64,000 nt of DNA from Spirochaetia bacterium (GTDB taxonomy: Bacteria; Spirochaetota; Spirochaetia; CADAEX01), in NCBI GenBank assembly GCA_963662265.2, contig CAXXHA010000035.1, positions 184,062 to 248,061 on the forward strand. Direction: 5' to 3'. How positions within the stretch are numbered: position 1 is the stretch's first letter; each line of letters begins with the position of its first letter. Below, piece after piece: positions 1 through 64,000 of the stretch. Both the position numbers and the translations under genes were made by a program. The notes below the pieces were generated by a model, which saw only the letters and a program-made list of their open reading frames with translations, was not told where the DNA came from and made no database searches.

Positions 1-435
1 AAAGAATCCTGATGCAAAACCTGCAAGAACAAGCACAACCAGTTTTGCAGGATCTTTAAAATGTGCGATAAATGTATTTATGTAATGCTGAAGATCTTTT
101 TTTTCAGTTTCAGCTCTGTTGTTTACTGTAAATCCAGACTCTGTTTTTTTCCCAGAGAAAAGGTTCTGAAAGTGATATATGACTGCCAGTACAATTACAG
201 TTCCTGCAACAGTTGCAAGAGCAAAGGTTACTGATACGATTCCTATCTGTTTGAGCGCTCTTCCGATTTCTTCATTCCGTCCAATTCTGAATCCCATGAA
301 AAAAAGAAGCGAGAAAAGTGATATATTTACAAGAATTTCCACTGTTTTTCCTGCCGGAACCAGTTTTAATTTTGCAACTAACATTCCTGCAAAGAGGAAT
401 AATAAAATTACTGATATAGATGTTAATGCTGCCAT
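1..435 (-). CDS. lysO: LysO/YbjE (DUF340) family lysine exporter, 5' part; runs off the window edge
   Basis: Manual translation of the minus strand from ATG at 435: MAALTSISVILLFLFAG...NISLFSLLFFMGFRIGRNEEIGRALKQIGIVS..., open to position 1. The LLFFMG.IG motif is typical of LysO. Not in the ORF track because it is truncated. Confidence 0.7.
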   Translation of the reverse strand, partial: MAALTSISVILLFLFAGMLVAKLKLVPAGKTVEILVNISLFSLLFFMGFRIGRNEEIGRALKQIGIVSVTFALATVAGTVIVLAVIYHFQNLFSGKKTESGFTVNNRAETEKKDLQHYINTFIAHFKDPAKLVVLVLAGFASGFF

Positions 436-558
436 ATCAGCAATCTAGCATATAATTTTTTATGCTTCAATTATACTGAGTCTTCAACTGAATCAAATAG
501 CTGCCTCTTATATTTATTCAAGCTTGACAGATGCAGAGTGTATATTGTTTAATTATGC

Positions 559-572
559 TGTATAATTATTCA
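559..572. promoter_or_regulatory. ARG-box-like palindrome TGTATAATTATTCA
   Basis: 13/14 match to TGAATAATNATTCA. Lies between divergent lysO and the polar amino-acid ABC operon, downstream of a TTGACA at about 524-529. Confidence 0.4.
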
Positions 573-596
573 ATACAATAAAAAAGGGGATTTTAA

Positions 597-1358
597 ATGA
601 AAAAATTATTAATTTTTCTGCTTGTTCTTGCTGTTGCGGGTTCTGTATGGGCTGGCGGAAAAAAAGAAAAAACTGATGATGACGGTGTTCGTGTTATCAC
701 TATAGCTTCAGATGCTACATGGCCGCCGATGGAATTTGTTAATGAGAACAAGGAAATTGTAGGGTTCAATGTTGATCTAATGAAAGCCGCAGCAGAAGCT
801 GGCGGATATAAAGTGGAAATTCAGAATACAGCCTGGGACGGAATTTTTGCTGGTCTTGCTAACGGAGCCTATGATGTTGTTTGTTCTTCAGTAACAATTA
901 CTGAGGAAAGAAAGAAGAGTATGGATTTTTCTATTCCTTATGTAAATGCCGGTCAGGTGCTTGTTGTTGAGAAAAGCAATAATTCTGATAAATCTCTTGC
1001 AGATATGAAGGGTAAAGAGGTTGGTGCTCAGATCGGAACTACAGGCGCTATAGAAATCGGCAATACTGACGGAGTAACACTTAAAACTTATGATGAAATC
1101 GGTCTTGCAATCGCAGATCTTGCAAACGGAAGAATCTCAGGTGTTGTTGCAGACGGTCCTATAGCTGCAGACTTTGTTCTTCAGAATGCTGAATATAAAG
1201 AAAGTCTCAAAATTGTAGGCGAGCCTTTTACTGAAGAATTCTACGGTGTTGCAATTAAAAAGGGGAACCAGGAAGTTCTTGATATAATCAATGACGGACT
1301 TAAAAAGGTTCTGGAATCTGATAAAATTGAAGAGCTTAAAGATAAGTGGCTGAGATAA
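597..1358 (+). CDS. Polar (basic) amino acid ABC transporter substrate-binding protein
   Basis: Signal peptide; SBP family 3 motifs DATWPPMEF, WDGIFAGL, TITEERKKSMDFS, GAQIGTTG. Confidence 0.92.
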   Translation: MKKLLIFLLVLAVAGSVWAGGKKEKTDDDGVRVITIASDATWPPMEFVNENKEIVGFNVDLMKAAAEAGGYKVEIQNTAWDGIFAGLANGAYDVVCSSVTITEERKKSMDFSIPYVNAGQVLVVEKSNNSDKSLADMKGKEVGAQIGTTGAIEIGNTDGVTLKTYDEIGLAIADLANGRISGVVADGPIAADFVLQNAEYKESLKIVGEPFTEEFYGVAIKKGNQEVLDIINDGLKKVLESDKIEELKDKWLR

Positions 1359-2131
1359 AAAAAACAAAAATAGAGGTTACCGACGGTACTCTTATCCCCG
1401 GGAAAGGTGAGCATTCCGTGTTTTCTGCATGGAGAATAGCCTTTTTCGGGGCTATTGCTCTGATTATTATTCTCCCGGTTGTAAAACCTGATCCCTACCT
1501 TGAAATCCTCAAGTTTATTCCTGACGGTGTTGTTGCAACTTTCAAGGTAACAGTCCTGTCAATTCTGCTCTCTACTGCTATAGGGCTTCTTGCAGGACTT
1601 GGGCGGATTTCGAGAATTACTCTGATCAATAGAATTGCTACTGTCTATGTCGAAGTTGTAAGGGGAATACCTCTCCTTGTGCAGCTTTTTTATATTTATT
1701 ATGCTCTCGGGAAACTTGTCCAGGTGCCCCGGCTTACATCTGCGGTTATTGCAATGGCTTTCTGCTACGGCGCATACATGGGTGAAATATTCAGGGCAGG
1801 TATTCTCTCAATTCCAAAAGGTCAGATGGAGGCATCTCTTGCACTGGGAATGAGCAGGGCTCAGGCAATGAGGAAAGTTATTCTTCCGCAGACAATAAAA
1901 GTAATACTTCCTCCTATCGGTAATGAATTTATAGCACTCCTGAAAGATTCATCTCTTGTATCTATTCTTGCAGTTTCAGACCTGTTGAGGCGGGGAAGAG
2001 AATATGCTTCAACTTCATTCATGTATTTTGAAAGTTATACAATGGTTGCGCTGGTTTATCTTGTGATAACATTGTTTCTTTCAAGAATTGTAGCTATTAT
2101 GGAAGAAAGGCTGGGACGTAATGAGAAGTAG
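1346..2131 (+). CDS. Polar amino acid ABC transporter permease (HisM/GlnP family)
   Basis: [37 protein letters not shown] (EAA loop), [12 protein letters not shown]. Confidence 0.93.
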
Positions 2132-2864
2132 TGAAAAACCAATTGTCAGAATAAATAATGTAACCAAGAATTTCGGGACTGTTGAGGCTCTTAAAAATGT
2201 AAGCCTTGATGTTAAGACCGGGGAAGTTGTTCTTATTATCGGGCCATCAGGCAGCGGAAAGAGTACACTTCTCAGAAGTGTTAACAAGCTTGAAAACCTG
2301 ACAACAGGTGAGATATGGATTGATGATGATCTTCTTACTCATCATCAGTCGGACATAAGAAAGATCAGGGAGGAGGTTGGGATGGTTTTTCAGAACTTCA
2401 ACCTGTTTTCCCATCTTACAGCACTTGAAAATATAACACTTGCTCCAATGGTTGTTAAAAAAATAGGTAAGGCTGAAGCAGTTAAAATTGCGGAAGACCT
2501 TCTTGCAAGGGTAGGGCTTTCCGACAGGGCAGGTAATTATCCTGATCAGCTTTCAGGCGGTCAGCAGCAGAGGGTTGCTATAGCAAGGGCTCTTGCCATG
2601 AATCCCAAGGTTATGCTTTTTGATGAGCCTACCAGCGCTCTTGACCCGGAGATGATAAAGGAAGTTCTTGATGTAATGCTTCAGCTTGCAAAAGACGGAA
2701 TGACAATGCTTGTTGTTTCCCATGAAATGGGTTTTGCGAGGGCTGCTGCAGATACTGTAGTCTTCATGGATGAGGGGGAGATAATTGAAAAAGGCTCTCC
2801 CGATGATATTTTTGATAATCCTCAGGAAGAGAGAACCAAAAAGTTTCTCAAACACATCCTGTAA
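2121..2864 (+). CDS. Polar amino acid ABC transporter ATP-binding protein (GlnQ family)
   Basis: Walker [10 protein letters not shown], signature [26 protein letters not shown]. Confidence 0.95.
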
Positions 2865-2889
2865 TACTTTAATCTGAATATTGTTTATG

Positions 2890-2916
2890 AGGCTGTCTGT
2901 AAAGGACAGCTTTTTT
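2890..2916 (+). terminator. Rho-independent terminator
   Basis: GGCTGTCT-gtaaa-GGACAGCT followed by a T run, just after the ABC operon. Confidence 0.7.
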
Positions 2917-3109
2917 ATTTTCTTGTTGGAAATCAGAAATAATATTATTTTCAGGATTGATAATAATCACTGTTCTGATATAGAGTATCAGTTTAACCGG
3001 ATATGAAATATCTCTTGCTGCTCCAGTGCTTTAATTATTGTATCTGAAGCAATAATAATGAATTCGGCTGTAAAATTTTTTTTATTCCTGTTCCCGTGTT
3101 ATAATTAAA

Positions 3110-3262
3110 GGATGTAGTTCACCGGTATCTGTACACTATCAGCAGGATCTGGTGTGTGTTACTCCGAGTGTCCATTTATTATCCCGATGTACAAGAAGGG
3201 ATAACTGTACCATTGATCGCCAGTATCTGTCGCAGGTGTGGACAATAACGGGGAGCTATACA
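3110..3262 (+). ncRNA. Candidate ~150-nt rod-shaped structured RNA (6S-like ncRNA or leader of the aminotransferase)
   Basis: Extended -10 TGtTATAAT at 3097-3105. Pairings 3113-3120/3253-3260, 3149-3154/3218-3223 and 3179-3185/3198-3204. Confidence 0.35.
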
Positions 3263-3291
3263 GGAAGTATTTTTTGTGAAAGGTGGAAGAA

Positions 3292-4635
3292 ATGAATAAA
3301 CCCCAGATGTCTGCCCACTTCAAAGGGCGAAAACCTTCGGCAATCAGAATGTCGCAGATTGAATTTTCAAAAAGAAAAGACAGTGTTAAAGCTATCAATA
3401 CCGCTATTGGTAATGTAACTCTTCCTACGCATCCAGCCATGCAGGAGAGGATGTTTAATCTTGATTCTGATGCCTCTCCGTTTAAAAACGGTGTTGTTAA
3501 ATACACAGCCACAGTTGGAGAAAAAGAAGCGAATGATGCTTTTCTGAATGTAATTGCATCAAGCGGATTCAAGACAGATAAACTATATTCACAGATTACT
3601 GACGGGGGAAGCCAGGCGATGGAACTGGTTGTTCTCGGCCTCTGCGGGGAAGCCGGAACTGATGACAAGCCTCTGCTTTTAATTGATCCTGCATATACAA
3701 ATTATCTTTCCATGGCAAACAGGGTTGGCCGTAAAATTGTTTCTGTGAAACGAACACTTCAGGAAAACGGAAAATTTACACTTCCCGATATTAAAGATAT
3801 CGAAGAGGTTGTCATGAAACATAAGCCCGGAGCTCTTGTTGTTATCCCGTATGATAATCCTACAGGACATTTTTACAAGGAAAGTGATATGGCTTCCCTT
3901 GCCGGACTCTGTGTGAAATATAACATGTGGATGGTCAGCGATGAAGCATACAGGGAGCTTTATTATGATGGTGACAGAACGGTAAGTATCTGGGGTATTA
4001 CTGATGATCTTGTTCTCGGAATAGAGGGACGGAGGATCAGTATTGAAACCACATCCAAGGTATGGAACTGCTGCGGACTTAGAATTGGGGCCCTTGTTGC
4101 AGATAATGAAGAATTTCATACTCAGGCTGTTGCTGAAAACACTGCAAACCTATGTTCAAGCGCTATCGGGCAGTATATTTTCGGCGCTATTGCACATGAA
4201 TCAAGGGAAGACCTTGTAAAATGGTATGAAAAGATAAGGTCTTACTATAAATCGATGCTGACAGACTTCTGCAATGATCTTAAATCAAGACTTCCCGGAG
4301 TCATTGTTTCGAGTCCTGATTCCTCAATTTATTCAGTTATTGATGTAAGAAATATTGCAAAACCGGGTTTTAATGCACTTGATTTTGTACTTTACTGTGC
4401 CAGGGAGGGAAGTGTTGAGGTTGATGGTGAATATTACACACTTCTTGTCTCTCCGATGTCTGGGTTCTACAGTGTTGCCCCCGGAGAGAATAATCCGGGT
4501 ATGACTCAGATGAGGGTCTCATATGTTCCTGTTAAAGAGGATATGAAGAAGACACCGGAGCTGTTTGAGAAGCTTTTTACAGAATACAACAGCAGGATTG
4601 AGTCTGCCGCAGGTGCTGCTGCCGAGAAAAAGTAG
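3292..4635 (+). CDS. PLP-dependent aminotransferase class I/II
   Basis: DPAYTNY, DNPTG, SDEAY, TSKVWNCCGLRIG (PLP lysine). ATG 3292 follows AAGGTGG; the ORF track starts at GTG 3283. Confidence 0.88.
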   Translation: MNKPQMSAHFKGRKPSAIRMSQIEFSKRKDSVKAINTAIGNVTLPTHPAMQERMFNLDSDASPFKNGVVKYTATVGEKEANDAFLNVIASSGFKTDKLYSQITDGGSQAMELVVLGLCGEAGTDDKPLLLIDPAYTNYLSMANRVGRKIVSVKRTLQENGKFTLPDIKDIEEVVMKHKPGALVVIPYDNPTGHFYKESDMASLAGLCVKYNMWMVSDEAYRELYYDGDRTVSIWGITDDLVLGIEGRRISIETTSKVWNCCGLRIGALVADNEEFHTQAVAENTANLCSSAIGQYIFGAIAHESREDLVKWYEKIRSYYKSMLTDFCNDLKSRLPGVIVSSPDSSIYSVIDVRNIAKPGFNALDFVLYCAREGSVEVDGEYYTLLVSPMSGFYSVAPGENNPGMTQMRVSYVPVKEDMKKTPELFEKLFTEYNSRIESAAGAAAEKK

Positions 4636-4828
4636 GTCAGTCCAGAATTAAGTAAATGCAGTATTTTTCTGACTATCAGGGGAATGCTGCTTTTTTTATG
4701 GCTGAAAAATATTACAGGGATGATGTGCCTGGAAATGGTAAATTATAAAGGCATTCATAGCTGTCTTTTCTCGGTTTTTCTGAAAAGGTATTGTGCTTTT
4801 CTGTATCGCTTGATGCTTCTGATGAAAT

Positions 4829-4860
4829 AAAAAAACCCGGAAAGCATCTGCTTTACCGGG
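4829..4860 (-). terminator. Rho-independent terminator of aspS
   Basis: A run then CCCGGAAAGCA-tc-TGCTTTACCGGG on +; the T tail is on the minus strand. Confidence 0.6.
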
Positions 4861-4886
4861 CCTGGTATATATGCTGGTGACAGCTT

Positions 4887-6695
4887 TTATTCTGCTGCTT
4901 TTTCAGCTACTTCAGCTTCTTCTTTGATTTCCTCTTTAAAGAGAATTCCAAGTTCATCCAGCTGGTTCTGCTCAATTTCTGAAGGGGAGTCATCAAGAGG
5001 TGACAACCCTGCTGTGTTTTTCGGGAACGCTATAACTTCCCTGATTGAATCTTCTCCTGCCATTATCATTACCAGTCTGTCAAGGCCGGGAGCGATACCT
5101 CCGTGAGGCGGTGCTCCGTATTTGAAAGCATTGAGCATGAAGCCGAATTTTCTTTCTGCCTCTTCATCTGAAAAACCTACAACATTGAAAATTCTCTTCT
5201 GAATTTCAGGGTCATGAACCCTGATTGATCCTGATGCAATTTCATATCCGTTGAGAACAAGGTCGTAGAGATCTCCCTTAACCGGACCCGGGTCCTGTTC
5301 CATTGTCTCGAGATACTGTCCCTGAGGCATTGAGAACATGTGATGCGCAGGATCCCATTTGTTCTCATCTTCGTTCCATTCGAAGAGTGGGAAGTCAAGG
5401 ATCCAGGCAAAAGCAAATGCAGATTCATCGATAAGACCAAGGTCTTTTCCTAGTTTGCTTCTTACAGCCCCGAGTGAGTTACAGGTTACTTTCCAGCTGT
5501 CTGCAACAAAAAGGAGGAGGTCTCCGTTCTCGGCGCCTGTCTTTTCAATTATTTCCTTTTCCTCATCCTTAAAGAATTTTGAAACACCCCCTTCAAGCCC
5601 TTCTTCTCCTGCCTTCATCCATGCAAGGCCTTTTGCCCCGTAAATTTTGGCAGTATCTTCAAGTTCTGTGATTTTCTTTCTGGAATAATCTGATGCGCAT
5701 CCTTTTGCAAGTATATACCTTACTGTTCCTCCGTTTGCCACTGTGTCCTTGAATACAGAGAAGCTGCATTTTTCAGCGATGTCGGTGAAATCCTTTATCT
5801 TCATCTCGAAACGGAGGTCAGGTTTGTCTGAGCCGTAGGATTCCATTGCTTCATGATAGCTCAGTCTTCTGAAATTCTCAGGGAGTTTAAGAGAGAGAGT
5901 TTTTTCAAAGACATGGCTCATCATTCCTTCTGTGAGGGAAAGTACATCTTCCCGGTCAACAAAGCTCATCTCTATATCTATCTGGGTAAATTCAGGCTGC
6001 CTGTCTCCCCTTGCATCCTCATCCCTGTAGCATCTTGCAATCTGGAAGTACTTATCAAGTCCTGATACCATTAAGAGCTGTTTATATATCTGGGGGCTCT
6101 GTGGAAGGGCGAATGCTTTTCCGGGGTACAGTCTTGAAGGTACGATAAAGTCTCTTGCCCCTTCAGGAGTAGATTTTATGAAAGTGGGAGTTTCAATCTC
6201 GTAAAAATCCTTATTACTAAGGTATTCCCTTACTGCAAATGCTGTTTCATGCCTGAGCCTGATATTGTTTTTCATTTTCTCAGATCTCAGGTCCAGGAAT
6301 CTGTATTTAAGCCTCAAGTCTTCCTTAGCGTTTGATTTCTCGTCTACCATGAAGGGGAGGACTTCGCACTGTGAAAGTACTCTTATTTCTTCGGCTTTAA
6401 TTTCAATTTCACCTGTACTCATATCAGGATTTATCATTTCATCAGGTCTTTTTCTCACCAGACCCTTTACTGCTATGCAGTATTCGAATTTAAGGTTGTC
6501 TGCAAGATTTATAAGATCTTCTGATGCATCCTCATCTATTACTACCTGGCTTACACCATATCTGTCTCTTAAATTTATAAAGTGGATTCCGCCGTGGTTT
6601 CTGTTTTTATATACCCATCCGTTAAGGGTAACTGTCTTTCCGGCATCATTTCCGGATAGCTCTCCGCAAGTGTGTGTTCGTTTAAATTCATTCAT
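4887..6695 (-). CDS. aspS: Aspartate--tRNA ligase
   Basis: KRTHTCG, LRLKYRFLDLR, STPEGARDF, ALPQSPQ, RQPEFTQIDIEMSF, GAPPHGGIAPGLDR. The likely start is MNEFKR at 6695 (track gives 6731). Confidence 0.97.
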   Translation of the reverse strand: MNEFKRTHTCGELSGNDAGKTVTLNGWVYKNRNHGGIHFINLRDRYGVSQVVIDEDASEDLINLADNLKFEYCIAVKGLVRKRPDEMINPDMSTGEIEIKAEEIRVLSQCEVLPFMVDEKSNAKEDLRLKYRFLDLRSEKMKNNIRLRHETAFAVREYLSNKDFYEIETPTFIKSTPEGARDFIVPSRLYPGKAFALPQSPQIYKQLLMVSGLDKYFQIARCYRDEDARGDRQPEFTQIDIEMSFVDREDVLSLTEGMMSHVFEKTLSLKLPENFRRLSYHEAMESYGSDKPDLRFEMKIKDFTDIAEKCSFSVFKDTVANGGTVRYILAKGCASDYSRKKITELEDTAKIYGAKGLAWMKAGEEGLEGGVSKFFKDEEKEIIEKTGAENGDLLLFVADSWKVTCNSLGAVRSKLGKDLGLIDESAFAFAWILDFPLFEWNEDENKWDPAHHMFSMPQGQYLETMEQDPGPVKGDLYDLVLNGYEIASGSIRVHDPEIQKRIFNVVGFSDEEAERKFGFMLNAFKYGAPPHGGIAPGLDRLVMIMAGEDSIREVIAFPKNTAGLSPLDDSPSEIEQNQLDELGILFKEEIKEEAEVAEKAAE

Positions 6696-6830
6696 GATAA
6701 GAAATCTATCATCTGGAATAAACATGTTCAAGATGCATATTAACGTAGTTTACGGGGAGTAAAAAAGCTGGTGATTTATATTGTGTTTATCTCTATTGAG
6801 AGGTGTATGGATTATGACTATTGGTTTGAA

Positions 6831-6840
6831 TGTTTATACA
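6831..6840. promoter_or_regulatory. Putative HutC-type GntR operator TGTTTATACA
   Basis: Fits the GT-n-TA-n-AC HutC-subfamily consensus; lies upstream of the GntR gene. Confidence 0.35.
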
Positions 6841-6986
6841 AATTTAGCATTGATTTGAATGACATGGGAGTTTAAATAAGTTATCATTAGGACAGGGCAG
6901 ATTAAAATTATCTGCAGCCAATATAATGTTTTAAATATGGTCAGCTGTAAAATAGCTTGCAGCTGATAAAGACCGGAGTTTAGAAA

Positions 6987-7748
6987 ATGCTTAACAGCAA
7001 TAATATTCCAAAATATGTTCAGATATATAATTATCTTGACGGTCTGATAAAAAGAGGCAGGATTAAAGTCGGTGACCGGCTGCCTACAGAGGAAAAGATC
7101 GCAGCTGATTTCAAGGTGAACAGGATGACTGTAAGGCAGGCTATTGATGAGTTTGTAGTCAAGAAGATGGTTGTAAGAGAGCGGGGCAGGGGAAGTTTCC
7201 TGGTCAGAAACAGGCCGCAGGAGTACCTGTGGAGCTTTAACAACATAACAAGCTTTACAGATTCGATGCTGGATGCGGGAGTAAAGTCTGAATCTGAAAA
7301 TATCCTGATTGAGCTTTCAGAGGCAGATGACAGGGTATGTTCGCTTCTTGCCCTTGATGAAGGCGACAAGAGGGTAATACATACGCTCAGAAGCAAATAT
7401 GCCGAAGATGAGGTTGTCTGCTACGAGAGAAGTTTTCTTCCCTATAATGATTTCAGGGAAATCCTCGATATGAACATAGAAGGATCTCTTTATCATATAC
7501 TTGTTGATAAGTTCAATATAAAGCTTGATCATTCCACCCATACACTGAGCTCTTCGATAACAGGAGAGGAGGAGAGGACTCTTTTTCAGATAGATGAGAA
7601 TGTTTCCTGCATGATGGTTGAATCTGTTACCTATGATCCGGGAAATATCCCTGTTGAAGTCCTCTATACATGCTTCAGGGGAGATAAATTTAAATTCAGG
7701 ATTGAATCAGGTAAATATATTTATCAGAAAAAAGGGGATATCAGTTAA
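6987..7748 (+). CDS. GntR family regulator, HutC/UTRA subfamily (PhnF/PhnR-like)
   Basis: N-terminal wHTH (LPTEEKIAADFKVNRMTVRQA...RGRGSF) and UTRA C-terminus (SLYHIL, FRGDKFKF). Confidence 0.9.
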   Translation: MLNSNNIPKYVQIYNYLDGLIKRGRIKVGDRLPTEEKIAADFKVNRMTVRQAIDEFVVKKMVVRERGRGSFLVRNRPQEYLWSFNNITSFTDSMLDAGVKSESENILIELSEADDRVCSLLALDEGDKRVIHTLRSKYAEDEVVCYERSFLPYNDFREILDMNIEGSLYHILVDKFNIKLDHSTHTLSSSITGEEERTLFQIDENVSCMMVESVTYDPGNIPVEVLYTCFRGDKFKFRIESGKYIYQKKGDIS

Positions 7749-7931
7749 AAAAGGATTGCCGCGATATTGTTCTGATCTTTTTTGTATCTAATGGCTGATC
7801 AGTATCTTTCATTTTTCCCTGTAAATACTTGGAGAATTTACATCCTGTTAAGGAAAATAATCCGTCAGGAATTATATATACATATAAACTGTCCGTGTCT
7901 TGGACACTCTGGATATTCACATACTGTAAAT

Positions 7932-7975
7932 AAAAAAAAGGCGCCAGGTCCTGAGGACCAAGCGCCTTTTATTTT
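7932..7975. terminator. Bidirectional terminator between gntR and the lipoprotein gene
   Basis: A8-GGCGCcaGGTCc-tga-GGACCaaGCGCC-TTTT. Confidence 0.7.
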
Positions 7976-7988
7976 ACATATTGCCGGA

Positions 7989-8294
7989 TTATTTTCCTGC
8001 AGCACTTGTAAAGTAAGTTTTAGCCTGTCCAAGTGGCTGGAGTGATTCTGTGTACATTTCTTTATCGAAATATGTAACTCCGAGATCATAAATACTCATT
8101 GCTCTACCCCATTTACCGAATGACTCAGGTGCGCCTGCTGCTTCAGCTTCAGCTTTAAGACCGTTTACTTCGTCCATAAGAGCCACAGCTTCGTCTTTTG
8201 CAGGATCAGCAGGTGCTTTTGCACTTGATGCACATGCAACAAACATCATTGAGAGCATCGCTACTAACAGGATAAGAAATAACTTCCTTTTCAT
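7989..8294 (-). CDS. Small helical lipoprotein of unknown function
   Basis: Basic N-terminus, hydrophobic stretch and lipobox FVAC; strong RBS GAGGAGG; restricted codon usage. Confidence 0.8.
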   Translation of the reverse strand: MKRKLFLILLVAMLSMMFVACASSAKAPADPAKDEAVALMDEVNGLKAEAEAAGAPESFGKWGRAMSIYDLGVTYFDKEMYTESLQPLGQAKTYFTSAAGK

Positions 8295-8369
8295 AATTCC
8301 TCCTCATTAATGTAGAAAAGTTATTAAAATTGCAAATCACATTCATTCGAGTTATTAGTGAATGATAGA

Positions 8370-8397
8370 TTAACAATTTTTTAACAAAAGATTAACA
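8370..8397. promoter_or_regulatory. Three TTAACA direct repeats with an 11-bp period (Pho-box/OmpR-family-like)
   Basis: TTAACA at 8370, 8381 and 8392, upstream of the lipoprotein gene. Confidence 0.5.
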
Positions 8398-8732
8398 ATA
8401 TGTTTAATTATCACCTGACAATCTGAATTTTGCAAGGAAAATTTTATCAAAACCTGGGTAAAAATAAGCCAGAATAATAGTAAAACACTAAAATTTTCCG
8501 GTTTCTAATCTGATTGTTGATAAATACTGATTATTATAGGTCAATTATCTCCATAAATATTTATAGTAATTAAGATGATAATGATGATAATAATGATGTA
8601 TTTGCAAATATTATCAGTAAATGGAAAGAGCAGTGGATGGGTCGGGTATTTGTGATGACCCCGGATAGTTGTGGATGGGCCGGGTACCTGTAAATGTGTA
8701 AATCAGCTTGAAATCCTGACTGGGAAATTAAA

Positions 8733-8765
8733 TAAAAAAAGGCGTCCATTTAAAATGAACGCCTC
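8733..8765 (-). terminator. Terminator of phnW
   Basis: A run + AGGCGTcCATTT-a-AAATGaACGCCT hairpin. Confidence 0.65.
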
Positions 8766-8835
8766 CAGCTTTTATAAAAAGTCTGTTTTTGCCGCTGAAT
8801 GGTTGCCCGCAGGCTCAGCATAATTGTAGAAAATA

Positions 8836-9987
8836 TTAATATTTAACAGGAATAGCAACACCTGACTCTTTAAGAGCATTTTCGAGTACTTTGAAAGCAT
8901 CTCTGATATCTTCAGCTTTGAGAGCTCCAAGGTTACAGATTCTGAATGTTTCGAGGTCTGCAATTTTACCAGGATAGATTGTTACGCCGTTTTCAAACAG
9001 ATAATCGTGGATTTTTGAAAAATCAAAGTTAGGATCATTAGGATACATGAGTCCAACAACAAGTTTAGTCTGTTTTTCTTCAGGAAGAATTCCTTTGAAA
9101 CCAAGTCTTGTCATTTCTTCGTTGATTACTTTCCATCCGTCCATCAGTCTTTCGTATTTAGGCATTTCACCTTCAGCAAAATGTTCTTTGATTGCCTGCT
9201 CAAGTGAGTAGATAATCTGTACAGGAGGTGTGAAGTTCATCTGACCGTTCTTTTCAAAGAAATCATACTGTCTGTAAAGGTTTGTGTAGTATGATCTTTT
9301 TGGGTAGTCTTTTGATTTTTCGATTTCTGCTCTTTTACCGATGAGGTATGAAACGCCTGTGAAAGCATTCATTCCTTTCTGTGATGAAGCCATGCAGAAG
9401 TCAATGTTGTCTTTTTCTATATCGATAGGAAGAAGACCGTAAGTTGAAGTTGTATCTGTTACGAAAATTGAGTTGTATTTGTGAGCAAGAGCTCCAACTT
9501 CTCTGATTGGGTTCTTGATTCCTGTCCCAGTTTCCTGGTGAACCATGTATACAACAGCGATTTCAGAATCGTTTTTAAGAGCTTCTTCAACTTTTGCAAG
9601 ATCAGGAAGTTCTGTTACTCCGAACTGAAGGTTAACTGTTTCGATTCCGTAGTATTCACATGCTTCTGCAGCTCTTGCATTGTAAAAACCGTTGTTTACA
9701 ATAAGAACTTTTTTATTAGCTGGAACAAGTGATCCGAGGGCTACATCGATATTTATTGTTCCTGAACCTGCAAAAAGAACAGCTACGTGATCTTTTGTAT
9801 TTCCATGAACAACTTTTACAAGGTCCTCACAAACTTTTCTTGCAATAACTGCAAATTCTTCTTCTCTGTGGCAGATATCGCCCTGGATGAGAGATGCTTT
9901 AACAGTTTCAGTAGTTGTAGATGGACCCGGGTTTAATAATATGTTTCTTTTAACAGTTTTATTAACTGTCTGTTCCTTAAGTACCAT
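8836..9987 (-). CDS. phnW: 2-aminoethylphosphonate aminotransferase (PhnW/AepZ family, class V PLP)
   Basis: KRNILLNPGPSTTTETVK, GSGT, VHQETGTGIKNP, SSQK (PLP Lys), QMNFTPPVQ, TIYPGKI..TFRICNLG; strong RBS AGGAGG. Confidence 0.8.
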   Translation of the reverse strand: MVLKEQTVNKTVKRNILLNPGPSTTTETVKASLIQGDICHREEEFAVIARKVCEDLVKVVHGNTKDHVAVLFAGSGTINIDVALGSLVPANKKVLIVNNGFYNARAAEACEYYGIETVNLQFGVTELPDLAKVEEALKNDSEIAVVYMVHQETGTGIKNPIREVGALAHKYNSIFVTDTTSTYGLLPIDIEKDNIDFCMASSQKGMNAFTGVSYLIGKRAEIEKSKDYPKRSYYTNLYRQYDFFEKNGQMNFTPPVQIIYSLEQAIKEHFAEGEMPKYERLMDGWKVINEEMTRLGFKGILPEEKQTKLVVGLMYPNDPNFDFSKIHDYLFENGVTIYPGKIADLETFRICNLGALKAEDIRDAFKVLENALKESGVAIPVKY

Positions 9988-10266
9988 GGCTGGTTACTCC
10001 TCCTTCAAAAAAAACTATATCAAGTATTTTAATCGTATTCTAACATTTAAAGAATATTAGTCAATGCTGATGGATGAAATCCGGTAAAATATTCAGCTCT
10101 TTTTTATCTATATATTATAAAACATAACCAATTGTAATAAAAATCATGAGAAATAGTCTTATTTAGGGGAATTCGGTAAATACACACCTTGATTAAAAGT
10201 TATAAAAAAATAAAATAATATTAGTTGGACAGCATAAATGTGGAGATATTGGATATATTAAAATAA

Positions 10267-10322
10267 TGTAAAAAATTTGTTAAAATTTTCCTTGACAGAA
10301 TTCACTATCAACAGGTTAAAAT
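10267..10322 (+). promoter_or_regulatory. Promoter of the TAXI receptor with upstream TGT(A/T)AA half-sites
   Basis: TGTAAA 10267 and TGTTAA 10278 (11-bp period), TTGACA 10292-10297, TAAAAT 10317-10322 (19-bp spacer). Confidence 0.4.
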
Positions 10323-10384
10323 AGATATATAAAGTAATTTCTTTATAGAGGGGTGTTGCCCTTTGAAAATTTGAGGAGGAAATA

Positions 10385-11362
10385 ATGAAAAGAAGTCTTT
10401 TGTTGATTCTTTGTATTCTTGTTCTCGGTTCTTTTGTTTTTGCTGAAGGCCAGGGAGAAGGATCAGGCAAAACTAAAAAACACGCAATCATGGGATCATC
10501 AAGCTTAGGAGGAAGCTGGTACCCAACTGCTTCAAGAATTGCTGGTGTAACTATGAAATACACAGATTCTGTTGTAACTGTACAGTCATCAGGTGGTGGT
10601 ACAGAAAATATCAGACTTATGAAACAGGGTCAGTACCAGATGGGTATGGCTGAATCTAACATAATGGTTTATGGATACCAGGGAATCAGAGATTTTGACG
10701 GCGATCCCTACCCAGAACTTACATTTGTAACTCAGCTTTATCCCCTTATTTTCCAGGCTCTTGTAGCAAAAAGCACAGGCTGGACTACACTTGCAGACCT
10801 TAAAGGTAAATCATTTTCACCAGGTTCACCAGGATCAGGTGATGTTGCAGCATGGGAAGAAGTTTTTGACGGCGGTTTTAACATGCAGCCTGAAGACCTT
10901 ATCTGGAAACCACTTTCACATAATGAAAGATCAATGGCTTTCAAAGACAGAGTTCTTGATTCAGTAGGTTATGAAACAGCTTGCCCTGCAGGTTCAATTC
11001 TTGAAGCTACAGCTCAGAACCCAGGAACTATTCTTTCAATCGGTGGAAAAAACAGAGATCAGCTTATTGCTAAATATTCATGGTATGACCCATGGGTAAT
11101 TCCTGCTGGAACATACAATGGTCAGGACGAAGATGTTCAGACTATTATCCAGGGTGGTGGAATCATTGCTGATGCTAATGTAAGTGAAGAACTTATTTAC
11201 GACTATGTAAGCGCTATGTACGGACCTGGCCTCGAAGCAGTTCAGTCAGTTCATGCTAACGCTCATTACATTACACTTGACACAGCATGTGACGGTAGAG
11301 GACCTGTTCCAATACATGCAGGTGCTGCAAAATTCTACAAAGAAAAAGGTGTTTACAAATAA
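10385..11362 (+). CDS. TAXI family TRAP transporter solute receptor (paralog 1)
   Basis: Signal peptide; GGSWYP, SSGGGTENIRL, GSPGSG, IPAGTYNGQ, PIHAGAAKFYKEKG. Confidence 0.92.
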   Translation: MKRSLLLILCILVLGSFVFAEGQGEGSGKTKKHAIMGSSSLGGSWYPTASRIAGVTMKYTDSVVTVQSSGGGTENIRLMKQGQYQMGMAESNIMVYGYQGIRDFDGDPYPELTFVTQLYPLIFQALVAKSTGWTTLADLKGKSFSPGSPGSGDVAAWEEVFDGGFNMQPEDLIWKPLSHNERSMAFKDRVLDSVGYETACPAGSILEATAQNPGTILSIGGKNRDQLIAKYSWYDPWVIPAGTYNGQDEDVQTIIQGGGIIADANVSEELIYDYVSAMYGPGLEAVQSVHANAHYITLDTACDGRGPVPIHAGAAKFYKEKGVYK

Positions 11363-11380
11363 GATTTGTGGGATTTATAT

Positions 11381-11409
11381 GAAGCCGGATATTTATCCGG
11401 CTTCTTTTT
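11381..11409 (+). terminator. Terminator/stem-loop after the TAXI receptor
   Basis: GAAGCCGGATA-tt-TATCCGGCTTC-TTTTT. Confidence 0.75.
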
Positions 11410-11902
11410 CTGTATATATTGACTGTTTTTTGTTAAAAGGTATAAAAAGCCGGCAACATATCGACAGAAAAACCATTCGTATTTAAAAAACCTGGCAGAA
11501 TATCTCTGCAATTTATAGAAAAAATATTTTTTTGATTAGGTTTATACTTCCGGAATTGGAGGCTGGGAGATTCTATAAACTCTGTTTGCATTAAAATGTA
11601 CTTTTATAAAATGGCAAAAAGTGCAGATGAAAAGCATTCAGAAAATATTTCTTATACCGAATAGTATGGGGAATAGCTGATAGAGGAATTTAATACGGCA
11701 AAATTCCTGTATCACAAAAATCTGATATTACTTCAGGTAGGTATTCTGCCTCGCAGAATGCCAGTCTCATGCAGAAATAAATATACTACTTGTAAAAGTT
11801 TCTGTGAATGAGGCACTTGTCCCGCCAGGGGCATCTGTCCCGTATCGGGGCAGAAAAACCCTGTTTCAGGGTAAAAAACTCATATAGAAGGAAAGAAGAT
11901 TA

Positions 11903-14107
11903 ATGAGTGACGATTTGATGAGTAACCTCGATTACTCGAAAATGACAGAGGCGGAAATTGCTGAAGCAAAAGCAATTGAAGCCAGAGCTAAAGAGCTTGA
12001 AAAAGCTACTTCAGGCCACAGGGAGTGGAATAAGACCGGTCTTTTGGTAATTTCAGCAATTGCTATTGTTTACGGCTTGTTTCACATGTACACAGGTTTT
12101 GCTGGAATGTTCACTGCTCTCAGGCAGAGATCAATCCACCTTAGTTTTGCGCTTGTAATTTGTCTTATCAAATTTTCTGCAAACAGAAACAAAGATGAAA
12201 AGTCTGAACCAGTTATTCCTTACATCTTACTTGGTGTAGGTGCATGGACATCTGTTATTCTGACACTTCAGAGTAAAAAGATGCTTTCTTATGGTGCTGT
12301 AATAGGCGCTCTTGTTGTAATAGCTGCTATACTTTTTGTAGCAAGAATATTCACAAAGAAAGCAAGAGTGAAAGCTGGTGTTCAGGTTGAAAAGAAAATG
12401 GTCTGGTATGACTTTGTATTTATAACATTTGCACTTGTAGGATGTTACTATATTGCAATAAATACTGATGCAATTCTTGAAAGAGCTGGTATTGTATACT
12501 TAAAAGACCAGATTATCGGTGTGCTGCTTCTTCTTACCGTACTTGAAGCAACAAGACGATCAATCGGACATGTTCTCATGTTTATCGGTATTGTAATGCT
12601 TTTCTACTGTAGATTCGGATATGTATTTCCAGGCGTTTTCTGGCATCCAGGATTCCCTGTCAGCATGATAATCAGACACTTTATTCTTATCGACTCAGGT
12701 CTCTGGTCAACACCTCTCGGTGTATCTTCAAGTTATATATCACTGTTCCTTCTCTTAGGTGCAGCTCTTCATGCAACAGGTCTTGCAGAGCTTCTTCTTA
12801 AGATTGCGAAAGGTATCTTTGGTGCGATGGTTGGTGGACCTGCTAAGATGGCAGTTGTTGCATCATCAATGTTTGCTATGATCTCAGGATCTTCAACTTC
12901 AAACGTAGCAACAACAGGTATTATCACTATTCCTCTTATGAAGAAAACTGGTATTCCTCCACAGCTTGCAGGATCAATCGAAGCAGCAGCTTCTATGGGT
13001 GGACAGATTACTCCTCCTGTAATGGGTGCTGTAGCATTCATCATGGCAGAGTTCCTCGGTATCAGTTATGTAACTGTTATTGCAGCAGCAGCTCTTCCTG
13101 CAGCTCTTTACTACACAGCTGTATTTACAATGATTCACTTTGAATCACATAAAATCGGTGCTTATGGACTCAAGAAATCAGAACTTCCTGAATGGAAGGG
13201 TGATGCTCTTAGAAAAGGATATCTTTTCCTTCCTGTAATTGTACTTGTATACATGCTCTGTACTGGTTACACACCAATGAGAGCTTCATTCAACTCATTC
13301 TGGATTGCAATCGCATTAAGTATGTTCAGAAAAGAAACAAGACTTACTCCTAAGAAGTTCTTAAATGTTATTGATTCAGCAGGTCAGACTCTTACAGTAG
13401 TTGCTATCCCATCAGCTATCGCTGGTTTCGTAGTAGGTACTGCAACTCTTACAGGTCTTACTCCTGCTCTCTCATCATTCCTTGCAATGATTGCTCAGGA
13501 TAAACTTATCCTTACACTTATCATTACACAGGTTATGTGTCTTGTACTTGGTATGGGTGTACCAACAGTAGCTAACTATATCCTCATGACTATCATGACA
13601 GTTCCTGTAATGATCAGAGCCGGTGTTCCGCCACTTGCAGCACACCTTTTCTGTTTCCACTTCGGAATCATGTCAGAGCTTACACCTCCAGTAGCTATTA
13701 CTTCTTACACAGCTTCTGCTATTGCAGGCGCGCCGTTCTGGCCGACAGCTGGTAACGCTGTAAGACTTGCAGCTGTTGCATACATCGTACCTTACATCTT
13801 TGTATACAACACATCACTGCTTCTCGGAATGGAGCCGTTTACAGGTGGAACATTAGTAACTATAGTGATGGCGCTCCTTGGTGCGGTAACATTCGGAACA
13901 GCTATGGCTGGATTTATAAAGAGGCGAATGTATCTCATAGAACAGATTATACTGGCTGTTGCAGCTATTGCGATTATTGTACCGCGAGCACTTCCCAGAC
14001 TTGCAGGTATTTTAATTATCGGCGGTATTATTACAATGCAGTTTATCTATAAGAAAAATCCTAAGAACTACAAGGTTCCTGATAAGAAACCTGCTTATGA
14101 TGCATAA
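11903..14107 (+). CDS. TRAP transporter fused permease (4TM/12TM DctQM, TAXI-associated)
   Basis: LEATRR, GGPAKMAVVASSMFAMISGSSTSNV, EAAASMGGQITPPVMGAVAFIMAE, LGMGVPTVANY, ELTPPVA. Confidence 0.93.
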   Translation: MSDDLMSNLDYSKMTEAEIAEAKAIEARAKELEKATSGHREWNKTGLLVISAIAIVYGLFHMYTGFAGMFTALRQRSIHLSFALVICLIKFSANRNKDEKSEPVIPYILLGVGAWTSVILTLQSKKMLSYGAVIGALVVIAAILFVARIFTKKARVKAGVQVEKKMVWYDFVFITFALVGCYYIAINTDAILERAGIVYLKDQIIGVLLLLTVLEATRRSIGHVLMFIGIVMLFYCRFGYVFPGVFWHPGFPVSMIIRHFILIDSGLWSTPLGVSSSYISLFLLLGAALHATGLAELLLKIAKGIFGAMVGGPAKMAVVASSMFAMISGSSTSNVATTGIITIPLMKKTGIPPQLAGSIEAAASMGGQITPPVMGAVAFIMAEFLGISYVTVIAAAALPAALYYTAVFTMIHFESHKIGAYGLKKSELPEWKGDALRKGYLFLPVIVLVYMLCTGYTPMRASFNSFWIAIALSMFRKETRLTPKKFLNVIDSAGQTLTVVAIPSAIAGFVVGTATLTGLTPALSSFLAMIAQDKLILTLIITQVMCLVLGMGVPTVANYILMTIMTVPVMIRAGVPPLAAHLFCFHFGIMSELTPPVAITSYTASAIAGAPFWPTAGNAVRLAAVAYIVPYIFVYNTSLLLGMEPFTGGTLVTIVMALLGAVTFGTAMAGFIKRRMYLIEQIILAVAAIAIIVPRALPRLAGILIIGGIITMQFIYKKNPKNYKVPDKKPAYDA

Positions 14108-14132
14108 GTAATAAATCTTAAAGGATTTTATG

Positions 14133-14166
14133 GCCCGGATACGGTATGCGTATCCGGGTTTTTTTA
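14133..14166 (+). terminator. Rho-independent terminator
   Basis: GCCCGGATACG-gtatg-CGTATCCGGGT followed by a T run. Confidence 0.8.
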
Positions 14167-14410
14167 TGCATTACCAGTCAAATGAAACCGGTTATCTGAA
14201 CTGATAAGAATTATTTTATATTTTAATTGCTGAGTTATGGATTGGCTTTTATAACCCTCCGGAAATTACTGATGCTAACTTGCAATAGCTTCTTTCAGTG
14301 GAAATAATTTATTTGCTGGATGACAGTAAAATGAAAAAAGACGGACATAAAGTCCGCCTTTGAAATATAAACTGGTTGTATGATTTTTTATAAAGTTTTT
14401 AGATTTCTTT

Positions 14411-15184
14411 TTATCCGGAAATCCTTCCCTTCATATACTCAACACCGTTTTTGAAGATCCTTAAGCCGTATCCCTCTTTTATTTCCTTTCTTGTCCACTG
14501 CGGGTGGTTTTCCGGGAAGAGGAAAGCTTCGGGGTGAGGCATGAGCCCCAGTATTCTTCCGGTTGAGTCTGTGATACCTGCTATATCATTTTCAGAGCCG
14601 TTGGGGTTCCTGTCAGAGTATCTGATTGCTGCAAGGTTTTCTCTCTCAAGCCTGTCGAGTACTTCTTCAGACTTTGTAATAAATCTTCCTTCACCATGTC
14701 TGATCGGGACATCCATTTTATCGAGTCCCTTTGTCCATATGCAGTCAGATTTCTCATTGAAAGCTATTTCCAGCCAGCTGTTTTCAAATACACCGGTGTT
14801 ATTGTGAATAAGCGATACATCGCAGCTCCAGTTACCTTCGAAGTTCGGAAGTACACCCATCTTCACAAGTACCTGAAACCCGTTGCATATGCCGATTATA
14901 AGCTTTCCGTCAGCTATAAACCTGTCAAGTTCCTCTTTAAGGTGATGCTTGAAGAGGTGTGCAAATACCAGGCCTGAGCCCAGGTGGTCCCCGAATGAGA
15001 AGCCTCCGGGAAATGCGAGTATATGATAATTTCTTAAGCTTTCAGGTTTTTCAATAATATCCTTGATGTGGATTTTTTCAGCTTCCGATCCGGAAAGGAT
15101 AAAAGCCTGTTTAAGCTCATTATCTGCATTGATACCGTAACCGGTAATGACTGCTGTTTTTACTGCATTGTTTCTGTCTGCCAT
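14411..15184 (-). CDS. purQ: FGAM synthase glutaminase subunit
   Basis: PGGFSFGDHLG, IGICNGFQVL, HGEGR, LMPHPE. Confidence 0.95.
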   Translation of the reverse strand: MADRNNAVKTAVITGYGINADNELKQAFILSGSEAEKIHIKDIIEKPESLRNYHILAFPGGFSFGDHLGSGLVFAHLFKHHLKEELDRFIADGKLIIGICNGFQVLVKMGVLPNFEGNWSCDVSLIHNNTGVFENSWLEIAFNEKSDCIWTKGLDKMDVPIRHGEGRFITKSEEVLDRLERENLAAIRYSDRNPNGSENDIAGITDSTGRILGLMPHPEAFLFPENHPQWTRKEIKEGYGLRIFKNGVEYMKGRISG

Positions 15185-18156
15185 TAGAAGTCCTCCCTTT
15201 TCCAGGAACTGCTTATAGCATCAATTGAAGTTTCAATTACAGCTGTATCATTTTTCCTGATTACCATTTTTTCTGTATCTGTGGTTTTCCCGATAATTTT
15301 GCAGGGTGAGCCTTCCATTATTCTCTCAAAATCTGATGATTTTTCTTCCGATACACTTACAATAAACCTTGAAGGAGATTCGCAGAAGAGAAGCCTTGCT
15401 GTCTCATCCGGAGAATTACCAGGCAGTTTGTCAATTGATATATCTGACCCTGTCATGCCGCCAAGTGTGCTTTCTGCAAGTGCCACTGCAAGGCCTCCGT
15501 CAGAAAGGTCGTGGCAGGAAGCGATGAGTCCCTTCTGAATTGCTTCTGACAGACGTGTGTATGTCGAAAGAGCAGTTTCTGTATCTACAGAAGGAGCTGA
15601 ACCGTAATATCCTCTTGAAAGCTTTTCAAAATATGTTCCGCCAAGTTCACCGTTAGTGTTTCCCAGGATGTAGATCCTGTCGCCCGGTTTCTTGAAGTCA
15701 GTTGTTACTGCCTTCTTTGTGTCATTAATTATTCCCATCAGTGAAACAAGAAGGGTTGGTCGTATTGAAACTTTCCGTCCGCCCATTCTTGCATCATTTT
15801 TCATTGAATCCTTTCCTGAAATAAGGGGCAGCCCGTATTCGATGCATGCCCTGTTAAGGCCCTTGCATGCTCTGACAAGCTGCGCAAGTTTGTATTTACC
15901 GTCAGGTGTGGTTTCTGATTCAACAGGATCAGGCCAGCAGAAGTTATCAAGAACTGCCGCAAATTCAGGATTTCCGCCAGATCCTATGTGTGCCCTGTAT
16001 GCTTCATCAACCGCGCACATTGCCATGTCGTATGTATCCTTGTCGCTGTAACGTGGGCATACACCATGAGTTACAGTAACTCCTCTTTCAGATTCATAAA
16101 CCGGCCTCAGAACAGCTCCGTCTGAAGGAGCGTCCGAGTTGACGCCTGTGAAGGGTTTTACAACTGAAACACCTCCAACTTCATGGTCATACTGCCTTAC
16201 AAGAGATTCCTTTGAAGCAATATTTGGTTCATTGAGAAGGTCATGAAGCATTTTATTGTTGTCTATATTCTCTTTTACAGGATCTGCACCTGCAAAAGGT
16301 CTTTTCCATTCAGCTTCGAGTTCCATTGCAGGAAGGCCGTTATGGAGGAATTCTATTGAGAGATAGCAGGCAGGTTTATTATCATATCTGATATCAAGGT
16401 ATCCAGTATCCTGGAATTCCCCGACAGTTGTCGCTTCAACATCCCTCTTCTCTGCCAGAGCAAGAAAGGCATCGAGTTTTTCCGGTTTGACAGCGAGACT
16501 CATCCTTTCCTGTGATTCAGAAACAAGAATCTCCCATGGCGCGAGTCCTTCATATTTAAGGGGGCACTTTTCAAGATCAAGCCTGATCCCGTTTGAATGT
16601 TCAGCCATTTCTCCGAGTGATGATGAAAGTCCTCCAGCCCCGTTATCTGTTAAACCGTTATAAAGACCTTTATCCCTTGCTTCAAGGAGAAAGTCTGCCA
16701 TTTTTTTCTGTGTTATCGGGTCCCCGATCTGTACTGCAGAGGTTGGTGAGTCTTCATCAAGTGCCTGGGAAGAGAATGTTGCACCGTGAATACCGTCCTT
16801 CCCGATTCTTCCTCCAAGCATGACTGCATAATCACCAGGTTCAACATGAGCTATCCAGCTCCCCTCATTATCTATTTCAGCAGGGAGTACACCTCCTGTT
16901 CCGCAGAATACGAGTGGTTTTCCAGTAAAGCTGTCGTCAAAAAGGAACCCTCCTGCTACTGTCGGAATACCTGACTGGTTGCCTCCGTCAATAATTCCGT
17001 GATGAACGCCCCTCAAAACTGTTTTAGGATGAAGAAGGCCTTCAGGAATTTGCGCTTCTGGTGTTTCAGGTTCTCCGAAACAGAGGAAGTTTGTATTGAA
17101 GAATGGTTTTGCACCTTTTCCGGTTCCCATTATGTCTCTGTTTACACCTACAATGCCTGTAATTGATCCTCCGTAGGGATCAAGAGCAGAAGGTGAATTA
17201 TGTGTTTCCACTTTGAAGCAAACCAGGTGTTTATCGTCAAAATCAATTACTCCTGAATCATCATGAAATACAGACCTCAGGAATTTTCTTTTTTCTGACA
17301 GATCATCTGTGGTTTTCTTGATGTAGTTTTTAAAGACTGATTCAATTCTTTCAGACTGCCCTGTTTCCAGGTCCTTGTAGTTGATGTTTGCCGCGAATAT
17401 TTTATGCTTGCAGTGCTCGCTCCATGTCTGGGCAATCATTTCAAGCTCAACATCTGTAGCATCTGATGTAATTCCCAGTTCTTCCCTTTTCTTGAGTGTT
17501 TCAGAGTCTGTAAAGTATTTTTTTAAAGACTGCATCTCATCAAGAGTGAGGGCAAGGAGTCTTTCCTTTGAAATTTTCAGAAGTTCTTCATCAGAAGCAT
17601 TCCTAATATCAATGTTTTCTACAGTTACTTCGCTTTTTACAACTTTGTAGGGGTACAGCGGGGGAAGAGTCTTTTCTCCCCATTCTCTTCGTTCGATGAA
17701 GCGGGACTGCTGGATAAGAGGGTTGTAAAAGGCTTTTTCCAGTTTCTTAAGTGTTCCACTGTCAAGTTCCGGCGACTTTATCAGGTACTGGACCGCAGTC
17801 TGGATAACAGCATCTCTTCCTGTCTTGAGGGAGAGTGTCTCCTCAATAGTATTCCGAGCAGTGATAGCAACCGGATTTGTAACTCCTGGTCTGTATGTTA
17901 CTTCAATAAGATATTTCCAGTCAGGCATCAGAGAAGAATCTGCAGCAGATGTATCTGTTGCTGCCTCTTGAGCAACCGGATCTGAAAAAAGTTCTTTTGA
18001 CAGGTCTGGAGTAAGTTCCGCTATACCTTCTGTGAGGTATACATCCACCATTGCAAGGTTCTCAACAGCGTCGGTAACCGTGCTTCTGATAAGCGACAGA
18101 AGGCGTTTAGCCCGGCCGTCTATTTCCGAATTTTTATAGAATACTTCTGTTCTCAT
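15184..18156 (-). CDS. purL: FGAM synthase PurL with N-terminal PurS-like extension
   Basis: QTWSEHCKHKIF, KVETHNSPS, DGIHGATFSS, DNGAGGLSS, SESQERM, ISGKDS, HDLSDGGL; 990 aa. Confidence 0.95.
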   Translation of the reverse strand: MRTEVFYKNSEIDGRAKRLLSLIRSTVTDAVENLAMVDVYLTEGIAELTPDLSKELFSDPVAQEAATDTSAADSSLMPDWKYLIEVTYRPGVTNPVAITARNTIEETLSLKTGRDAVIQTAVQYLIKSPELDSGTLKKLEKAFYNPLIQQSRFIERREWGEKTLPPLYPYKVVKSEVTVENIDIRNASDEELLKISKERLLALTLDEMQSLKKYFTDSETLKKREELGITSDATDVELEMIAQTWSEHCKHKIFAANINYKDLETGQSERIESVFKNYIKKTTDDLSEKRKFLRSVFHDDSGVIDFDDKHLVCFKVETHNSPSALDPYGGSITGIVGVNRDIMGTGKGAKPFFNTNFLCFGEPETPEAQIPEGLLHPKTVLRGVHHGIIDGGNQSGIPTVAGGFLFDDSFTGKPLVFCGTGGVLPAEIDNEGSWIAHVEPGDYAVMLGGRIGKDGIHGATFSSQALDEDSPTSAVQIGDPITQKKMADFLLEARDKGLYNGLTDNGAGGLSSSLGEMAEHSNGIRLDLEKCPLKYEGLAPWEILVSESQERMSLAVKPEKLDAFLALAEKRDVEATTVGEFQDTGYLDIRYDNKPACYLSIEFLHNGLPAMELEAEWKRPFAGADPVKENIDNNKMLHDLLNEPNIASKESLVRQYDHEVGGVSVVKPFTGVNSDAPSDGAVLRPVYESERGVTVTHGVCPRYSDKDTYDMAMCAVDEAYRAHIGSGGNPEFAAVLDNFCWPDPVESETTPDGKYKLAQLVRACKGLNRACIEYGLPLISGKDSMKNDARMGGRKVSIRPTLLVSLMGIINDTKKAVTTDFKKPGDRIYILGNTNGELGGTYFEKLSRGYYGSAPSVDTETALSTYTRLSEAIQKGLIASCHDLSDGGLAVALAESTLGGMTGSDISIDKLPGNSPDETARLLFCESPSRFIVSVSEEKSSDFERIMEGSPCKIIGKTTDTEKMVIRKNDTAVIETSIDAISSSWKREDF

Positions 18157-18476
18157 AATTGCCTGTGAATTTATCAGAAAAGCCTCTTATGCTCAATATT
18201 CTGTAATAAGCACTTTTGAATAAATCCAGTAAATACAGAGAGATGCAGCATTATCAGGCAGAAAATCATGCTGCTGAATGATTACAGGGTAAGTATTTGC
18301 TTTTTTACAGTCTGTAAAGTGCTGATTGTTATAAGGTGAAAAGGGGACGGAGGATTTTTCTTTGAGGATTTCTTTTTCCGAATTGTCATCGAATATGTTT
18401 TATTGAAGTGAAAGAGCTTTCCTTTCCTGGAATCATTCACAGGTATGGATATCTCTTCAGGGAAGGCGTTCTATTT

Positions 18477-18516
18477 AAAAAAAAGCCTGACTGCCGGGTA
18501 TGACAGACAGGCTTTT
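18477..18516 (-). terminator. Terminator of lysA
   Basis: A run + GCCTGaCTGcC-gggta-tGaCAGaCAGGC hairpin. Confidence 0.55.
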
Positions 18517-18553
18517 ATAATAAATTTATCAGTGTATATATTGCTTTGATATT

Positions 18554-19807
18554 TTACAGTTTTGAAAAATCAAGAGTTGCAAAAAGATCTTCTACAGTTT
18601 CAGCTCTCCTGATTTCTTCAACAGAACCGTCTTTTTTCAGAAGAAGCTCTGCAGATCTCAGCTTGCCGTTGTAGTTGAATCCCATTGCATATCCGTGGGC
18701 TCCTGTTTCGTGAATAACAATTATATCGCCGATGTTTGTCTCAACCATTTCCCTGTTTACTGCGAATTTATCATTGTTTTCGCATAGAGAACCTGTAACA
18801 TCATAAACCTTGTCTTTAGCCCCATCTATGTTGCTCATGTTTGTGATATGGTGATAGGCGCCGTAGAGAGCAGGTCTCATCAGGTTTGCCATGCATGAGT
18901 CGAGTCCGATGTACTTCTTGTATGTTTCTTTCTTGTGAAGAACAGTTGAAACAAGGTATCCGTAAGGTCCTCCTACCATTCTTCCGCATTCCATTACAAT
19001 TCTTAAGGGATCAAGGTTGTTTTTTGTGATTTTTTCTTCATATGCTTTTTTGATTCCTTTAGAAACATATTCAAGATCAACAGCCTTGTCTTCAGGTTTG
19101 TATGGAATACCGATACCTCCGCCGAGGTTTATAAATTCGATTTTTATATCAAGTTTTTCTTTAACTTCAATAACAAGATCGAAGAGAATTTCTGCTGTTT
19201 CAATGAAGTAATCGGGATTAAGCTCGTTTGATGCAACCATTGTGTGGAGGCCGAATCTTTTTGCCCCTTTTTCCTTCATTTTTCTGTAGCCCTCAATCAG
19301 CTGCTCTCTTGTAAAACCGTATTTCGCCTCTTCCGGGTTTCCTATAATCTTGTTTCCTTCCTTGAGAGGACCCGGGTTGTATCTGAAGCATATAAGTTCA
19401 GGAACACCGGCTGATTTTTCAAGGAACGGGATGTGGCTGATATCATCAAGGTTAATAACAGCTCCGAGATCCCATGCTTTTTTATATTCATCTGCAGGTG
19501 TATCATTTGAAGTGAACATAATGTCCTCCCCTTTGATACCTACCTTGTCAGAAAGAAGAAGTTCCGGAAGTGATGAACAGTCTGCTCCCATTCCTTCCTC
19601 TTTAAGGATTTTCATTATATATGGATTTGGAAGAGCTTTTACTGCAAAATAGTTTTTAAATCCGCCTGGAACCCATGAAAATGCCTTGTAGAATCTTCTC
19701 GCATTTTCCCTGATTGCTTCTTCATCGTAAATATGAAACGGAGTCTGGTGCTTGCTGATAATCTTATCAAGCTGTTCTTTAGTGAATGGTACTTTCTTTT
19801 CAGCCAT
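18554..19807 (-). CDS. lysA: Diaminopimelate decarboxylase
   Basis: YFAVKA (PLP Lys), INLGGGIG, ECGR, GSLCENND, GAHGYAMGFNYNG. Confidence 0.93.
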   Translation of the reverse strand: MAEKKVPFTKEQLDKIISKHQTPFHIYDEEAIRENARRFYKAFSWVPGGFKNYFAVKALPNPYIMKILKEEGMGADCSSLPELLLSDKVGIKGEDIMFTSNDTPADEYKKAWDLGAVINLDDISHIPFLEKSAGVPELICFRYNPGPLKEGNKIIGNPEEAKYGFTREQLIEGYRKMKEKGAKRFGLHTMVASNELNPDYFIETAEILFDLVIEVKEKLDIKIEFINLGGGIGIPYKPEDKAVDLEYVSKGIKKAYEEKITKNNLDPLRIVMECGRMVGGPYGYLVSTVLHKKETYKKYIGLDSCMANLMRPALYGAYHHITNMSNIDGAKDKVYDVTGSLCENNDKFAVNREMVETNIGDIIVIHETGAHGYAMGFNYNGKLRSAELLLKKDGSVEEIRRAETVEDLFATLDFSKL

Positions 19808-20134
19808 TGTTAACCTCTGTCTGTTTGTTTTTTGGGAATCCGTTTTTTTTATGTCTGCTTCCTGACTTTTCTGTATATTCCCTTATTCAAGCAGATCCAT
19901 TGTTTTAATAGCGGCCGGGTGGTCGGATTCCTTATATTTTTCCGGCAGCTGATTTAAGCAGTATCCCTTTTAAATGTTTAATCCGGGATAATTCATAATT
20001 CTGCAAGTCAGGTTTAAATGGATGGACCTGTTTCTATTTATAACAATGTACAGAAATAAAAAAGTTGTTTCAATATTACAATTAGTGTATTAAAACTGTT
20101 TGTCACATATTTAATATTATTTTATTATGTATTT

Positions 20135-21934
20135 ATGGGTAAAAAATATTTTTCTGGAATTGTTAAAGGTTTCTTCAGATTTTTCAACAGGCTGCGGCTT
20201 TTTATAATCAATATAGTTTTCTGGGGAATTATAGCTGCTGTTGCAGTTCTCCTTTTTCAGGGGGAGATAGTTCCTGATGTAAATAAAAATTCTGTTCTAA
20301 AAATCTCTCTGAACGGTACGGTTGTTGAGCAGTATTCAGGAGGGTACCAGTCAGAAATTGAAGGGATGGTATCCGGAGGCGGTGAAATTCTTCTCAGGGA
20401 TATAAGGGAAGTACTTGATTTTGCAGCTTCTGATGACAGGGTTACATCTGTTTTTCTTGATCTTTCAAACTTCCAGGGTTCAGGCTTTGCAAAGCTTCAG
20501 GAGATTGCCCATTCTATTGAAAAAATAAAAAATAACGGCAAGAAAATAGTCTGTTATTCTGATTCTTTTGACAATTCCTCATATTACCTTGCTTCGCATA
20601 CTGGCACAGTAGTCCTTGATCCTCTGGGGGAGGTGAGGCTCCGGGGATTCGGCCGTTTCAGAAACTATTACAGGAAAGGGCTTGATAAGTACAGCATCAG
20701 GATGAATGTCTTCAAGGCCGGGGATTTCAAGAGCGCAGTTGACCCGTATCTGCATGAAAAGATGCCTGACAATGACAGGGAGGCTTTGTCCCTGCTGTAT
20801 GACAGGCTTATGAAAATGTATGCTGATGATATTTCTGAAGGCAGAGGAATGAGCCGAGATCTAGTCTTTGACTACATGAAAAATTATCACATTTTTCTAA
20901 GGAATTCCGGTGGAGACGGTGCTGCGGCAGCGCTTGAAAATAACTTTGTGGATTTTGTAGGTGATTTTGATTCTGCACTTAATATGATAGAGGAAGCTGA
21001 GGAAATTATCTGGACTAAGTATCTCAAGGTTGTGAAAAAGGAGAAAGCCTCCTCTGATAATAAAATAGCAGTAATTACAGCCTCCGGTATGATTCTGGAC
21101 GGTGAGTATGAGCCTGGAAAAATAGGTTCAGAAACATTTAAAACTCTTTTTGAAAAAGCCTCAGACAGTCCTGATATCAAGGCTGTAGTTTTCAGAATTG
21201 ATTCAGGTGGAGGGAGTGCTACCGCATCTGAAGTAATAAGAAGAGCTGTTGTAAAACTTAAGGAAAAAGGCAAGGCTGTTATCGTCTCAATGAGCAGCAC
21301 TGCAGCTTCCGGAGGATACTGGGTATCGTCTGATGCCGACAGGATAATTTCATACCCTTCAACCATTACCGGGTCTATAGGTGTCTTTGCTGTGCTTCCC
21401 GACTTTTCTGAATTCCTCGAAAAGTATTTCGGTATAACTGTGGATGGTTATTCATCGGTTGATTCTCCTTCTTCCTACAGGCCTGACAGGGAGCTTGATG
21501 AGAGGGAAAAGGAGATAATTCAGCTTGGTGTTGACAGTACTTACAGCCGGTTTATTAATATTGTTTCTGAAGGGAGAGAAATCCCCCCTGAAGATGTAAT
21601 GAAAATTGCAGGTGGGCGGATCTGGTCAGGTATTGATGCTGCAGAGAATAAACTTGTCGACAGCACAGGATATTTTGAAGATGCAGTTAACGCTGCTGCG
21701 GAGGCTGCCGGTTTGGCGGAATACAGTCTTTTATATCTTGATCCGGAAGAGGACTGGAAGAGCCAGGCATTCAGGGAGCTTGCTGTACTTGTGAAGATGT
21801 TAAAGTCTTCATCTGTCATATCTTTCTTTTCAGATATTATGAAAGATTCACCGGTAAGCGGGAATGTTCTTGAATACCTTGAACCGGGCTGTTTCTACTC
21901 CTGGACATGGATAGATTCTGAAGAGTTGTTTTAG
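20135..21934 (+). CDS. sppA: Signal peptide peptidase, 67-kDa type (protease IV)
   Basis: N-terminal TM helix; two S49 domains (YYLAS, FKSAVDP; IDSGGGS, AASGGYWVS, TGSIGV). Confidence 0.92.
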   Translation: MGKKYFSGIVKGFFRFFNRLRLFIINIVFWGIIAAVAVLLFQGEIVPDVNKNSVLKISLNGTVVEQYSGGYQSEIEGMVSGGGEILLRDIREVLDFAASDDRVTSVFLDLSNFQGSGFAKLQEIAHSIEKIKNNGKKIVCYSDSFDNSSYYLASHTGTVVLDPLGEVRLRGFGRFRNYYRKGLDKYSIRMNVFKAGDFKSAVDPYLHEKMPDNDREALSLLYDRLMKMYADDISEGRGMSRDLVFDYMKNYHIFLRNSGGDGAAAALENNFVDFVGDFDSALNMIEEAEEIIWTKYLKVVKKEKASSDNKIAVITASGMILDGEYEPGKIGSETFKTLFEKASDSPDIKAVVFRIDSGGGSATASEVIRRAVVKLKEKGKAVIVSMSSTAASGGYWVSSDADRIISYPSTITGSIGVFAVLPDFSEFLEKYFGITVDGYSSVDSPSSYRPDRELDEREKEIIQLGVDSTYSRFINIVSEGREIPPEDVMKIAGGRIWSGIDAAENKLVDSTGYFEDAVNAAAEAAGLAEYSLLYLDPEEDWKSQAFRELAVLVKMLKSSSVISFFSDIMKDSPVSGNVLEYLEPGCFYSWTWIDSEELF

Positions 21935-22021
21935 AAGCAGATAACATTTATCCTCCCTGTACATTCTTTTCACCCGTTGATAAAATATGTCATGTAGTGT
22001 ATCCTAAGAGGTTAATAAGAT

Positions 22022-22197
22022 AAGTGAATCTCTAAAAACTATGTTTTTATTTTGCGTTATTTTATTCTGATTCAGACTCTTATATGATAATAATTTATTG
22101 TATGCAAAAACATAGTTTTTTTTTCTTATAGATTCACTTGCGGGCAGACATCTGAGGAAAAAACTCGCAAATGCGGTTTTACATAGGTGCCTGTAAA
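22022..22197. repeat. Composite palindromic (REP-like) element, copy 1
   Basis: Inverted repeat AAGTGAATCT-CTAAAAACTATGTTTTT...AAAAACATAGTTTT...AGATTCACTT, then TTGCGGGCA...TGCCTGTAA enclosing AAAACTCGCAAATGCG. Confidence 0.45.
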
Positions 22198-22214
22198 TAA
22201 AACAATAAATAATT

Positions 22215-22228
22215 TGTATAATTATACA
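22215..22228. promoter_or_regulatory. Perfect palindrome TGTATAATTATACA (ARG-box-like operator)
   Basis: 14-bp palindrome just before the RBS of the aminotransferase; nearly identical to 559-572. Confidence 0.45.
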
Positions 22229-22241
22229 TCCGGGGGGAGTA

Positions 22242-23432
22242 ATGGCAGTATCACAGCGTGTTTTAAAATCCATGGAAAGTTCTTCATGGATAAGGAAAAT
22301 GTTTGAAACCGGGGGACAGCTTAAAGCCAGGTACGGTGAGGACAATGTTTATGATTTTAGTCTGGGAAATCCCAATATTGAACCTCCCGGGGAATTTACC
22401 AGAATATTAAGAGAATATGTCGGAAGAGATGTTAAAGGGATGCATGCCTACATGCCTAATGCAGGTTATCCTGATGTAAGGGCCAAAGTGGCAGATTACA
22501 TAAGCAGTACTGAGAATGTTTCAGTTTCTGCAGATTCCGTTGTAATGACATGCGGGGCTGCAGGTGCAATGAATGCTGTCCTTAAAACAATTGTAAATCC
22601 CGGCGACAGGGTAATAACCAGCACACCTTTCTTTGCAGAATACACTGCATATGTCGACAACCATTGCGGAGAACTTGTTACTGTTCCCGGAAAGAGTGAT
22701 TTTGACCTTGATGTTGAAGCAATAGGCAATGCTATTGATGAAAAGACTGCAGCATTGATTATCAATTCTCCAAACAATCCGTCCGGCAGGATATTTCCGG
22801 AATCGACAATCAGGGCTCTTTCTGAAATGCTTGAACAGAAAAGAAAGGAAACAGGAAGAGCTGTATACCTCCTGAGTGATGAACCTTACAAGAAGATAGT
22901 GTATGAAGGAGTTGCTGTCCCTAGTATTCTTGCCAGTTATAAAAATACAATTGTTCTTACATCATATTCAAAAGACCTTTCTCTCCCCGGAGAAAGAATA
23001 GGATGGCTTGCTGTTCATCCAGAAGCTGATGATTTCGGCAATCTTATGAACGGAATAATAATGTGCAACAGGATCCTTGGATATGTAAACGCTCCTGCTA
23101 TAATGCAGAAAGTTGTTGCAGAGCTTCAGGGAGTGAGTGTTGATATAGATTTCTATAGAAAGAAAAGAGACAGGCTCTGTGAGATTCTTGAAGAAGCCGG
23201 GTTCAGTTTTATAAAACCTGAAGGTACCTTTTACCTGTTTCCTGAAGCTCCGGATGGGGATGATCTTAAAGCTGTAGCTGCTCTTCAGGAGGAGAGGATT
23301 CTTACAGTACCGGGAAGAGGCTTCGGTTCCCCCGGTTATTTCAGGATATCATACTGTGTTGCTGATTCTGTAATTGAAGGTTCTGCTGAAGGTTTCAAAA
23401 AAGCATATAAAGCACTCACAGAAAAGGCTTAG
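22242..23432 (+). CDS. PLP-dependent (aspartate-type) aminotransferase class I
   Basis: FSLGNP, INSPNNPSG, SDEPY, SYSKDLSLPGERIG. Confidence 0.92.
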   Translation: MAVSQRVLKSMESSSWIRKMFETGGQLKARYGEDNVYDFSLGNPNIEPPGEFTRILREYVGRDVKGMHAYMPNAGYPDVRAKVADYISSTENVSVSADSVVMTCGAAGAMNAVLKTIVNPGDRVITSTPFFAEYTAYVDNHCGELVTVPGKSDFDLDVEAIGNAIDEKTAALIINSPNNPSGRIFPESTIRALSEMLEQKRKETGRAVYLLSDEPYKKIVYEGVAVPSILASYKNTIVLTSYSKDLSLPGERIGWLAVHPEADDFGNLMNGIIMCNRILGYVNAPAIMQKVVAELQGVSVDIDFYRKKRDRLCEILEEAGFSFIKPEGTFYLFPEAPDGDDLKAVAALQEERILTVPGRGFGSPGYFRISYCVADSVIEGSAEGFKKAYKALTEKA

Positions 23433-23895
23433 GAATAAATTATTTATGTCTGTCTGAAATATTTTCTGGCAGACTGATTGATTAAAAATATTAATATTTA
23501 AAAAACATCTATACAGGTATAATTAAAAATCTGTATAAACTTCACTGTATTTTAATATGAAAATAACTTGCCCTGTCAGGGTAGAAATATAAAAAAAGAA
23601 AACAGGAATAAATATATGACAATAGGTTGCGTTTTATTATTTGTATCTACTTTAGCGTGCATTGCCTTTGGACTTATTCACTGGGACAAAAACAGCAATT
23701 CCTGAAAGCCTTGCTTGACCGGGAATCCCTGTTCTTTTAAAATAGGGCAGTTGCTTCATATAGAAGCGCTGTTCTGAAAGTTTATAATTTTCAGGTACCT
23801 GCTGCCGGGTTATATCAACCTGGAAGTTTAATCTTAGGCAGGCTCCTGTCAAATAAAAAAAGTCTTAACACTACTAGAAAATCCTTAAGGAGCTA

Positions 23896-25506
23896 ATGAT
23901 GTCTGGAAAAGTGCTATTAGGTGATGAAGCTATTGCTCTTGGTGCAATTCATGCCGGTCTTTCCAATGCTTATGGGTACCCCGGTACGCCATCTTCAGAA
24001 ATAATGGAATATCTTCTCGGGTATTCTAAAAAAACTGGTAATATTCATGCTGCATGGTGCAGCAATGAGAAAACTGCATATGAGGATGCTCTCGGAGCAT
24101 CTCTTGCCGGTAAAAGATCAATTGTAACAATGAAACATGTGGGGCTTAATGTAGCTGCAGACCCTTTTGTTAACTCTGCTCTTCTGAAAATAAACGGGGG
24201 ACTTGTCCTTGTTGTTGCCGATGATCCGGGAATGCATTCTTCCCAGGATGAACAGGACTCAAGGTTTTATGCTGATTTTGCAAAGATACCCTGCTTTGAA
24301 CCTGTGAACCAGCAGGAAGCCTATGAAATGACCAGAGAGGCTTTTGAAGTTTCGGAGAAATTCAATATTCCTGTAATGATAAGAATTGTCACACGGCTTG
24401 CCCATTCAAGAGCTGTGGTAGATACAGGCGGGGAAAGAGCTCAGAATGAGAAGAAGAAAGCAGAAGATAAAAATACATGGATGCTTCTTCCTGCATATGC
24501 GAGAAAGCAGTGGGTTACACTTCTTCAGAAAAATGAAAAGTTTGTTGAATATTCTGAAAAAACAGATTTCAACCCTCTTTATATCAATCCTGATTATAAA
24601 AAAGTCGGTGTTATTACTTCCGGTCTCGGTAAAAACTACTATGTAGAAAATGTCGATGATCTTGAAGAAAAACCGTCACATCTCCATGTCGGAACATATC
24701 CTCTTCCTGTGGATAAAATCAGAAAACTTGCAGATAATGTTGAAAAACTGGTTCTTCTTGAAGAGGGGTATCCTTTTATTGAATCAAAACTCAGGGGGAT
24801 ACTGCCAGGTAATATTGAGATTGCAGGAAAGCTTGATGAGCAGGTTCCTCCTACAGGAGAACTTAATCCTGACAATGTAAGACCTGTTCTTGGTCTCGGG
24901 GAAAGGGCGTGCCTTGCAGCTGTAGAAGCTGTTCCGGGAAGACCTCCCCAGCTCTGTAACGGATGTCCGCATATTGATTCCTATGAATCAATTACAAAGG
25001 CTCTTGAAATATATGATGAGAGTGTAGTTACTTCAGATATCGGCTGTTATGCTCTCGGGGCACTTCCACCTTATTCTGCAATTGAAACAATTATCTGCAT
25101 GGGAGCTTCTGTCGGAACTGCAAAAGGTGCTGCTGAATCAGGTCTCAAGCCTGCTGTAGCTGTAATCGGGGACAGTACTTTCTTCCATTCAGGAATCAAT
25201 TCACTTGTTGATGCGATTGCTGCAAATACACCAATGACTCTTGTTATTCTTGACAACTGGATTGTTGCAATGACAGGCGGTCAGGAGACAATTGTTCCTT
25301 CATCAAGAATCGAAAGTGTTATTAAAGGGCTTGGTGTGGATCCTGATCATATAAAGACAATTGTACCTATGAAAAAGAACCTCGAGGAAAATGTTAAAAT
25401 CCTCAGAGAGGAGTTTGATTACCAGGGTATTTCAGTAATTCTTTCTGTAAGGGAATGTATTGAGGAAACCAAAAGACGGCTTAAAAGGGAGAAAAACAAA
25501 AAATGA
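23896..25506 (+). CDS. iorA: Indolepyruvate:ferredoxin oxidoreductase alpha subunit
   Basis: YPGTPSSEI, MKHVGLNVAADP, DDPGMHSSQDEQD, RPPQLCNGCPH, DIGCY, GDSTFFHSG. Confidence 0.92.
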   Translation: MMSGKVLLGDEAIALGAIHAGLSNAYGYPGTPSSEIMEYLLGYSKKTGNIHAAWCSNEKTAYEDALGASLAGKRSIVTMKHVGLNVAADPFVNSALLKINGGLVLVVADDPGMHSSQDEQDSRFYADFAKIPCFEPVNQQEAYEMTREAFEVSEKFNIPVMIRIVTRLAHSRAVVDTGGERAQNEKKKAEDKNTWMLLPAYARKQWVTLLQKNEKFVEYSEKTDFNPLYINPDYKKVGVITSGLGKNYYVENVDDLEEKPSHLHVGTYPLPVDKIRKLADNVEKLVLLEEGYPFIESKLRGILPGNIEIAGKLDEQVPPTGELNPDNVRPVLGLGERACLAAVEAVPGRPPQLCNGCPHIDSYESITKALEIYDESVVTSDIGCYALGALPPYSAIETIICMGASVGTAKGAAESGLKPAVAVIGDSTFFHSGINSLVDAIAANTPMTLVILDNWIVAMTGGQETIVPSSRIESVIKGLGVDPDHIKTIVPMKKNLEENVKILREEFDYQGISVILSVRECIEETKRRLKREKNKK

Positions 25507-26066
25507 AATATGACATAATCCTTGCAGGGGTCGGCGGACAGGGTGTATTATCACTTGCCGCAATTATTGCAACAGGAGCAATGAAAGACGGACTTAAAGT
25601 AAGACAGTCTGAAGTTCACGGCATGGCGCAGAGAGGCGGTGCTGTTCTTTCACATATGAGGATTTCCGATAAGGAGATTGCAAGTGACCTTGTTGCCAAG
25701 GGAACAGCTTCTCTTATTATAAGCATGGAGCCTCTTGAGGTTGGAAGGTATGTAGATTACCTTGCACCTGACGGAGGGATTGTTACTGCATCAGAACCGG
25801 TTGTAAATATACCGAACTATCCTGAAATTGAATCAGTATATGAGAAGCTTAAAAAATATCCCGATATAAAGATTGTTGATTCAGCTTCACTTGCAAAAGA
25901 GGCAGGTTCTTCAAGAGCTACAAATATGGTAATTATCGGGGCTGCTGCTGACAAGCTTCCTGTAAAAGCTGAAACTCTTAAAGCAGCTATTAAAGATCTG
26001 TTTGCCGCAAAGGGGCAGGATATTGTTGATATCAACATAAAAGCCTTTGAGCTTGGACAGAAATAG
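25503..26066 (+). CDS. iorB: Indolepyruvate:ferredoxin oxidoreductase beta subunit
   Basis: GVGGQGV, SEVHGMAQRGG; overlaps the iorA stop. Confidence 0.92.
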   Translation: MKYDIILAGVGGQGVLSLAAIIATGAMKDGLKVRQSEVHGMAQRGGAVLSHMRISDKEIASDLVAKGTASLIISMEPLEVGRYVDYLAPDGGIVTASEPVVNIPNYPEIESVYEKLKKYPDIKIVDSASLAKEAGSSRATNMVIIGAAADKLPVKAETLKAAIKDLFAAKGQDIVDINIKAFELGQK

Positions 26067-26410
26067 ATTTTTTTGACTGCATCAAGACTGATGCTGATTA
26101 GATACTGTAAATAACAGAAAAACAGTCTGTTCCTTTCCGGAGCAGGCTGTTTAATTTAAATAAGGGAATCCCGTAAATACTTGTCTGTTTGCGGGAGATT
26201 AATTTTATTTATAAGTTTAAATATGCCGATATATTTTATATTGCATTAAAGAAATAATGAAGCCACGGAAATATTGATTCTGCGGCAGACATTCATAAAC
26301 AGGTAAAAAAACATTCTTCTTTAAAAACGTCACTTTAGCAGTGATTTTATCCTGGAGAAAGCCGGGTAGGGAACTGCGGAAAATATTTTGTAATACAACA
26401 GGAAAAGAAT

Positions 26411-27721
26411 ATGGATATTAAATACTGGGACAGGGAAATTGAAACTATAGACCGTGAAGGTCTTGAGAAAATTCAGCTTGAAAATCTTAAGGAAACTATT
26501 TACTGGGCTCTTAAGACCCCTTTTTACAGTGAAAGGCTTAAAAGTGTCGGGATTACATCTCCTGATGATATCAAGACACTTAAAGATATTAAAAAAATCC
26601 CTTTTACAACAAAGGATGATTTAAGATCTGCCTATCCATATGACATGCTTGCTGTTCCGAAAGAAGAGGTTGTGAGGCTTCACGCATCAAGCGGAACAAC
26701 AGGAACTCCTACAGTTATATATCATACCCAGAGAGACATGGACAGGTGGACAGACCTTGTAGCAAGGTCTGTAACAGGAATAGGCTGTGACAGCAGCGAT
26801 GTGTTTCAGAATATGATGACTTACGGACTCTTTACAGGGGGGATCGGGCTTCATTACGGCGCAGAGAAGGCAGGTCTTCTTGTAATCCCTATAAGTTCCG
26901 GAAATACAAAGAGGCAGTTTAAATTCATGAAGGATTTTCAGTCTACACTTGTGCATGCTACTCCGAGTTACATGCTTCACATGTATTCAAAACTGGAAGA
27001 GGAAGGGTATTCCCTTTCTGATTTCAATATTAAAAAGTCTCTCGGGGGTGCTGAACCGCACTCAGAAGACATGAGAAAGAAGATTGAAGATCTTTATAAT
27101 ATTGACATGTACAATAATTACGGCCTCAGTGAAATGAACGGACCGTGTGTTGCAACAGAGTGTGTCTATAAGGATGACATGCATGTGTGGGAGGATTCCT
27201 TCTATCTTGAGATGATAAACCCTGAAACGCTTGAAGATGTTGAAGACGGAAATGATGGTGAAGTTGTTTTTACAACACTGAGAAGACAGGGAACACCTCT
27301 CTTGAGGTACAGAACACGTGACCTCTCTGTTGTTAATCCTGAACCCTGCAAGTGCGGTAGGACTCACAGAAGACTCTGCAGGATAAAGGGAAGAAGCGAT
27401 GATATGCTTATCATAAACGGCGTCAATGTATTTCCTTCACAGATTGAAGAAGTACTCATGAAGCTTCCTGAAGTAGGGACTAACTATCTGATTGTTGTGA
27501 AAAAATCCGGGGCCCTCGACAAGGTTACTGTAAAGGTTGAAATAGGGCCTGCTGCTTTCAGCGATGATGCCAGGGATCTTAATGAACTAAGGGCCAGGAT
27601 AAAGGAGCTTCTCAAGGCGGCTCTTCTCATATCTCCGAATGTTGAGCTTCATGAACAGGGAGTTCTTCCTGTACATGAAGGAAAGGCAAAGAGGGTTGTT
27701 GATGAAAGGATCCGGGAATAG
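26411..27721 (+). CDS. paaK: Phenylacetate--CoA ligase
   Basis: HASSGTTG, YGLFTGG, YGLSEMNGP, LRYRTRD, GRSDDMLIINGVNVFPSQIE. Confidence 0.92.
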   Translation: MDIKYWDREIETIDREGLEKIQLENLKETIYWALKTPFYSERLKSVGITSPDDIKTLKDIKKIPFTTKDDLRSAYPYDMLAVPKEEVVRLHASSGTTGTPTVIYHTQRDMDRWTDLVARSVTGIGCDSSDVFQNMMTYGLFTGGIGLHYGAEKAGLLVIPISSGNTKRQFKFMKDFQSTLVHATPSYMLHMYSKLEEEGYSLSDFNIKKSLGGAEPHSEDMRKKIEDLYNIDMYNNYGLSEMNGPCVATECVYKDDMHVWEDSFYLEMINPETLEDVEDGNDGEVVFTTLRRQGTPLLRYRTRDLSVVNPEPCKCGRTHRRLCRIKGRSDDMLIINGVNVFPSQIEEVLMKLPEVGTNYLIVVKKSGALDKVTVKVEIGPAAFSDDARDLNELRARIKELLKAALLISPNVELHEQGVLPVHEGKAKRVVDERIRE

Positions 27722-27734
27722 GTAAGAAAACAAA

Positions 27735-29219
27735 ATGGGTTTTGAAAGTTCTGCAAAAATACTGCTTGAAGAGTGTCCCTCGTTTACAGACAGGGGATTT
27801 GATACTGATATAGAACTTTATACTTCTCTTATAGGTGATAAAAAATATGTGCTTGCAAAGAGCCTGTATGAAAAGAAACTCATACCCCGTTATCCTGATG
27901 AAGCAGTAAGAATCAGGATAATAAGGTATTTCCGGAAGAATGATTACAGGTTTAAAGAGATCTACGGCAGTGCTGTCAAGGAACTTCATCACAGGATAAT
28001 ACTTTCCGTTAAAAAACTCATTGATTATATTTCATCAATATTTGAAGAAAATACATCAAATCCCTACGAGCTTTTAAGGCGAATAGATAAGGCCCAGCAT
28101 GTGATTCCTTCGGAAAAAACAGCAGCAATCCGGTTTATAAGAAAACTTTCAAGATACTCAGTACTGCTGAATCACAGGACTGAGTCATATGCAAAAGCCT
28201 ATGATATTTTAACCAGGTATTATGACAACACCCTTTTTGTCAAAAGAATTGTTCCCAAAAAGTTAAAGAAAAAAGAAATATCCCAGGAATACAAGCCTGA
28301 AAAAAAGAAGAAAAAAATAACAATTGATCTTGATGCGGTTGAATTCTCTGATCAGGATATTGCAATGATCTGTATAAATTCGGCAATAACAAAACGAACA
28401 TACAAGGTGCTTGCTTACTGCAGGCTGTACTGGAAGCAGATACATAATCAGGACTTTGAAAAAAAGATTTTCCTTTATTCACGTAAATACAATACACTTC
28501 ATTTTAAAATATTCACTTTTGTAAAAAACGGCAGGATAAAAAAACTCGGCGATGATGTAATTCTTCTGGAACTCTACAGTCTTATCTCAAGGGGGTACAG
28601 GTACAGTGTTCACGAGGACCTTCTCATGCAGAAGATCTGGAGGAAAATCAAACCGGTTGATGTTTTGAAGAGGAAAAAACAGGGGGACGGAGGATCTGTT
28701 TCTGCTGGTTTCGGGAAATCCGGCAGCAGGACGACTGGAATTGATAAAGCTGCTGTAAAAACCGGAACAATTGGCGGAACAATCGGGGACGGAGGCAGGA
28801 AAAATGCTGCCGCCAAACAAAAAATTACCGTCCGGAAAAACAAAATAATAAAGCCTGGAAAAAAACAGCTCCGGATAAACGAGATACACAGGCAGTCACT
28901 TAAGAAGAAGCTTGATCTCCTGTCATTCCGTAATGTTTTTGATGCGCATGAAGTATTCAGTTCTCTCTTGCCGGGATATATAGAAAAATATATTGTAAGG
29001 CACAGGAAGAAAGGGAGCGGGAAAGATCCCTACATACAGAAAGGTGCTCTCTACATAATCCAGAACTTTGTAAAAAACAACTATGATTCTTTAACATATG
29101 ACTGGAACAGCAGCATTGAAAAACAGGAAGTTGCAAATATTGGATTTCTGGTCCCTGAAATTGATACAATAATAGCAATGTGTCTTGAAGAAGTCAGGAT
29201 GCGGCGAGCTACGGTTTAA
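27735..29219 (+). CDS. Hypothetical basic protein (494 aa)
   Basis: Long ORF 13 bp after paaK; no recognised motif; G/K-rich linker at about 28670-28870. Confidence 0.75.
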   Translation: MGFESSAKILLEECPSFTDRGFDTDIELYTSLIGDKKYVLAKSLYEKKLIPRYPDEAVRIRIIRYFRKNDYRFKEIYGSAVKELHHRIILSVKKLIDYISSIFEENTSNPYELLRRIDKAQHVIPSEKTAAIRFIRKLSRYSVLLNHRTESYAKAYDILTRYYDNTLFVKRIVPKKLKKKEISQEYKPEKKKKKITIDLDAVEFSDQDIAMICINSAITKRTYKVLAYCRLYWKQIHNQDFEKKIFLYSRKYNTLHFKIFTFVKNGRIKKLGDDVILLELYSLISRGYRYSVHEDLLMQKIWRKIKPVDVLKRKKQGDGGSVSAGFGKSGSRTTGIDKAAVKTGTIGGTIGDGGRKNAAAKQKITVRKNKIIKPGKKQLRINEIHRQSLKKKLDLLSFRNVFDAHEVFSSLLPGYIEKYIVRHRKKGSGKDPYIQKGALYIIQNFVKNNYDSLTYDWNSSIEKQEVANIGFLVPEIDTIIAMCLEEVRMRRATV

Positions 29220-29270
29220 TCTGCCTTAATAAGTCTGCCTTGTTTTGATTCAAATTATTCAGTTATGATT

Positions 29271-29750
29271 CTAATAAACTGAATCCGGAGGATCGACAAG
29301 TTTGAAAATTTTATTCTTCAAATATGCAAGGCCGCAGTATTTATAATCTTCTGCTTTTTTAACAAGACCTGCTTTTACCGGATTGTTGTTTATGTATTCA
29401 TATACAGCATAAAGTTGCCTGTATGATTCAATTATTATACTCTTGAATCTGTCATACCAGACATGCCCTTTGTAGCTATATATTTTGTTGAAAACCACAG
29501 CAAATTTGCTTAATATCCACTGCATAATTTTTGATAAATCTGATTTCGGGCGGGGTTTAATCAATAAATGAATATGATTGGTCATTACACAGAAATTAAT
29601 AATTTTAAATCGGTATTTCTTCTTTGCATCTTTGAGAATCTTGATAAAGATATCTTTTATATTATCCTTTTCAAAAATAAATTCCTGCCGGTTAGATCTT
29701 GCAATTACATGATAAGTAGCATTTTCTTTTTTGTTTCTTGGTTTTCGCAT
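29271..29750 (-). mobile_element. REP-associated tyrosine transposase (RAYT, IS200/Y1-like)
   Basis: YHVIARSN, HUH motif MTNHIHLL, W.DRFKS, catalytic Y in YINNNPVKAGLV, YKYC. Confidence 0.85.
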
Positions 29751-29843
29751 ACAGGATTACACTGCAATTTATGAATCCTGCTTCAAAATGTTGCTTTCAA
29801 TATCATTACTCGATTTTTTAAATAACGATCCTGGAACAATAAA

Positions 29844-29854
29844 CCTCCGTCCCC
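29844..29854 (-). repeat. GGGGACGGAGG motif (also at 18343-18353, 28683-28693 and 28785-28795 on +)
   Basis: Four exact copies of a GC-rich 11-mer in an AT-rich window; three lie within 600 bp of the RAYT. Confidence 0.55.
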
Positions 29855-29946
29855 TTAAAACCCTTAAAAAAAGGGATATCCCGAAAAAACAGGATATCCC
29901 TCTGTATGATCAGGGAACCGCCGGGGGGATGGAAGTTCCCTTCTGT

Positions 29947-31440
29947 TTATTTCACAAGCCCGAGCACAATTGAGTTACCCTGCCTTGTCACCTGGAAAAT
30001 CTTTTTCCTGCTGCTGCCTGAATTGAGAGCATTATAAAAATCCCCGATACTCTCAGTTTTAATATCATTGATCTCTTCAATGACATCCCCGGGCTTGAAC
30101 CCTGCAATCGCTGCTGAAGAGTCGCCGATTACCGATGCTATAACCACGCCGTTAACATTTTTCTCAAGTTTTAACTCCTTTCTGATATCGTCTGTCAGTG
30201 TGGTAACAATGAGTCCGGGCCAGAGGTCCCTGTTCTTCTGTATCTCCTTCTCATCAGCTCTCTTCTCGATTTTCACGTTAACTGTGATTTCTTTCCTGTT
30301 TCTTATCAGCCTGAAAACGCTCCTGTCTCCCGGGTGGAGTTTTCCGACAATCTTTGTAAGGTGTGTTGAATCGCTTATTTCCCTGTTGTCTACTGCTGTT
30401 ATAAAGTCGCCTGGCATGAGGCCTGATTTATCTGCCGGGGAATCTTTGAACACATTGTGAATGAGTGCGCCGTTTTTGTCTCCAAGTGCCAGTGTTTTTC
30501 TGATATCCGGGTACATGCTTTCATTTGCATCCCCGATGCTTACTCCGAGCCATCCGTAAACAACTTTACCGGTATTTATAAAGTCTTCAATTGCTTTCTT
30601 AGCATTGTTGATCGGAATTGCAAAACCGACACCCACGCTTCCTCCAGACTGTGATGCAATCCATGTGTTTATGCCGACTATTTCACCCTTCATGTTGACA
30701 AGAGCTCCACCTGAGTTACCCGGGTTTATTGAAGCATCTGTCTGTATGTAATCTGTAAAACCTGCAATAGTTGAACCTGACATTGTTTCCCTTCCAAGGG
30801 CGCTTACAATCCCCATTGTAACTGTGGATTCAAATCCGAAAGGGTTTCCCACTGCAAGAACTATATCGCCGACTTCGAGGTTTTCTGAATCACCGAGCCT
30901 TGCAACAGGAATGTTTTCCGATGCTTCGAATTTAATAAGAGCAAGGTCTGTTCTCGGGTCATTTCCGATCCGTTTTGCTTCATATTCTCTTCCGTCATTG
31001 AGCTTTACCTTTATCTCGTCAGCTTCTCCCGCGACATGGTTATTTGTAAGAACATAAACATTTTTGCCTTCTTTCCTTACAATAACGCCGGAGCCGAGAC
31101 CGGGCCTCTTGTATTCCCTTTTTTCTCCTCCCTCGTTATTGCCGCCTCTCGGATTTCCGAAGAAAAAATCAAAAGGGCTTGAAAACCCCGGTATTGTCTG
31201 TTCAATAACTTCAACAGTGTTTATTTCAACAACAACCGGAAGAACTTTTTTTGCAACTCCGCTGAATGAGTAGTAAAGCTGCTCTTTTGAATCAGGAACT
31301 ACTTTTTCAGCTGCAGACGGGTTTCCCTGAGTAGGTGTTTCCTCTGCTGCCGGGGCTGCGAAAATATAGAATCCTGTCAGGGAAAAGAGCAGGATAAAAA
31401 ATATAATTGAAATAGAATAAACAGTCTTTTTATTTACCAT
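29947..31440 (-). CDS. degP: HtrA/DegP (Do) serine protease with two PDZ domains
   Basis: LGSGVI, LTNNHV, DLALIK, QTDASINPGNSGG. Confidence 0.93.
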   Translation of the reverse strand: MVNKKTVYSISIIFFILLFSLTGFYIFAAPAAEETPTQGNPSAAEKVVPDSKEQLYYSFSGVAKKVLPVVVEINTVEVIEQTIPGFSSPFDFFFGNPRGGNNEGGEKREYKRPGLGSGVIVRKEGKNVYVLTNNHVAGEADEIKVKLNDGREYEAKRIGNDPRTDLALIKFEASENIPVARLGDSENLEVGDIVLAVGNPFGFESTVTMGIVSALGRETMSGSTIAGFTDYIQTDASINPGNSGGALVNMKGEIVGINTWIASQSGGSVGVGFAIPINNAKKAIEDFINTGKVVYGWLGVSIGDANESMYPDIRKTLALGDKNGALIHNVFKDSPADKSGLMPGDFITAVDNREISDSTHLTKIVGKLHPGDRSVFRLIRNRKEITVNVKIEKRADEKEIQKNRDLWPGLIVTTLTDDIRKELKLEKNVNGVVIASVIGDSSAAIAGFKPGDVIEEINDIKTESIGDFYNALNSGSSRKKIFQVTRQGNSIVLGLVK

Positions 31441-31688
31441 TTTTATTCTCCTTGTAATTAATGTCTTTAAACAAAATATACATACACCTTTTAAAGATGT
31501 CTAATAATAATTTTGTTACATTGATAAACAAAATGTTATAATTAAGTTTATTTTCTGTTTATGGATGAAAACACACTTTTCTGCTAATGTCAGATATCTG
31601 AATAACTGGTATTATATTAATGTTCAGATAATATATTGCTGCTCTTCCAGTTAAAGACTCATAAACAGGTTTTAAAAAAGGTATTAAA

Positions 31689-32997
31689 ATGGGAAAAATG
31701 TATTTCATTATTATGTTATTAATTATCCTTGCGGTGAATGTTTTTCCGCAGGATACTTTTGTTATTACATCTGAAACTGCTGTAAAAATGGCTGTTGAAA
31801 ATAACCTGAAAATTAAAAAGGAAGATTTCACACTTTCTGAAAAGAGAAGGAGCCGTAATAACCGCTATAACGCTCTTGTTCCTGACATATCAGCAGGGAC
31901 CTCGTTAAGCAGGGCAAATGAGGCGCCTGTCATCGGCGAACATCACTGGAATTTAAGCGGCAGCATTCAGGCTCAGCTTACACTTTCTCTTGCCGTACTT
32001 GACGGTATCAGGTATCTCTCTGCAGATTATGAAAACGGACTTATCGGGAGAGAGGATGCTGTAAAAAATCCTCAGGCGAGATACTCTCAAGTCTTTCTAT
32101 AATATACTTCTCATAAGGGAGAATCTTCAGCTTCTTGAAAAAAACATTGAAACTGCTGAAAAGAGGTTCCGTCAGTCTGATATCAATTTCAGAAACGGTC
32201 TTGCTTCCGAGCTTGACAGGTTGAGGTCCCGTGTCACTTATGAGCAGCTTAAGCCTGATTTTGTGGAGCTTGAAAACAGTTATGAAAAAGCGCTCCTTTC
32301 TTTCAAGCAGATGATAGGACTGGAGAAGGAAAGTGAAATAACTCTTGAAGGTGAAATAAATCCTGATCCCCTTACCATAGAAATTAATCAGCTTATATTT
32401 TCATCTCTGCCTGAAAGGCTTGATGTTCAGAAGCTGATAAGCAGCATAAGAATGCTCAAGATATCTGAAGAATCAGAAATTCACGGCAGCCGTTATCCTT
32501 CACTTACATTGAGCTACAGCAAGAACATGGTTTTTGCCAATGATCCTTTTTCAGATCCCCTCTTTGATAACACTGATGAAAACTGGAGTGATACAGGTTC
32601 ATTAACTCTCTCTCTTTCACTGGATCTTGACAGTTTTATTCCGAGGCTTAAATCTGATACAGATATTAAAAACAAGCGGGATGAAATAAGGAAAACCGAA
32701 ACCGAGCTGGCTTCAGTTCTTCAGCTGGCTGAAATTGAGATAAGATCAATTGTCATGGAGCTGGAGAAATCAGAGAAAAAAATTGAAGTGCTTGAGCTTA
32801 ACAGGGAGCTGGCTGAAAGAGCATATCAGCTGGCAGAGGAGGGGTACAACGCGGGGACTGTCGAGCTCCTGACTCTTGAGAGCGCATCTGATGATTTTGA
32901 AAAAGCAAAGCTTGATGTACTGACGGAAAAATACAATTACCAGTCTTCGCTTCTGGATCTTGAATATGCAGTTAACAGAAAACCGGAGGATATTTAA
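31689..32997 (+). pseudogene. TolC-family outer membrane efflux protein, split by a +1 frameshift (probably a sequencing error)
   Basis: ORFs 31689-32102 and 32221-32997 join if one A is removed from A6 at 32063-32068, giving ...DAVKILRRDTLKSFYNILL...FRNGLASELDRLRSRV... Confidence 0.8.
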
Positions 32998-33947
32998 TGA
33001 AGAAAAGCAGAAAAATATTAATATTTGCAGTAATTATTTTAGTTGCAGCTGCAGGAGCTGTATTCTTTTTCCATATGAAAGGGATTGGGAAAAAGGCTGA
33101 AGAGCGTAAAGCGGCTGAGGAGTCCCGCTCATATCCTGTAAGAATATCTGAATGCGTCCCAGGTGATATTTCTGATTTTATTGAAATCAACGGGTCTGTC
33201 ATTGCTGAGAAGAGTGTTGATGTTAACCCTGATACAGGGGGCAGGATAAGGATTATTCATGCGGAAATAGGTGATTCTTTAAGGAAAGGGGAGGTTATTG
33301 CCGAGGTTGATCCTTCCAAGCCGGGGCTTTCATATACTTTCAGCCCTGTAAGATCTCCGATTTCAGGGACTGTTACAGCGCTTCATGTTGAAGCAGGATC
33401 TACTGTAACAGTTTCAAGCGTGATAGCAACAATAGGAGATCTGTCAGAACTGAGGGTTGAGACAGAAATACCGGAACCTAAAATTTCCGCAATAAAAATG
33501 GGCTCTGAAGCAGTCCTCACATTTGTTGCATATCCTGAAAATAAATATCCGGCAAGAGTTGTTGAGATAAGCCCTGTTGTAAATCCTCTCACACGGACAA
33601 TGAAGATAAAACTCGAATTCATCCAGAGCAATGATGAGGTAAAGGCAGGTATGTTCGGTTCTGTCAAACTTTTCACAGAAACAAGCACTCATACTCTTAA
33701 AATCCCCTCAAGTGCGGTTGTAGTCAGGGATAGCCTGGATACTGTTTTTGTTCTTGATGAAAGTGAAAACATTGTCAGGAAAGTCAGGATTGAGAAAGGG
33801 ATCACAGCGGACGGCATAACAGAAGTTGTAAGCGGGCTTTCTGCAGGTGACCTTGTTGTGACTGCCGGGCAGAATCTTCTTGAAGACATGGTTAATGTAA
33901 ATGTTATTGAAAGCGGCAGCACTGAAGAGAACGGGGAAGGGTTCTGA
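32997..33947 (+). CDS. RND efflux periplasmic adaptor (membrane fusion protein)
   Basis: N-terminal TM helix, lipoyl-like VRSPISGTV, ISPVVNPLTRT, KAGMFG, GLSAGDLVVTAGQ. Confidence 0.9.
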   Translation: MKKSRKILIFAVIILVAAAGAVFFFHMKGIGKKAEERKAAEESRSYPVRISECVPGDISDFIEINGSVIAEKSVDVNPDTGGRIRIIHAEIGDSLRKGEVIAEVDPSKPGLSYTFSPVRSPISGTVTALHVEAGSTVTVSSVIATIGDLSELRVETEIPEPKISAIKMGSEAVLTFVAYPENKYPARVVEISPVVNPLTRTMKIKLEFIQSNDEVKAGMFGSVKLFTETSTHTLKIPSSAVVVRDSLDTVFVLDESENIVRKVRIEKGITADGITEVVSGLSAGDLVVTAGQNLLEDMVNVNVIESGSTEENGEGF

Positions 33948-36900
33948 TGTCAGTATCAAGAAGGGCTGTTTCAAGGCCGGTAACAGTTATTGTTCTTTTT
34001 TCTCTCATAATAGCGCTGGGGCTTTTCATTCTGCCACAGATCCCGATAAATCTGTACCCTGAGTTTAATCCCCCTGTTCTTGTTGTTTCAACTTCCTATC
34101 CTGGAGCAGGTCCTGAAGAGGTTGAAAACAGCGTAACAAGGCTGCTTGAGGGAATGCTTGAGAATATAAATGATATAAAGGAAATCCGTTCAACTTCATC
34201 CGAAGGGCAGAGCCTTATTATTCTTGAGTTTGACTGGAAGAAGAATCTCTCTGAAGCTGCCGATGATGTCAGGGACAAGCTTGAATTTATCAAGGAATAT
34301 CTTCCTGATGATTCCAAATCCCCTTCAATATTCAAGTTCGACCCGTCTATGATGCCGATTCTTGACCTTACAGTAGAAGGGAACCGCCCCCCCGAGGAGC
34401 TTAAGGAGATAGCCGAGGATATTATACAGCCGCGGCTGGAGCAGGTCAGCGGAGTGTCTCTGACATATATAAGCGGAGGCAGGGAAAGGGTTATCAGGGT
34501 CGAAGTCTCAAAAAACAGGCTGCAGGCATTCAACCTGACACTGGGCAGTATATCGTCTGCAATCACATCGCAGAATATACAGGTTGGCGGGGGGACTGTT
34601 TCATCCGGTTCATATAATTATCTTGTGAGGACAGACGGCGAATACAAGACAATTGAAGAGATTAAAAACACAGTTGTCGCATACCGTGGAGGAAGCGGCA
34701 GTACTCCTCCGACTGTGATTAAGCTTTCAGATGTCGCAGATGTGAAGGATGGCTACCGGGATGAAAGCAGTATTGTCTATATAAACGGTAAGACTGGAAT
34801 ATATATAGAAGTACAGAAAAAAAGCGGTGAAAATTCCGTTCAGGTTTCAGACCGTGTCATAAAGAGCATTGCCGGTATAAACCGGGAACTTCCTCCCGGG
34901 ATTACTCTAAAAGTCCTTAAAGATTCTACAGATATAATCAGGGCTTCAATAAAACAGGTGAGTATATCAGCCCTTACCGGAGCATTCCTTGCAATGACAA
35001 TCCTGCTTGTATTCCTGAGAAATATAAAGAGCACATTTATAATCGGAATATCAATTCCTGTATCTCTTCTGATTACACTGATGGGAATGTACTTCTTCGA
35101 TGTTTCCATAAACATAATATCACTTGCAGGGCTTACACTTGGGGTAGGAATGATAGTCGACTCCTCTATTGTAATACTCGAGAATATCTACCGGTACCGG
35201 GAAAAGGGATCCCGACTGAAAGTCTCTGCAATTCTCGGAAGCGCCGAAATGACAGGCGCTATCACAGCCTCGACTCTTACAACTATATGTGTTTTCCTTC
35301 CAATTGTTCTTTTCAAGGCTGAAATCGGCTTTCTCGGCATACTGTTCGGGGATCTTGCCTTTACAGTTGTTGTCGCCCTTGTCTCCTCCCTTTTTGTCGC
35401 GCTTCTTCTTGTTCCTGTTCTTTCAGGCCATTATCTTCCGATTTTTACAAAGAGGCAGAAGCCGTTCAAGAGAAAAATATATGAAAATACAGATGCTTTC
35501 ATGGAAAGGTTTTTCGTTGGAATGGAAAAGCTCTACAGCAAAGCTCTTCTGAAAGTTTTTAAATACAGAAAGACAACTATCACTTCTGTAATTCTCCTTC
35601 TTGTTGTTTCCCTCTTATTCATACCGGCAGTGGGTCTTGAATTTTCCCCATCAGCAGATGACGATGTAGTCTCGCTTACTGTAAACATGCCTGTGGGAAC
35701 AAATCTTGAAACAACACTCTCTGTTGTTCAGAAAATCGAAGAAATTATCCGGAGCGAGATCTCAGGTTTCGAAGACCTCACTGTTACTGCAGGGGGAAGT
35801 TCTGATTTTCTTTCAGGAAGCAGCTCATACCTTGGTAAGATAAAGATAACATTACCTGAGTATTCAAAGCGTATTGATACATCTGAAGATATTAAAAGAA
35901 AACTCAGGGAAAGGTTTGAGGAATTTCCCGGAGTTGTTTTCAGTTTTGAATCTGGACATGGAAGGGGAGCAGGGAATCCCAATCCCATCGATATACTTAT
36001 AAAGTCAAATGATACAGATGCTGCCCATGAGACAGCGCTTAATCTCAAGAATCTGATAAATGAAAATGTTAAGGGGGCTTCTGAACCTGATACAGATATA
36101 AGCGACGGTCTTCCCCAGCTTGAGGTTGAGGTTAACAGGGAGAGGGCGTATGAACTGGGTCTTACCTTAAGTTCCATTGGAACTGAAATAAACTCAGCAA
36201 TAAACGGGGTAACTGCCTCTAAATTCAGGATAAAGGGAGATGAATATGACATACTTCTTATCCTCAAAAAAGAGGACAGGAGCGAAATTCCTGATCTTGA
36301 AACTATCTATATATCAAACAGCAGGGGAGACTTCATTCCTGTCTCAGCAGTCGCAAATCTTGTAAAGTCGACCGGCCCTGTAGATATAAACAGGCTTGAC
36401 CAGACAAGGGTCATACATGTTACAGCAGGTCTTAAGCAGGGGGTGAAGCTGAATGAGGTGAAAGAGGAAATTGATGATCTGATCCGGGACAAGCTGATAA
36501 TTCCTGAAAATGTCAATATCGAGTATTCCGGGGATGTCGGTGACCTTAAGGAATACGGTATTAAATTCCTTGCGATCATGGTTATGGCTCTTTTTCTTGT
36601 CTATGGTGTCATGGCAAGCCAGTTTGAGTCATTCAAGGATCCTTTTATCATGTTTCTCACTGTGCCTCTTCTATTTATAGGGGTTGTGCTGATTCACCTG
36701 ATTACAGGTTCCCCTTTCAGTATGTTCACATCTGTCGGCGTTATAATGCTGTCAGGTATTGTTGTGAATAACGGTATAGTACTTGTTGATTATATTAACC
36801 TCCTGATAGGCCGTGGTGAAAGCCTTGTTGATGCATGTATCAAGGGGGGTGTGAGCAGGTTAAGGCCTATACTGATGACAACTCTCACCACAATCCTCGG

Positions 36901-37117
36901 GATGGCCCCGATGGCATTTATTCCCGGTGAAGGTTCTGAACTTGTACAGCCGATCGGCCAGGCTGTTATCGGGGGACTTTCTACAAGTACATTTATAACT
37001 CTCTTTTTTATCCCGGTCGTATTTATTGTCTTTAACACAAAGAGGTTCGGCACAGGGGAAGGCTCTGCTGCATCTGCTGCCGGGGACGGGAAAGAACAGA
37101 CAGTTGACAGGGGCTGA
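33947..37117 (+). CDS. RND efflux permease (AcrB/SwrC-like)
   Basis: YPGAGPEEVENSVTR, GMIVDSSIVILENI, GIVVNNGIVLVD, RLRPILMTTLTT; 1056 aa. Confidence 0.95.
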   Translation: MSVSRRAVSRPVTVIVLFSLIIALGLFILPQIPINLYPEFNPPVLVVSTSYPGAGPEEVENSVTRLLEGMLENINDIKEIRSTSSEGQSLIILEFDWKKNLSEAADDVRDKLEFIKEYLPDDSKSPSIFKFDPSMMPILDLTVEGNRPPEELKEIAEDIIQPRLEQVSGVSLTYISGGRERVIRVEVSKNRLQAFNLTLGSISSAITSQNIQVGGGTVSSGSYNYLVRTDGEYKTIEEIKNTVVAYRGGSGSTPPTVIKLSDVADVKDGYRDESSIVYINGKTGIYIEVQKKSGENSVQVSDRVIKSIAGINRELPPGITLKVLKDSTDIIRASIKQVSISALTGAFLAMTILLVFLRNIKSTFIIGISIPVSLLITLMGMYFFDVSINIISLAGLTLGVGMIVDSSIVILENIYRYREKGSRLKVSAILGSAEMTGAITASTLTTICVFLPIVLFKAEIGFLGILFGDLAFTVVVALVSSLFVALLLVPVLSGHYLPIFTKRQKPFKRKIYENTDAFMERFFVGMEKLYSKALLKVFKYRKTTITSVILLLVVSLLFIPAVGLEFSPSADDDVVSLTVNMPVGTNLETTLSVVQKIEEIIRSEISGFEDLTVTAGGSSDFLSGSSSYLGKIKITLPEYSKRIDTSEDIKRKLRERFEEFPGVVFSFESGHGRGAGNPNPIDILIKSNDTDAAHETALNLKNLINENVKGASEPDTDISDGLPQLEVEVNRERAYELGLTLSSIGTEINSAINGVTASKFRIKGDEYDILLILKKEDRSEIPDLETIYISNSRGDFIPVSAVANLVKSTGPVDINRLDQTRVIHVTAGLKQGVKLNEVKEEIDDLIRDKLIIPENVNIEYSGDVGDLKEYGIKFLAIMVMALFLVYGVMASQFESFKDPFIMFLTVPLLFIGVVLIHLITGSPFSMFTSVGVIMLSGIVVNNGIVLVDYINLLIGRGESLVDACIKGGVSRLRPILMTTLTTILGMAPMAFIPGEGSELVQPIGQAVIGGLSTSTFITLFFIPVVFIVFNTKRFGTGEGSAASAAGDGKEQTVDRG

Positions 37118-37144
37118 AATTAAATTGCAGGCAGGTTTTAAAAG

Positions 37145-37423
37145 ATGAAAAGAATTGAAATTATTGCAAATCATTCTGTTGAAGCTGATATTATCGAAGC
37201 TGTTGAAAAGGTTTGCCAGAATAAAGCGTATTATACAAAAATCCCTGTTGTTTACGGAAAAGGGAATTCCAATCCAAAAATGGGCGACAATATATGGCCT
37301 GAGGAAAATTTCATGCTTATTATTTATGCTGAAGAAAAAATATCATTTCAGATCAGAAATGCTGTAGAAGATATTAAGCTGAAATTTCCGGATGAAGGGA
37401 TCAAGCTTTTTGATATAGGTTGA
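37145..37423 (+). CDS. P-II-like transporter-associated protein (PG0541 family)
   Basis: YTKIPVVYGKG..PKMGDNIWPEEN motif; lies directly after the RND permease. Confidence 0.75.
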   Translation: MKRIEIIANHSVEADIIEAVEKVCQNKAYYTKIPVVYGKGNSNPKMGDNIWPEENFMLIIYAEEKISFQIRNAVEDIKLKFPDEGIKLFDIG

Positions 37424-37505
37424 AGACAGGATTGATTGAAGAAGCTGTGAAATACTGCAGTTCTGATCTGCTTTAAATGTTAATCCATGGTTTATAGGAG
37501 TTTGA

Positions 37506-38210
37506 ATGAAAGCTAAAATATTGATAATCGAAGATGAAGTTGAAATAGCGGAACTGATATCTCTTTACCTCTCAAATGACGGTCTTGAATCAGTCCATGC
37601 TGAATCAGCTGAAGATGCTCTTGATCTGGTTGCTCAGGGAAATATTGATCTTATTGTCCTTGATATAAATCTCCCCGGAATGGATGGTTTTGAATTCCTC
37701 CAGAAGCTCAGGGATACGAAAAAGAATATCCCTGTAATTATTGTTTCGGCACGTCAGGATGATGCTGATATGGTTCTAGGGCTTGGAACAGGTGCTGATG
37801 ATTATGTTACAAAGCCGTTTTCCCCCAAGGTTCTGGTTGCAAGAATAAGAAGCAACCTGAGGAGATATTTTGATTCTGCTGCAGGAGGCGGAGTAAGATC
37901 GACAAATATAACCAGTTTCGGGGATTATGCAATTGATATGGATGCATATGTTGTCAGGAAGGGGGACAGGAAGGTGCAGCTTTCCCCCAGGGAATATGAG
38001 GTGCTGGCGTACCTTGTGCAGAACAGTTCTGTCCCGAAAACTCCCGATGATATATACAAGGCTGTCTGGGGAAATAATTACGGGGATATTACAACTGTTG
38101 CAGTTCATATACAGAGGCTCAGGAAAAAAATAGAAAAAGACCCTGCCCACCCGGAATTCATAAAAACTGTTCACGGTATGGGGTATCAGTTCAGCCCTGA
38201 AGGAGAGTGA
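37506..38210 (+). CDS. OmpR/PhoB family response regulator
   Basis: IIEDE, LDINLPGMDG, GADDYVTKPF, VHIQRLRKKIE, IKTVHGMGY. Confidence 0.95.
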   Translation: MKAKILIIEDEVEIAELISLYLSNDGLESVHAESAEDALDLVAQGNIDLIVLDINLPGMDGFEFLQKLRDTKKNIPVIIVSARQDDADMVLGLGTGADDYVTKPFSPKVLVARIRSNLRRYFDSAAGGGVRSTNITSFGDYAIDMDAYVVRKGDRKVQLSPREYEVLAYLVQNSSVPKTPDDIYKAVWGNNYGDITTVAVHIQRLRKKIEKDPAHPEFIKTVHGMGYQFSPEGE

Positions 38211-38211
38211 G

Positions 38212-39561
38212 TTGAAGCTGAGGACCCAGATTATAATTCTTTCTGCAGCACTTGCAGTTACACCTTTCCTTATAAGTATATTTATTTTTTCATATCACCG
38301 CGCATTCGGCAGTGATGAAGAACAGTACATGGAAAGATTTCTAGTCTCAAAATGGATATATGAAGAGTTTTATCCCTCCATATATGATGAAAATATGGAG
38401 AGGGTGTTTATTCCTACAGGAATCGAAGTAAGTATAATAAATGAAGAGGGGATTATTGTTTTTTCAAATATTCCCCAGATGAAGAGAGGGATGTTTTTCA
38501 ATCCGATGTTTCCCCGGTTTATTGAATTTATCAGGGGAAAAGAGAGCAGGACAATTATTGAAACATTTGACCATGACGGGAAGAAATGGCAGTTTTTCTT
38601 CATATATTCTGAAATCCCGGAATATCTCAGGAAAAACCGTTTTGGGTGGCTGAAACAGACTCTCTACAGCTCTCTTTATCTTACCCTTGCAGTGCTTATT
38701 GCCGGGTATTTCTTTGTCCGGTCTATTCTGAGAAGGACCGGCAAGCTTGAGTATGCGATAAAAAAGGTTTCAGAAGGGCAGCTCGATTTTGAGATTGAGA
38801 AGGAAGGGCGGGATGAATTTGCCCTTCTCCTTGATTCTTTCGACAGTATGAGAATAGCTCTTAAAGAGGAGCAGGCAAGAAAATCCCGTTTTATCATGGC
38901 GGTTTCCCATGATCTTAAGACTCCACTTACCTCTATCAAGGGTTATGTAGAAGCAATCCAGGACGGACTTGTCAGGGACTCTGAAACTCTCAATAAATAT
39001 GTAGGTATTATTTCTGATAAATCTGTTGTACTTGAAGAGAGGATATCTTCACTCATAGATTTTGCAAGGATGGAAACAGGGGAATGGAAAATCAGGAACA
39101 GCGAGATAGAGCTTAACAGTTTTTTCAAAAGGCTCAGCAGTATTTATGAAGAGGACTGCAGAATATTAAGCAAGAACTACAAGTATGACAATTACCTGCC
39201 CGAGTCTGTTAAGATCACATGCGATCCTGTCCTTTTTGAAAGGGCTTTAGAAAATCTCTTTGTGAATTCTGTAAAACATACTCTTTCAGGCACAGAGATA
39301 TTATTCAGGGCTTTTATGGATAACAGCATTCCTGTCATAGAACTGGGAGATAACGGAGAAGGGATTGATGAAGCTGATCTCAAGTATATATTTGAACCCT
39401 TTTACCGGGGAAGCAATTCCCGCAAGGAGCCTGGTATGGGACTGGGGCTTTCAACTGCAAAATCTGTTCTTGATGCTCATGGATGGGATGTCAGTGTTTC
39501 ATCTGTCAAAGGGGAGGGGACTGTTTTCCGCATAGTCCTTGGCAGGGCAGGTAAAAACTAG
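38212..39561 (+). CDS. HAMP-domain sensor histidine kinase
   Basis: Two TM helices, HAMP, SHDLKTPLTSI, NLFVNS, DNGEGI, GLGLS. Confidence 0.93.
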   Translation: MKLRTQIIILSAALAVTPFLISIFIFSYHRAFGSDEEQYMERFLVSKWIYEEFYPSIYDENMERVFIPTGIEVSIINEEGIIVFSNIPQMKRGMFFNPMFPRFIEFIRGKESRTIIETFDHDGKKWQFFFIYSEIPEYLRKNRFGWLKQTLYSSLYLTLAVLIAGYFFVRSILRRTGKLEYAIKKVSEGQLDFEIEKEGRDEFALLLDSFDSMRIALKEEQARKSRFIMAVSHDLKTPLTSIKGYVEAIQDGLVRDSETLNKYVGIISDKSVVLEERISSLIDFARMETGEWKIRNSEIELNSFFKRLSSIYEEDCRILSKNYKYDNYLPESVKITCDPVLFERALENLFVNSVKHTLSGTEILFRAFMDNSIPVIELGDNGEGIDEADLKYIFEPFYRGSNSRKEPGMGLGLSTAKSVLDAHGWDVSVSSVKGEGTVFRIVLGRAGKN

Positions 39562-40093
39562 CAGAAAAGGTTGGAAATATTAAAAAAACAGGTCTTCTGT
39601 TTCAGTTAACTGTTGACTCAGGTGGTGAAATAATGCCATATAGTTATATCTAATACTTATATCCGGAGGGATTTATCCAGAGCTGCTTATATACATAAGC
39701 TAAGTTGGAAAAGCAGATAATTCTAAAAATCTATAAAAAACTCATTCTTAAAAACAGGTGAGTTGTGTCTTTTTGGAATTTTCTGCAGATCTTTCCCGGT
39801 CTGTTATATACCTGCATTATTAAATAATCCGTATTATTGAATATAATATTCTTATATGAAGTATTTCTGTGAATTTTTATGATTCACGGAAAAATATATT
39901 CAACTGCAATGGTTTTTTCCCGAATAAATACAGGAAAAAGAGATTTATATAATTGTCTGTACCGGGATTAAACATATCAAGTGAGAGTTTACCCTGATAA
40001 ATGCGGGATAATTACTGTAAACAGGTATTCTCTAATAACCTTTATTTTCCTTAAAAAAGCACAGCTTGCCTCTGGCAATACAGGGGGAAAAAG

Positions 40094-40879
40094 ATGCTGC
40101 TTGACAGTACACAGAAAAATAAACTTAACAGGTTTTTCAATACCATAAGACTGAACAACACAGGTATTGATAAGGAATGTAAAATTGAACAGATAACTGC
40201 CTATCTGGAAGTTATCCATTCACAAATCAGAAAGCTTTCATATAAGAGAAAGCTCGTTTTTATTGACAGCGGTGCGGGGAACTGTTACCTGAGTTTTCTT
40301 GTCTACTATTTTTATACAAACATAGATAAGAGAGACATAGAGATCCACTGTATCGATGTCAATGAAAAGCTGATGGAAAACTGCAGGGGAAAGGCAGAGT
40401 GCCTGGGTTTTTGGCAAATGTATTTCCACGGCTGTGCTATTGCTGATTTTCATACAGATGCAAGGCCTGATCTCGTCTATTCTCTTCATGCGTGTGATAC
40501 AGCAACTGACCAGGCTATCTATCTGGGGCTCAGGCTGAAATCAAGGAATATCCTGTCTGTATCATGCTGCCAGCATACAGTCAGGAAAATGCTGAAAAAA
40601 ATACCGTTCAGGGGAATCAGCCGTCATCATGTTTTCAGGGAGAGGATTATATATATGCTTGCAGATTCGCTGAGGGCGCTTCTTCTTGAATCATGCGGCT
40701 ACAAAACTGATATTATTGAATTTGTCTCTTCAAGATACACAGACAAGAATGTAATGATCCGGGCAAAGCTTTCAGCTGTCAGGGACAGGGAAAAGGTGCT
40801 TGAGGAATACAGGCAGATAAAAGACAGTTTCAATACAGCGCCTGTGCTTGAGGAGTATATGAAAGAACTTGCAGTCTGA
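40094..40879 (+). CDS. SAM-dependent methyltransferase (Methyltransf_32-like)
   Basis: DSGAGNCYLSF, SLHACDTATD, SCCQH, IEFVSSRYTDKNVMIRA. Confidence 0.85.
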   Translation: MLLDSTQKNKLNRFFNTIRLNNTGIDKECKIEQITAYLEVIHSQIRKLSYKRKLVFIDSGAGNCYLSFLVYYFYTNIDKRDIEIHCIDVNEKLMENCRGKAECLGFWQMYFHGCAIADFHTDARPDLVYSLHACDTATDQAIYLGLRLKSRNILSVSCCQHTVRKMLKKIPFRGISRHHVFRERIIYMLADSLRALLLESCGYKTDIIEFVSSRYTDKNVMIRAKLSAVRDREKVLEEYRQIKDSFNTAPVLEEYMKELAV

Positions 40880-41122
40880 TTGCCTGGTTGTGATGTTTCT
40901 GGAACATTGAAGATGTAAAATAAACAGCTGTAAGCATGAAGCATCTCTTGCATATGCTGGATTGATATCTCTTTTTGGAAGTATTATCCTGCTGCCAGGC
41001 AGCAGGGGAAGCTGTTCTGATGTTTCAGTAATCTTTGTTGCTGGGTAACTATTTGTAACCGGTTGGTAAATAATTTTAAGCAGAATAAGAAGCTGAAGCA
41101 GTTCAGGGTTCTCCTGATAATT

Positions 41123-41163
41123 AAAAGGGCAGTCTGGCTGGTAACCAGGCTGCCCCTTTTTTT
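41123..41163. terminator. Bidirectional terminator
   Basis: AAAAGGGCAGTCTGG-ctggtaa-CCAGGCTGCCCCTTTTTTT. Confidence 0.7.
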
Positions 41164-41261
41164 AAATATATTGTTAATATAAGTTTTTCTTTATCAGCTT
41201 ATTACTGGCTTTCTTACATCTTCCAGAAGATTAGAAAATAATTGCAGCCTTCATAAACTGT

Positions 41262-42209
41262 CTATTTTTTCCCGTGATCAAAAGCCTCACCTGCCGCTTT
41301 CGGTGCCTGTGAAGATTTGGAAAAAATAATCAGCGCGATAAGTGTCACTATATAGGGAAAAGTCTTGAGAAGAACAGGCGGAATTGCGGCAAGTGCCGGT
41401 ACTGCCTGTGACACATTTGCCACTGTTGTTGCAAACCCGAAGAAGAATGTTGCACCCAGTATTCCAAGCGGTTTCCACTGTCCGAAAATAAGTGATGCGA
41501 GTGCAAGGAAGCCGAGACCTGCGACAGATCCGTTAAACTCTCCTGAATATGTTACAAGTATTGCAGCCCCTCCAAGTCCTGCGAAAGCTCCTGACAGCAT
41601 TACACCGATATATCTTATTACATAAACATTCACCCCCGCAGCATCTGCAGCATGGGGATGGTCTCCGCATGCCCTGAGTCTCAGACCGAATGCTGTCCTG
41701 TAGATGACAAAGCGGGAAACAAAGAGTATGAGCAGTATCAGCCATGTCGACATGTATGTCTGGCTGAAAAACAGTTTTCCTATTACAGGAATGCTGCTCA
41801 GGACAGGCACGTTAAAACGGGTCAGCCCGCTCATTATATGTATATTCCCGCTTCCGGTGAGGTTTCTTGCAATAAATACAGTCAATGCGCCTGCTATCAT
41901 GTTTATGGCTGTACCGCTTATAACCTGATTTGCGTTGAGGTTGATGCTTGCAAAAGCGTGAAGCAGTGAAAAAAGAATTCCTGCTATCATTGCCGCAAGT
42001 ATTCCAAGCCATATTGCCCCTTCCGGATAAATATGCTGAAGAGATGATATTACAAAAGCCGAGGAAAATGACCCTATAACCATAAGCCCTTCAAGACCGA
42101 TATTTACAACCCCGCTTTTTTCACTGAAGAGTCCTCCGAGTGATGTGATCAGCAGGGGAGCGGTAAATGCCATTGCATAAGGAAAGATCTGAGAAATTAT
42201 AGCCCACAT
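41262..42209 (-). CDS. Nucleoside ABC transporter permease (NupC-like)
   Basis: SEKSGVVNIGLEGLM, GLRLRACGDHPHAADAAG, GFLALASLIFGQW. Confidence 0.9.
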   Translation of the reverse strand: MWAIISQIFPYAMAFTAPLLITSLGGLFSEKSGVVNIGLEGLMVIGSFSSAFVISSLQHIYPEGAIWLGILAAMIAGILFSLLHAFASINLNANQVISGTAINMIAGALTVFIARNLTGSGNIHIMSGLTRFNVPVLSSIPVIGKLFFSQTYMSTWLILLILFVSRFVIYRTAFGLRLRACGDHPHAADAAGVNVYVIRYIGVMLSGAFAGLGGAAILVTYSGEFNGSVAGLGFLALASLIFGQWKPLGILGATFFFGFATTVANVSQAVPALAAIPPVLLKTFPYIVTLIALIIFSKSSQAPKAAGEAFDHGKK

Positions 42210-43297
42210 TATTCTGCTCCTCCTTTATTGGCTCCGGAGGCTTTCAAGCCTGAAGTTTTAGCTTTTACTGCAGTGATTGCCTTTTCTATGAGAACGCTTG
42301 TCGCTGCGAAATAAATTATTGTAGCAATAATAGTGTCCCCGATTTCAGGAGGAATTGCAGTCATTGCATTCATGAACCCTTTTCCTGAATGAAGTATCCC
42401 GAAAAAGAGTGCACTGATAAGTACTCCGTATGGAGAATTGCTCCCCAGAAGCGCAACAGCAATACCGTCAAATCCGAGGCTTGGAAGTACGCCTATCTGT
42501 ATGTTTGATGCATAACCTATGTAAAATGTTGCTCCACCTATTCCTGCAAGTGCGCCTGCAATAACCATTGAGAGGACTATGTTCCTGTTTACATTCATAC
42601 CGGCATATTCAGCCGAGAACCTGTTGTATCCGGCCGCCTTCAGCTCAAATCCCAGTATTGTCCTGTTGAGTATTATTTCAATGATTATTACAGCTATTAT
42701 TGCAAGAAACAGCCCATAATTGATAAATGAGCCGTCAAAGAGGTTTGTCAGCCACGGAGCCTTGAGGCTGGCTGCCGCCGGTATGTTTCTCGATTCTGTT
42801 TCCAGGAATTCCCCTTTGAAAAAGGCAGGTACAGTGTAGTAAATCACCCAGTAGCTGACCCAGTTCATCATTATTGTGGCAACAACTTCATGCACATTGA
42901 AACGCGCTTTCAGAAACCCTGGAACAAGCGCCCAGAGCCCGCCGCCTATCATTGCGGCAATAATCATTGCAGCAAGCAAGATGAAGCGGGGCATGTCAAA
43001 AGTAAGCCCTACTGCAGTTGCACATAATCCTCCGAAAAGCATCTGGCCTGATGCCCCTATATTGAAAAGGCCTGTCTTGAATGCAAAGGCAACCGAGAGC
43101 CCTGTAAAAATCAGGGGTGTTGCTGTTGCAAGAGTATTACCGACTCTCTCTATATTCATCAGGCCGCCTCTGAAGAGGTAATTATATCCTTCAAAAGGGT
43201 TGTTTCCTGTTATCAGCATAAGAAGAGCTCCTGCAAGAAGTCCCAGTATTACTGATATGAGTCCTATAATTACATGTTTATTGATTGTTATTTTCAA
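42209..43297 (-). CDS. Nucleoside ABC transporter permease (NupB-like)
   Basis: GLFNIGASGQ, HEVVATIMMNW, GFDGIAVALLG. Confidence 0.9.
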   Translation of the reverse strand: MKITINKHVIIGLISVILGLLAGALLMLITGNNPFEGYNYLFRGGLMNIERVGNTLATATPLIFTGLSVAFAFKTGLFNIGASGQMLFGGLCATAVGLTFDMPRFILLAAMIIAAMIGGGLWALVPGFLKARFNVHEVVATIMMNWVSYWVIYYTVPAFFKGEFLETESRNIPAAASLKAPWLTNLFDGSFINYGLFLAIIAVIIIEIILNRTILGFELKAAGYNRFSAEYAGMNVNRNIVLSMVIAGALAGIGGATFYIGYASNIQIGVLPSLGFDGIAVALLGSNSPYGVLISALFFGILHSGKGFMNAMTAIPPEIGDTIIATIIYFAATSVLIEKAITAVKAKTSGLKASGANKGGAE

Positions 43298-44820
43298 ACT
43301 TCTTCCCCTTTTCTGATTCCTGTCATCATCAGTCCAACCTCTTTTTCATCAGTTTCAGAAGCTTTGACTATTCCTATCAGTTCTCCGTTGTTTATGATTG
43401 CAATCCTGTCTGAAAGGTCGAGGACCTCATCAAGTTCAAGTGAAACCAGAAGAACAGCTTTTCCGCTGTCTCTCTGCTCAACAAGCCTTTTATGTATATA
43501 TTCAATAGACCCGACATCAAGCCCCCTTGTAGGCTGAACCGCAATAAGAAGGTCGGGGTTGTGGTCTACCTCCCTCCCTACAATTGCTTTCTGCTGGTTT
43601 CCCCCTGAAAGAGATCTTACCGGTGTTACTGCCCCTTCACCTGTTCTGACATCAAAGTCTTTGATGATTTTATCCGCATGTTTCCTTATAGCTTCCCTGT
43701 TGAGTATGTAGTTCCGTGAATAGGGTTCCCTGTTGTAAATTTCGAGAATCATGTTTTCCTCTACAGAGTAATCAAGGACAAGTCCCCTTTTCTGCCTGTC
43801 TTCAGGAATATGCGCAATTCCTGAAAGTATTCTCTCCCGTATTGAGGAGGAAGTTATATCTTTTCCGTTCAGAAAGATGTTCCCGTTCTCGGTTTTCCTG
43901 AGGCCTGTCAGCGCTTCTACCAGCTCGGTCTGCCCGTTTCCGTCCACCCCTGCAATTCCCAGTATTTCCCCCTGTTTTACATCTATGGAAAAATTTTTAA
44001 GTCCCATAACACCTTTGTGGTTGCTCATAACTGTAAGGTCCCTGAGTTCAAGTACTTTCTCTCCCGGTTCCTGTTCCTTCTTGTCCACTGTAAAGGAAAC
44101 CTTGCGCCCCACCATCATTTCCGCCATGTCTGCTTCAGATTTCTCTGCGACATTCACAGTCCCGATGAATTTACCCTTTCGTATGACAGTACACCTGTCA
44201 GCTGCTGCTTTTATCTCTTTCAGTTTATGTGTTATCAGTATTATGGATTTCCCCTCTTTTTTAAGGTCTTTCATAATCTTGATAAGTTCCTGAATTTCCT
44301 GGGGAGTGAGAACTGCTGTCGGCTCATCAAAGATCAGTACTTCAGCGTTTCTGTAAAGCATCTTCAGGATTTCAACTCTCTGCTGCATACCTACAGATAC
44401 ATTTTCTATTACAGCATCAGGGTCTACATTCAGCCTGTATTTTTCTGAAAGCTCCTTTATCTTTCTTGAAGCATCTCTCAGGTTCAGTGTCAGCCCCTGC
44501 TTCGGTTCCATCCCGAGAATAATATTTTCTGTGACAGTAAAGTTATGGACAAGCTTGAAATGCTGATGGACCATCCCGATTCCAAGATCATTCGCCTGGT
44601 TGGGGTTTGTTATATTGACATCATTTTCCCTTACCCTGATCTGTCCTGAATCAGGTTTATAGAGTCCGAAGAGTATACTCATCAGGGTTGATTTCCCTGC
44701 GCCGTTTTCCCCGAGGAGGGCAAGTATTTCTCCCTTTTTCAGGCCCAGCGATATATTGTCATTGGCAATAATACCGGGAAATTCCTTCCTGATATTTTCC
44801 ATCTCAACGATATATTCCAT
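43294..44820 (-). CDS. Nucleoside ABC transporter ATPase, tandem domains (NupA-like)
   Basis: GENGAGKST, HQHFKLV, DEPTAVLTPQE, LSGGNQQK, QPTRGLDVG. Confidence 0.93.
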   Translation of the reverse strand: MEYIVEMENIRKEFPGIIANDNISLGLKKGEILALLGENGAGKSTLMSILFGLYKPDSGQIRVRENDVNITNPNQANDLGIGMVHQHFKLVHNFTVTENIILGMEPKQGLTLNLRDASRKIKELSEKYRLNVDPDAVIENVSVGMQQRVEILKMLYRNAEVLIFDEPTAVLTPQEIQELIKIMKDLKKEGKSIILITHKLKEIKAAADRCTVIRKGKFIGTVNVAEKSEADMAEMMVGRKVSFTVDKKEQEPGEKVLELRDLTVMSNHKGVMGLKNFSIDVKQGEILGIAGVDGNGQTELVEALTGLRKTENGNIFLNGKDITSSSIRERILSGIAHIPEDRQKRGLVLDYSVEENMILEIYNREPYSRNYILNREAIRKHADKIIKDFDVRTGEGAVTPVRSLSGGNQQKAIVGREVDHNPDLLIAVQPTRGLDVGSIEYIHKRLVEQRDSGKAVLLVSLELDEVLDLSDRIAIINNGELIGIVKASETDEKEVGLMMTGIRKGEEV

Positions 44821-45121
44821 ATGACAATCTCCTTGTTCAGTTTCGATGTTTGAATATCCTGAAAATGCTTTACAGGAATTTATTCAGGCCGGTATAAAGG
44901 CTTCTGTTTCCTGCTTATTATTCAGCAATATATAATAAGTATATGCATATTAATTACTTCTGCATTTATTTATCATGAAATCGTGACTCATAAACCGGCA
45001 TCTGTCTTTTTCAGACAGTATTATATCATATCAAATCTCGGGCTGTAATTAAAGTTTAAAATAACTTACAGAGGTTGTTTTCAGTGATGACTCAATAAAC
45101 AGGGATTCCGAAAAGGGATAT

Positions 45122-45157
45122 AAAAAAGCCGCAGAGTTTTAAGACCCCTGCGGCTTT
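45122..45157 (-). terminator. Terminator after the BMP lipoprotein
   Basis: A6-GCCGCAG...CTGCGGC-TTT. Confidence 0.6.
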
Positions 45158-45255
45158 CTGGCTTTCTGTTGAATGCCTGTATTTTATATTCATGAAAAAA
45201 TGTTCAGTTTTCAACTGTTCCAGATCTTTTCATATCTGATATCTGGCTGGATTTA

Positions 45256-46335
45256 TTATTTAATAAGATCGCCCTGTTCAGCAGAAACCTTGATATCGCC
45301 GCCCTGGATCTTTTTAAATACATCATCAACTTTTGCAATAACAGCAGAATCGAGATTCGGGTTTTCTGCAGGAATACCTACACCGTTGTTTGTTGCATCA
45401 AAGATAAAAGTCTGTCCTCCCGGAAATTTACTTTCAAGTTGTGCTTTAATCATGTCATAAGCGGCAACTCCGATTTTCTTTGTTGCGGAAGTAAGGATGA
45501 TTGATTTATCTCCCTGGTAGATTCCGTCAGGATACTGGTCAACATCAACACCGATGATCCATACATCCTGTCCTGTCTTTGCTCTTGATTTTGCCTCGTT
45601 GATAGCTCCAACTCCTACACCGCCTGCTGCACAGAAAATAGCATTGAGACCCTTGTCAAACATCTGGGCTGCAAGCTGCTGTCCAGCAGCAACATCATTG
45701 AAAGTACCCTGGTAGATGATGTTTTCCGCATTGATTTTTATGCTGGTTCCGAGGTTGTCATTGGCATATTTTATACCCTGCTGAAATCCCCAGTTGAATT
45801 TCTGAACTGGAGGAATTTCCATTCCGCCGATAAATCCCATTTCACCCTCTTTCAGCTGGAGGGCAGCTGCAACTGCAGCGATAAATCCTGATTCATGCTC
45901 TGCAAAGAAAACAGAAACTGTGTTGTCTCCTGTCTTGAACACGCTGTAGTCTGCGTTATGGGGTGCACCGTCTATGAGTACGAAATTGGCATCTGTATAT
46001 TTATCCTGAGCCTGGAAAATAGCTGTTTCGAATTTAAAACCTGGAGTTACAATAAATTTGAATCCTGCATCGTAGAGGTTCCCGATTTCCTTGAGGTAAT
46101 CTGCCTCTGTTGTTCCAACAGGTTTCAGATATTTTGTTGATACGGAAAGTTCTTCACCAGCTTTGACAATCCCTTCCCATGTACCCTGGTTGAAAGATTT
46201 GTCATCAATTGTTCCGGCATCAGTAACCATACCGACTTTCATGGCTTTTTTTTCTTCAGCTTTTTTTGAACATCCAGTTAATACAACTGAAAAAGTCAGA
46301 AGAACTGCAAGAAAAATAATCATTGATCTTCTCAT
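45256..46335 (-). CDS. BMP family nucleoside-binding lipoprotein
   Basis: Lipobox LTGC; DDKSFNQGTWEG, AAGGVGVG, IIGVDVDQ. Confidence 0.92.
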   Translation of the reverse strand: MRRSMIIFLAVLLTFSVVLTGCSKKAEEKKAMKVGMVTDAGTIDDKSFNQGTWEGIVKAGEELSVSTKYLKPVGTTEADYLKEIGNLYDAGFKFIVTPGFKFETAIFQAQDKYTDANFVLIDGAPHNADYSVFKTGDNTVSVFFAEHESGFIAAVAAALQLKEGEMGFIGGMEIPPVQKFNWGFQQGIKYANDNLGTSIKINAENIIYQGTFNDVAAGQQLAAQMFDKGLNAIFCAAGGVGVGAINEAKSRAKTGQDVWIIGVDVDQYPDGIYQGDKSIILTSATKKIGVAAYDMIKAQLESKFPGGQTFIFDATNNGVGIPAENPNLDSAVIAKVDDVFKKIQGGDIKVSAEQGDLIK

Positions 46336-46410
46336 TTTGTCTTTTCTCCTTTTTAGTTAAGCAAAATTAAATTTATTCCTATAAAATTGTGTTGTCAAGG
46401 ATAATTATTT

Positions 46411-48390
46411 CTACCAGAGCTTTGTTGGTAGTTTTACCTTGTCGGCTCCCGGTATTTTCACCTTGTCAGCAGGTACAGCTGAATCAAGTTTCTTCTTGAG
46501 AGAGGCTTTTTCTCTTTCTAGTCTGCTTTTAAGTGAGTCAAGTTCCCCTCTCATTGAATTGATTTCATCCCCAATTCTGCTGTTTTCATCAATGCTGTCT
46601 TTGAAATAGCTTTCCAGGCCTTCCATTATCATATCTTTCTGATCTGAAGTTAATTCAGAAGGGGAAAGAGTGTCTTTGAGCAGCCTGTCAAGGTTGGAAT
46701 CCAGTTTGATCTTCCTTGTGTCTTTCCCTGTTTTAAATGATAGGCTGAATTCCAGAGGAGTATTCTTATTCAGTACTGAAGAAACAGCTTTCCCTGTGAA
46801 ATCATCAGTACCTTCTGCTTCATAGCTTGAAGTTTTTATTTCTGCAAGCCCTGAGAGTGATCTGTCTTTTTCTATGGATATTTCCGAGGTAAGATTGTAT
46901 ACCCCTTCAATTGTATTTACTCCGGGTAGAAAATTGCTGAATTTGAAATCCGCACCAGGCAGGTTAAGCTTTACACTGCTGTTTTTTTCTCTTGCTTCCC
47001 TGTTGTCAAAATAACCTTCAATACTGATATTTTCATTATTTTTACTGTAGGCAAGAGTAAACTCTGTCGGTTTCCCTGCAAGATCCTGGTTGTTTGTGAT
47101 TGAATCAATCATCATTGAGTATTCTCTTTTCCCGTCAACAAAGCTTCCTGAAGTCTTCTCAATCAGAAAGCGGGGTTTGTTGTTTGTGACCGGGAAATAT
47201 ATGTTTCTTCCCCGTTTGACTTTTACAGTTTCAGCCTTTTTCCCCTTTTCCTTTTTCAGTTTTTCAGCAATTGAAAATGCTTTTTCATATTTTTTCAGAA
47301 ACGGCGCGAAACTCTCCATTATATAGTTTCTCATGTATTCTTTCAGATCAAAGGACTGGGCAGGATTGAGCTTTTCAGAAAGAAATGCAAAATCCTTTTC
47401 TGCGGCTGTCCCGATGATGGATTTGCCTGAGACTGCAAGTTTTTGCGCCGACTTGAATTTATCTCCTGTCTCTTCAATCTCTTCCAGAATGCTGTCAGCT
47501 GTTTTAATTGCTGAATTTATATCATTGGTGAGTTTTTTTATCTTATCAACTTCAAGAGGTGAATTAATCTTTGTCTTTTTTACTTCATCAGCAGTTTTTT
47601 CAAGTGATTCCAGCTGATTTTCAGTGCTGTTTAACCCTGTTTTTATCTCGTTTTTTGTGTCTTCATATGATTCCCTGATCTTTGCAAGTTCGGAAGGAGT
47701 TGAGAGACTGTTAAGATTTTCCTCTATCAGTTTTTTTACACTGTCTTCAGTTATTTCAGGCGCCTTGAAAGAGGGAAGCCGGCTCTTTTTTTCTGAAGCT
47801 TTTTGTTCCTCTTTATCAAACACCTTTCCTCTGTTTTTCCTGTCTGTATCAATAGCAAAATATTCAAGCTCTATCTTTTCAGCATTGAATTTCCCCTTGA
47901 GTGCTTCTTTCATCCTGATATTGATTTCCGCTCTCCCTGTCTCAAACAGATTTTTATCAGGGGTTTCCCTGTCTGTTACTCTGAGCGCCTTGAAACTTAT
48001 ATCTCCCTTTAAAAGGCTCAGGGAAAGAGAATCAATCTCTGATTCAGCCTTGAATGCTGCTTCAAGCGCTTTTTCAAGCCCTTTTTCAGCGAGAGGATTT
48101 TTAAGAAAGAGGGAAAAAAGTATGGCAAGGATAACAACAGCTGCCAGTGCTCCCGTCTTTCCTATTCCCAGGGCCCCGGAATTGTTTTTTATAGTTTTTG
48201 CAATTCTGTTCAGTTCTTTGATTTTTTTCCTGTCATCAGTCTCTGAAGGCAGGTAAAATCCCTCTTCAAGCCTGTAAAAATCAAGGACAGATTTTTTCTC
48301 ATCTTCAAGAAACAGTCTTGAAAGGATTTTCTTCCTGAATTTCTTTTCAGTATATTTTTTTCTCAGTATTTTATTTAATTTTTTACCCAT
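46411..48390 (-). CDS. TIGR03545-like membrane-anchored protein
   Basis: One TM helix, AsmA-like N-terminal region, coiled coil, RGRNIYFP motif; downstream of a TIGR03546-like gene. Confidence 0.65.
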   Translation of the reverse strand: MGKKLNKILRKKYTEKKFRKKILSRLFLEDEKKSVLDFYRLEEGFYLPSETDDRKKIKELNRIAKTIKNNSGALGIGKTGALAAVVILAILFSLFLKNPLAEKGLEKALEAAFKAESEIDSLSLSLLKGDISFKALRVTDRETPDKNLFETGRAEINIRMKEALKGKFNAEKIELEYFAIDTDRKNRGKVFDKEEQKASEKKSRLPSFKAPEITEDSVKKLIEENLNSLSTPSELAKIRESYEDTKNEIKTGLNSTENQLESLEKTADEVKKTKINSPLEVDKIKKLTNDINSAIKTADSILEEIEETGDKFKSAQKLAVSGKSIIGTAAEKDFAFLSEKLNPAQSFDLKEYMRNYIMESFAPFLKKYEKAFSIAEKLKKEKGKKAETVKVKRGRNIYFPVTNNKPRFLIEKTSGSFVDGKREYSMMIDSITNNQDLAGKPTEFTLAYSKNNENISIEGYFDNREAREKNSSVKLNLPGADFKFSNFLPGVNTIEGVYNLTSEISIEKDRSLSGLAEIKTSSYEAEGTDDFTGKAVSSVLNKNTPLEFSLSFKTGKDTRKIKLDSNLDRLLKDTLSPSELTSDQKDMIMEGLESYFKDSIDENSRIGDEINSMRGELDSLKSRLEREKASLKKKLDSAVPADKVKIPGADKVKLPTKLW

Positions 48391-48411
48391 TATAATACTC
48401 CCTGCTCTTTT

Positions 48412-48942
48412 TTACCTTTTCAGTTCAAATGCTTTCTTGAAAATCCATACTATTTTTGAAACAAGTGGAAGTTTCCCTATCTTTTTGATTATTGTACTGG
48501 ACATTATTCTGTCTCTGATTTTTTCCCTGTACAGCTTTAAAAGCAGTTTAAACAGGAAAAAGAGAGGAACTGATACAGCAATCATGGTAATCAGGCTCCC
48601 GATAACAACTGTGTTGTTGAATCCTGTGAAGGGGAGAACCGGCATGCTGTTCAGTTTTATGAGAATAGGTTCGAGACTTTCTGCTGTGAGGATTCTGTAA
48701 CCGATAAAATCAAAAAAGGGATCGAAGAGCAGCGCCAGTGGTTTCAGTACTGCTGCCATAATCATCTCTGCACCGAAATTGATTTTAAGAAAAAATGTTA
48801 CTGCCAGTATTGCAAACCATGTAATATTTCCGGAAGGAAGCATTGCAAGCAGTACACCCAGGGTAAGTGCCGCAGCTACTTCTCCCGGCCTGTTGTTTGA
48901 ATTCAAAGCTGCAATAGTCTTAATTATCCATTTTATAATCAT
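48412..48942 (-). CDS. TIGR03546 (DUF2062-like) membrane protein
   Basis: ALNSNNRPGEVAAA, N.PVLPFTGFNNTVVIGS. Confidence 0.8.
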   Translation of the reverse strand: MIIKWIIKTIAALNSNNRPGEVAAALTLGVLLAMLPSGNITWFAILAVTFFLKINFGAEMIMAAVLKPLALLFDPFFDFIGYRILTAESLEPILIKLNSMPVLPFTGFNNTVVIGSLITMIAVSVPLFFLFKLLLKLYREKIRDRIMSSTIIKKIGKLPLVSKIVWIFKKAFELKR

Positions 48943-49077
48943 ATACTTTTCCTTTTTCAGAGTTATTAATAAGCTGAAAAAAACATCTTCCTGAACTTTC
49001 TGCTGCAGGATATGCTCTCTGGTGTCTCTGTAACAACTGTGATTAATCGGTGATCAGGAAATTTCCTCTTTCAGGTC

Positions 49078-49228
49078 TCCGGAAAAATCCTGAAACAATT
49101 ATATTATAAGCTGTTAACGCATATTATGATAATATATTTACTGAAAAAATATCAGGAAGTATTTTTTTTGATAAAATATCAGGTGCAAAACATTCTGATC
49201 CGGAAAAATCTTGAAAAAATAATATTAT
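49078..49228. repeat. 30-bp direct repeat pair (27/30 identical)
   Basis: TCCGGAAAAATCCTGAAACAATTATATTAT at 49078 and TCCGGAAAAATCTTGAAAAAATAATATTAT at 49199. Confidence 0.65.
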
Positions 49229-49269
49229 GTGATTAAAGTTGTCCGGGGTGGATTTGCTGCAGATTACAG

Positions 49270-49306
49270 ATATTTCTGCCAGTTTTAAACAAACTGGCAG
49301 AAATAT
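49270..49306 (-). terminator. Perfect 16-bp hairpin after the TPR gene
   Basis: ATATTTCTGCCAGTTT-taaac-AAACTGGCAGAAATAT. Confidence 0.6.
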
Positions 49307-49309
49307 TAA

Positions 49310-50095
49310 TTATGTGACATTGAGAAAATTTTCAACAGTTTCAATAGTTTCATCAAGCTCTTTTTTCCTGCTGTTATAGATATTTGTATTATCTCCGTAA
49401 ATACCTGTTTCTATTTTAAATGAATCTCTTTTTTCCAGAAGTTTTTCATGGAAATTTTTCCAGCTATATTCAGTGTGGAGTGATTCAGTGGGAATAATTT
49501 TAGCAGTTGCTTTCCAGCTCTTGTTAATCTTTTTTCTCAGAAGTACAAGAGTAATCAGCTCATCAGGCTTGAGTTCGCTGTAAAGTTCATAGTCACTTTC
49601 AGCTTCAGGAAAGAGTCTTTTATAGAATTTTTCAAATTCCTCTTCCCCTTTCTCAAATTCCTCTTTTTTATAGAAGAACCGCGCTTTCAGGGGGAGGTTG
49701 TTTTCGATACAGAAATCATCTGTTTCTTCGTTTTCAAGGATTTTTTCCGCCTTGTCAAATTCACCTTCCTCAATATAGCACCATGCTGTAACAGCTCCTG
49801 CAGCGGGGTTTCCTGTTTTTTCATACCCTGAGGATACTGTCCTGAAGATTTTTTCCATATTTTCCTGGGTTGAATAATTGTTGAAATATGTAACATAGAG
49901 CTGTGTTGCAGAAGGTGTTTCTGAGATTGCTTTTTCAAGCACCCCATCCGCCTCTTTGAAAAACTGCCTGTCCCGAAGATATTTTGCAGATATGAGTCTT
50001 CTTTCCCATTTTGGTCTTTTCATATTGGGATAGATGTAATAAAGAAAAATAATTACAGAAACAAATACTGCTATAAATATTATTTTAATAGTCAT
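49310..50095 (-). CDS. Membrane-anchored TPR-like hypothetical protein
   Basis: N-terminal TM helix; TPR-like AWCYIEEGEFDKAEKIL and ARFFYKKEEFEKG; RBS AGGAG. Confidence 0.7.
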   Translation of the reverse strand: MTIKIIFIAVFVSVIIFLYYIYPNMKRPKWERRLISAKYLRDRQFFKEADGVLEKAISETPSATQLYVTYFNNYSTQENMEKIFRTVSSGYEKTGNPAAGAVTAWCYIEEGEFDKAEKILENEETDDFCIENNLPLKARFFYKKEEFEKGEEEFEKFYKRLFPEAESDYELYSELKPDELITLVLLRKKINKSWKATAKIIPTESLHTEYSWKNFHEKLLEKRDSFKIETGIYGDNTNIYNSRKKELDETIETVENFLNVT

Positions 50096-50119
50096 TGCCT
50101 TTCTCCTTTTTTCCGCTGT

Positions 50120-50740
50120 TTATTCTGTCCATGGGTTGTTTTTTTTCTCATCAGCTATAACAGTTTCCGGGCCATGACCTGTATAGACTCTTGTGTTATC
50201 CGGAAGTTTGTAAAGCTTTGTTTTAATTGATTCCAGCAGCAGATTGTGGTCTCCTCCCGGAAAATCAGTTCTTCCTATGCTTCTGAAGAAAAGCACATCT
50301 CCGCAGAAGAGAGAGCCTGATTTTTCATGGTAGAGGGATATACACCCCTGGGTATGGCCCGGAGTGTAAAGAACTGAAAGAGTGATTGAGCCGAAACTTA
50401 TTGTATCCCCTTCGTTTAATAATATTGAGGGCTCGGGAGACTGCTCAATACTCAGTCCGAAAAATGATGATCCTCCCCCCTCTTTCATGAGTCCGGCAGC
50501 ATGTTTGTGGGAAGCAATTTCTGTTGTCTCTTTTTTAAAGAAAGCATTTCCCCCGATGTGATCAAAATGGCCGTGAGTATTTATAATATACTTAAGATTC
50601 AGCTTGTTTTCATTTATATAGCTGTCAATTTCACTGCTCTTGTCGCCTGGATCAATCAGTACAGCTTCGCTCGTTTCAGTATCTTCGAGTAGATAACAGT
50701 TTGTCTGTACAGGCCCCAGCACATATTTTGTGATTTTCAT
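50120..50740 (-). CDS. MBL-fold metallo-hydrolase (glyoxalase II/YcbL-like)
   Basis: THGHFDHIG, TPGHT, GDVLF, GRTDFPGG, GHGPET. Confidence 0.92.
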   Translation of the reverse strand: MKITKYVLGPVQTNCYLLEDTETSEAVLIDPGDKSSEIDSYINENKLNLKYIINTHGHFDHIGGNAFFKKETTEIASHKHAAGLMKEGGGSSFFGLSIEQSPEPSILLNEGDTISFGSITLSVLYTPGHTQGCISLYHEKSGSLFCGDVLFFRSIGRTDFPGGDHNLLLESIKTKLYKLPDNTRVYTGHGPETVIADEKKNNPWTE

Positions 50741-50807
50741 CAGAAGCTCCTGTCTTTAACTGCTTTCCGCAGTTGTGCATTTTGATAAATGTAAACTAAT
50801 TTCATAT

Positions 50808-50853
50808 ATAAGTGAACCTGTTTATTCACTTATGGGCACCTTTAAAAACTCGC
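50808..50853. repeat. Composite palindromic element, copy 2 (partner 16-mer at 51095-51110)
   Basis: ATAAGTGAA...TTCACTTAT-GGGCACCTTTAAAAACTCGC; same motif order as 22022-22175. Confidence 0.45.
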
Positions 50854-50951
50854 TTTTGAAAGTTTCTTCACCGGCAGCTGTTCAGTAAATTTTATTATGT
50901 TTAAAAAATATAACAGGTGAGTATATGAATTATTGATAAGTTGTTAAAAAC

Positions 50952-51012
50952 CACAAAAACACACAAAAAACCACAAAAATGGGTTGCAAGCTGTACATAA
51001 CAGGTTTATTAT
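50952..51012 (+). promoter_or_regulatory. pbfA promoter with three CACAAAAA direct repeats (10-bp period)
   Basis: CACAAAAA at 50952, 50962 and 50972; TTGCAA 50984-50989 + 17 bp + TATTAT 51007-51012. Confidence 0.55.
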
Positions 51013-51155
51013 AAGGAAATTGCTGAAAATATAGTTTGGTGATTTTTTGCTGGTAAACATCTAAGGTTTTATACAGGTTTGACTGGGAAATATTCGCATT
51101 TGCGAGTTTTCAGGAGTACACATAAAATAAGCAACTTGCACAGAGAGGTAGCTGG

Positions 51156-52541
51156 ATGGAAGTTTTAGGGAAAAAGGAATTGGCGGTAAGTCGGGAACAG
51201 GGCGATATTAACACGAGTGATGAAAGACATAAGTACTGGGAGCGGAATCTCAGTAAAGAGGCAAGGGAAATATTTGAAGAGGATAAGAAATATTTCCTTC
51301 ATCAGGCTCTTTCAACTCCTGTACTGAATGTTCTGAAAAAGACTGACGGAATTTATATTGAAGACTGTGACGGCAGGAAATATATAGATATGCATGGTAA
51401 CGGTGTACATAATGCAGGATTCAGCAATCCGGAAGTAATTGAAGCTGTTAAAAAGCAGCTTGATGAAAAATTGGCATTTACTCCCAGACGTTACACAAAT
51501 GCCCCAGCAGTAAAACTTGCAAAAAAACTTGTTGAGATAACTCCTGAAGGTCTTGATAAGACTCTCTTCTGTCCCGGGGGGTCTGAGGCAAATGAAATGG
51601 CCCTTTCCCTTGCAAAGCAGGTAACAGGGAATTTCAGGACAATCTCATTCTGGGATTCATTTCACGGGGCAGGATATGCTGCATCAAGTGTAGGCGGGGA
51701 AGAGCACTTCAAGGGTGGACAGGGCCCGATGGTTCCCGGCGCATTTAAGGTTGAATTTCCCAACTATTACAGAAATCCATGGGGTTTTGAAAATGAAGAG
51801 CAGGTAGACAATGAATGCCTCAGGCAGATGGAGCTGATTTTCAGGAGGGAACCTGGTGTTGCAGCTGTTCTTGGTGAGCCTGTATCTGCAACCCCTGTAG
51901 TTCCCGGAAAGAATTTCTGGGGCAGGGTGAAGGAGTTGGCCCACAGGTATGGCGCTCTGCTTATTTTTGATGAGGTTATTGAAGGATTCGGAAGAACAGG
52001 CAAGATGTTTGCATGTGAGCATTTTATTACACCGGATATACTTGTGCTGGGAAAATCAATGGGGGGAGGTCTTGTACCGTTTGCCGGGATTGTAACAAAG
52101 TCTGAATATGATGTTCTTCACCACAGATCTATCGGTCATTATACACATGAGAAAAATCCTCTCTGCAGTGCAGCCGGGCTTGCAGAGATTGAATATATTG
52201 AAAAGAACAATCTTGTTGAAAATTCCAGGATCGTCGGAGAATATGCGATAGAGAGGTTCAATGAACTTAAAGCGAAACACCGGATAATCGGCAATGTGGC
52301 TGGTGTAGGCTGCCATCTGGGTATTGATCTTGTGAAGGACCGGAATACAAAAGAACGAGCTGTCGTGGAAGCTGAGTCTGTCATGTATAAATGCATGGAA
52401 AAGGGACTTGCTTTCAAGCTTATAGAAAGCAATATAATTACACTGCGTCCATCAATTCTCATCAGCAGGGATGAAATGGGGTGGTGTATTGATACTATAG
52501 AAGAAGCTATTATTGAAGTTGAGAATGGTAATTACTATTAG
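51156..52541 (+). CDS. pbfA: (R)-1-hydroxy-2-aminoethylphosphonate ammonia-lyase-like class III PLP enzyme
   Basis: Class III fold (DEV, LGKSMGGG) with the PbfA-type N-terminus REQGDINTS...FLHQALSTP...DMHGNGVH, plus PRRYTN, SFWDSFHGA and GHYTHEKNP. Confidence 0.78.
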   Translation: MEVLGKKELAVSREQGDINTSDERHKYWERNLSKEAREIFEEDKKYFLHQALSTPVLNVLKKTDGIYIEDCDGRKYIDMHGNGVHNAGFSNPEVIEAVKKQLDEKLAFTPRRYTNAPAVKLAKKLVEITPEGLDKTLFCPGGSEANEMALSLAKQVTGNFRTISFWDSFHGAGYAASSVGGEEHFKGGQGPMVPGAFKVEFPNYYRNPWGFENEEQVDNECLRQMELIFRREPGVAAVLGEPVSATPVVPGKNFWGRVKELAHRYGALLIFDEVIEGFGRTGKMFACEHFITPDILVLGKSMGGGLVPFAGIVTKSEYDVLHHRSIGHYTHEKNPLCSAAGLAEIEYIEKNNLVENSRIVGEYAIERFNELKAKHRIIGNVAGVGCHLGIDLVKDRNTKERAVVEAESVMYKCMEKGLAFKLIESNIITLRPSILISRDEMGWCIDTIEEAIIEVENGNYY

Positions 52542-52728
52542 TTTTTGAACCTGAAAAGCTGCAGTTTTGAAACTGATGATCCTGTATATAAGTAAATACT
52601 CCACGAATGTGTGATATATCCGGCTTGCCGGGTATATCTCCTTAATTTAATTATATTCAGAAACCTGACATGAAATAGGAGCTTCGATATTGAATATCCG
52701 TTTCAATTCCATTAATAAACAGATAACC

Positions 52729-52816
52729 CTAACACAAATCTAACAGAAACCTAACATAAGTTGCAATAAATATTGATTAATTGTTAGATGAATGTTAAAT
52801 GTTAGGATAATGTTAG
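52729..52816. promoter_or_regulatory. Pho-box-like arrays: CTAACA x3 (11-bp period) and inverted TGTTAR x4
   Basis: CTAACA at 52729, 52740 and 52751; TGTTAG/TGTTAA at 52782, 52793, 52800 and 52811. Confidence 0.55.
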
Positions 52817-52872
52817 GAAGTGTATACAGTTCCAGTATACATCCATCATTAAAACAACTCAAGGAGAAGGTT

Positions 52873-53847
52873 ATGAAGAAAACATTGATTATTCTTGCTA
52901 CGGTATTGCTTTTTTCAGCACAGGTTTTTGCAAACGGAACAATGGAAGGAAACGGAGCAGTAAAAAAACACGCAGTAATGGGTGTATCAGGACTTGGAGG
53001 CAGCGCTTATCCTGTAATGGCAGTTATCAGCGGACTTGTTGAAAAGAATACTGATTCAAAAGTTACAGTTCAGTCATCAGGCGGCGGGACTGAAAATATC
53101 AGACTCATGCAGCAGGGACAGTACCAGATGGGGTACTCAGAAGCAAATGTGATGGCTTACGGGTATAATGGAACAGATCTTTTCGAAGGTAATCCTTACA
53201 AGGATATGAGATTTGTAGCAAATGCATATCCGCTTGTATTCCAGGCAGTAGTTCATAAAAGCAGCAAAATCAAGAATCTTGAAGATATGAAAGGAAAATC
53301 TTTTTCACCGGGCTGTGCAGGTTCAGGTGATGAATCAGGATGGGCGGAAATCTTTAAAGCAGCTGGTCTTGAAAAAGAAGATCTTATCTGGAAACCTCTT
53401 ACTCATACAGAAAGAGCAATGGCATTTAAAGACCATGTACTTGACAGTGTAGGGTATGAAACATCATGTCCTTCAGGATCAATTCTTGAAGCGTCAGCTC
53501 AGAATCCTGTAACAATTCTTGCAATCACAGGTGATGTAAGAAAAAGAGTATTTGAAATGTATCCCTGGTATTCTCCATGGACTATTCCTGCAGGATCTTA
53601 TAACGGCCAGGATGAAGAAGTTGAAACATGTGTAGTAGGTGCTGCTATTATGGCAGATGCCAATCTTAATCCTGAAGTTATTTATGACTGGCTTTATGCT
53701 ATGTTTGATACTGATATGAAATCAGTACAGAGTGTACATGCTATGAGTAAATTCATCACTCTTGAATCTGCTCTTGACGGCAGAGGTCCGGTTCCTTTTC
53801 ATGATGGGGCTGCAAAATACTATAAAGAAAAAGGCATGATCGATTAA
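52873..53847 (+). CDS. TAXI family TRAP solute receptor (paralog 2, no adjacent permease)
   Basis: RBS AAGGAG before ATG 52873 (track starts at 52792); long identical blocks shared with 10385-11362 (VTVQSSGGGTENIRLM, DLIWKPL, VLDSVGYET, DGRGPVP). Confidence 0.92.
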   Translation: MKKTLIILATVLLFSAQVFANGTMEGNGAVKKHAVMGVSGLGGSAYPVMAVISGLVEKNTDSKVTVQSSGGGTENIRLMQQGQYQMGYSEANVMAYGYNGTDLFEGNPYKDMRFVANAYPLVFQAVVHKSSKIKNLEDMKGKSFSPGCAGSGDESGWAEIFKAAGLEKEDLIWKPLTHTERAMAFKDHVLDSVGYETSCPSGSILEASAQNPVTILAITGDVRKRVFEMYPWYSPWTIPAGSYNGQDEEVETCVVGAAIMADANLNPEVIYDWLYAMFDTDMKSVQSVHAMSKFITLESALDGRGPVPFHDGAAKYYKEKGMID

Positions 53848-53894
53848 TCTGAAAATATTTTTCAGAAGATAATTGCTGCTTCGCTGCAGTAATG

Positions 53895-53931
53895 AAAAAT
53901 CCCTGTTCCCGGTCCGGACAGGGATTTTTTT
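53895..53931 (+). terminator. Rho-independent terminator
   Basis: AAAAATCCCTGTtCC-cggtcc-GGACAGGGATTTTTTT. Confidence 0.75.
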
Positions 53932-53993
53932 GATAATAATCCTTAATTCAGTTTATAATAAATTTAAGAAGATTGCTTATTTTGAATAGCTGA

Positions 53994-54158
53994 TTATCAT
54001 TAGAATCAATTGAAAACTATCCTCCCCGGGGGGGATGGGTATATGCGTATCTTCATAAAAAACATAAAGAGCTTGTAAAACCTCTTGAGAAGGTATTGAA
54101 GAGAATGCATGATTCCGGGATTATCCTGAAATATAAAAAGGAATCTGAAAAACCATAA
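53994..54158 (+). pseudogene. Remnant C-terminus of an SBP-family-3-like protein
   Basis: Start-less open frame LSLESIENYPPRGGWVYAYLHKKHKELVKPLEKVLKRMHDSGII..., preceded by TGA at 53991. Confidence 0.45.
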
Positions 54159-54203
54159 ACACTTCCTGTGTTATCTGACAATTTCAATCAGGGCTGTGAA
54201 ATA

Positions 54204-54965
54204 CTATCGTATCAATACAAGCCGACTGCTGCTGTATTTTTCATAAAGATCATCTGACAATCCGGAGTCTGTAATGATTCTGTCTGCATAATCAAGACTG
54301 CACATTTTCAAAAGGCATACCCTCTCAAAATTGCTGCTTGTTGCAAGAATTGTTTTGCAGCCTGATATTTCCATCATTTTTTTCTGGGTCTGAAGTTCAT
54401 CAATCCTCAGGTCTGTAATACCCTCGTCAAGTGATATGCCGCTTGCACTTATAAATGCAGTGTCTACCCTGAACCGTCCGAGGTTGTCCTCTGTCATTTC
54501 GCCGAAAACTGAGTATTCATTGTTTTTGAAAACCCCGCCTGCAAGGATTATGGTATAGTTATTCATCTCAGACAGTTCATTCAGGACTTTAAGTGAATTA
54601 GTAAGTATTGTAAGCCTTGTGAATTTTTCCCTTAACTTTTTAGCAAGCTCCAGTGTTGTTGTCCCGCAGTCAAGGGCAAGGGAATCCCCCTCTTTTATAA
54701 ACCGGAGTGCTTTTTCTGCAATTTCCTGCTTTTCCCATTCATGTTCTTTTTCCCTGTAGTTGAATGCAGGGTATTTTTTATTGCTTTTCTCAAGTGTTGC
54801 TCCGCCATGTACTCTTTTAACAAATCCCTCTTTTTCGAGATTTTCAAGGTCTCTTCTTATAGTTTCTGAAGAGACGGAAAAGAGCCGGTTAAGGTCTGCT
54901 GCTCTGACAAAACCAGATTTTTCAATTAATGACAGTATTTTTTCATACCTTTCCTGGGGATACAT
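54204..54965 (-). CDS. DeoR/GlpR family transcriptional regulator
   Basis: VSSETIRRDL, RVHGGA, LDCGTTT, TNSL. Confidence 0.93.
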   Translation of the reverse strand: MYPQERYEKILSLIEKSGFVRAADLNRLFSVSSETIRRDLENLEKEGFVKRVHGGATLEKSNKKYPAFNYREKEHEWEKQEIAEKALRFIKEGDSLALDCGTTTLELAKKLREKFTRLTILTNSLKVLNELSEMNNYTIILAGGVFKNNEYSVFGEMTEDNLGRFRVDTAFISASGISLDEGITDLRIDELQTQKKMMEISGCKTILATSSNFERVCLLKMCSLDYADRIITDSGLSDDLYEKYSSSRLVLIR

Positions 54966-54978
54966 TTTTTACCTGCCT

Positions 54979-55395
54979 CTATTCGCCGATAATCTTTACA
55001 AGGACCCGTTTTTTTCTCATCCCGTCAAATTCGCCGTAGAATATCTGTTCCCAGGGGCCGAAATCAAGCCTTCCTTCTGTAACTGCAACCACAACTTCTC
55101 TTCCCATTACCTGCCGTTTCAGGTGAGCATCACCGTTGTCTTCAAATCCGTTATGTTTATACTGTGAATGGGGTTTTTCAGGGGCCAGCTTTTCAAGCCA
55201 TTTCTCATAATCCTGATGAAGCCCTGATTCATCATCATTAATAAATACACTTGCTGTTATGTGCATTGCATTAACAAGGCAGAGCCCTTCCCTGATACCG
55301 CTTTTATCAAGCTCTCTTTCAATATCATGTGTAATATTAATAAATGCCCGCCTGGTATTTGTCTGATAATACAGTTCTTTTCTGTGTGATTTCAT
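54979..55395 (-). CDS. yjbQ: YjbQ/UPF0047 family protein
   Basis: [39 protein letters not shown]. Confidence 0.9.
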
Positions 55396-55627
55396 TATTT
55401 AAATTCCCTGTAATGTGATTTCTAATTACTATATCATGATTTCCTGTGAACAAAAACTGAATTACTTTTATTGTTTTGTTTTTATCGCAAACAGGAATAA
55501 ACTCCTGAATTCCTGAACCCGGATGAGTTTTCCATGAACCAGTCAGCTCAAATATTTACTGTTACCTGATTTTTACCGGGTAAATATTCCTGTTAAAAAA
55601 ACTCCCTTTTTGTTATACTTCTCCTGT

Positions 55628-56371
55628 ATGGATAAAAATATAAAAATCTCACTCGACAATGTATCGTTTTCATATGAGGAAAAGCCGGTACTGAGCAATA
55701 TAAGTTTCAATGTTTATGACAGGGATATTATAACTGTTGTTGGGCCGAACGGTGGGGGGAAGACAACCCTCCTGAAACTGATACTGGGACTTCTGAAACC
55801 TGACAGCGGTACTGTAAAAATCAACGGTCCCCGCCCCGGTTATGTGCCCCAGTTTTCCCATTTTGACAGTAAATTTCCAATTACTGTGTTTGATGTTATT
55901 CTTTCCGGACGGCTTACCCCGGGGTGGGGATTCTACAGCAGGAACGATAAAAATGAGGCTGAAAAAGCAATATCTGATATGCGCCTGGAAGGGGTAAGAA
56001 ACAGCCATTTTTCCGCCCTCTCAGGGGGGCAGAGACAGAGGGTGCTCATTGCAAGAGCTCTTGCCGGGAACCCGGAGATCCTTCTTCTCGATGAACCGAC
56101 AGCCAATGTAGATGCATCTGTAGGTTCCTATCTTTCAGAAATCCTTCTCAAACTGAACCGGCAGCTTACAATTATGCTTGTGACCCATGATATGGGTTTT
56201 GTTCACAGTTTAACAGGACGTGTTTTCTGTATTAACAGGGATTTTCATGAACATCCGCTTGAATGCGTTGAAGAGGAAGCTTCACTTGCAGGGCATCAGA
56301 AAGGGATGAAGCTTGTGAGGCATGATATCCAGCTTAACAGGGGAGACTGCGGAGGATGTTTCAATGATTGA
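55628..56371 (+). CDS. Zn/Mn ABC transporter ATPase (ZnuC-like)
   Basis: GPNGGGKTT, GYVPQ, LSGGQRQRVLIARAL, DEPTANVD; His/Cys-containing tail. The track starts at TTG 55610. Confidence 0.9.
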   Translation: MDKNIKISLDNVSFSYEEKPVLSNISFNVYDRDIITVVGPNGGGKTTLLKLILGLLKPDSGTVKINGPRPGYVPQFSHFDSKFPITVFDVILSGRLTPGWGFYSRNDKNEAEKAISDMRLEGVRNSHFSALSGGQRQRVLIARALAGNPEILLLDEPTANVDASVGSYLSEILLKLNRQLTIMLVTHDMGFVHSLTGRVFCINRDFHEHPLECVEEEASLAGHQKGMKLVRHDIQLNRGDCGGCFND

Positions 56372-57251
56372 AAATTTTTTATCTGCTCTTTTTAATCCTT
56401 CAATTCCTTTTATCAGGTATGCATTCCTGGCGGGGCTTTTTTCAAGCATTGCATTCGGAATGATCGGGACATATGTTGTTGTCAAGAGGATAAGTTATAT
56501 AGCAGGTTCTGTAAGCCATGCAACACTTGCAGGTATCGGATTTGCAGTTTATATGAATGAGGTGCATTCTGTTTCCTGGCTGACTCCGATGGCAGGGGGG
56601 CTTGTTTCCGCCCTGATAACAGCAGTCATACTCTCGTTTGTCACAAACAGCAACAGGGAGAGGTCAGATACAGCGATTGGAACTGTGTGGGCCCTTGGAA
56701 TGGCTGTCGGAATTCTCTTTATTTATGCCTCTCCCGGATACGGAGATCCCATGAGTTATCTGTTCGGCAATATTCTTCTGATAAAGAAAACAGATCTCTT
56801 CATGATTCTTATCCTTGATGCGGTGATAGCCTCGGTTGTAGTACTTTTCTACAACAGGTTTCTTTCAGTCTCATTTGATGAGGAATTCGCAAGAGTAAGA
56901 GGGATAAATACTTTTGTTTATAATATGCTGCTTACAGTTCTAATCGCCTTGACTGTTGTACTCATGGTCTCGACTGTCGGGATTGTCATGGTAATAGCAT
57001 TTATGACTATACCCCCGGCTACAGCATCGCTTTTTACAAGAAGGCTGTGGAAAATGATGCTTCTTGCATCTTTATTCTGTGCATTTACTTCTCTTTCAGG
57101 CCTCTTCATAAGCTATTCTGTAAATATACCTTCAGGTGCGACAACAATAATCTCAGCCGGGATTATATATTTTTCGGCTGCACTGGTTAAAAGGGGATTT
57201 GATGTAAGGCTTAAAAAGAAAACCGCTTTGAATAAATTGGAGGATTTCTGA
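56364..57251 (+). CDS. Zn/Mn ABC transporter permease (ZnuB-like)
   Basis: SHATLAG, DTAIG, YLFGNIL, FDEEFARVRG. Confidence 0.9.
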   Translation: MIENFLSALFNPSIPFIRYAFLAGLFSSIAFGMIGTYVVVKRISYIAGSVSHATLAGIGFAVYMNEVHSVSWLTPMAGGLVSALITAVILSFVTNSNRERSDTAIGTVWALGMAVGILFIYASPGYGDPMSYLFGNILLIKKTDLFMILILDAVIASVVVLFYNRFLSVSFDEEFARVRGINTFVYNMLLTVLIALTVVLMVSTVGIVMVIAFMTIPPATASLFTRRLWKMMLLASLFCAFTSLSGLFISYSVNIPSGATTIISAGIIYFSAALVKRGFDVRLKKKTALNKLEDF

Positions 57252-57423
57252 AATATTCCGGGATTTCCAGGTAAAGAATCATGCTGATAAAGCTTGAATC
57301 TGTTATACAATGGATATATAAATTAAAAAGATATATTATTATTGATTCGTAATGAATAATATATTTAAGAACCTGTTACAGGTTTATATAATGATGTGCT
57401 AATAATCAAAAAGGATGGATTAA

Positions 57424-58269
57424 ATGAAAAGATTTGCAATGACTTTACTGGTTGTTCTTCTTGCTGTTTCATTCACCAGCAGCCTCTGGGCAGGGGGAAA
57501 AAAAGAGGAAAAAAAGGCTGAATCTGTAAGAAGCAGCGAATTCAGCAATCTTCCGGATCTTAAAGGAAGAGTTGTAAAAGCTGTTACAGGTAATGATTAT
57601 CCCCCTCTTAATTTTGTCGAAGCTTCTACAGGCAAGGCAATAGGATGGGAGTATGATGCTGTCAATGAAATCGGAAGAAGGCTTAACTGCGAAATTGAAT
57701 GGAATGTTACAACATGGGATACAATGATTTCAGCTGTCAGGGCCGGCCAGTTTGATGTGGGAATGGACGGGATTACCATCAATGCTGAAAGGGAAGAGCA
57801 GATTGATTTTTCCGATCCCTATATGGTTTCACAGCAGTTCATGCTTGTCAGGAAAGATGAAGCAAGATTCGAAAATGAAAAGGAATTTGCCGCAGACAAG
57901 GACCTTCTTATCGGGGCTCAGGCAGGTACTACAAATTTTTATGTTGCTGTCTACAATGTTCTTGACGGAGATGAGGCAAACAAGAGAATTAAACTCTTTG
58001 AAACTTTCGGAGCATCTGTTCAGGCGCTGATTGCAGGTGATGTTGATATGGTTCTCATGGATGCAGCATCAAGCAGAGGCTATATCGGGGCTAATCCTGA
58101 AAAACTGAAAAATACAGGCGGTCCCCTCGGAACTGAGGAGTTCGGTTTTATTTTCACACCGGATTCAGACCTCAGAGTTCCATTCAATGAAGCTCTCGCA
58201 TCAATGAAAGAGGACGGATTTCTCGAAAAACTCAATACAAAGTGGTTTTTCGAATACAGCAATAAATAG
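57424..58269 (+). CDS. Polar amino acid ABC substrate-binding protein
   Basis: Signal peptide, DYPPLNF, WDTMISAV, GITINAEREEQIDFSDPY, GAQAGTT. Confidence 0.9.
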   Translation: MKRFAMTLLVVLLAVSFTSSLWAGGKKEEKKAESVRSSEFSNLPDLKGRVVKAVTGNDYPPLNFVEASTGKAIGWEYDAVNEIGRRLNCEIEWNVTTWDTMISAVRAGQFDVGMDGITINAEREEQIDFSDPYMVSQQFMLVRKDEARFENEKEFAADKDLLIGAQAGTTNFYVAVYNVLDGDEANKRIKLFETFGASVQALIAGDVDMVLMDAASSRGYIGANPEKLKNTGGPLGTEEFGFIFTPDSDLRVPFNEALASMKEDGFLEKLNTKWFFEYSNK

Positions 58270-58326
58270 ATTTTAGAGGCAGGCTGCACCGGAAAGGGCA
58301 GCCTGTTTTTTTGAGGAGCATTCCAG

Positions 58327-59176
58327 TTGGACAACAGAAAAAAAATAAACAGCAGATTCCTTCCAGTTTCAGACCGTATATCCAGACTTCCTGTCTGGCT
58401 TCTTGCAGCGGTAATACTGGGCATAATATTTCTCTGGAAAACAACCCAGAATTCAGAGTATTCAGTTATTCTCAATGCTGTCGCAAAAGGTATCAGGACA
58501 ACTGTATGGGTATCTGTAACTGCATATTTTTTTGCAGCCCTCCTGGGGCTCCTGTTCGGGCTTATGAAAACCTCATCCCTGAGGGTTCTGAGGGAAATCG
58601 CAACTTTCTACATAGAGATTGTGAGGGGAATTCCTATGCTTGTAATTCTCTATTATATAGCATTTGTCGGCGCTCCTATTCTGGTCCAGTTTGTAAACTG
58701 GCTGATGATTCCTGTAATTTCTCTCGGTATTGCAGAACCCTTGAGTATCAGGGATCTTGATTTTGTATCCCGTGCTGTTCTGGCACTTACCATTGGCTAC
58801 AGCGCTTTTATCGCTGAAATATTCAGGGCGGGAATCGAATCTGTAGGAAGGGGACAGAAGGAAGCAGCTGCAGCGCTGGGTCTTTCAAGGTGGCAGGCAA
58901 TGAGAAAGGTCATCCTTCCCCAGGCGGTCAGGAATGTACTCCCCCCTCTTGCAAATGATTTTGTCGCAATGGTAAAGGATTCAGCCCCTTGTTTCCGCCC
59001 TTGGTGTGCAGGATATAACACAGCTTGGAAAAGTCTATTCATCTTCAACTTTCAGGTTTTTTGAAACATATAATATAGTCGCATTCCTGTATCTGGTCAT
59101 GACAGTCTCTCTGTCTCTTTTAATCAGGATTCTTGAAAAGCATATGTCGAAAGGGCGTGTCAGGGAAGGCAGCTGA
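58327..59176 (+). pseudogene. Polar amino acid ABC permease with a +1 frameshift (probably a sequencing error)
   Basis: Removing one C from C4 at 58985-58988 restores [18 protein letters not shown]...[16 protein letters not shown]... through to TGA 59174-59176. Confidence 0.82.
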
Positions 59177-59337
59177 TCAGCTGCTTCTCATGCCGTTTGT
59201 GACTGGCAGCGCCTCTGTTTCTTTCAGAAATCTGATACTTTTACCGTGATTATCATTATTTCCTCCTGGATACTGTCTCTAAGTTCCAACTCGTATATCA
59301 GTTCTTTCCCTGATTTTCCTGTTAAAAATACTAAATG

Positions 59338-60076
59338 CTAAGCCTTATCAAGAAGGCTTTTAATCCCGTAGTCTGCAATCACAAGGCCGAATACTGCTGT
59401 TACTGACGGGTAGCTTCCAAGTATGTTTCTCTCTCTTCCCCTGACAAAGTCTGATGATTCATCCTCCTCAGGTGCTCTTATTCCTGTTTTTAGCGGGTTT
59501 TCATAAGAATATACACATCTTATACCTGAAGTTATCCCTTTTCTCCTGAGGTATTTTCTTAAATTTTCTTGCAAGGGGGCATATATCTGTCTCAAAAAGA
59601 TCTGCAACTTTTATTTTCAACGGATCAGTTCTCAGGGCTGCCCCCATTGATGAAATTCCGTTGAGTCTTTTTTCATGTATGTAGGTGAGGAGTTCTATTT
59701 TAGGGCCTAGCGAATCAATAGCATCTACAACAAGGTCAGGGCTGTCTGAGAATATTTCTTCAAATGTTTCCCTGTGGGCAAACATTTCCATCTCTTCCAC
59801 TTCCGCATCCGGATTGATGTCTCTTATTCTTTCTGCAATTACATTGACCTTGCTTCTTCCTATTGTCGATTCAAGGGCAGCCACATGCCTGTTTATATTG
59901 GACCTTGAAATATTGTCAAAGTCTACAAGCCTGAATTTTGAAATACCGCTCCTTGCAAGCCCTTCTGCTGCAAAACCTCCCACAGCGCCGAGACCTATAA
60001 TTGTGACTCTCTTTCCTGTGAGCCTATTGAATTTATCATTGCCCAGAAGTTGTATAATCCGTGAAAATCTTTCCAT
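59338..60076 (-). pseudogene. tcdA: tRNA threonylcarbamoyladenosine dehydratase (ThiF/MoeB family) with a +1 frameshift (probably a sequencing error)
   Basis: GLGAVGG, SNINRH, VDAID, ISSMGA. Removing one base at 59561-59563 joins CPLARK to LRKYLRRKGI...VYSYE. Confidence 0.82.
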
Positions 60077-60875
60077 TCTTTTCTGTTATCCTGCCGAGTT
60101 CTCCGATTGAAATATTCAGAATATCAGCTGCTGTTTTATAAGCTTTTTCAAGCATTCCGATGTAAAAACTTCCCGCTTCTGTTCCGTCTTTAAATAATTT
60201 CATTTTCCCGTGACTGTCCACTGCTGAAAAAGGGAAATCTGTCTCTATAAGCATTCTGCTTGAGTCTGCCTTTGCAATGTTTTCCAGTGTTTTGCTGTTT
60301 CTTCTGATTATCATTGCTGCTGAAAATGATATATATCCGCCCATTTTTATCAGCTCATTCATTGTTTCGTGGGAACCTGTGAAGCTGTGTATGATAAAAG
60401 GTATCCGGGTCCTGCCTTGAAAACCGCTTTTCAATATATTCAGGCAGTTTCCCCACTCCCTTACACAATGGATGGTAAAAGGCCTCTTGTATTTTACTGC
60501 AAGTTCTATATGGCTTCTGAATATTTCTTTCTGAGTTTCTATATCAGCTCCCCTTAATCTGTCAAGACCGGTTTCACCTATAAGAATTTTTTTATTTTTT
60601 TTTAGAAGGTTTTCAAGTGTTTTTTTTTCTGATTTTTCCCATATTTCAACTGATTCCGTATTCCACGGATGAAGCGCCCTGAAAAGCAGTATGTCCGGAA
60701 ATGTTGATTTTTCTGCTGGAGGGGAATTAATTAATGAAGAAAAGTCTTCTCCGTCGCTTATTTCTGAGTTGATGAAGATTGAAGAGACCCCTTTTGATGA
60801 GGAAAAGTTTAAAAAATCCGAATAAAATTCTTTAAAAATTGCATTAATATGGCTGTGTGCATCAAAAAAACTCAT
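60036..60875 (-). CDS. tatD: TatD family hydrolase
   Basis: DAHSH, HPW, GETGLD, IHCVR, IHSFTGS, IETD. Confidence 0.85.
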   Translation of the reverse strand: MSFFDAHSHINAIFKEFYSDFLNFSSSKGVSSIFINSEISDGEDFSSLINSPPAEKSTFPDILLFRALHPWNTESVEIWEKSEKKTLENLLKKNKKILIGETGLDRLRGADIETQKEIFRSHIELAVKYKRPFTIHCVREWGNCLNILKSGFQGRTRIPFIIHSFTGSHETMNELIKMGGYISFSAAMIIRRNSKTLENIAKADSSRMLIETDFPFSAVDSHGKMKLFKDGTEAGSFYIGMLEKAYKTAADILNISIGELGRITEKNGKIFTDYTTSGQ

Positions 60876-61019
60876 ATTCTACGAATTTCATTATATATGA
60901 AAATCAGGTTTTGTGTTAAAATAATTGAAGGAAAAAGAAAAAAACAGTTTTTTCAACCTCATTGACTATCTTTTTCCCTCTACATATACTTTCAAAAACC
61001 ACAAATCAGGAGAAGATTC

Positions 61020-61235
61020 TTGGCCAAGGGAAAACCGATAATTAATATCGACAGGTGTAAGGGATGCGGCCTCTGTATCGGCACATGTCCTAAAAAGATC
61101 TTAAAGATGTCTGATGAAACAAACAGTCAGGGAGTTCATTATCCTGTCTGCTTTGATGAAGACTCATGTATAGCCTGCACATTCTGCGCAACAATGTGTC
61201 CGGATGTTGCAATTGAAATAGTAAAATATAATTAG
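61020..61235 (+). CDS. 2x[4Fe-4S] ferredoxin, delta subunit of a 2-oxoacid oxidoreductase
   Basis: CKGCGLCIGTCP and CIACTFCATMCP; TTG start after AGGAG. Confidence 0.9.
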   Translation: MAKGKPIINIDRCKGCGLCIGTCPKKILKMSDETNSQGVHYPVCFDEDSCIACTFCATMCPDVAIEIVKYN

Positions 61236-61249
61236 AGAGAGTAAATAAT

Positions 61250-62299
61250 ATGGGTAAAAAAATTCTCATGAAAGGTAACGAGGCAATCGGTGAGGCTGCA
61301 ATACTTGCAGGCTGTACCCATTACTTCGGTTATCCTATAACACCACAGAATGAAATACCTGCTTATATGTCAAAAAGGCTTCCCCAGATTGGGGGCACCT
61401 TTCTTCAGGCTGAAAGTGAAATAGCCGCAATAAGCATGGTAATGGGTGCTTCTGCTTCAGGAGCAAGGGTAATGACATCCTCATCTTCACCCGGAATCGC
61501 GCTCAAGCAGGAGGGCATTTCATATCTCTCAGGAGCACAGCTTCCCGCTGTTGTCGTGAATATGATGAGGGGAGGACCCGGGCTCGGTAATATTGCAGGT
61601 GCTCAGGGTGATTATTTCCAGGCTACCAGAGGCGGCGGAAACGGGGATTACAGGACTTTTGTTTTCGGTCCCGGTAATGTACAGGAGCTTGCAGATTATA
61701 CAATCAAGGCTTTTGAACTCGCAGATAAATACAGAATGGTTGCAATGATTCTTGGAGACGGATTCCTCGGCCAGATGGCAGAAGGTTTTGAGCTTCCTGA
61801 AAAAGTTGAAAAACTTCCTGCGAAAGACTGGGCGCTTACCGGTGCAAAAGGGAGAGATCCTAAAACAATAGCATCATTGAGGCTTAAACCTGATGAGTAT
61901 CTTGAACAGCATAATCTCGAACTGCAGGCAATTTATGATGAAATTACTGAGAAAGAAACAATATATGACACATATATGGTTGAAGATGCGGAAGTTCTTA
62001 TTGTTGCCTATGGCACATCATCCAGGGTCTGTCGTAAGGCAATCAGGATGCTGAGGGAATCAGGCATCAAGGTAGGAATGTTCAGACCTATTACTCTCTG
62101 GCCGTTCCCCTATAAAGAACTTATTGATGCTTCAAAGGGAATGAAAAAGGTGCTTACTGTTGAAATGAGTCTCGGCCAGATGGTTGAGGATGTGTACATG
62201 AGCGCTGGTCGTTTCACTGATGTTGATTTCTACGGCCGGGCAGGAGGCATGCTTCCCAGGGTTGAAACAATTATAGAGAAGGTGAAAAGCTATGTGTAA
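61250..62299 (+). CDS. 2-oxoacid:ferredoxin oxidoreductase alpha subunit (VorB/KorA-type)
   Basis: GYPITPQ, QAESEIAA, TSSSSPG, RGGPGLGNI. Confidence 0.92.
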   Translation: MGKKILMKGNEAIGEAAILAGCTHYFGYPITPQNEIPAYMSKRLPQIGGTFLQAESEIAAISMVMGASASGARVMTSSSSPGIALKQEGISYLSGAQLPAVVVNMMRGGPGLGNIAGAQGDYFQATRGGGNGDYRTFVFGPGNVQELADYTIKAFELADKYRMVAMILGDGFLGQMAEGFELPEKVEKLPAKDWALTGAKGRDPKTIASLRLKPDEYLEQHNLELQAIYDEITEKETIYDTYMVEDAEVLIVAYGTSSRVCRKAIRMLRESGIKVGMFRPITLWPFPYKELIDASKGMKKVLTVEMSLGQMVEDVYMSAGRFTDVDFYGRAGGMLPRVETIIEKVKSYV

Positions 62300-63035
62300 A
62301 ATATATTCATATCCGGAATCACTTATAGATGTAAAAACACATTACTGCGCCGGCTGCGGTCATGGAATTGTTCATAAACTCCTGGCACAGTGCCTGGATG
62401 AACTGGGATTAAGAGAAGATACAATTCTTGTTGCTCCTGTCGGATGTTCTGTTCTTGCTTATAACTATATCAAGGTTGACGGTCTTGAAGCTGCCCACGG
62501 CAGGGCTCCTGCAGTTGCTACAGGTATCAAGAGGGTTCATAAGGACAAGATTGTTCTTTCATACCAGGGTGACGGCGACCTGCTGGCGATAGGAACTGCA
62601 GAGACAGTTCATGCTGCCAACAGAGGGGAAAATATTACTGTTATCTTTATAAATAACGCTATTTACGGGATGACAGGCGGTCAGATGGCTCCTACAACAA
62701 TGGAAAACCAGGTAACAAAAACAAGTCCTTACGGAAGGGATGTTTCTGATGTAGGATACCCGATAAGAGCCTGTGAAATGATTAATACTCTTACAAGTCC
62801 TGTTTATATAGAAAGAACCAGTGTTCATGATGTGAAAAACATCAACAAGACTAAAAAGGCTCTGATGAAGGCTCTAAAGTACCAGAAGGAAGGAAAGGGA
62901 TATTCTTTTGTTGAGATCCTTTCAATGTGTCCTACAAACTGGGGTGTTGCTCCCCAGACAGGGGCAGACTGGGTAAGGGATGTAATGGTTCCTTACTATC
63001 CTTTGAAAAAGTTCAGAGATATAGAGGAGAATTAA
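62292..63035 (+). CDS. 2-oxoacid:ferredoxin oxidoreductase beta (TPP-binding) subunit
   Basis: YCAGCGHG, HGRAPAVATG, GDGD, NNAIYGMTGGQ. Confidence 0.92.
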   Translation: MCKIYSYPESLIDVKTHYCAGCGHGIVHKLLAQCLDELGLREDTILVAPVGCSVLAYNYIKVDGLEAAHGRAPAVATGIKRVHKDKIVLSYQGDGDLLAIGTAETVHAANRGENITVIFINNAIYGMTGGQMAPTTMENQVTKTSPYGRDVSDVGYPIRACEMINTLTSPVYIERTSVHDVKNINKTKKALMKALKYQKEGKGYSFVEILSMCPTNWGVAPQTGADWVRDVMVPYYPLKKFRDIEEN

Positions 63036-63036
63036 G

Positions 63037-63573
63037 ATGACTCATGAGATTATTTTTGCAGGATTCGGCGGTCAGGGTGTTCTCCTTGCAGGTAAAATAC
63101 TCTGTATTGCTGCAATGAATGAGGGAAAATATGTTTCCCATATCCCTTCATACGGTGCTGAAATGAGAGGGGGAACAGCAAACTGCAGTGTTGTGGTTTC
63201 TGATGAAGATATTGCATCTCCTGTAGTTGAGAGTCCTGATATCTGTGTAGTTCTCAATACACCTTCACTTACAAAATTCGAACCAAGAATAAGGAAGGGA
63301 GGAACACTTATCTATAATACTTCCCTCATAAATATAAAACCTCAGAGAGATGATATTAAGATAATTGGTATTGATGCCAATGATATTTCAGAGAAGAACG
63401 GTTCATCCCGTGCCGCAAACATGGCAGCACTGGGCTGTCTTGTCGCTGAAAACCCCGAGCTTTCATCAGTTGATTCTGTTATAGGCGCTCTTGATGAAGC
63501 TATATCTGAAAGAAACAAGAAATTCAATCCTACTAATATTGCAATAATTAAAGAAGGATACAGCCGGAAGTAA
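63037..63573 (+). CDS. 2-oxoacid:ferredoxin oxidoreductase gamma subunit
   Basis: GFGGQGV, PSYGAEMRGGT. Confidence 0.92.
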   Translation: MTHEIIFAGFGGQGVLLAGKILCIAAMNEGKYVSHIPSYGAEMRGGTANCSVVVSDEDIASPVVESPDICVVLNTPSLTKFEPRIRKGGTLIYNTSLINIKPQRDDIKIIGIDANDISEKNGSSRAANMAALGCLVAENPELSSVDSVIGALDEAISERNKKFNPTNIAIIKEGYSRK

Positions 63574-64000
63574 AAGGGGAATGATTTACTTCAGCAATAG
63601 TATTGTTGGGATATATCATTTAATATTCAGCTCAGGCTGAACAGCATCTGGCTATGGGGCTTTCCTGTCATACAGGAGAGCCTCTTTTTTTTGTTTGAAG
63701 AAGTAATCTTTCTGTTATAGAGATGTTGATATCATTATTACAGAAAGATTATTTCATTATTAAATAACTGAATCAGGTAGAAAGCCGTTTTTCTGATTCC
63801 CGATATTTTACAATGCTTTACATCAATGCTGAGTATTTATGTTTCCCAAAAGACAGAATATTTGATAATCTTATTGAGTCAGGCTGCAGAAGTATTGGAA
63901 ATATTCTATATAATGCAATATTATTCTGCAGAATTAGCATAAAAAGAAATATACCGACACAGCAGTCAGTATGCTATACTGAAGTTTGTGTTTTCCTGAC

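Follow-up and report, generated by a model that had tools for sequence, protein, structure and literature searches.

The 64,000-nucleotide stretch of spirochaete DNA that we analysed (the window) carries a phnW gene facing the genes for a TAXI-family receptor, SBP1, and a fused TRAP permease (Table 1). An earlier note on this DNA had described this arrangement, and its open reading frames proved exact to the base; the control region of about 400 bp that it assigned to the divergent phnW and receptor genes measures 397 bp between the start codons. It had also placed a paralogue of the receptor beside a second phosphonate enzyme. At that site (51156-53847) SBP2, 59% identical to SBP1 (191 of 323 residues), does follow a PbfA gene.

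Table 1. Genes and sequence features of the window, with the basis for each assignment.
Feature	Position	Strand	Basis
GntR/HutC-type regulator (GntR + UTRA), probable module regulator	6987..7748	+	Pfam; role suggested by synteny only
Terminator-like hairpin directly 3' of phnW	8738..8766	-	Consensus scan: 13 pairs, then T run
phnW, 383 aa, AEP:pyruvate transaminase, AepZ-inclusive branch	8836..9987	-	Pfam Aminotran_5, NCBIfam HMMs
Divergent control region of phnW and receptor gene, 397 bp	9988..10384		Sequence; promoter-like hexamers on both strands
SBP1, 325 aa, TAXI-family periplasmic receptor, proposed to bind AEP	10385..11362	+	TIGR02122, Pfam NMT1_3
Terminator-like hairpin 3' of receptor gene	11381..11404	+	Consensus scan: 10 pairs (6 G-C), then TTTTT
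Fused Q-M TRAP permease, 734 aa	11903..14107	+	TIGR02123, Pfam DctM
PbfA (PbfA1)	51156..52541	+	NF049939, 647 bits (cut-off 525)
SBP2, orphan TAXI receptor, SBP1 paralogue, proposed to bind HAEP	52792..53847	+	TIGR02122, 235.2 bits

Curated HMMs establish the identities of these genes. SBP1, which has a hydrophobic, signal-like N-terminus, scored 211.4 bits against TIGR02122 (cut-off 84.35), and the permease 585.8 bits against TIGR02123 (cut-off 320.65). Near-identical contigs from RNA libraries span the SBP1 gene in four runs. The hairpin behind phnW, which comes from a consensus scan rather than from functional evidence, suggests that phnW is monocistronic here. The hairpin behind the receptor gene and the 500-bp spacer are consistent, as an inference only, with more receptor than permease transcript; that hairpin and the roughly 500 bp between receptor and permease also count against reading the pair as an importer of 2-aminoethylphosphonate (AEP). 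The GntR-type regulator fell below the cut-offs for PhnF (112 bits against 156.8) and PhnR (84.7 against 296.75), and in three of the four genera phnW has an orthologue of it, 54-91% identical, close by. The 397-bp control region had no match in an Rfam search, and comparison of three loci revealed no operator common to the phnW and PbfA loci.

The earlier note had put the transaminase in the PhnW/AepZ family, and the AepZ-inclusive model TIGR03301 bears this out (409.2 bits, cut-off 360.8); NF010006 was also passed (311.6 bits, cut-off 296). The score against the strict catabolic model TIGR02326 was below cut-off (298.9 bits against 400.8). Among solved structures the transaminase is most like the AEP transaminase domain of Treponema denticola Tde1415 (6pd1, 267.9 bits) and next most like Salmonella PhnW (1m32, 204.4 bits), which places it nearer the biosynthetic Treponema protein than the Salmonella one. 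The low strict score and the biosynthetic nearest relative both weigh against the importer reading. That relative turns AEP into phosphonoacetaldehyde, as shown in the accessible part of PMC6697681.

The role of the enzyme had been proposed to be catabolic rather than biosynthetic, with no PEP mutase nearby. We found no PEP mutase in the window or in the remaining assembly, which is 90.6% complete, and the catabolic role gains from a genus that keeps the phnW-TAXI module and shows no PEP mutase over cut-off in any of 9 genomes. Across the 20 genomes sampled from the window's Spirochaetia family, PEP mutase exceeded the cut-off in five, including both same-genus relatives, and its presence in these two tells against import. 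One same-genus relative carries the gene 59 kb from phnW. At the place of a same-genus relative's PEP mutase island, the window's contig is continuous and the island missing.

SBP2 has no permease nearby, and its orthologues follow PbfA in two other genomes. A third paralogous receptor, SBP3, lies on another contig of the window's genome, divergent from a second PbfA gene (PbfA2, G000:C15:66236-67555, NF049939 681.9 bits). The genome thus holds three receptors, 53-59% identical, whose respective neighbours are phnW, PbfA1 and PbfA2. The permease at 11903-14107 is the only one of its clade in this genome; the four other fused permeases are at most 38% identical to it (tblastn), each beside its own distant TAXI receptor. 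The three receptors appear to have this one permease in common, and SBP2 would be expected to use it.

The family sample spans four genera, and its members are kin rather than independent observations. A receptor of this clade was present in 20 of 20 genomes and a PhnW-AepZ gene over cut-off in 17 (18 genes). A clade receptor is found no more than 6 kb from 13 of the 18 full phnW genes; the other five all belong to one genus, and the three of these examined are all divergent from a clade permease. Outside the clade, no PhnW homologue at E<=1e-20 was found near other TAXI receptors (0/80 metagenome and 0/69 genome loci, 0/149 together), and 77 further TAXI loci yielded one class-V aminotransferase of 25% identity and none closer. 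The pairing of phnW with this TAXI system is far beyond chance: four genera share it, and none of the other TAXI loci examined shows it.

We built a tree of 31 clade receptors, which has six well-supported subclades with one neighbour type apiece. Several loci had been chosen because they hold phnW, so the neighbour counts are biased upwards: 22 of the 25 core rows adjoin PhnW, PbfA or a PhnX-like and HpnZ-like pair, two adjoin eutABC and one is cut by a contig end. The fourth subclade, from three relatives, shows the order PhnX-like hydrolase, receptor, permease, HpnZ-like dehydrogenase; the hydrolase is under its cut-off (TIGR03351, 149.5 bits against 218.9) and the dehydrogenase over it (TIGR03366, 332.6 bits against 328.1). 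The neighbourhood analysis proposed in the earlier note shows a strong linkage of the clade, not seen at other TAXI loci, to PhnW, two PbfA paralogues and the PhnX-like/HpnZ-like pair. The link is kept while gene order and orientation are rearranged between genera. In one genus the receptor is gone from the site, where the permease still faces phnW; in another, receptor, racemase, permease, cyclodeaminase and phnW form a single operon.

Two receptor subclades lie in other settings, and both weigh against the importer reading. A subclade of 40%-identical receptors adjoins racemase-like and ornithine-cyclodeaminase-like genes, and a sister subclade heads an ethanolamine-utilisation operon with a saccharopine-dehydrogenase-like gene and eutABC-eutL. 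Because of this operon, the theme of the clade is better put as small 2-aminoethyl or C2-phosphonate compounds than as AEP alone, and its members need not bind phosphonates. A TRAP system can carry a small 2-aminoethyl compound without a carboxylate, as the accessible part of PMC10132767 describes for EtoX/Csal_0678; the same part reports that phosphoethanolamine is not bound by EtoX. EtoX is DctP-type, with separate Q and M subunits, and proteobacterial, whereas the system here, from Spirochaetia, combines a TAXI-type receptor with a fused permease; the ethanolamine operon headed by the sister subclade recalls it.

The best solved relatives of SBP1 are TtGluBP (1US4, 136.3 bits; also 1US5) and VcGluP of Vibrio cholerae (8S4J, 125.6 bits). 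These glutamate/glutamine binders belong to the same family by HMM, and characterised TAXI receptors, like SBP1, have a fused Q-M permease as partner. SBP1 is only about 30% identical to them and sits among phosphonate enzymes rather than amino-acid metabolism. In an alignment at about this identity, VcGluP Y45, S75, Q93, E125 and M201 correspond to W, G, E, L and E in SBP1; the changes S75 to G, Q93 to E, E125 to L and M201 to E fall at the ligands of the glutamate alpha-carboxylate and amino groups. All 13 core-clade rows from the three PhnW-linked subclades (12 beside phnW, one cut by a contig end) retain E197, as do all three PbfA1-linked receptors; the two receptors adjoining the non-amine HpnZ/PhnX-like genes carry N153 and Q197. 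In the pocket aligned at this low identity no cationic side chain is seen that could meet a phosphonate, which counts against the importer reading.

The window's genome lacks PhnX, PhnY, PhnA and PhnJ, and none of the 20 family genomes has a PhnX, PhnA or PhnJ above the respective cut-off. The same search finds phnX adjoining phnW in two other spirochaete genomes, a positive control. With no PhnX, PhnA or C-P lyase, the downstream pathway is not the textbook one, and the want of a known route for removing phosphonoacetaldehyde in this genome is a further point against import. For the same reason, phosphonoacetaldehyde is probably handled by a conserved module (G000:C13:30303-35739) of two citryl-CoA-lyase-like proteins (CCLa and CCLb), an acylating aldehyde dehydrogenase and a HAD hydrolase, which would hypothetically replace its canonical removal. 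CCLa occurs in 18 of 20 family genomes, against 7 of 401 sampled from the phylum. In the window's family the module adjoins an ordinary citrate synthase, a point against the proposal; in three other spirochaete families it lies directly behind phosphonate ABC transporter genes, CCLa following phnE, a phnE fragment or phnC. One genome of a different family (G024) has PhnW, both PbfA types, a LysR regulator, CCLa, CCLb, the aldehyde dehydrogenase, PhnD, PhnC and two PhnE in a single cluster, with PhnC at 319.7 bits (cut-off 266.1) and PhnE at 260.3 and 243.3 (cut-off 216.7). The LysR linked to CCLa is 50% identical to that of this cluster.

The best family match of the aldehyde dehydrogenase is to SauS (NF047625, 520.1 bits, below the cut-off of 600), which converts a 2-substituted acetaldehyde to a CoA thioester, and the enzyme here would do likewise. 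The lyase-like proteins resemble citryl-CoA lyase and citrate synthase (NF004869, 129.3 bits, below the cut-off of 212; 6hxp, 70.6 bits), from which they differ in being short (298 and 356 aa) and paired. Unlike SauS and citryl-CoA lyase, the module here lies in the context of phosphonate-transport genes. At two motifs aligned with citrate synthase CCLa retains a His and CCLb an Asp, which may have a catalytic role. The CCLa-CCLb dimer model scored 0.80 against 0.00 for the best control, with contact agreement of at least 81% between runs and partner pLDDT of at least 74. Of 78 solved complexes 51 attain this score mark, as do 2 of 108 mismatched pairs; because citrate synthases are solved dimers, the pass may reflect likeness only.

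Taken together, comparative genomics supports reading the locus as a module that takes up C2 aminophosphonates and carries out the first step of a spirochaete pathway for them, a reading to which we give a probability of about 0.62. Secreted, periplasmic SBP1 would bind AEP and pass it to the fused permease, which would bring it in, driven by an ion gradient. PhnW, probably under the neighbouring GntR-type regulator, would move the amino group to pyruvate, giving phosphonoacetaldehyde and alanine. The orphan receptors SBP2 and SBP3 may feed related substrates into the single permease, most likely (R)-1-hydroxy-AEP or a conjugate, from which the PbfA lyases would also form phosphonoacetaldehyde. 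We infer that the acylating aldehyde dehydrogenase could then yield phosphonoacetyl-CoA, and a CCLa/CCLb heterodimer, perhaps with the HAD hydrolase, phosphate and acetyl-CoA.

It is unlikely that the transporter and the PhnW-like and PbfA-like enzymes instead serve some 2-aminoethyl compound other than a phosphonate, for example taurine, phosphoethanolamine, ethanolamine or an opine-like conjugate of one of these, with the phosphonate names over-annotated by homology. The sub-threshold PhnX, PhnA and PhnJ scores throughout the family, the contents of the sister operon, the likeness to SauS and the failure of PhnW at the strict cut-off would all fit such a substrate. Against it, four curated families linked to phosphonates come together at one receptor clade, where PhnW-AepZ, PbfA (twice) and the HpnZ-like dehydrogenase exceed their cut-offs and PhnX is the best match, under cut-off, of a further gene; the module lies behind PhnC/PhnE genes in three other families, with G024 over phosphonate-specific cut-offs; and the activity described in the accessible part of PMC6697681 is on AEP. 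Inherited synteny, with no functional link and the TAXI system carrying an ordinary amino or organic acid, seems to us very unlikely. Every phnW-receptor pair belongs to a single family of related genomes, no operator common to the three loci was found, and phnW and transporter are separate transcription units. Yet at three loci in one genome, and at a fourth in relatives, a paralogous receptor adjoins a phosphonate enzyme, the link survives rearrangement between genera, and the ligand of the glutamate alpha-carboxylate is missing from the aligned pocket.

The transaminase might also run towards AEP for surface phosphonoglycans or lipids, with the TAXI system importing a precursor such as HAEP or hydroxyethylphosphonate and PbfA and other enzymes forming phosphonoacetaldehyde. 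The best solved relative is a biosynthetic PntC-AEPT fusion, many spirochaete PhnW-AepZ matches fall within open frames some 600-680 aa long, which would suit such fusions, and PEP mutase occurs in the five family genomes noted above; with no C-P hydrolase, phosphonoacetaldehyde would otherwise be a dead end. However, the window's PhnW is unfused, the module is kept in the genus and the genome that have no PEP mutase, and in G024 phnW clusters with an uptake system and the acylating aldehyde dehydrogenase, a catabolic layout. We regard this salvage or biosynthetic role as very unlikely.

In the import pathway that we favour, PhnW and PbfA should both yield phosphonoacetaldehyde, as in the PhnW-PhnX and PhnW-PhnY-PhnA pathways, and LysR- and GntR-type regulators lie nearby as they do in these hydrolytic AEP pathways. 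The difference lies in the proposed use of an acylating aldehyde dehydrogenase and two citryl-CoA-lyase-like proteins; if this is right, the C-P bond is possibly cut in a new way, in a new pathway behind the transporter.

The known importers of AEP and other phosphonates are ABC systems (PhnCDE, PhnSTUV, AepXVW and AepSTU) and the MFS protein AepP. They resemble the system here in lying by phnW and depending on a periplasmic receptor. It belongs to another transporter superfamily and draws on another energy source, being a secondary TRAP system rather than ATP-driven, with an NMT1_3/TAXI receptor and not a PhnD-type one. TRAP systems get only general mention in the accessible part of a 2023 review on phosphonate breakdown (PMC10574752). 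This kind of transporter is not known to have been linked to phosphonates before, and its pairing with the first AEP-breakdown enzyme suggests a new uptake route. A PhnE-type ABC permease is also carried by 6 of the 20 family genomes, which tells against the importer reading; in the window's genome PhnE stays below its cut-off (66 bits against 216.7) and there is no close PhnD. In G024, PhnD-PhnC-PhnE-PhnE serves the enzyme set that the TAXI-TRAP system would serve here.

The genes named in the earlier note, a phnW, a TAXI receptor, a fused TRAP permease and a second receptor locus, lie exactly where it placed them, and its naming of the aminotransferase as PhnW holds on the broad 2-aminoethylphosphonate (AEP) transaminase models TIGR03301 and NF010006. 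The same protein falls below the strict catabolic PhnW model TIGR02326, and a catabolic PhnW in that strict sense, with a PhnX partner in the genome, was not found. The first receptor, SBP1, and the second, SBP2, score 224.6 and 231.4 bits on Pfam NMT1_3 (cut-off 27) and are TAXI receptors. The start codons of phnW and SBP1 are divergent and 397 bp apart. SBP1 has a hydrophobic, signal-like N-terminus, read from the sequence as an export signal, and its partner permease, a TRAP fused permease with 279.6 bits on Pfam DctM, starts 540 bp downstream. SBP2 is 59% identical to SBP1 and follows the window's PbfA gene (PbfA1), so the close paralogue does sit beside a second aminophosphonate enzyme.

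Features of the window and related loci, with model scores in bits (cut-offs in brackets)
Feature	Position	Strand	Models and remarks
GntR/UTRA regulator	6987-7748		resembles PhnF and PhnR, both below cut-off
Class-V aminotransferase (PhnW), 383 aa	8836-9987	-	TIGR03301 PhnW-AepZ 409.2 (360.8); NF010006 311.6 (296); TIGR02326 298.9 (400.8)
TAXI receptor SBP1	10385-11362	+	TIGR02122 211.4 (84.35)
Fused TRAP permease	11903-14107	+	TIGR02123 585.8 (320.65)
PbfA1	51156-52541	+	NF049939 647 (525)
TAXI receptor SBP2	52792-53847	+	TIGR02122 235.2 (84.35)
C13 block, CCLa to LysR	G000:C13:30303-35739 (= L237:8304-13739)		outside the window, same genome
Distant TAXI receptor with class-III aminotransferase	L037, L039, L040, L042, L045, L049, L053, L055, L067 and 24 more loci

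The receptors related to SBP1 form a narrow clade. At E<=1e-40 SBP1 matched 66 cluster representatives among 5.8 billion proteins, and every one with a named source is a spirochaete. The clade was found in only three of 401 sampled genomes of the phylum, all three from the window's family, and it is present in all 20 genomes of that family. PhnW-AepZ passes its cut-off in 17 of the 20, with 18 genes in total, and by coordinates 13 of these have a clade receptor no more than 6 kb away. The other five all belong to one genus; at the three of these loci that were looked at, a clade permease (59-70% identical) faces phnW with no receptor between them, and a GntR gene is close by. Two further phnW genes, truncated at contig ends, also adjoin clade receptors. 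No PhnW homologue at E<=1e-20 was seen beside other TAXI receptors at 80 metagenome loci or 69 genome loci, and the nearest approach at 77 further TAXI loci was one class-V aminotransferase of 25% identity. The metagenome loci came from a scan with the clade alignment, held no clade member (all are at most 32% identical) and served only as controls. The linkage to phosphonate genes that the earlier note proposed to look for is thus seen in this clade and not at the other TAXI loci examined.

In a maximum-likelihood tree built from 31 clade receptors with eight outgroups, a core clade of 25 (support 98/98) divides into six well-supported subclades, each with one type of neighbour. Three are linked to PhnW, one per genus, and one to PbfA1. 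The fifth is linked to a saccharopine-dehydrogenase-like gene, with either PbfA2, the second PbfA of the window's genome, or eutABC, and the sixth is flanked by a PhnX-like hydrolase (TIGR03351 149.5 bits, below the cut-off of 218.9; TIGR01422 108.3 bits) and an HpnZ-like alcohol dehydrogenase (TIGR03366 332.6 bits, above 328.1). Phosphonate-family genes neighbour 22 of the 25 core receptors, a count biased because several loci were fetched for holding phnW, whereas the count from the phnW side is unbiased; eut genes neighbour two, and at the last one the contig breaks off.

Several arrangements around these receptors differ from that of the window. In two relatives, G411 of the same genus (L230:8862-15003) and G414 (L229), an operon holds the PhnX-like hydrolase, a clade receptor, a permease, the HpnZ-like dehydrogenase and a 317-aa protein of unknown function; it is not in the window's assembly. 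In assemblies of genus g2, rumen-type to judge by titles of related loci (L119:9556-16457 and L121), a receptor of the fifth subclade heads an operon with the saccharopine-dehydrogenase-like gene, eutA, eutB, eutC and eutL. The window's genome has no eut genes, though the dehydrogenase-like gene adjoins PbfA2 and its receptor, SBP3. An N-substituted ethanolamine is a possible substrate of the eut-operon receptor, for example N-(2-hydroxyethyl)alanine, a compound of rumen ciliates, for which occurrence our literature search gave no confirmation. An MBL-fold gene beside PbfA1 (50120-50740) was considered as orthologue of the MBL gene next to the eut-linked receptor of relatives and rejected at 25% identity. 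An outer subclade, 40% identical (L142:8828-14979, L143, L144, L122 and L227), has a LysR gene, a divergent receptor, a racemase-like gene (PRK07475 249 bits, cut-off 231), a permease and an ornithine-cyclodeaminase/SbnB-like gene; phnW comes next in L143 and L227 and, by coordinates, in a third genome (G406:C116). Genus g154 (L221, L225, L226 and L139) carries two tandem copies of the clade permease behind the receptor linked to phnW, and in G414 two tandem receptors of SBP3 type adjoin PbfA2. In a same-genus relative (L007:4161-7689) the GntR gene and phnW are separated by inserted genes for a family-8 solute-binding protein and a sensor diguanylate cyclase. Many more distant TAXI receptors (at most 32% identical), most of them from Proteobacteria, have as neighbour a class-III aminotransferase 27-35% identical to PbfA, at 9/77, 5/80 and 19/69 loci of the three sets; these receptors may form a wider group for omega-amino compounds.

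The binding pocket was compared with that of the glutamate receptor VcGluP, using the residues in the available text of PMC11574862 mapped through the 8S4J alignment at about 30% identity. The equivalents in SBP1 are S40, S44, W45, Y46, G72, E90, Y119, L121, G152, D153, Y196, E197 and A199. At this identity the VcGluP-type glutamate/glutamine pocket is not seen, Y45, S75, Q93 and E125 being replaced by W45, G72, E90 and L121. The serine that holds the glutamate alpha-carboxylate is glycine throughout the core clade and serine in the racemase-linked outer subclade. Every one of the 13 core-clade receptors in the three PhnW-linked subclades has E197 (12 lie beside phnW, and the contig breaks off at the other), as do the three PbfA1-linked receptors, where W45 is alanine or serine. 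Both receptors beside the HpnZ-like and PhnX-like genes have N153 and Q197, and their substrate should be amine-free. As far as a low-identity alignment can tell, the pattern fits an amine-bearing, non-carboxylate ligand.

The window's genome (3.77 Mb, 90.6% complete, with the window at G000:C35:184062-248061) appears to use three such receptors with one permease. PbfA2 (681.9-682.2 bits on the PbfA model, cut-off 525) lies on contig C15, divergent from SBP3, which is 53% identical to SBP1 and scores 196.6 bits on TIGR02122; a LysR regulator and the saccharopine-dehydrogenase-like gene are near. Among solved structures there is no PbfA. No permease adjoins SBP2 or SBP3 in their gene neighbourhoods. 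By tblastn the genome's other TAXI receptors, of which there are several, are all at most 30% identical to SBP1, and its four further fused permeases are at most 38% identical to the window's and each lies beside its own distant receptor. For SBP1, SBP2 and SBP3 the window's permease is thus the only one of matching kind, and we infer that they share it.

To our knowledge the described AEP importers are all ABC or MFS systems. The best PhnE match in the window's genome has 66.3 bits against a cut-off of 216.7, and PhnD is matched by tblastn at 21-25% identity only; the system is therefore not of the known AEP importer families. PhnE passes its cut-off in six of the 20 family genomes, the window's and nine genomes of a rumen-type genus not among them, and in these ten the TRAP system is the sole importer candidate seen. 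The literature searched, which excludes most subscription journals, describes no TRAP or TAXI phosphonate importer, and a 2023 review of phosphonate degradation names TRAP systems only generically in its available sections (PMC10574752). The characterised TAXI receptors in the accessible part of PMC11574862 bind glutamate or glutamine, with orthophthalate and other acids reported as TAXI transport substrates. A TRAP system of DctP type is already known for ethanolamine (PMC10132767). The earlier note had read the locus as an AEP importer, and clade linkage together with the specificity controls makes this the best reading: the TAXI-TRAP system probably imports an AEP-type phosphonate (probability about 0.6).

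A phnW could also serve phosphonate biosynthesis. Among solved structures this PhnW comes closest to the Treponema denticola Tde1415 transaminase domain (6pd1, 267.9 bits), with Salmonella PhnW (1m32, 204.4 bits) next, and PEP mutase passes its cut-off in five of the 20 family genomes, both same-genus relatives among them. Tde1415 is part of a biosynthetic cluster, yet PMC6697681 shows it converting AEP to phosphonoacetaldehyde. PEP mutase, however, is over cut-off in none of the nine genomes of a genus that keeps phnW, receptor and permease together, and none was found in the window's genome at its 90.6% completeness. The relative G411 has a PEP mutase island of about 14 kb (L220:1260-15065); the corresponding site in the window's genome (G000:C35:115918-122891) holds about 7 kb free of PEP mutase, on a contig that is continuous there and lacks the island. 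The module is therefore independent of biosynthesis, and the catabolic role favoured in the earlier note is supported.

A catabolic role leaves the cleavage of the C-P bond to be accounted for. PhnX, PhnY and PhnA are not over cut-off anywhere in the window's genome; the best PhnX match has 48.5 bits against a cut-off of 220, and the two PhnX-like HAD matches (48.5 and 47.6 bits), considered as phosphonatase, were judged generic HAD proteins. Across the family, PhnX and PhnA pass their cut-offs in 0/20 genomes and PhnJ has no matches (0/20), while two other genomes of spirochaetes did yield phnX, adjoining phnW, in the same search. Every known C-P-cleaving enzyme searched for is missing, while PhnW and PbfA remain. 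In genus g2 (L118:6483-7883, L140, L223 and L224) the genes after phnW encode a 176-aa protein without a known family and then a HAD-IIB hydrolase. Copies of this hydrolase were seen in 13 of the 401 phylum genomes, the closer ones partly co-occurring with unfused PhnW and with CCLa, a citryl-CoA-lyase-like protein. As a substitute phosphonatase it is a weak lead, being apart from phnW outside genus g2 and present in genomes that have no PhnW.

A different candidate comes from G024, a genome of another family that also has no PhnX. One strand carries PhnW, a PbfA2-like protein, PhnD (222.5 bits, below the equivalog cut-off of 261.1; subfamily 218.9, above 112.05), PhnC (319.7, cut-off 266.1), two PhnE (260.3 and 243.3, cut-off 216.7), CCLa, its companion CCLb, which is also citryl-CoA-lyase-like, and an acylating aldehyde dehydrogenase; the other carries a LysR gene and a PbfA1-like gene. 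The dehydrogenase is most like SauS but stays outside that family (NF047625 520.1 bits, cut-off 600), and CCLa and CCLb likewise fall outside the citryl-CoA lyases (NF004869 129.3 and 107.1, cut-off 212). These scores are those of the G024 proteins, and the copies in the window's genome were placed by identity to them: on contig C13 (30303-33890) CCLa, CCLb and the dehydrogenase come in the same order and are 76%, 54% and 64% identical. A HAD hydrolase and a LysR gene, the latter sharing 50% identity with the LysR in the G024 cluster, follow the dehydrogenase, and an ordinary citrate synthase is on the opposite strand. The CCLa-CCLb-dehydrogenase block is kept in all four genera of the family; CCLa is in 18 of its 20 genomes (14/14 of high quality) against 7/401 sampled genomes of the phylum. 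It comes behind PhnE in G024, and in two more families a PhnE fragment or a PhnC gene immediately precedes it.

When CCLa and CCLb were modelled as a pair, the score was 0.80, and no control did better than 0.00; among solved complexes 51 of 78 reached that mark, and among mismatched pairs 2 of 108. Contacts agree between runs to at least 81%, and partner pLDDT is at least 74, a pass that may reflect likeness only, as citrate synthases are solved dimers. Aligned to the genome's own citrate synthase, CCLa keeps the histidine of the 'EH' motif and CCLb the aspartate of the 'VD' motif, which we take to be the enolising residues. The C13 block is thus a candidate for a PhnX-independent phosphonoacetaldehyde route. 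AEP and hydroxy-AEP would be converted to phosphonoacetaldehyde, which would be oxidised to phosphonoacetyl-CoA; the CoA thioester could then act as the electron sink for C-P cleavage to acetyl-CoA and phosphate, the bond being broken by a heterodimer of citrate-synthase fold, possibly aided by a HAD partner. We put forward these two steps, oxidation to the thioester and thioester-aided cleavage, only tentatively. It seems rather unlikely as a whole that the TAXI-TRAP system of three receptors and one permease opens such an undescribed, CoA-dependent anaerobic aminophosphonate route, with cleavage by a citrate-synthase fold. In the literature searched, 'phosphonoacetyl-CoA' appears only in a preprint on biosynthesis.

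If AEP uptake is confirmed, TAXI-TRAP would be a third, ATP-independent route of AEP import and the first TRAP-type phosphonate importer, would lengthen the still very short list of substrates known for TAXI systems and would illustrate how several receptors can work with one TRAP permease. The candidate PhnX-independent route is the more novel part of the evidence and, if real, would bring a new class of C-P-cleaving enzyme. AEP, the commonest natural phosphonate, was originally obtained from protozoa of the rumen (reference list of PMC10590968). By record titles the carriers include rumen and gut spirochaete assemblies, and a near-identical receptor sequence occurs in sediment and wetland RNA libraries, so the system may matter for anoxic phosphonate turnover. 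AEP degradation by strict anaerobes is a long-standing gap, now testable with three candidate proteins named.

The receptor gene is covered, with few differences, by contigs of four metatranscriptome runs from three studies, labelled marine sediment and wetland, which hints weakly that it is transcribed; such contigs cannot rank genes and cover mostly the receptor, and the gaps over phnW and most of the permease carry no weight. Positions 7700-12000 matched no Rfam family at E<=0.1, and nothing convincing emerged as an operator or palindrome common to the control regions of phnW/SBP1, PbfA1 and SBP3/PbfA2. A terminator-like hairpin (11381-11404) follows the receptor gene and is itself followed by a 500-bp spacer. 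Elsewhere in the window, a pair of TIGR03545 (165.6 bits, just below the cut-off of 173.35) and TIGR03546 genes of unknown function lies at 46411-48942, and 23896-29219 holds a two-gene 2-oxoacid:ferredoxin oxidoreductase-like pair, an AMP-binding ligase and a 494-aa protein without a Pfam match, followed by an IS200-like transposase at 29271-29750.

Follow-up and report, generated by a model that had tools for sequence, protein, structure and literature searches.

An orphan TAXI receptor beside a PbfA-family enzyme in gut Spirochaetia may be an accessory receptor for a phnW-linked TRAP permease

Protozoa and invertebrates are rich in aminophosphonates such as 2-aminoethylphosphonate (AEP), which should therefore be plentiful in the rumen, the hindgut, and the termite gut. 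Among ABC importers, several receptors can serve a single translocator, as where HisJ and LAO share HisQMP. The known AEP importers are the ABC transporters PhnSTUV, AepXVW, and AepSTU and the major facilitator AepP; these are encoded beside phnW, induced with AEP catabolism and, if ABC, receptor-dependent (PMC8316502, PMC10574752). The portions of these two papers drawn on here do not name TRAP as a phosphonate importer, with PMC10574752 mentioning TRAP solely as another receptor-dependent family, and a search of a limited literature collection yielded papers that were incidental by title and abstract, none of them tying TAXI or TRAP to phosphonate uptake. The PbfA family was discovered through its context in phnW-phnX and phnW-phnA-phnY clusters (PMC8154272), and its functional mark is the elimination of ammonia from R-HAEP to give phosphonoacetaldehyde, without transaminase activity. 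Characterized TAXI receptors bind glutamate or glutamine and other organic acids (PMC11574862), and the vast majority of TAXI receptors are encoded in an operon with a TRAP membrane component (PMC12344293).

Here, we examined a 64,000-nt stretch (the window) of a 3.77-Mb, 90.6% complete Spirochaetia assembly. A first-pass annotation had proposed that a pbfA-like lyase in this window lies beside an orphan paralogue of the phnW-linked TAXI receptor, and that both receptors share one permease. The features of the two modules are as follows.

6987-7748, + strand: GntR/HutC-type regulator of module 1 (PF00392 and PF07702)
8836-9987, − strand: phnW, 2-aminoethylphosphonate aminotransferase of the PhnW-AepZ family (TIGR03301, NF010006)
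10385-11362, + strand: TAXI1, the phnW-linked TAXI receptor (TIGR02122, 211 bits)
11381-11410, + strand: hairpin and U-run between TAXI1 and the permease, followed by a 540-nt spacer (fold)
11903-14107, + strand: fused TRAP (TAXI-type) permease (TIGR02123, 586 bits; cut-off 320.65)
50120-50740, − strand: MBL-fold hydrolase, divergent from pbfA1 (PF00753, 126 bits)
51156-52541, + strand: pbfA1, PbfA-family PLP enzyme (NF049939 and PF00202)
52613-52638, + strand: terminator-like hairpin just after pbfA1, with an 11 bp stem, a 4-nt loop, and a T-rich tail (consensus scan, fold)
52729-52816, no strand assigned: operator-like array upstream of the TAXI2 RBS (repeat finder)
52873-53847 (corrected start), + strand: TAXI2, orphan TAXI-family TRAP solute-binding protein with a putative signal peptide (TIGR02122, PF16868)
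53894-53935, + strand: intrinsic terminator after TAXI2, hairpin 53894-53930 plus U-run (fold, conservation)
54204-54965, − strand: DeoR-family regulator, convergent with TAXI2 (PF00455 and PF08220)

The identification of a pbfA-like lyase held at the level of a curated equivalog. PbfA1 scored 647 bits (cut-off 525) over positions 2-441 of the 442 in NF049939, a model built for PbfA, and the profile search matched PF00202 along its full length, its fold being that of class-III aminotransferases. A second lyase, PbfA2, encoded on contig C15, also passes NF049939 (682 bits versus 525) and is 50% identical to PbfA1. Against pbfA from the phnW-pbfA-phnX cluster of a Vibrio parahaemolyticus plasmid, PbfA1 and PbfA2 are 41% and 48% identical, respectively. 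Fold, equivalog score, and identity are thus the points of likeness to PbfA as described (PMC8154272); the differences are two paralogues per genome, an activity that is predicted, the lack of any phosphonatase found, and a TAXI receptor as partner instead of an ABC transporter. The pbfA1 gene lies outside any phnW-phnX or phnW-phnA-phnY cluster, with phnW 42 kb upstream. Its closest plasmid homologue, 61% identical, has no phosphonate genes around it. Orthologues of PbfA1 elsewhere are followed by other transport genes, and in other genera their neighbors vary; in one relative (G014), a PbfA1-like gene has as its neighbor the gene of a PhnA-like protein, which at 170.6 bits scored below cut-off. 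The MBL-fold hydrolase, which matched no NCBIfam model at cut-off, adjoins pbfA1 in loci L042, L087, and L089 and not in L086 or L088. A search of the PDB yielded no PbfA structure, the best match being GABA-aminotransferase-like 7vno (261 bits).

In module 1, PhnW passes TIGR03301 (409.2 versus 360.8) and NF010006 (311.6 versus 296), falls below the narrower TIGR02326 (298.9 versus 400.8), and is 33% identical to Vibrio PhnW. The order phnW-TAXI1-permease is kept in the loci of 8 relatives. The regulator of this module has PhnF as its best match, below cut-off (TIGR02325, 112 bits versus 156.8). Unlike the known AEP importers, the transporter here is of the TRAP/TAXI class, which is ion-gradient driven.

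Both open reading frames of the second module, 51156-52541 (+) and 52792-53847 (+), are present in the window. The TAXI2 gene most likely begins at ATG 52873 and not at 52792, because two alignments, one to TAXI1 and one to the 86%-identical orthologue of a congener (G007), start there and an AAGGAG motif, conserved in G007, stands 7 nt upstream; the product would be 324 aa, and the DNA at 52792-52872 would be promoter/operator, not coding sequence. TAXI2 scored 235 bits against TIGR02122 (cut-off 84.35) and 231 bits over its full length against PF16868, and its translation opens with a hydrophobic N-terminus, MKKTLIILATVLLFSAQVFA, read as a putative signal peptide. The reported end-to-end alignment with 10385-11362 was recovered, with 191 of 323 residues identical (59%), 1 gap, and an E value of 2e-144. 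The longest stretches without a mismatch are VTVQSSGGGTENIRLM (16 aa), VLDSVGYET, KGKSFSPG, and EDLIWKPL, and the four divergent segments (SSLGGSW/SGLGGSA, SPGSGDVAAW/CAGSGDESGW, SHNER/THTER, and TACPAGS/TSCPSGS) were all found as quoted. Neither the ORF list nor the profile search gave a membrane component gene within the TAXI2 locus, and 39 kb separate TAXI2 from the closest gene for a TRAP permease, so that it does not sit in an operon with a TRAP membrane component of its own. Being 59% identical to the phnW-linked receptor and having no adjacent permease, TAXI2 is indeed an orphan paralogue.

We then considered transcription. The annotation that a terminator, not a permease, follows the receptor was accurate, as the 98-nt fold there reaches −35.8 kcal/mol (z −7.05, 0/200 shuffles as good), is kept in G007, and is followed by the convergent DeoR gene. 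Taking an intrinsic terminator to be a GC-rich hairpin followed by a U-run and more stable than its shuffles, we found weaker examples after pbfA1 (−17 kcal/mol, z −3.31, 2/200 shuffles as good) and after TAXI1 (−17.2 kcal/mol, z −3.79, 1/200). Owing to the hairpin at 52613-52638 and a 331-nt spacer, pbfA1 and TAXI2 look like separate transcription units, not one operon. The array in this spacer consists of three CTAACA units followed by inverted TGTTAG/TGTTAA units. It holds 6 strict hexamers, against an assembly background of 0.107 per kb, and no other site of the 3.77-Mb assembly packs 4 or more into 110 nt; TAACA/TGTTA units occupy the equivalent place in the 86%-identical relative. A shared operator between the modules was rejected, as the array is confined to the TAXI2 upstream region and no motif common to this region and module 1 was found. 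A lone CTAACA upstream of phnW, kept in 6 of 10 relatives' loci, reads on the phnW strand as TTGACT - spacer - TGTTAGAAT, a promoter −35 and extended −10; it is no evidence for a common regulator. No Rfam family matched anywhere in the window at gathering score, so the 540-nt permease leader and the pbfA1-TAXI2 spacer match no known RNA family. Seven sequencing runs from 2 studies are listed, 6 of them containing the window or part of it, with no RNA run among those six.

The pairing of receptor and enzyme recurs beyond the window. Contig C15 carries a third module, in which PbfA2 accompanies another orphan receptor, TAXI3. TAXI1, TAXI2, and TAXI3 are mutually 47-59% identical, whereas their identity to the four remaining intact TAXI receptors of the genome is 19-30%. 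The phosphonate-linked subfamily was monophyletic (97/96) in a maximum-likelihood tree built from 42 receptors, with support of 100/99 for the TAXI2 clade, 100/100 for the TAXI3 clade (19 rows), and 100/100 for a PhnX-like-linked clade; each of these three has one kind of neighbor. The subfamily, defined here by at least 43% identity, placement inside the 97/96 clade, and invariant E90, G152-D153, H178, and E180-R181, is limited to Spirochaetia, and TAXI2 has all of these features. Record titles place the MAGs bearing it in the rumen, hindgut, and termite gut. The claim that one TAXI subfamily flanks unrelated phosphonate enzymes thus extends to four enzyme contexts, the receptor clades tracking PhnW, PbfA1, PbfA2 and, in relatives, a PhnX-like/HpnZ pair: in two relatives, a fourth receptor-permease pair (TAXI4) is flanked by genes for a PhnX-like hydrolase and for the alcohol dehydrogenase HpnZ (332.6 versus cut-off 328.1). 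Across 12 relatives' loci with TAXI3-clade receptors, no permease was found within the fetched flanks (0/12); pbfA2 was adjacent in 7, the locus started at a contig end in 3, and 2 had other neighbors.

To compare binding pockets, residues were mapped onto the glutamate-binding residues of VcGluP (PMC11574862). The present receptors resemble VcGluP/VcGluQM of Vibrio cholerae (PMC11574862) and TtGluBP (1us4) in receptor fold, with scores of 141 bits to 1us4 and 132 bits to 8s4j, and in having a TIGR02123-type fused membrane component. They differ from VcGluP in that Q93 is replaced by an invariant E and Y45 by W or A, that aminophosphonate enzymes are the genomic partners, and that there are 2-3 receptors per permease, two of them orphan. 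At the Y45-equivalent position, the TAXI1, TAXI3, and TAXI4 clades carry W, and all 7 of the 7 aligned TAXI2-clade sequences carry A, S, or I; E90, G152, and D153 are invariant across the subfamily alignment. To judge from the alignment, this pattern fits a common ligand scaffold with a differing side pocket. With three receptors and two PbfA paralogues in the genome, and with different pockets in the PbfA1-linked and PbfA2-linked receptors, the earlier proposal of two specificities, one for AEP and one for hydroxy-AEP, is too simple.

These data also bear on whether the adjacency of pbfA1 and TAXI2 is incidental, with TAXI2 a recently inserted or decaying duplicate that has no tie to pbfA1. 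Such a history would suit the separate transcription of the two genes, the varied neighbors of pbfA1 orthologues in other genera, and a congener (G008, 97% complete) that carries pbfA1 and pbfA2 and lacks both TAXI2 and TAXI3, with nothing of TAXI2 between pbfA1 and deoR. Since G008 retains both lyases without either receptor, TAXI2 and TAXI3 are dispensable for whatever role the lyases have. We nonetheless regard an incidental pairing as quite improbable: the TAXI2 frame is intact, its signal peptide, RBS, and terminator are conserved in G007 at 86% protein identity, a third MAG has a 64-65%-identical orthologue adjoining deoR, the pocket change is specific to the clade, and the pbfA2-TAXI3 pairing runs parallel in 7 further loci. 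The DeoR neighborhood is itself kept in 3 genomes, the gene adjoining TAXI2 in L042 and L043 and pbfA1 directly in the TAXI2-less congener.

We next asked which permease the orphan receptors might use. A genome-wide count, proposed earlier as a check, gave 4 intact fused TAXI permeases and 1 broken, alongside 7 intact TAXI receptors and 1 broken. The permease at 11903-14107 is the only one of the receptors' subfamily in this assembly, being 55-88% identical to relatives' cognate permeases and 30-32% identical to the genome's other three. A natural case is offered by G006 (the same genome as G011; 99% complete), in which the sole subfamily permease adjoins phnW, the surrounding 18 kb are free of receptor genes, no receptor remnant is present, and the only two subfamily receptors are both orphans, one of them beside pbfA2. 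Complex prediction of permease residues 40-734 with TAXI2 residues 26-324 gave a score of 0.55, against 0.00 for the best of 3 controls, with runs agreeing in at least 89% of contacts and partner pLDDT of at least 80. Of 157 solved complexes, 116 attained the mark for this score, as did 2 of 215 mismatched pairs, but scores of 0.60 or below account for only 18 of the 157 solved complexes and for both passing mismatches, and the score cannot separate a cognate from a paralogous receptor. Together, the census, the natural case in a relative, and this weak prediction support a permease shared in trans by several receptors. Of the earlier claim of a shared first permease, the single cognate permease and the G006 arrangement thus speak in favor, and the sharing itself stays at the level of inference. 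The arrangement would resemble HisJ and LAO with HisQMP in having one membrane unit whose paralogous receptors widen its substrate range, with the differences that the transporter here is a secondary, TRAP one and its sharing predicted.

TAXI2 could alternatively be functional without feeding the phnW-linked permease, and instead act in signaling, through a kinase or chemoreceptor, or work with another carrier. TAXI receptors can serve non-TRAP carriers, as in TAXI-GltS of Bordetella pertussis (PMC12344293), which the present case resembles in having a receptor gene without an adjoining TRAP membrane gene. On contig C34, furthermore, a TAXI receptor, a histidine kinase, and a GGDEF protein are encoded in an operon-like array that includes no permease, and the promoter region of TAXI2 is its own and carries a repeat array seen nowhere else in the assembly; the weak complex prediction also leaves room for another partner. 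Unlike TAXI-GltS as described (PMC12344293), however, this genome encodes a TRAP permease of the same subfamily elsewhere, and neither an alternative carrier nor a kinase or chemoreceptor gene adjoins TAXI2 in the ORF list or profile search. Other members of its clade are mostly encoded beside permeases of one subfamily, and G006 has such a permease without a receptor of its own. We therefore consider a different partner unlikely.

Our preferred reading, which we hold at roughly even chances, is that TAXI2 is a secreted accessory receptor for C2 amino(hydroxy)phosphonates that docks in trans on permease 11903-14107. TAXI2 would be a plug-in receptor of a Spirochaetia-specific TAXI-TRAP subfamily, having no membrane partner of its own and most likely docking on the sole cognate fused permease beside phnW, so that this permease would also import the PbfA1 substrate, a HAEP-like amino-alcohol phosphonate. 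TAXI3, beside PbfA2, may likewise serve a third ligand. Phosphonoacetaldehyde would be the intracellular product of all three enzymes, PhnW acting by transamination and the two PbfA enzymes by eliminating ammonia.

The pathway assumed in the first-pass annotation has no known end in this genome, as no phosphonoacetaldehyde-cleaving enzyme was found. In searches of the assembly, the best match to PhnX reached 48.5 bits (cut-off 220) and that to PhnY 23.4 bits (cut-off 635.65), and PhnA and PhnJ had no matches; the C-P-cleaving enzyme of the hydrolytic AEP pathway (PhnW-PhnX or PhnW-PhnY-PhnA) is thus missing from what was searched. Across 20 family genomes, none had PhnX above cut-off and 3 had a sub-cut-off PhnX-like protein, with PbfA present in 16 and PhnW in 17. 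At 90.6% completeness, an assembly gap is an unlikely cause of the missing PhnX, because contig C37 runs on both sides of the syntenic site without the PhnX-like/TAXI4/permease/HpnZ island of G007, and near-complete G008 likewise lacks PhnX. A HAD-IIB hydrolase encoded two genes downstream of phnW in rumen lineages was rejected as a substitute, being of the wrong HAD subclass for PhnX and missing here. A salvage route from HAEP through phosphonoacetaldehyde and AEP to CMP-AEP surface decoration also found no support in this genome: G007 encodes a cytidylyltransferase-PepM fusion and Ppd in a 6.8-kb island, which is absent here at the syntenic site, and tblastn against this genome gave no match at E ≤ 1e-3 to the cytidylyltransferase domain, to PepM, or to Ppd. 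PepM above cut-off does mark 5 of the 20 family genomes as phosphonate makers, so phosphonates occur in this lineage and habitat.

The missing enzyme raises the alternative that these enzymes and receptors handle no phosphonates, the substrate of the PbfA-like lyases being a non-phosphonate amino alcohol or amino ester, for example phosphoethanolamine or some other derivative of ethanolamine, and that of "PhnW" a related amine, with the receptors importing these compounds; no phosphonatase would then be needed. Consistent with this are the lack of PhnX above cut-off in the family and of PhnA, PhnY, and PhnJ in this genome, the modest identities of PbfA1 and PbfA2 to canonical-cluster pbfA, the shortfall of PhnW against TIGR02326 and its distance from Vibrio PhnW, the ethanolamine-permease-like APC-family gene that adjoins TAXI3/PbfA2 in this genus, and the ethanolamine-phosphate phospho-lyase 6tor (164.7 bits) among the solved relatives. 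Both PbfA paralogues and PhnW nevertheless exceed curated equivalog cut-offs, PhnX-like, HpnZ, and PhnA-like genes adjoin subfamily members or PbfA1-like genes in relatives, and phosphonate makers are present in the family; on balance, we think non-phosphonate substrates improbable.

A broader reading, which we offer tentatively and think somewhat doubtful, is that this family of gut Spirochaetia has an aminophosphonate pathway without a known C-P-cleaving enzyme, fed by a modular one-permease importer. A core permease with exchangeable orphan receptors, each encoded beside its cognate enzyme, would import AEP, HAEP, and a third analogue, whose nitrogen would be removed by PhnW and two PbfA lyases. 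An undiscovered phosphonatase, not homologous to those known, might cleave the aldehyde so formed, or the aldehyde might be discarded in what would be nitrogen-only phosphonate scavenging. Such an importer would be the first of TRAP type for phosphonates and would include the first TRAP permease to serve several receptors.

If the preferred reading is true, phosphonate importers would gain a fourth, ion-driven transporter class, and TAXI receptors, which are still poorly characterized, would gain their first non-carboxylate ligands, in the form of phosphonates. The system would also provide three natural pocket variants for specificity studies and a clean means of testing whether several receptors can use a single TRAP permease. 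With phnW and pbfA conserved, PhnX absent from the family, and PhnA, PhnY, and PhnJ absent here, the fate of phosphonoacetaldehyde in anaerobes becomes directly testable, and the missing known C-P-cleaving enzymes point to a possible undiscovered enzyme.

Both open reading frames that the first-pass annotation had placed at 51156-53847 were present, the putative lyase gene pbfA1 followed by the receptor gene TAXI2. They are listed below with module 1 of the window and with a third module on contig C15 (locus L029) of the same Spirochaetia assembly (G000).

Table. Features of the three modules (window positions unless contig C15 is named)
8836-9987, - strand: phnW
10385-11362, + strand: TAXI1 receptor
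11903-14107, + strand: fused TRAP permease
51156-52541, + strand: pbfA1, full-length class-III aminotransferase fold (PF00202)
52873-53847, + strand: TAXI2, TAXI-family TRAP solute-binding protein (TIGR02122, 235 bits against a cut-off of 84; PF16868)
C15 8730-9731, - strand: TAXI3, orphan receptor
C15 10204-11574, + strand: pbfA2, divergent from TAXI3

The TAXI2 gene was taken to start at the ATG at 52873 because the alignments to TAXI1 and to an 86%-identical orthologue from a related Spirochaetia MAG begin there, with an AAGGAG 7 nt upstream. As had been claimed, TAXI2 and TAXI1 align end to end (323 residues, one gap, 59% identity, E = 2e-144) with identical runs of up to 16 residues, and all four divergent segments quoted in the annotation were found in the alignment. 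A terminator rather than a permease had likewise been described after TAXI2 and is what we observed: beyond the stop codon lie a strong hairpin and U-run (z = -7.05, matched by none of 200 shuffles), kept in the related MAG, and then a convergent DeoR gene, so that TAXI2 is a true orphan receptor. Upstream, 72 nt past the pbfA1 stop, there is a hairpin of 11 bp followed by a T-rich tail, and the 331-nt spacer between the two genes contains three CTAACA units and then inverted TGTTAG/TGTTAA units. Nowhere else in the 3.77-Mb assembly do four or more such hexamers cluster within 110 nt; the array is also present in the relative. Given the hairpin and the repeat array, pbfA1 and TAXI2 look like adjacent yet separate transcription units, TAXI2 having its own control region.

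In module 1, TAXI1 is parted from the permease gene by a hairpin with a U-run and a 540-nt spacer (window 11405-11902), and permease expression may thus be independent of any single receptor. The spacer is long only in the genus of G000, measuring 99-116 nt in rumen lineages. It carries several hairpins before the permease start; no Rfam family matched anywhere in the 64-kb window, this spacer included. A phnW promoter box at window 10030-10065 reads, on the phnW strand, TTGACT, a spacer, and TGTTAGAAT; six of 10 loci, from three genera, retain it.

In the third module, PbfA2 scored 682 bits against a cut-off of 525 and is 50% identical to PbfA1, its gene divergently adjoining TAXI3. Beside this pair are a LysR regulator and an ethanolamine-permease-like APC gene, the latter intact (456 aa) in the congener G007 but split in G000 by a 1-nt insertion (L029, ~7338-7560), and so either a pseudogene or an assembly error. 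Because pbfA1 and pbfA2 are 25 kb apart in G007 and the window (G000:C35:184062-248061) stops at the end of its contig, C15 probably continues directly from the window end.

Counting TAXI permeases genome-wide in the G000 assembly (90.6% complete, 41 contigs), as the first-pass annotation had suggested, gave four intact fused permeases over the cut-off, on C32, C24, C16, and in the window, plus one on C3 interrupted by stops and frameshifts. Seven intact receptors passed the cut-off, as did the broken one on C3; four have a permease gene alongside (C32, C24, C16, and TAXI1), and three are orphans (TAXI2, one on C34, and TAXI3). The C3 receptor and permease (G000:C3:89681-92990; loci L005, L006, L011, and L041), both broken by frameshifts and stops, are a decaying TAXI-TRAP system. 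Genes for an MctS-like histidine kinase and a GGDEF protein run in the same direction as the C34 orphan (L031, 5134-8998) in one array, and this TAXI receptor probably serves in sensing. At G000:C10:228308-232454 (L030), another PhnW-like aminotransferase of class V scored under the cut-off (285.6 bits; cut-off 360.8); next to it are genes for a DctM-type TRAP large permease and glycerol kinase and two ORFs without an NCBIfam match, and four other family genomes have orthologues at similar scores.

Pairwise identity is 47-59% among TAXI1, TAXI2, and TAXI3, versus 19-30% to the other four receptors of G000. When 5.8 billion proteins were searched at E ≤ 1e-30, 45 passed, 31 of them with at least 44% identity (at least 286 bits), the next hit falling abruptly to 176 bits and 33% identity. 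Scanning a single genome per species with a profile yielded 26 loci, every record being titled as a MAG with a name beginning Spirochaet-, and neighbors were annotated by BLAST against the window proteins and with NCBIfam/Pfam. The phnW-TAXI1-permease order is kept in six of the scanned loci and two further fetched regions, at a conserved position between aspS/gntR and purQ/purL that matches the window. For the TAXI3 clade, no permease was present in the fetched flanks of any of 12 loci; pbfA2 is adjacent in seven (four of these with a further receptor in tandem), a contig end marks the start of three, and two have other neighbors. TAXI2, pbfA1, and deoR occur together in G007, and a third MAG has TAXI2 with deoR where a contig begins. 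The fourth clade, TAXI4, has its own permease and is flanked by a PhnX-like hydrolase (149.5 bits; cut-off 218.9) and the phosphonate-associated alcohol dehydrogenase "HpnZ" (332.6; cut-off 328.1).

A maximum-likelihood tree of 42 receptors (all rows at least 280 aa) was rooted for drawing only, with three TAXIs of G000 on very long branches as outgroup. Support was 97/96 for the subfamily, 100/99 for the TAXI2 clade, 100/100 for the TAXI3 clade (19 rows), and 100/100 for the PhnX-like-linked clade; the TAXI1 groups were not resolved as a single clade. Receptor clade tracks the neighboring enzyme. PbfA1 orthologues in other genera follow a different TAXI-TRAP system with an ArgE/DapE-type deacylase, a Bmp-type ABC system, or a PhnA-like protein. 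Basal subfamily receptors (L079 8636-13695 in genome G002; L048 in another MAG) have their own permease beside them and adjoin genes for an ornithine-cyclodeaminase/SbnB-like dehydrogenase and a PRK07475-type racemase-like protein, neighbors that hint at amino-acid-like ligands at the subfamily root.

To compare pockets, the glutamate-binding residues of VcGluP, as given in part of PMC11574862, were mapped via an alignment to 8s4j, with numbering checked against the chain. Q93, the strongest determinant in VcGluP, corresponds to E90, invariant in 29 of 29 aligned subfamily sequences, and G156-D157 to the equally invariant G152-D153. Y45 is replaced by W in the TAXI1, TAXI3, and TAXI4 clades and by A, S, or I in all seven TAXI2-clade sequences, while the TAXI3 clade has residues of its own (T44, N121, F/Y155, C156, and Q199). 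The divergent segments had been called likely pocket segments, and they do include pocket-equivalent positions 40, 45, and 198; no "hydroxy-AEP" signature common to TAXI2 and TAXI3 was found. The proposal of two receptor specificities, 2-aminoethylphosphonate (AEP) and hydroxy-AEP (HAEP), looks too simple, as there are three receptors and the TAXI2 and TAXI3 pockets differ; judged from sequence, a third specificity is more likely than only two. The pbfA of a real phnW-pbfA-phnX cluster resembles PbfA2 more than PbfA1 (48% versus 41% identity), and PbfA2 is 85-93% identical across genera. If either pair handles R-HAEP, PbfA2/TAXI3 would be the better candidate. PbfA1/TAXI2, in which residue 45 is smaller, may accept a bulkier analogue.

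Phosphonoacetaldehyde is the product of both PhnW and PbfA, according to part of PMC8154272. In the 90.6%-complete G000 assembly, the best PhnX match reached 48.5 bits (cut-off 220) and the best PhnY match 23.4 bits (cut-off 635.65), with no match to PhnA or PhnJ. Among the family's 20 genomes, PbfA occurs in 16 and PhnW over the cut-off in 17, with PhnX over the cut-off in none and a sub-cut-off PhnX-like protein in three; of 41 genomes sampled in the class's other families, none had PbfA. At the syntenic place, G000 lacks the PhnX-like island of G007. In G007, which has a cytidylyltransferase-PepM fusion and Ppd, the aldehyde could conceivably be salvaged into surface phosphonates; this is not supported for G000, where the island and any homologue of its parts are missing. 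No sink for the aldehyde was thus found in G000, which is the main argument for the rival reading that the substrates of these enzymes are not phosphonates.

The G007 island with this fusion (L085 5596-12194, 6.8 kb) is one for phosphonate biosynthesis that lacks an aminotransferase of its own; it encodes the cytidylyltransferase-PEP mutase fusion, phosphonopyruvate decarboxylase, and a PotABCD-like ABC transporter, and the syntenic G000 site without it is C35:116117-116284. In genome G014 (L088 81-2791), the gene directly 5' of a PbfA1-like gene encodes a PhnA-like member of the alkaline phosphatase superfamily (170.6 bits to TIGR02335; cut-off 407.55), which that lineage might use as an alternative C-P hydrolase. 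Also candidates for acting on phosphonoacetaldehyde are the MBL-fold protein at window 50120-50740 and the HAD-IIB protein of the rumen clade.

The components belong to known families, namely PbfA, TAXI receptor, fused TRAP permease, and PhnW-AepZ. AEP importers on record, in the parts of PMC8316502 and of the review PMC10574752 drawn on here, are ABC systems and a major-facilitator permease. Our full-text literature search returned nothing tying TAXI/TRAP systems to phosphonates, and the PbfA/TAXI/permease arrangement is not described in the literature searched. Orphan TRAP receptors are described as rare in part of PMC12344293.

The phnW-linked permease is the only one of G000 in the receptors' subfamily: those of relatives are 55-88% identical to it and the other three of G000 30-32%. 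A subfamily permease occurs in 18 of the 20 family genomes, the two without being 74% and 58% complete. TRAP systems need a receptor. In genome G006 (99% complete, and identical with G011), phnW adjoins the sole subfamily permease; no receptor gene lies within 18 kb of this permease, and tblastn showed no remnant of one. The only two subfamily receptors there are orphans, one beside pbfA2; if this permease needs a receptor, that receptor must therefore be encoded in trans. Genus g2 has a single TAXI1, then a tandemly duplicated permease, with two orphan receptors at pbfA2. The duplicates (L078 9882-14861 and L082 7538-12524 in G002 and G004; also contig C51 of G005/G009) are 67-70% identical to the window's permease and come from one genus.

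Complex prediction of permease residues 40-734 with TAXI2 residues 26-324 scored 0.55, against 0.00 for the best of three controls. Of 157 solved complexes 116 pass the mark, as do 2 of 215 mismatches, and only 18 of the 157 but both passing mismatches fall at or below 0.60; the support is weak. Contacts agreed between runs by at least 89% and partner pLDDT was at least 80, cognate and paralogue receptors not being separable.

Counted against sharing are the APC gene near TAXI3 and the ability of TAXI receptors to serve other carriers, stated in part of PMC12344293. The counter-case is G008, of the same genus and 97% complete: pbfA1 abuts deoR and pbfA2 abuts lysR, without TAXI2, TAXI3, or the APC gene, and TAXI1 is the sole subfamily receptor. 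Weighing these observations, we consider the chances evenly balanced that TAXI2 acts as a plug-in receptor, delivering a PbfA1 substrate to the phnW-linked permease.
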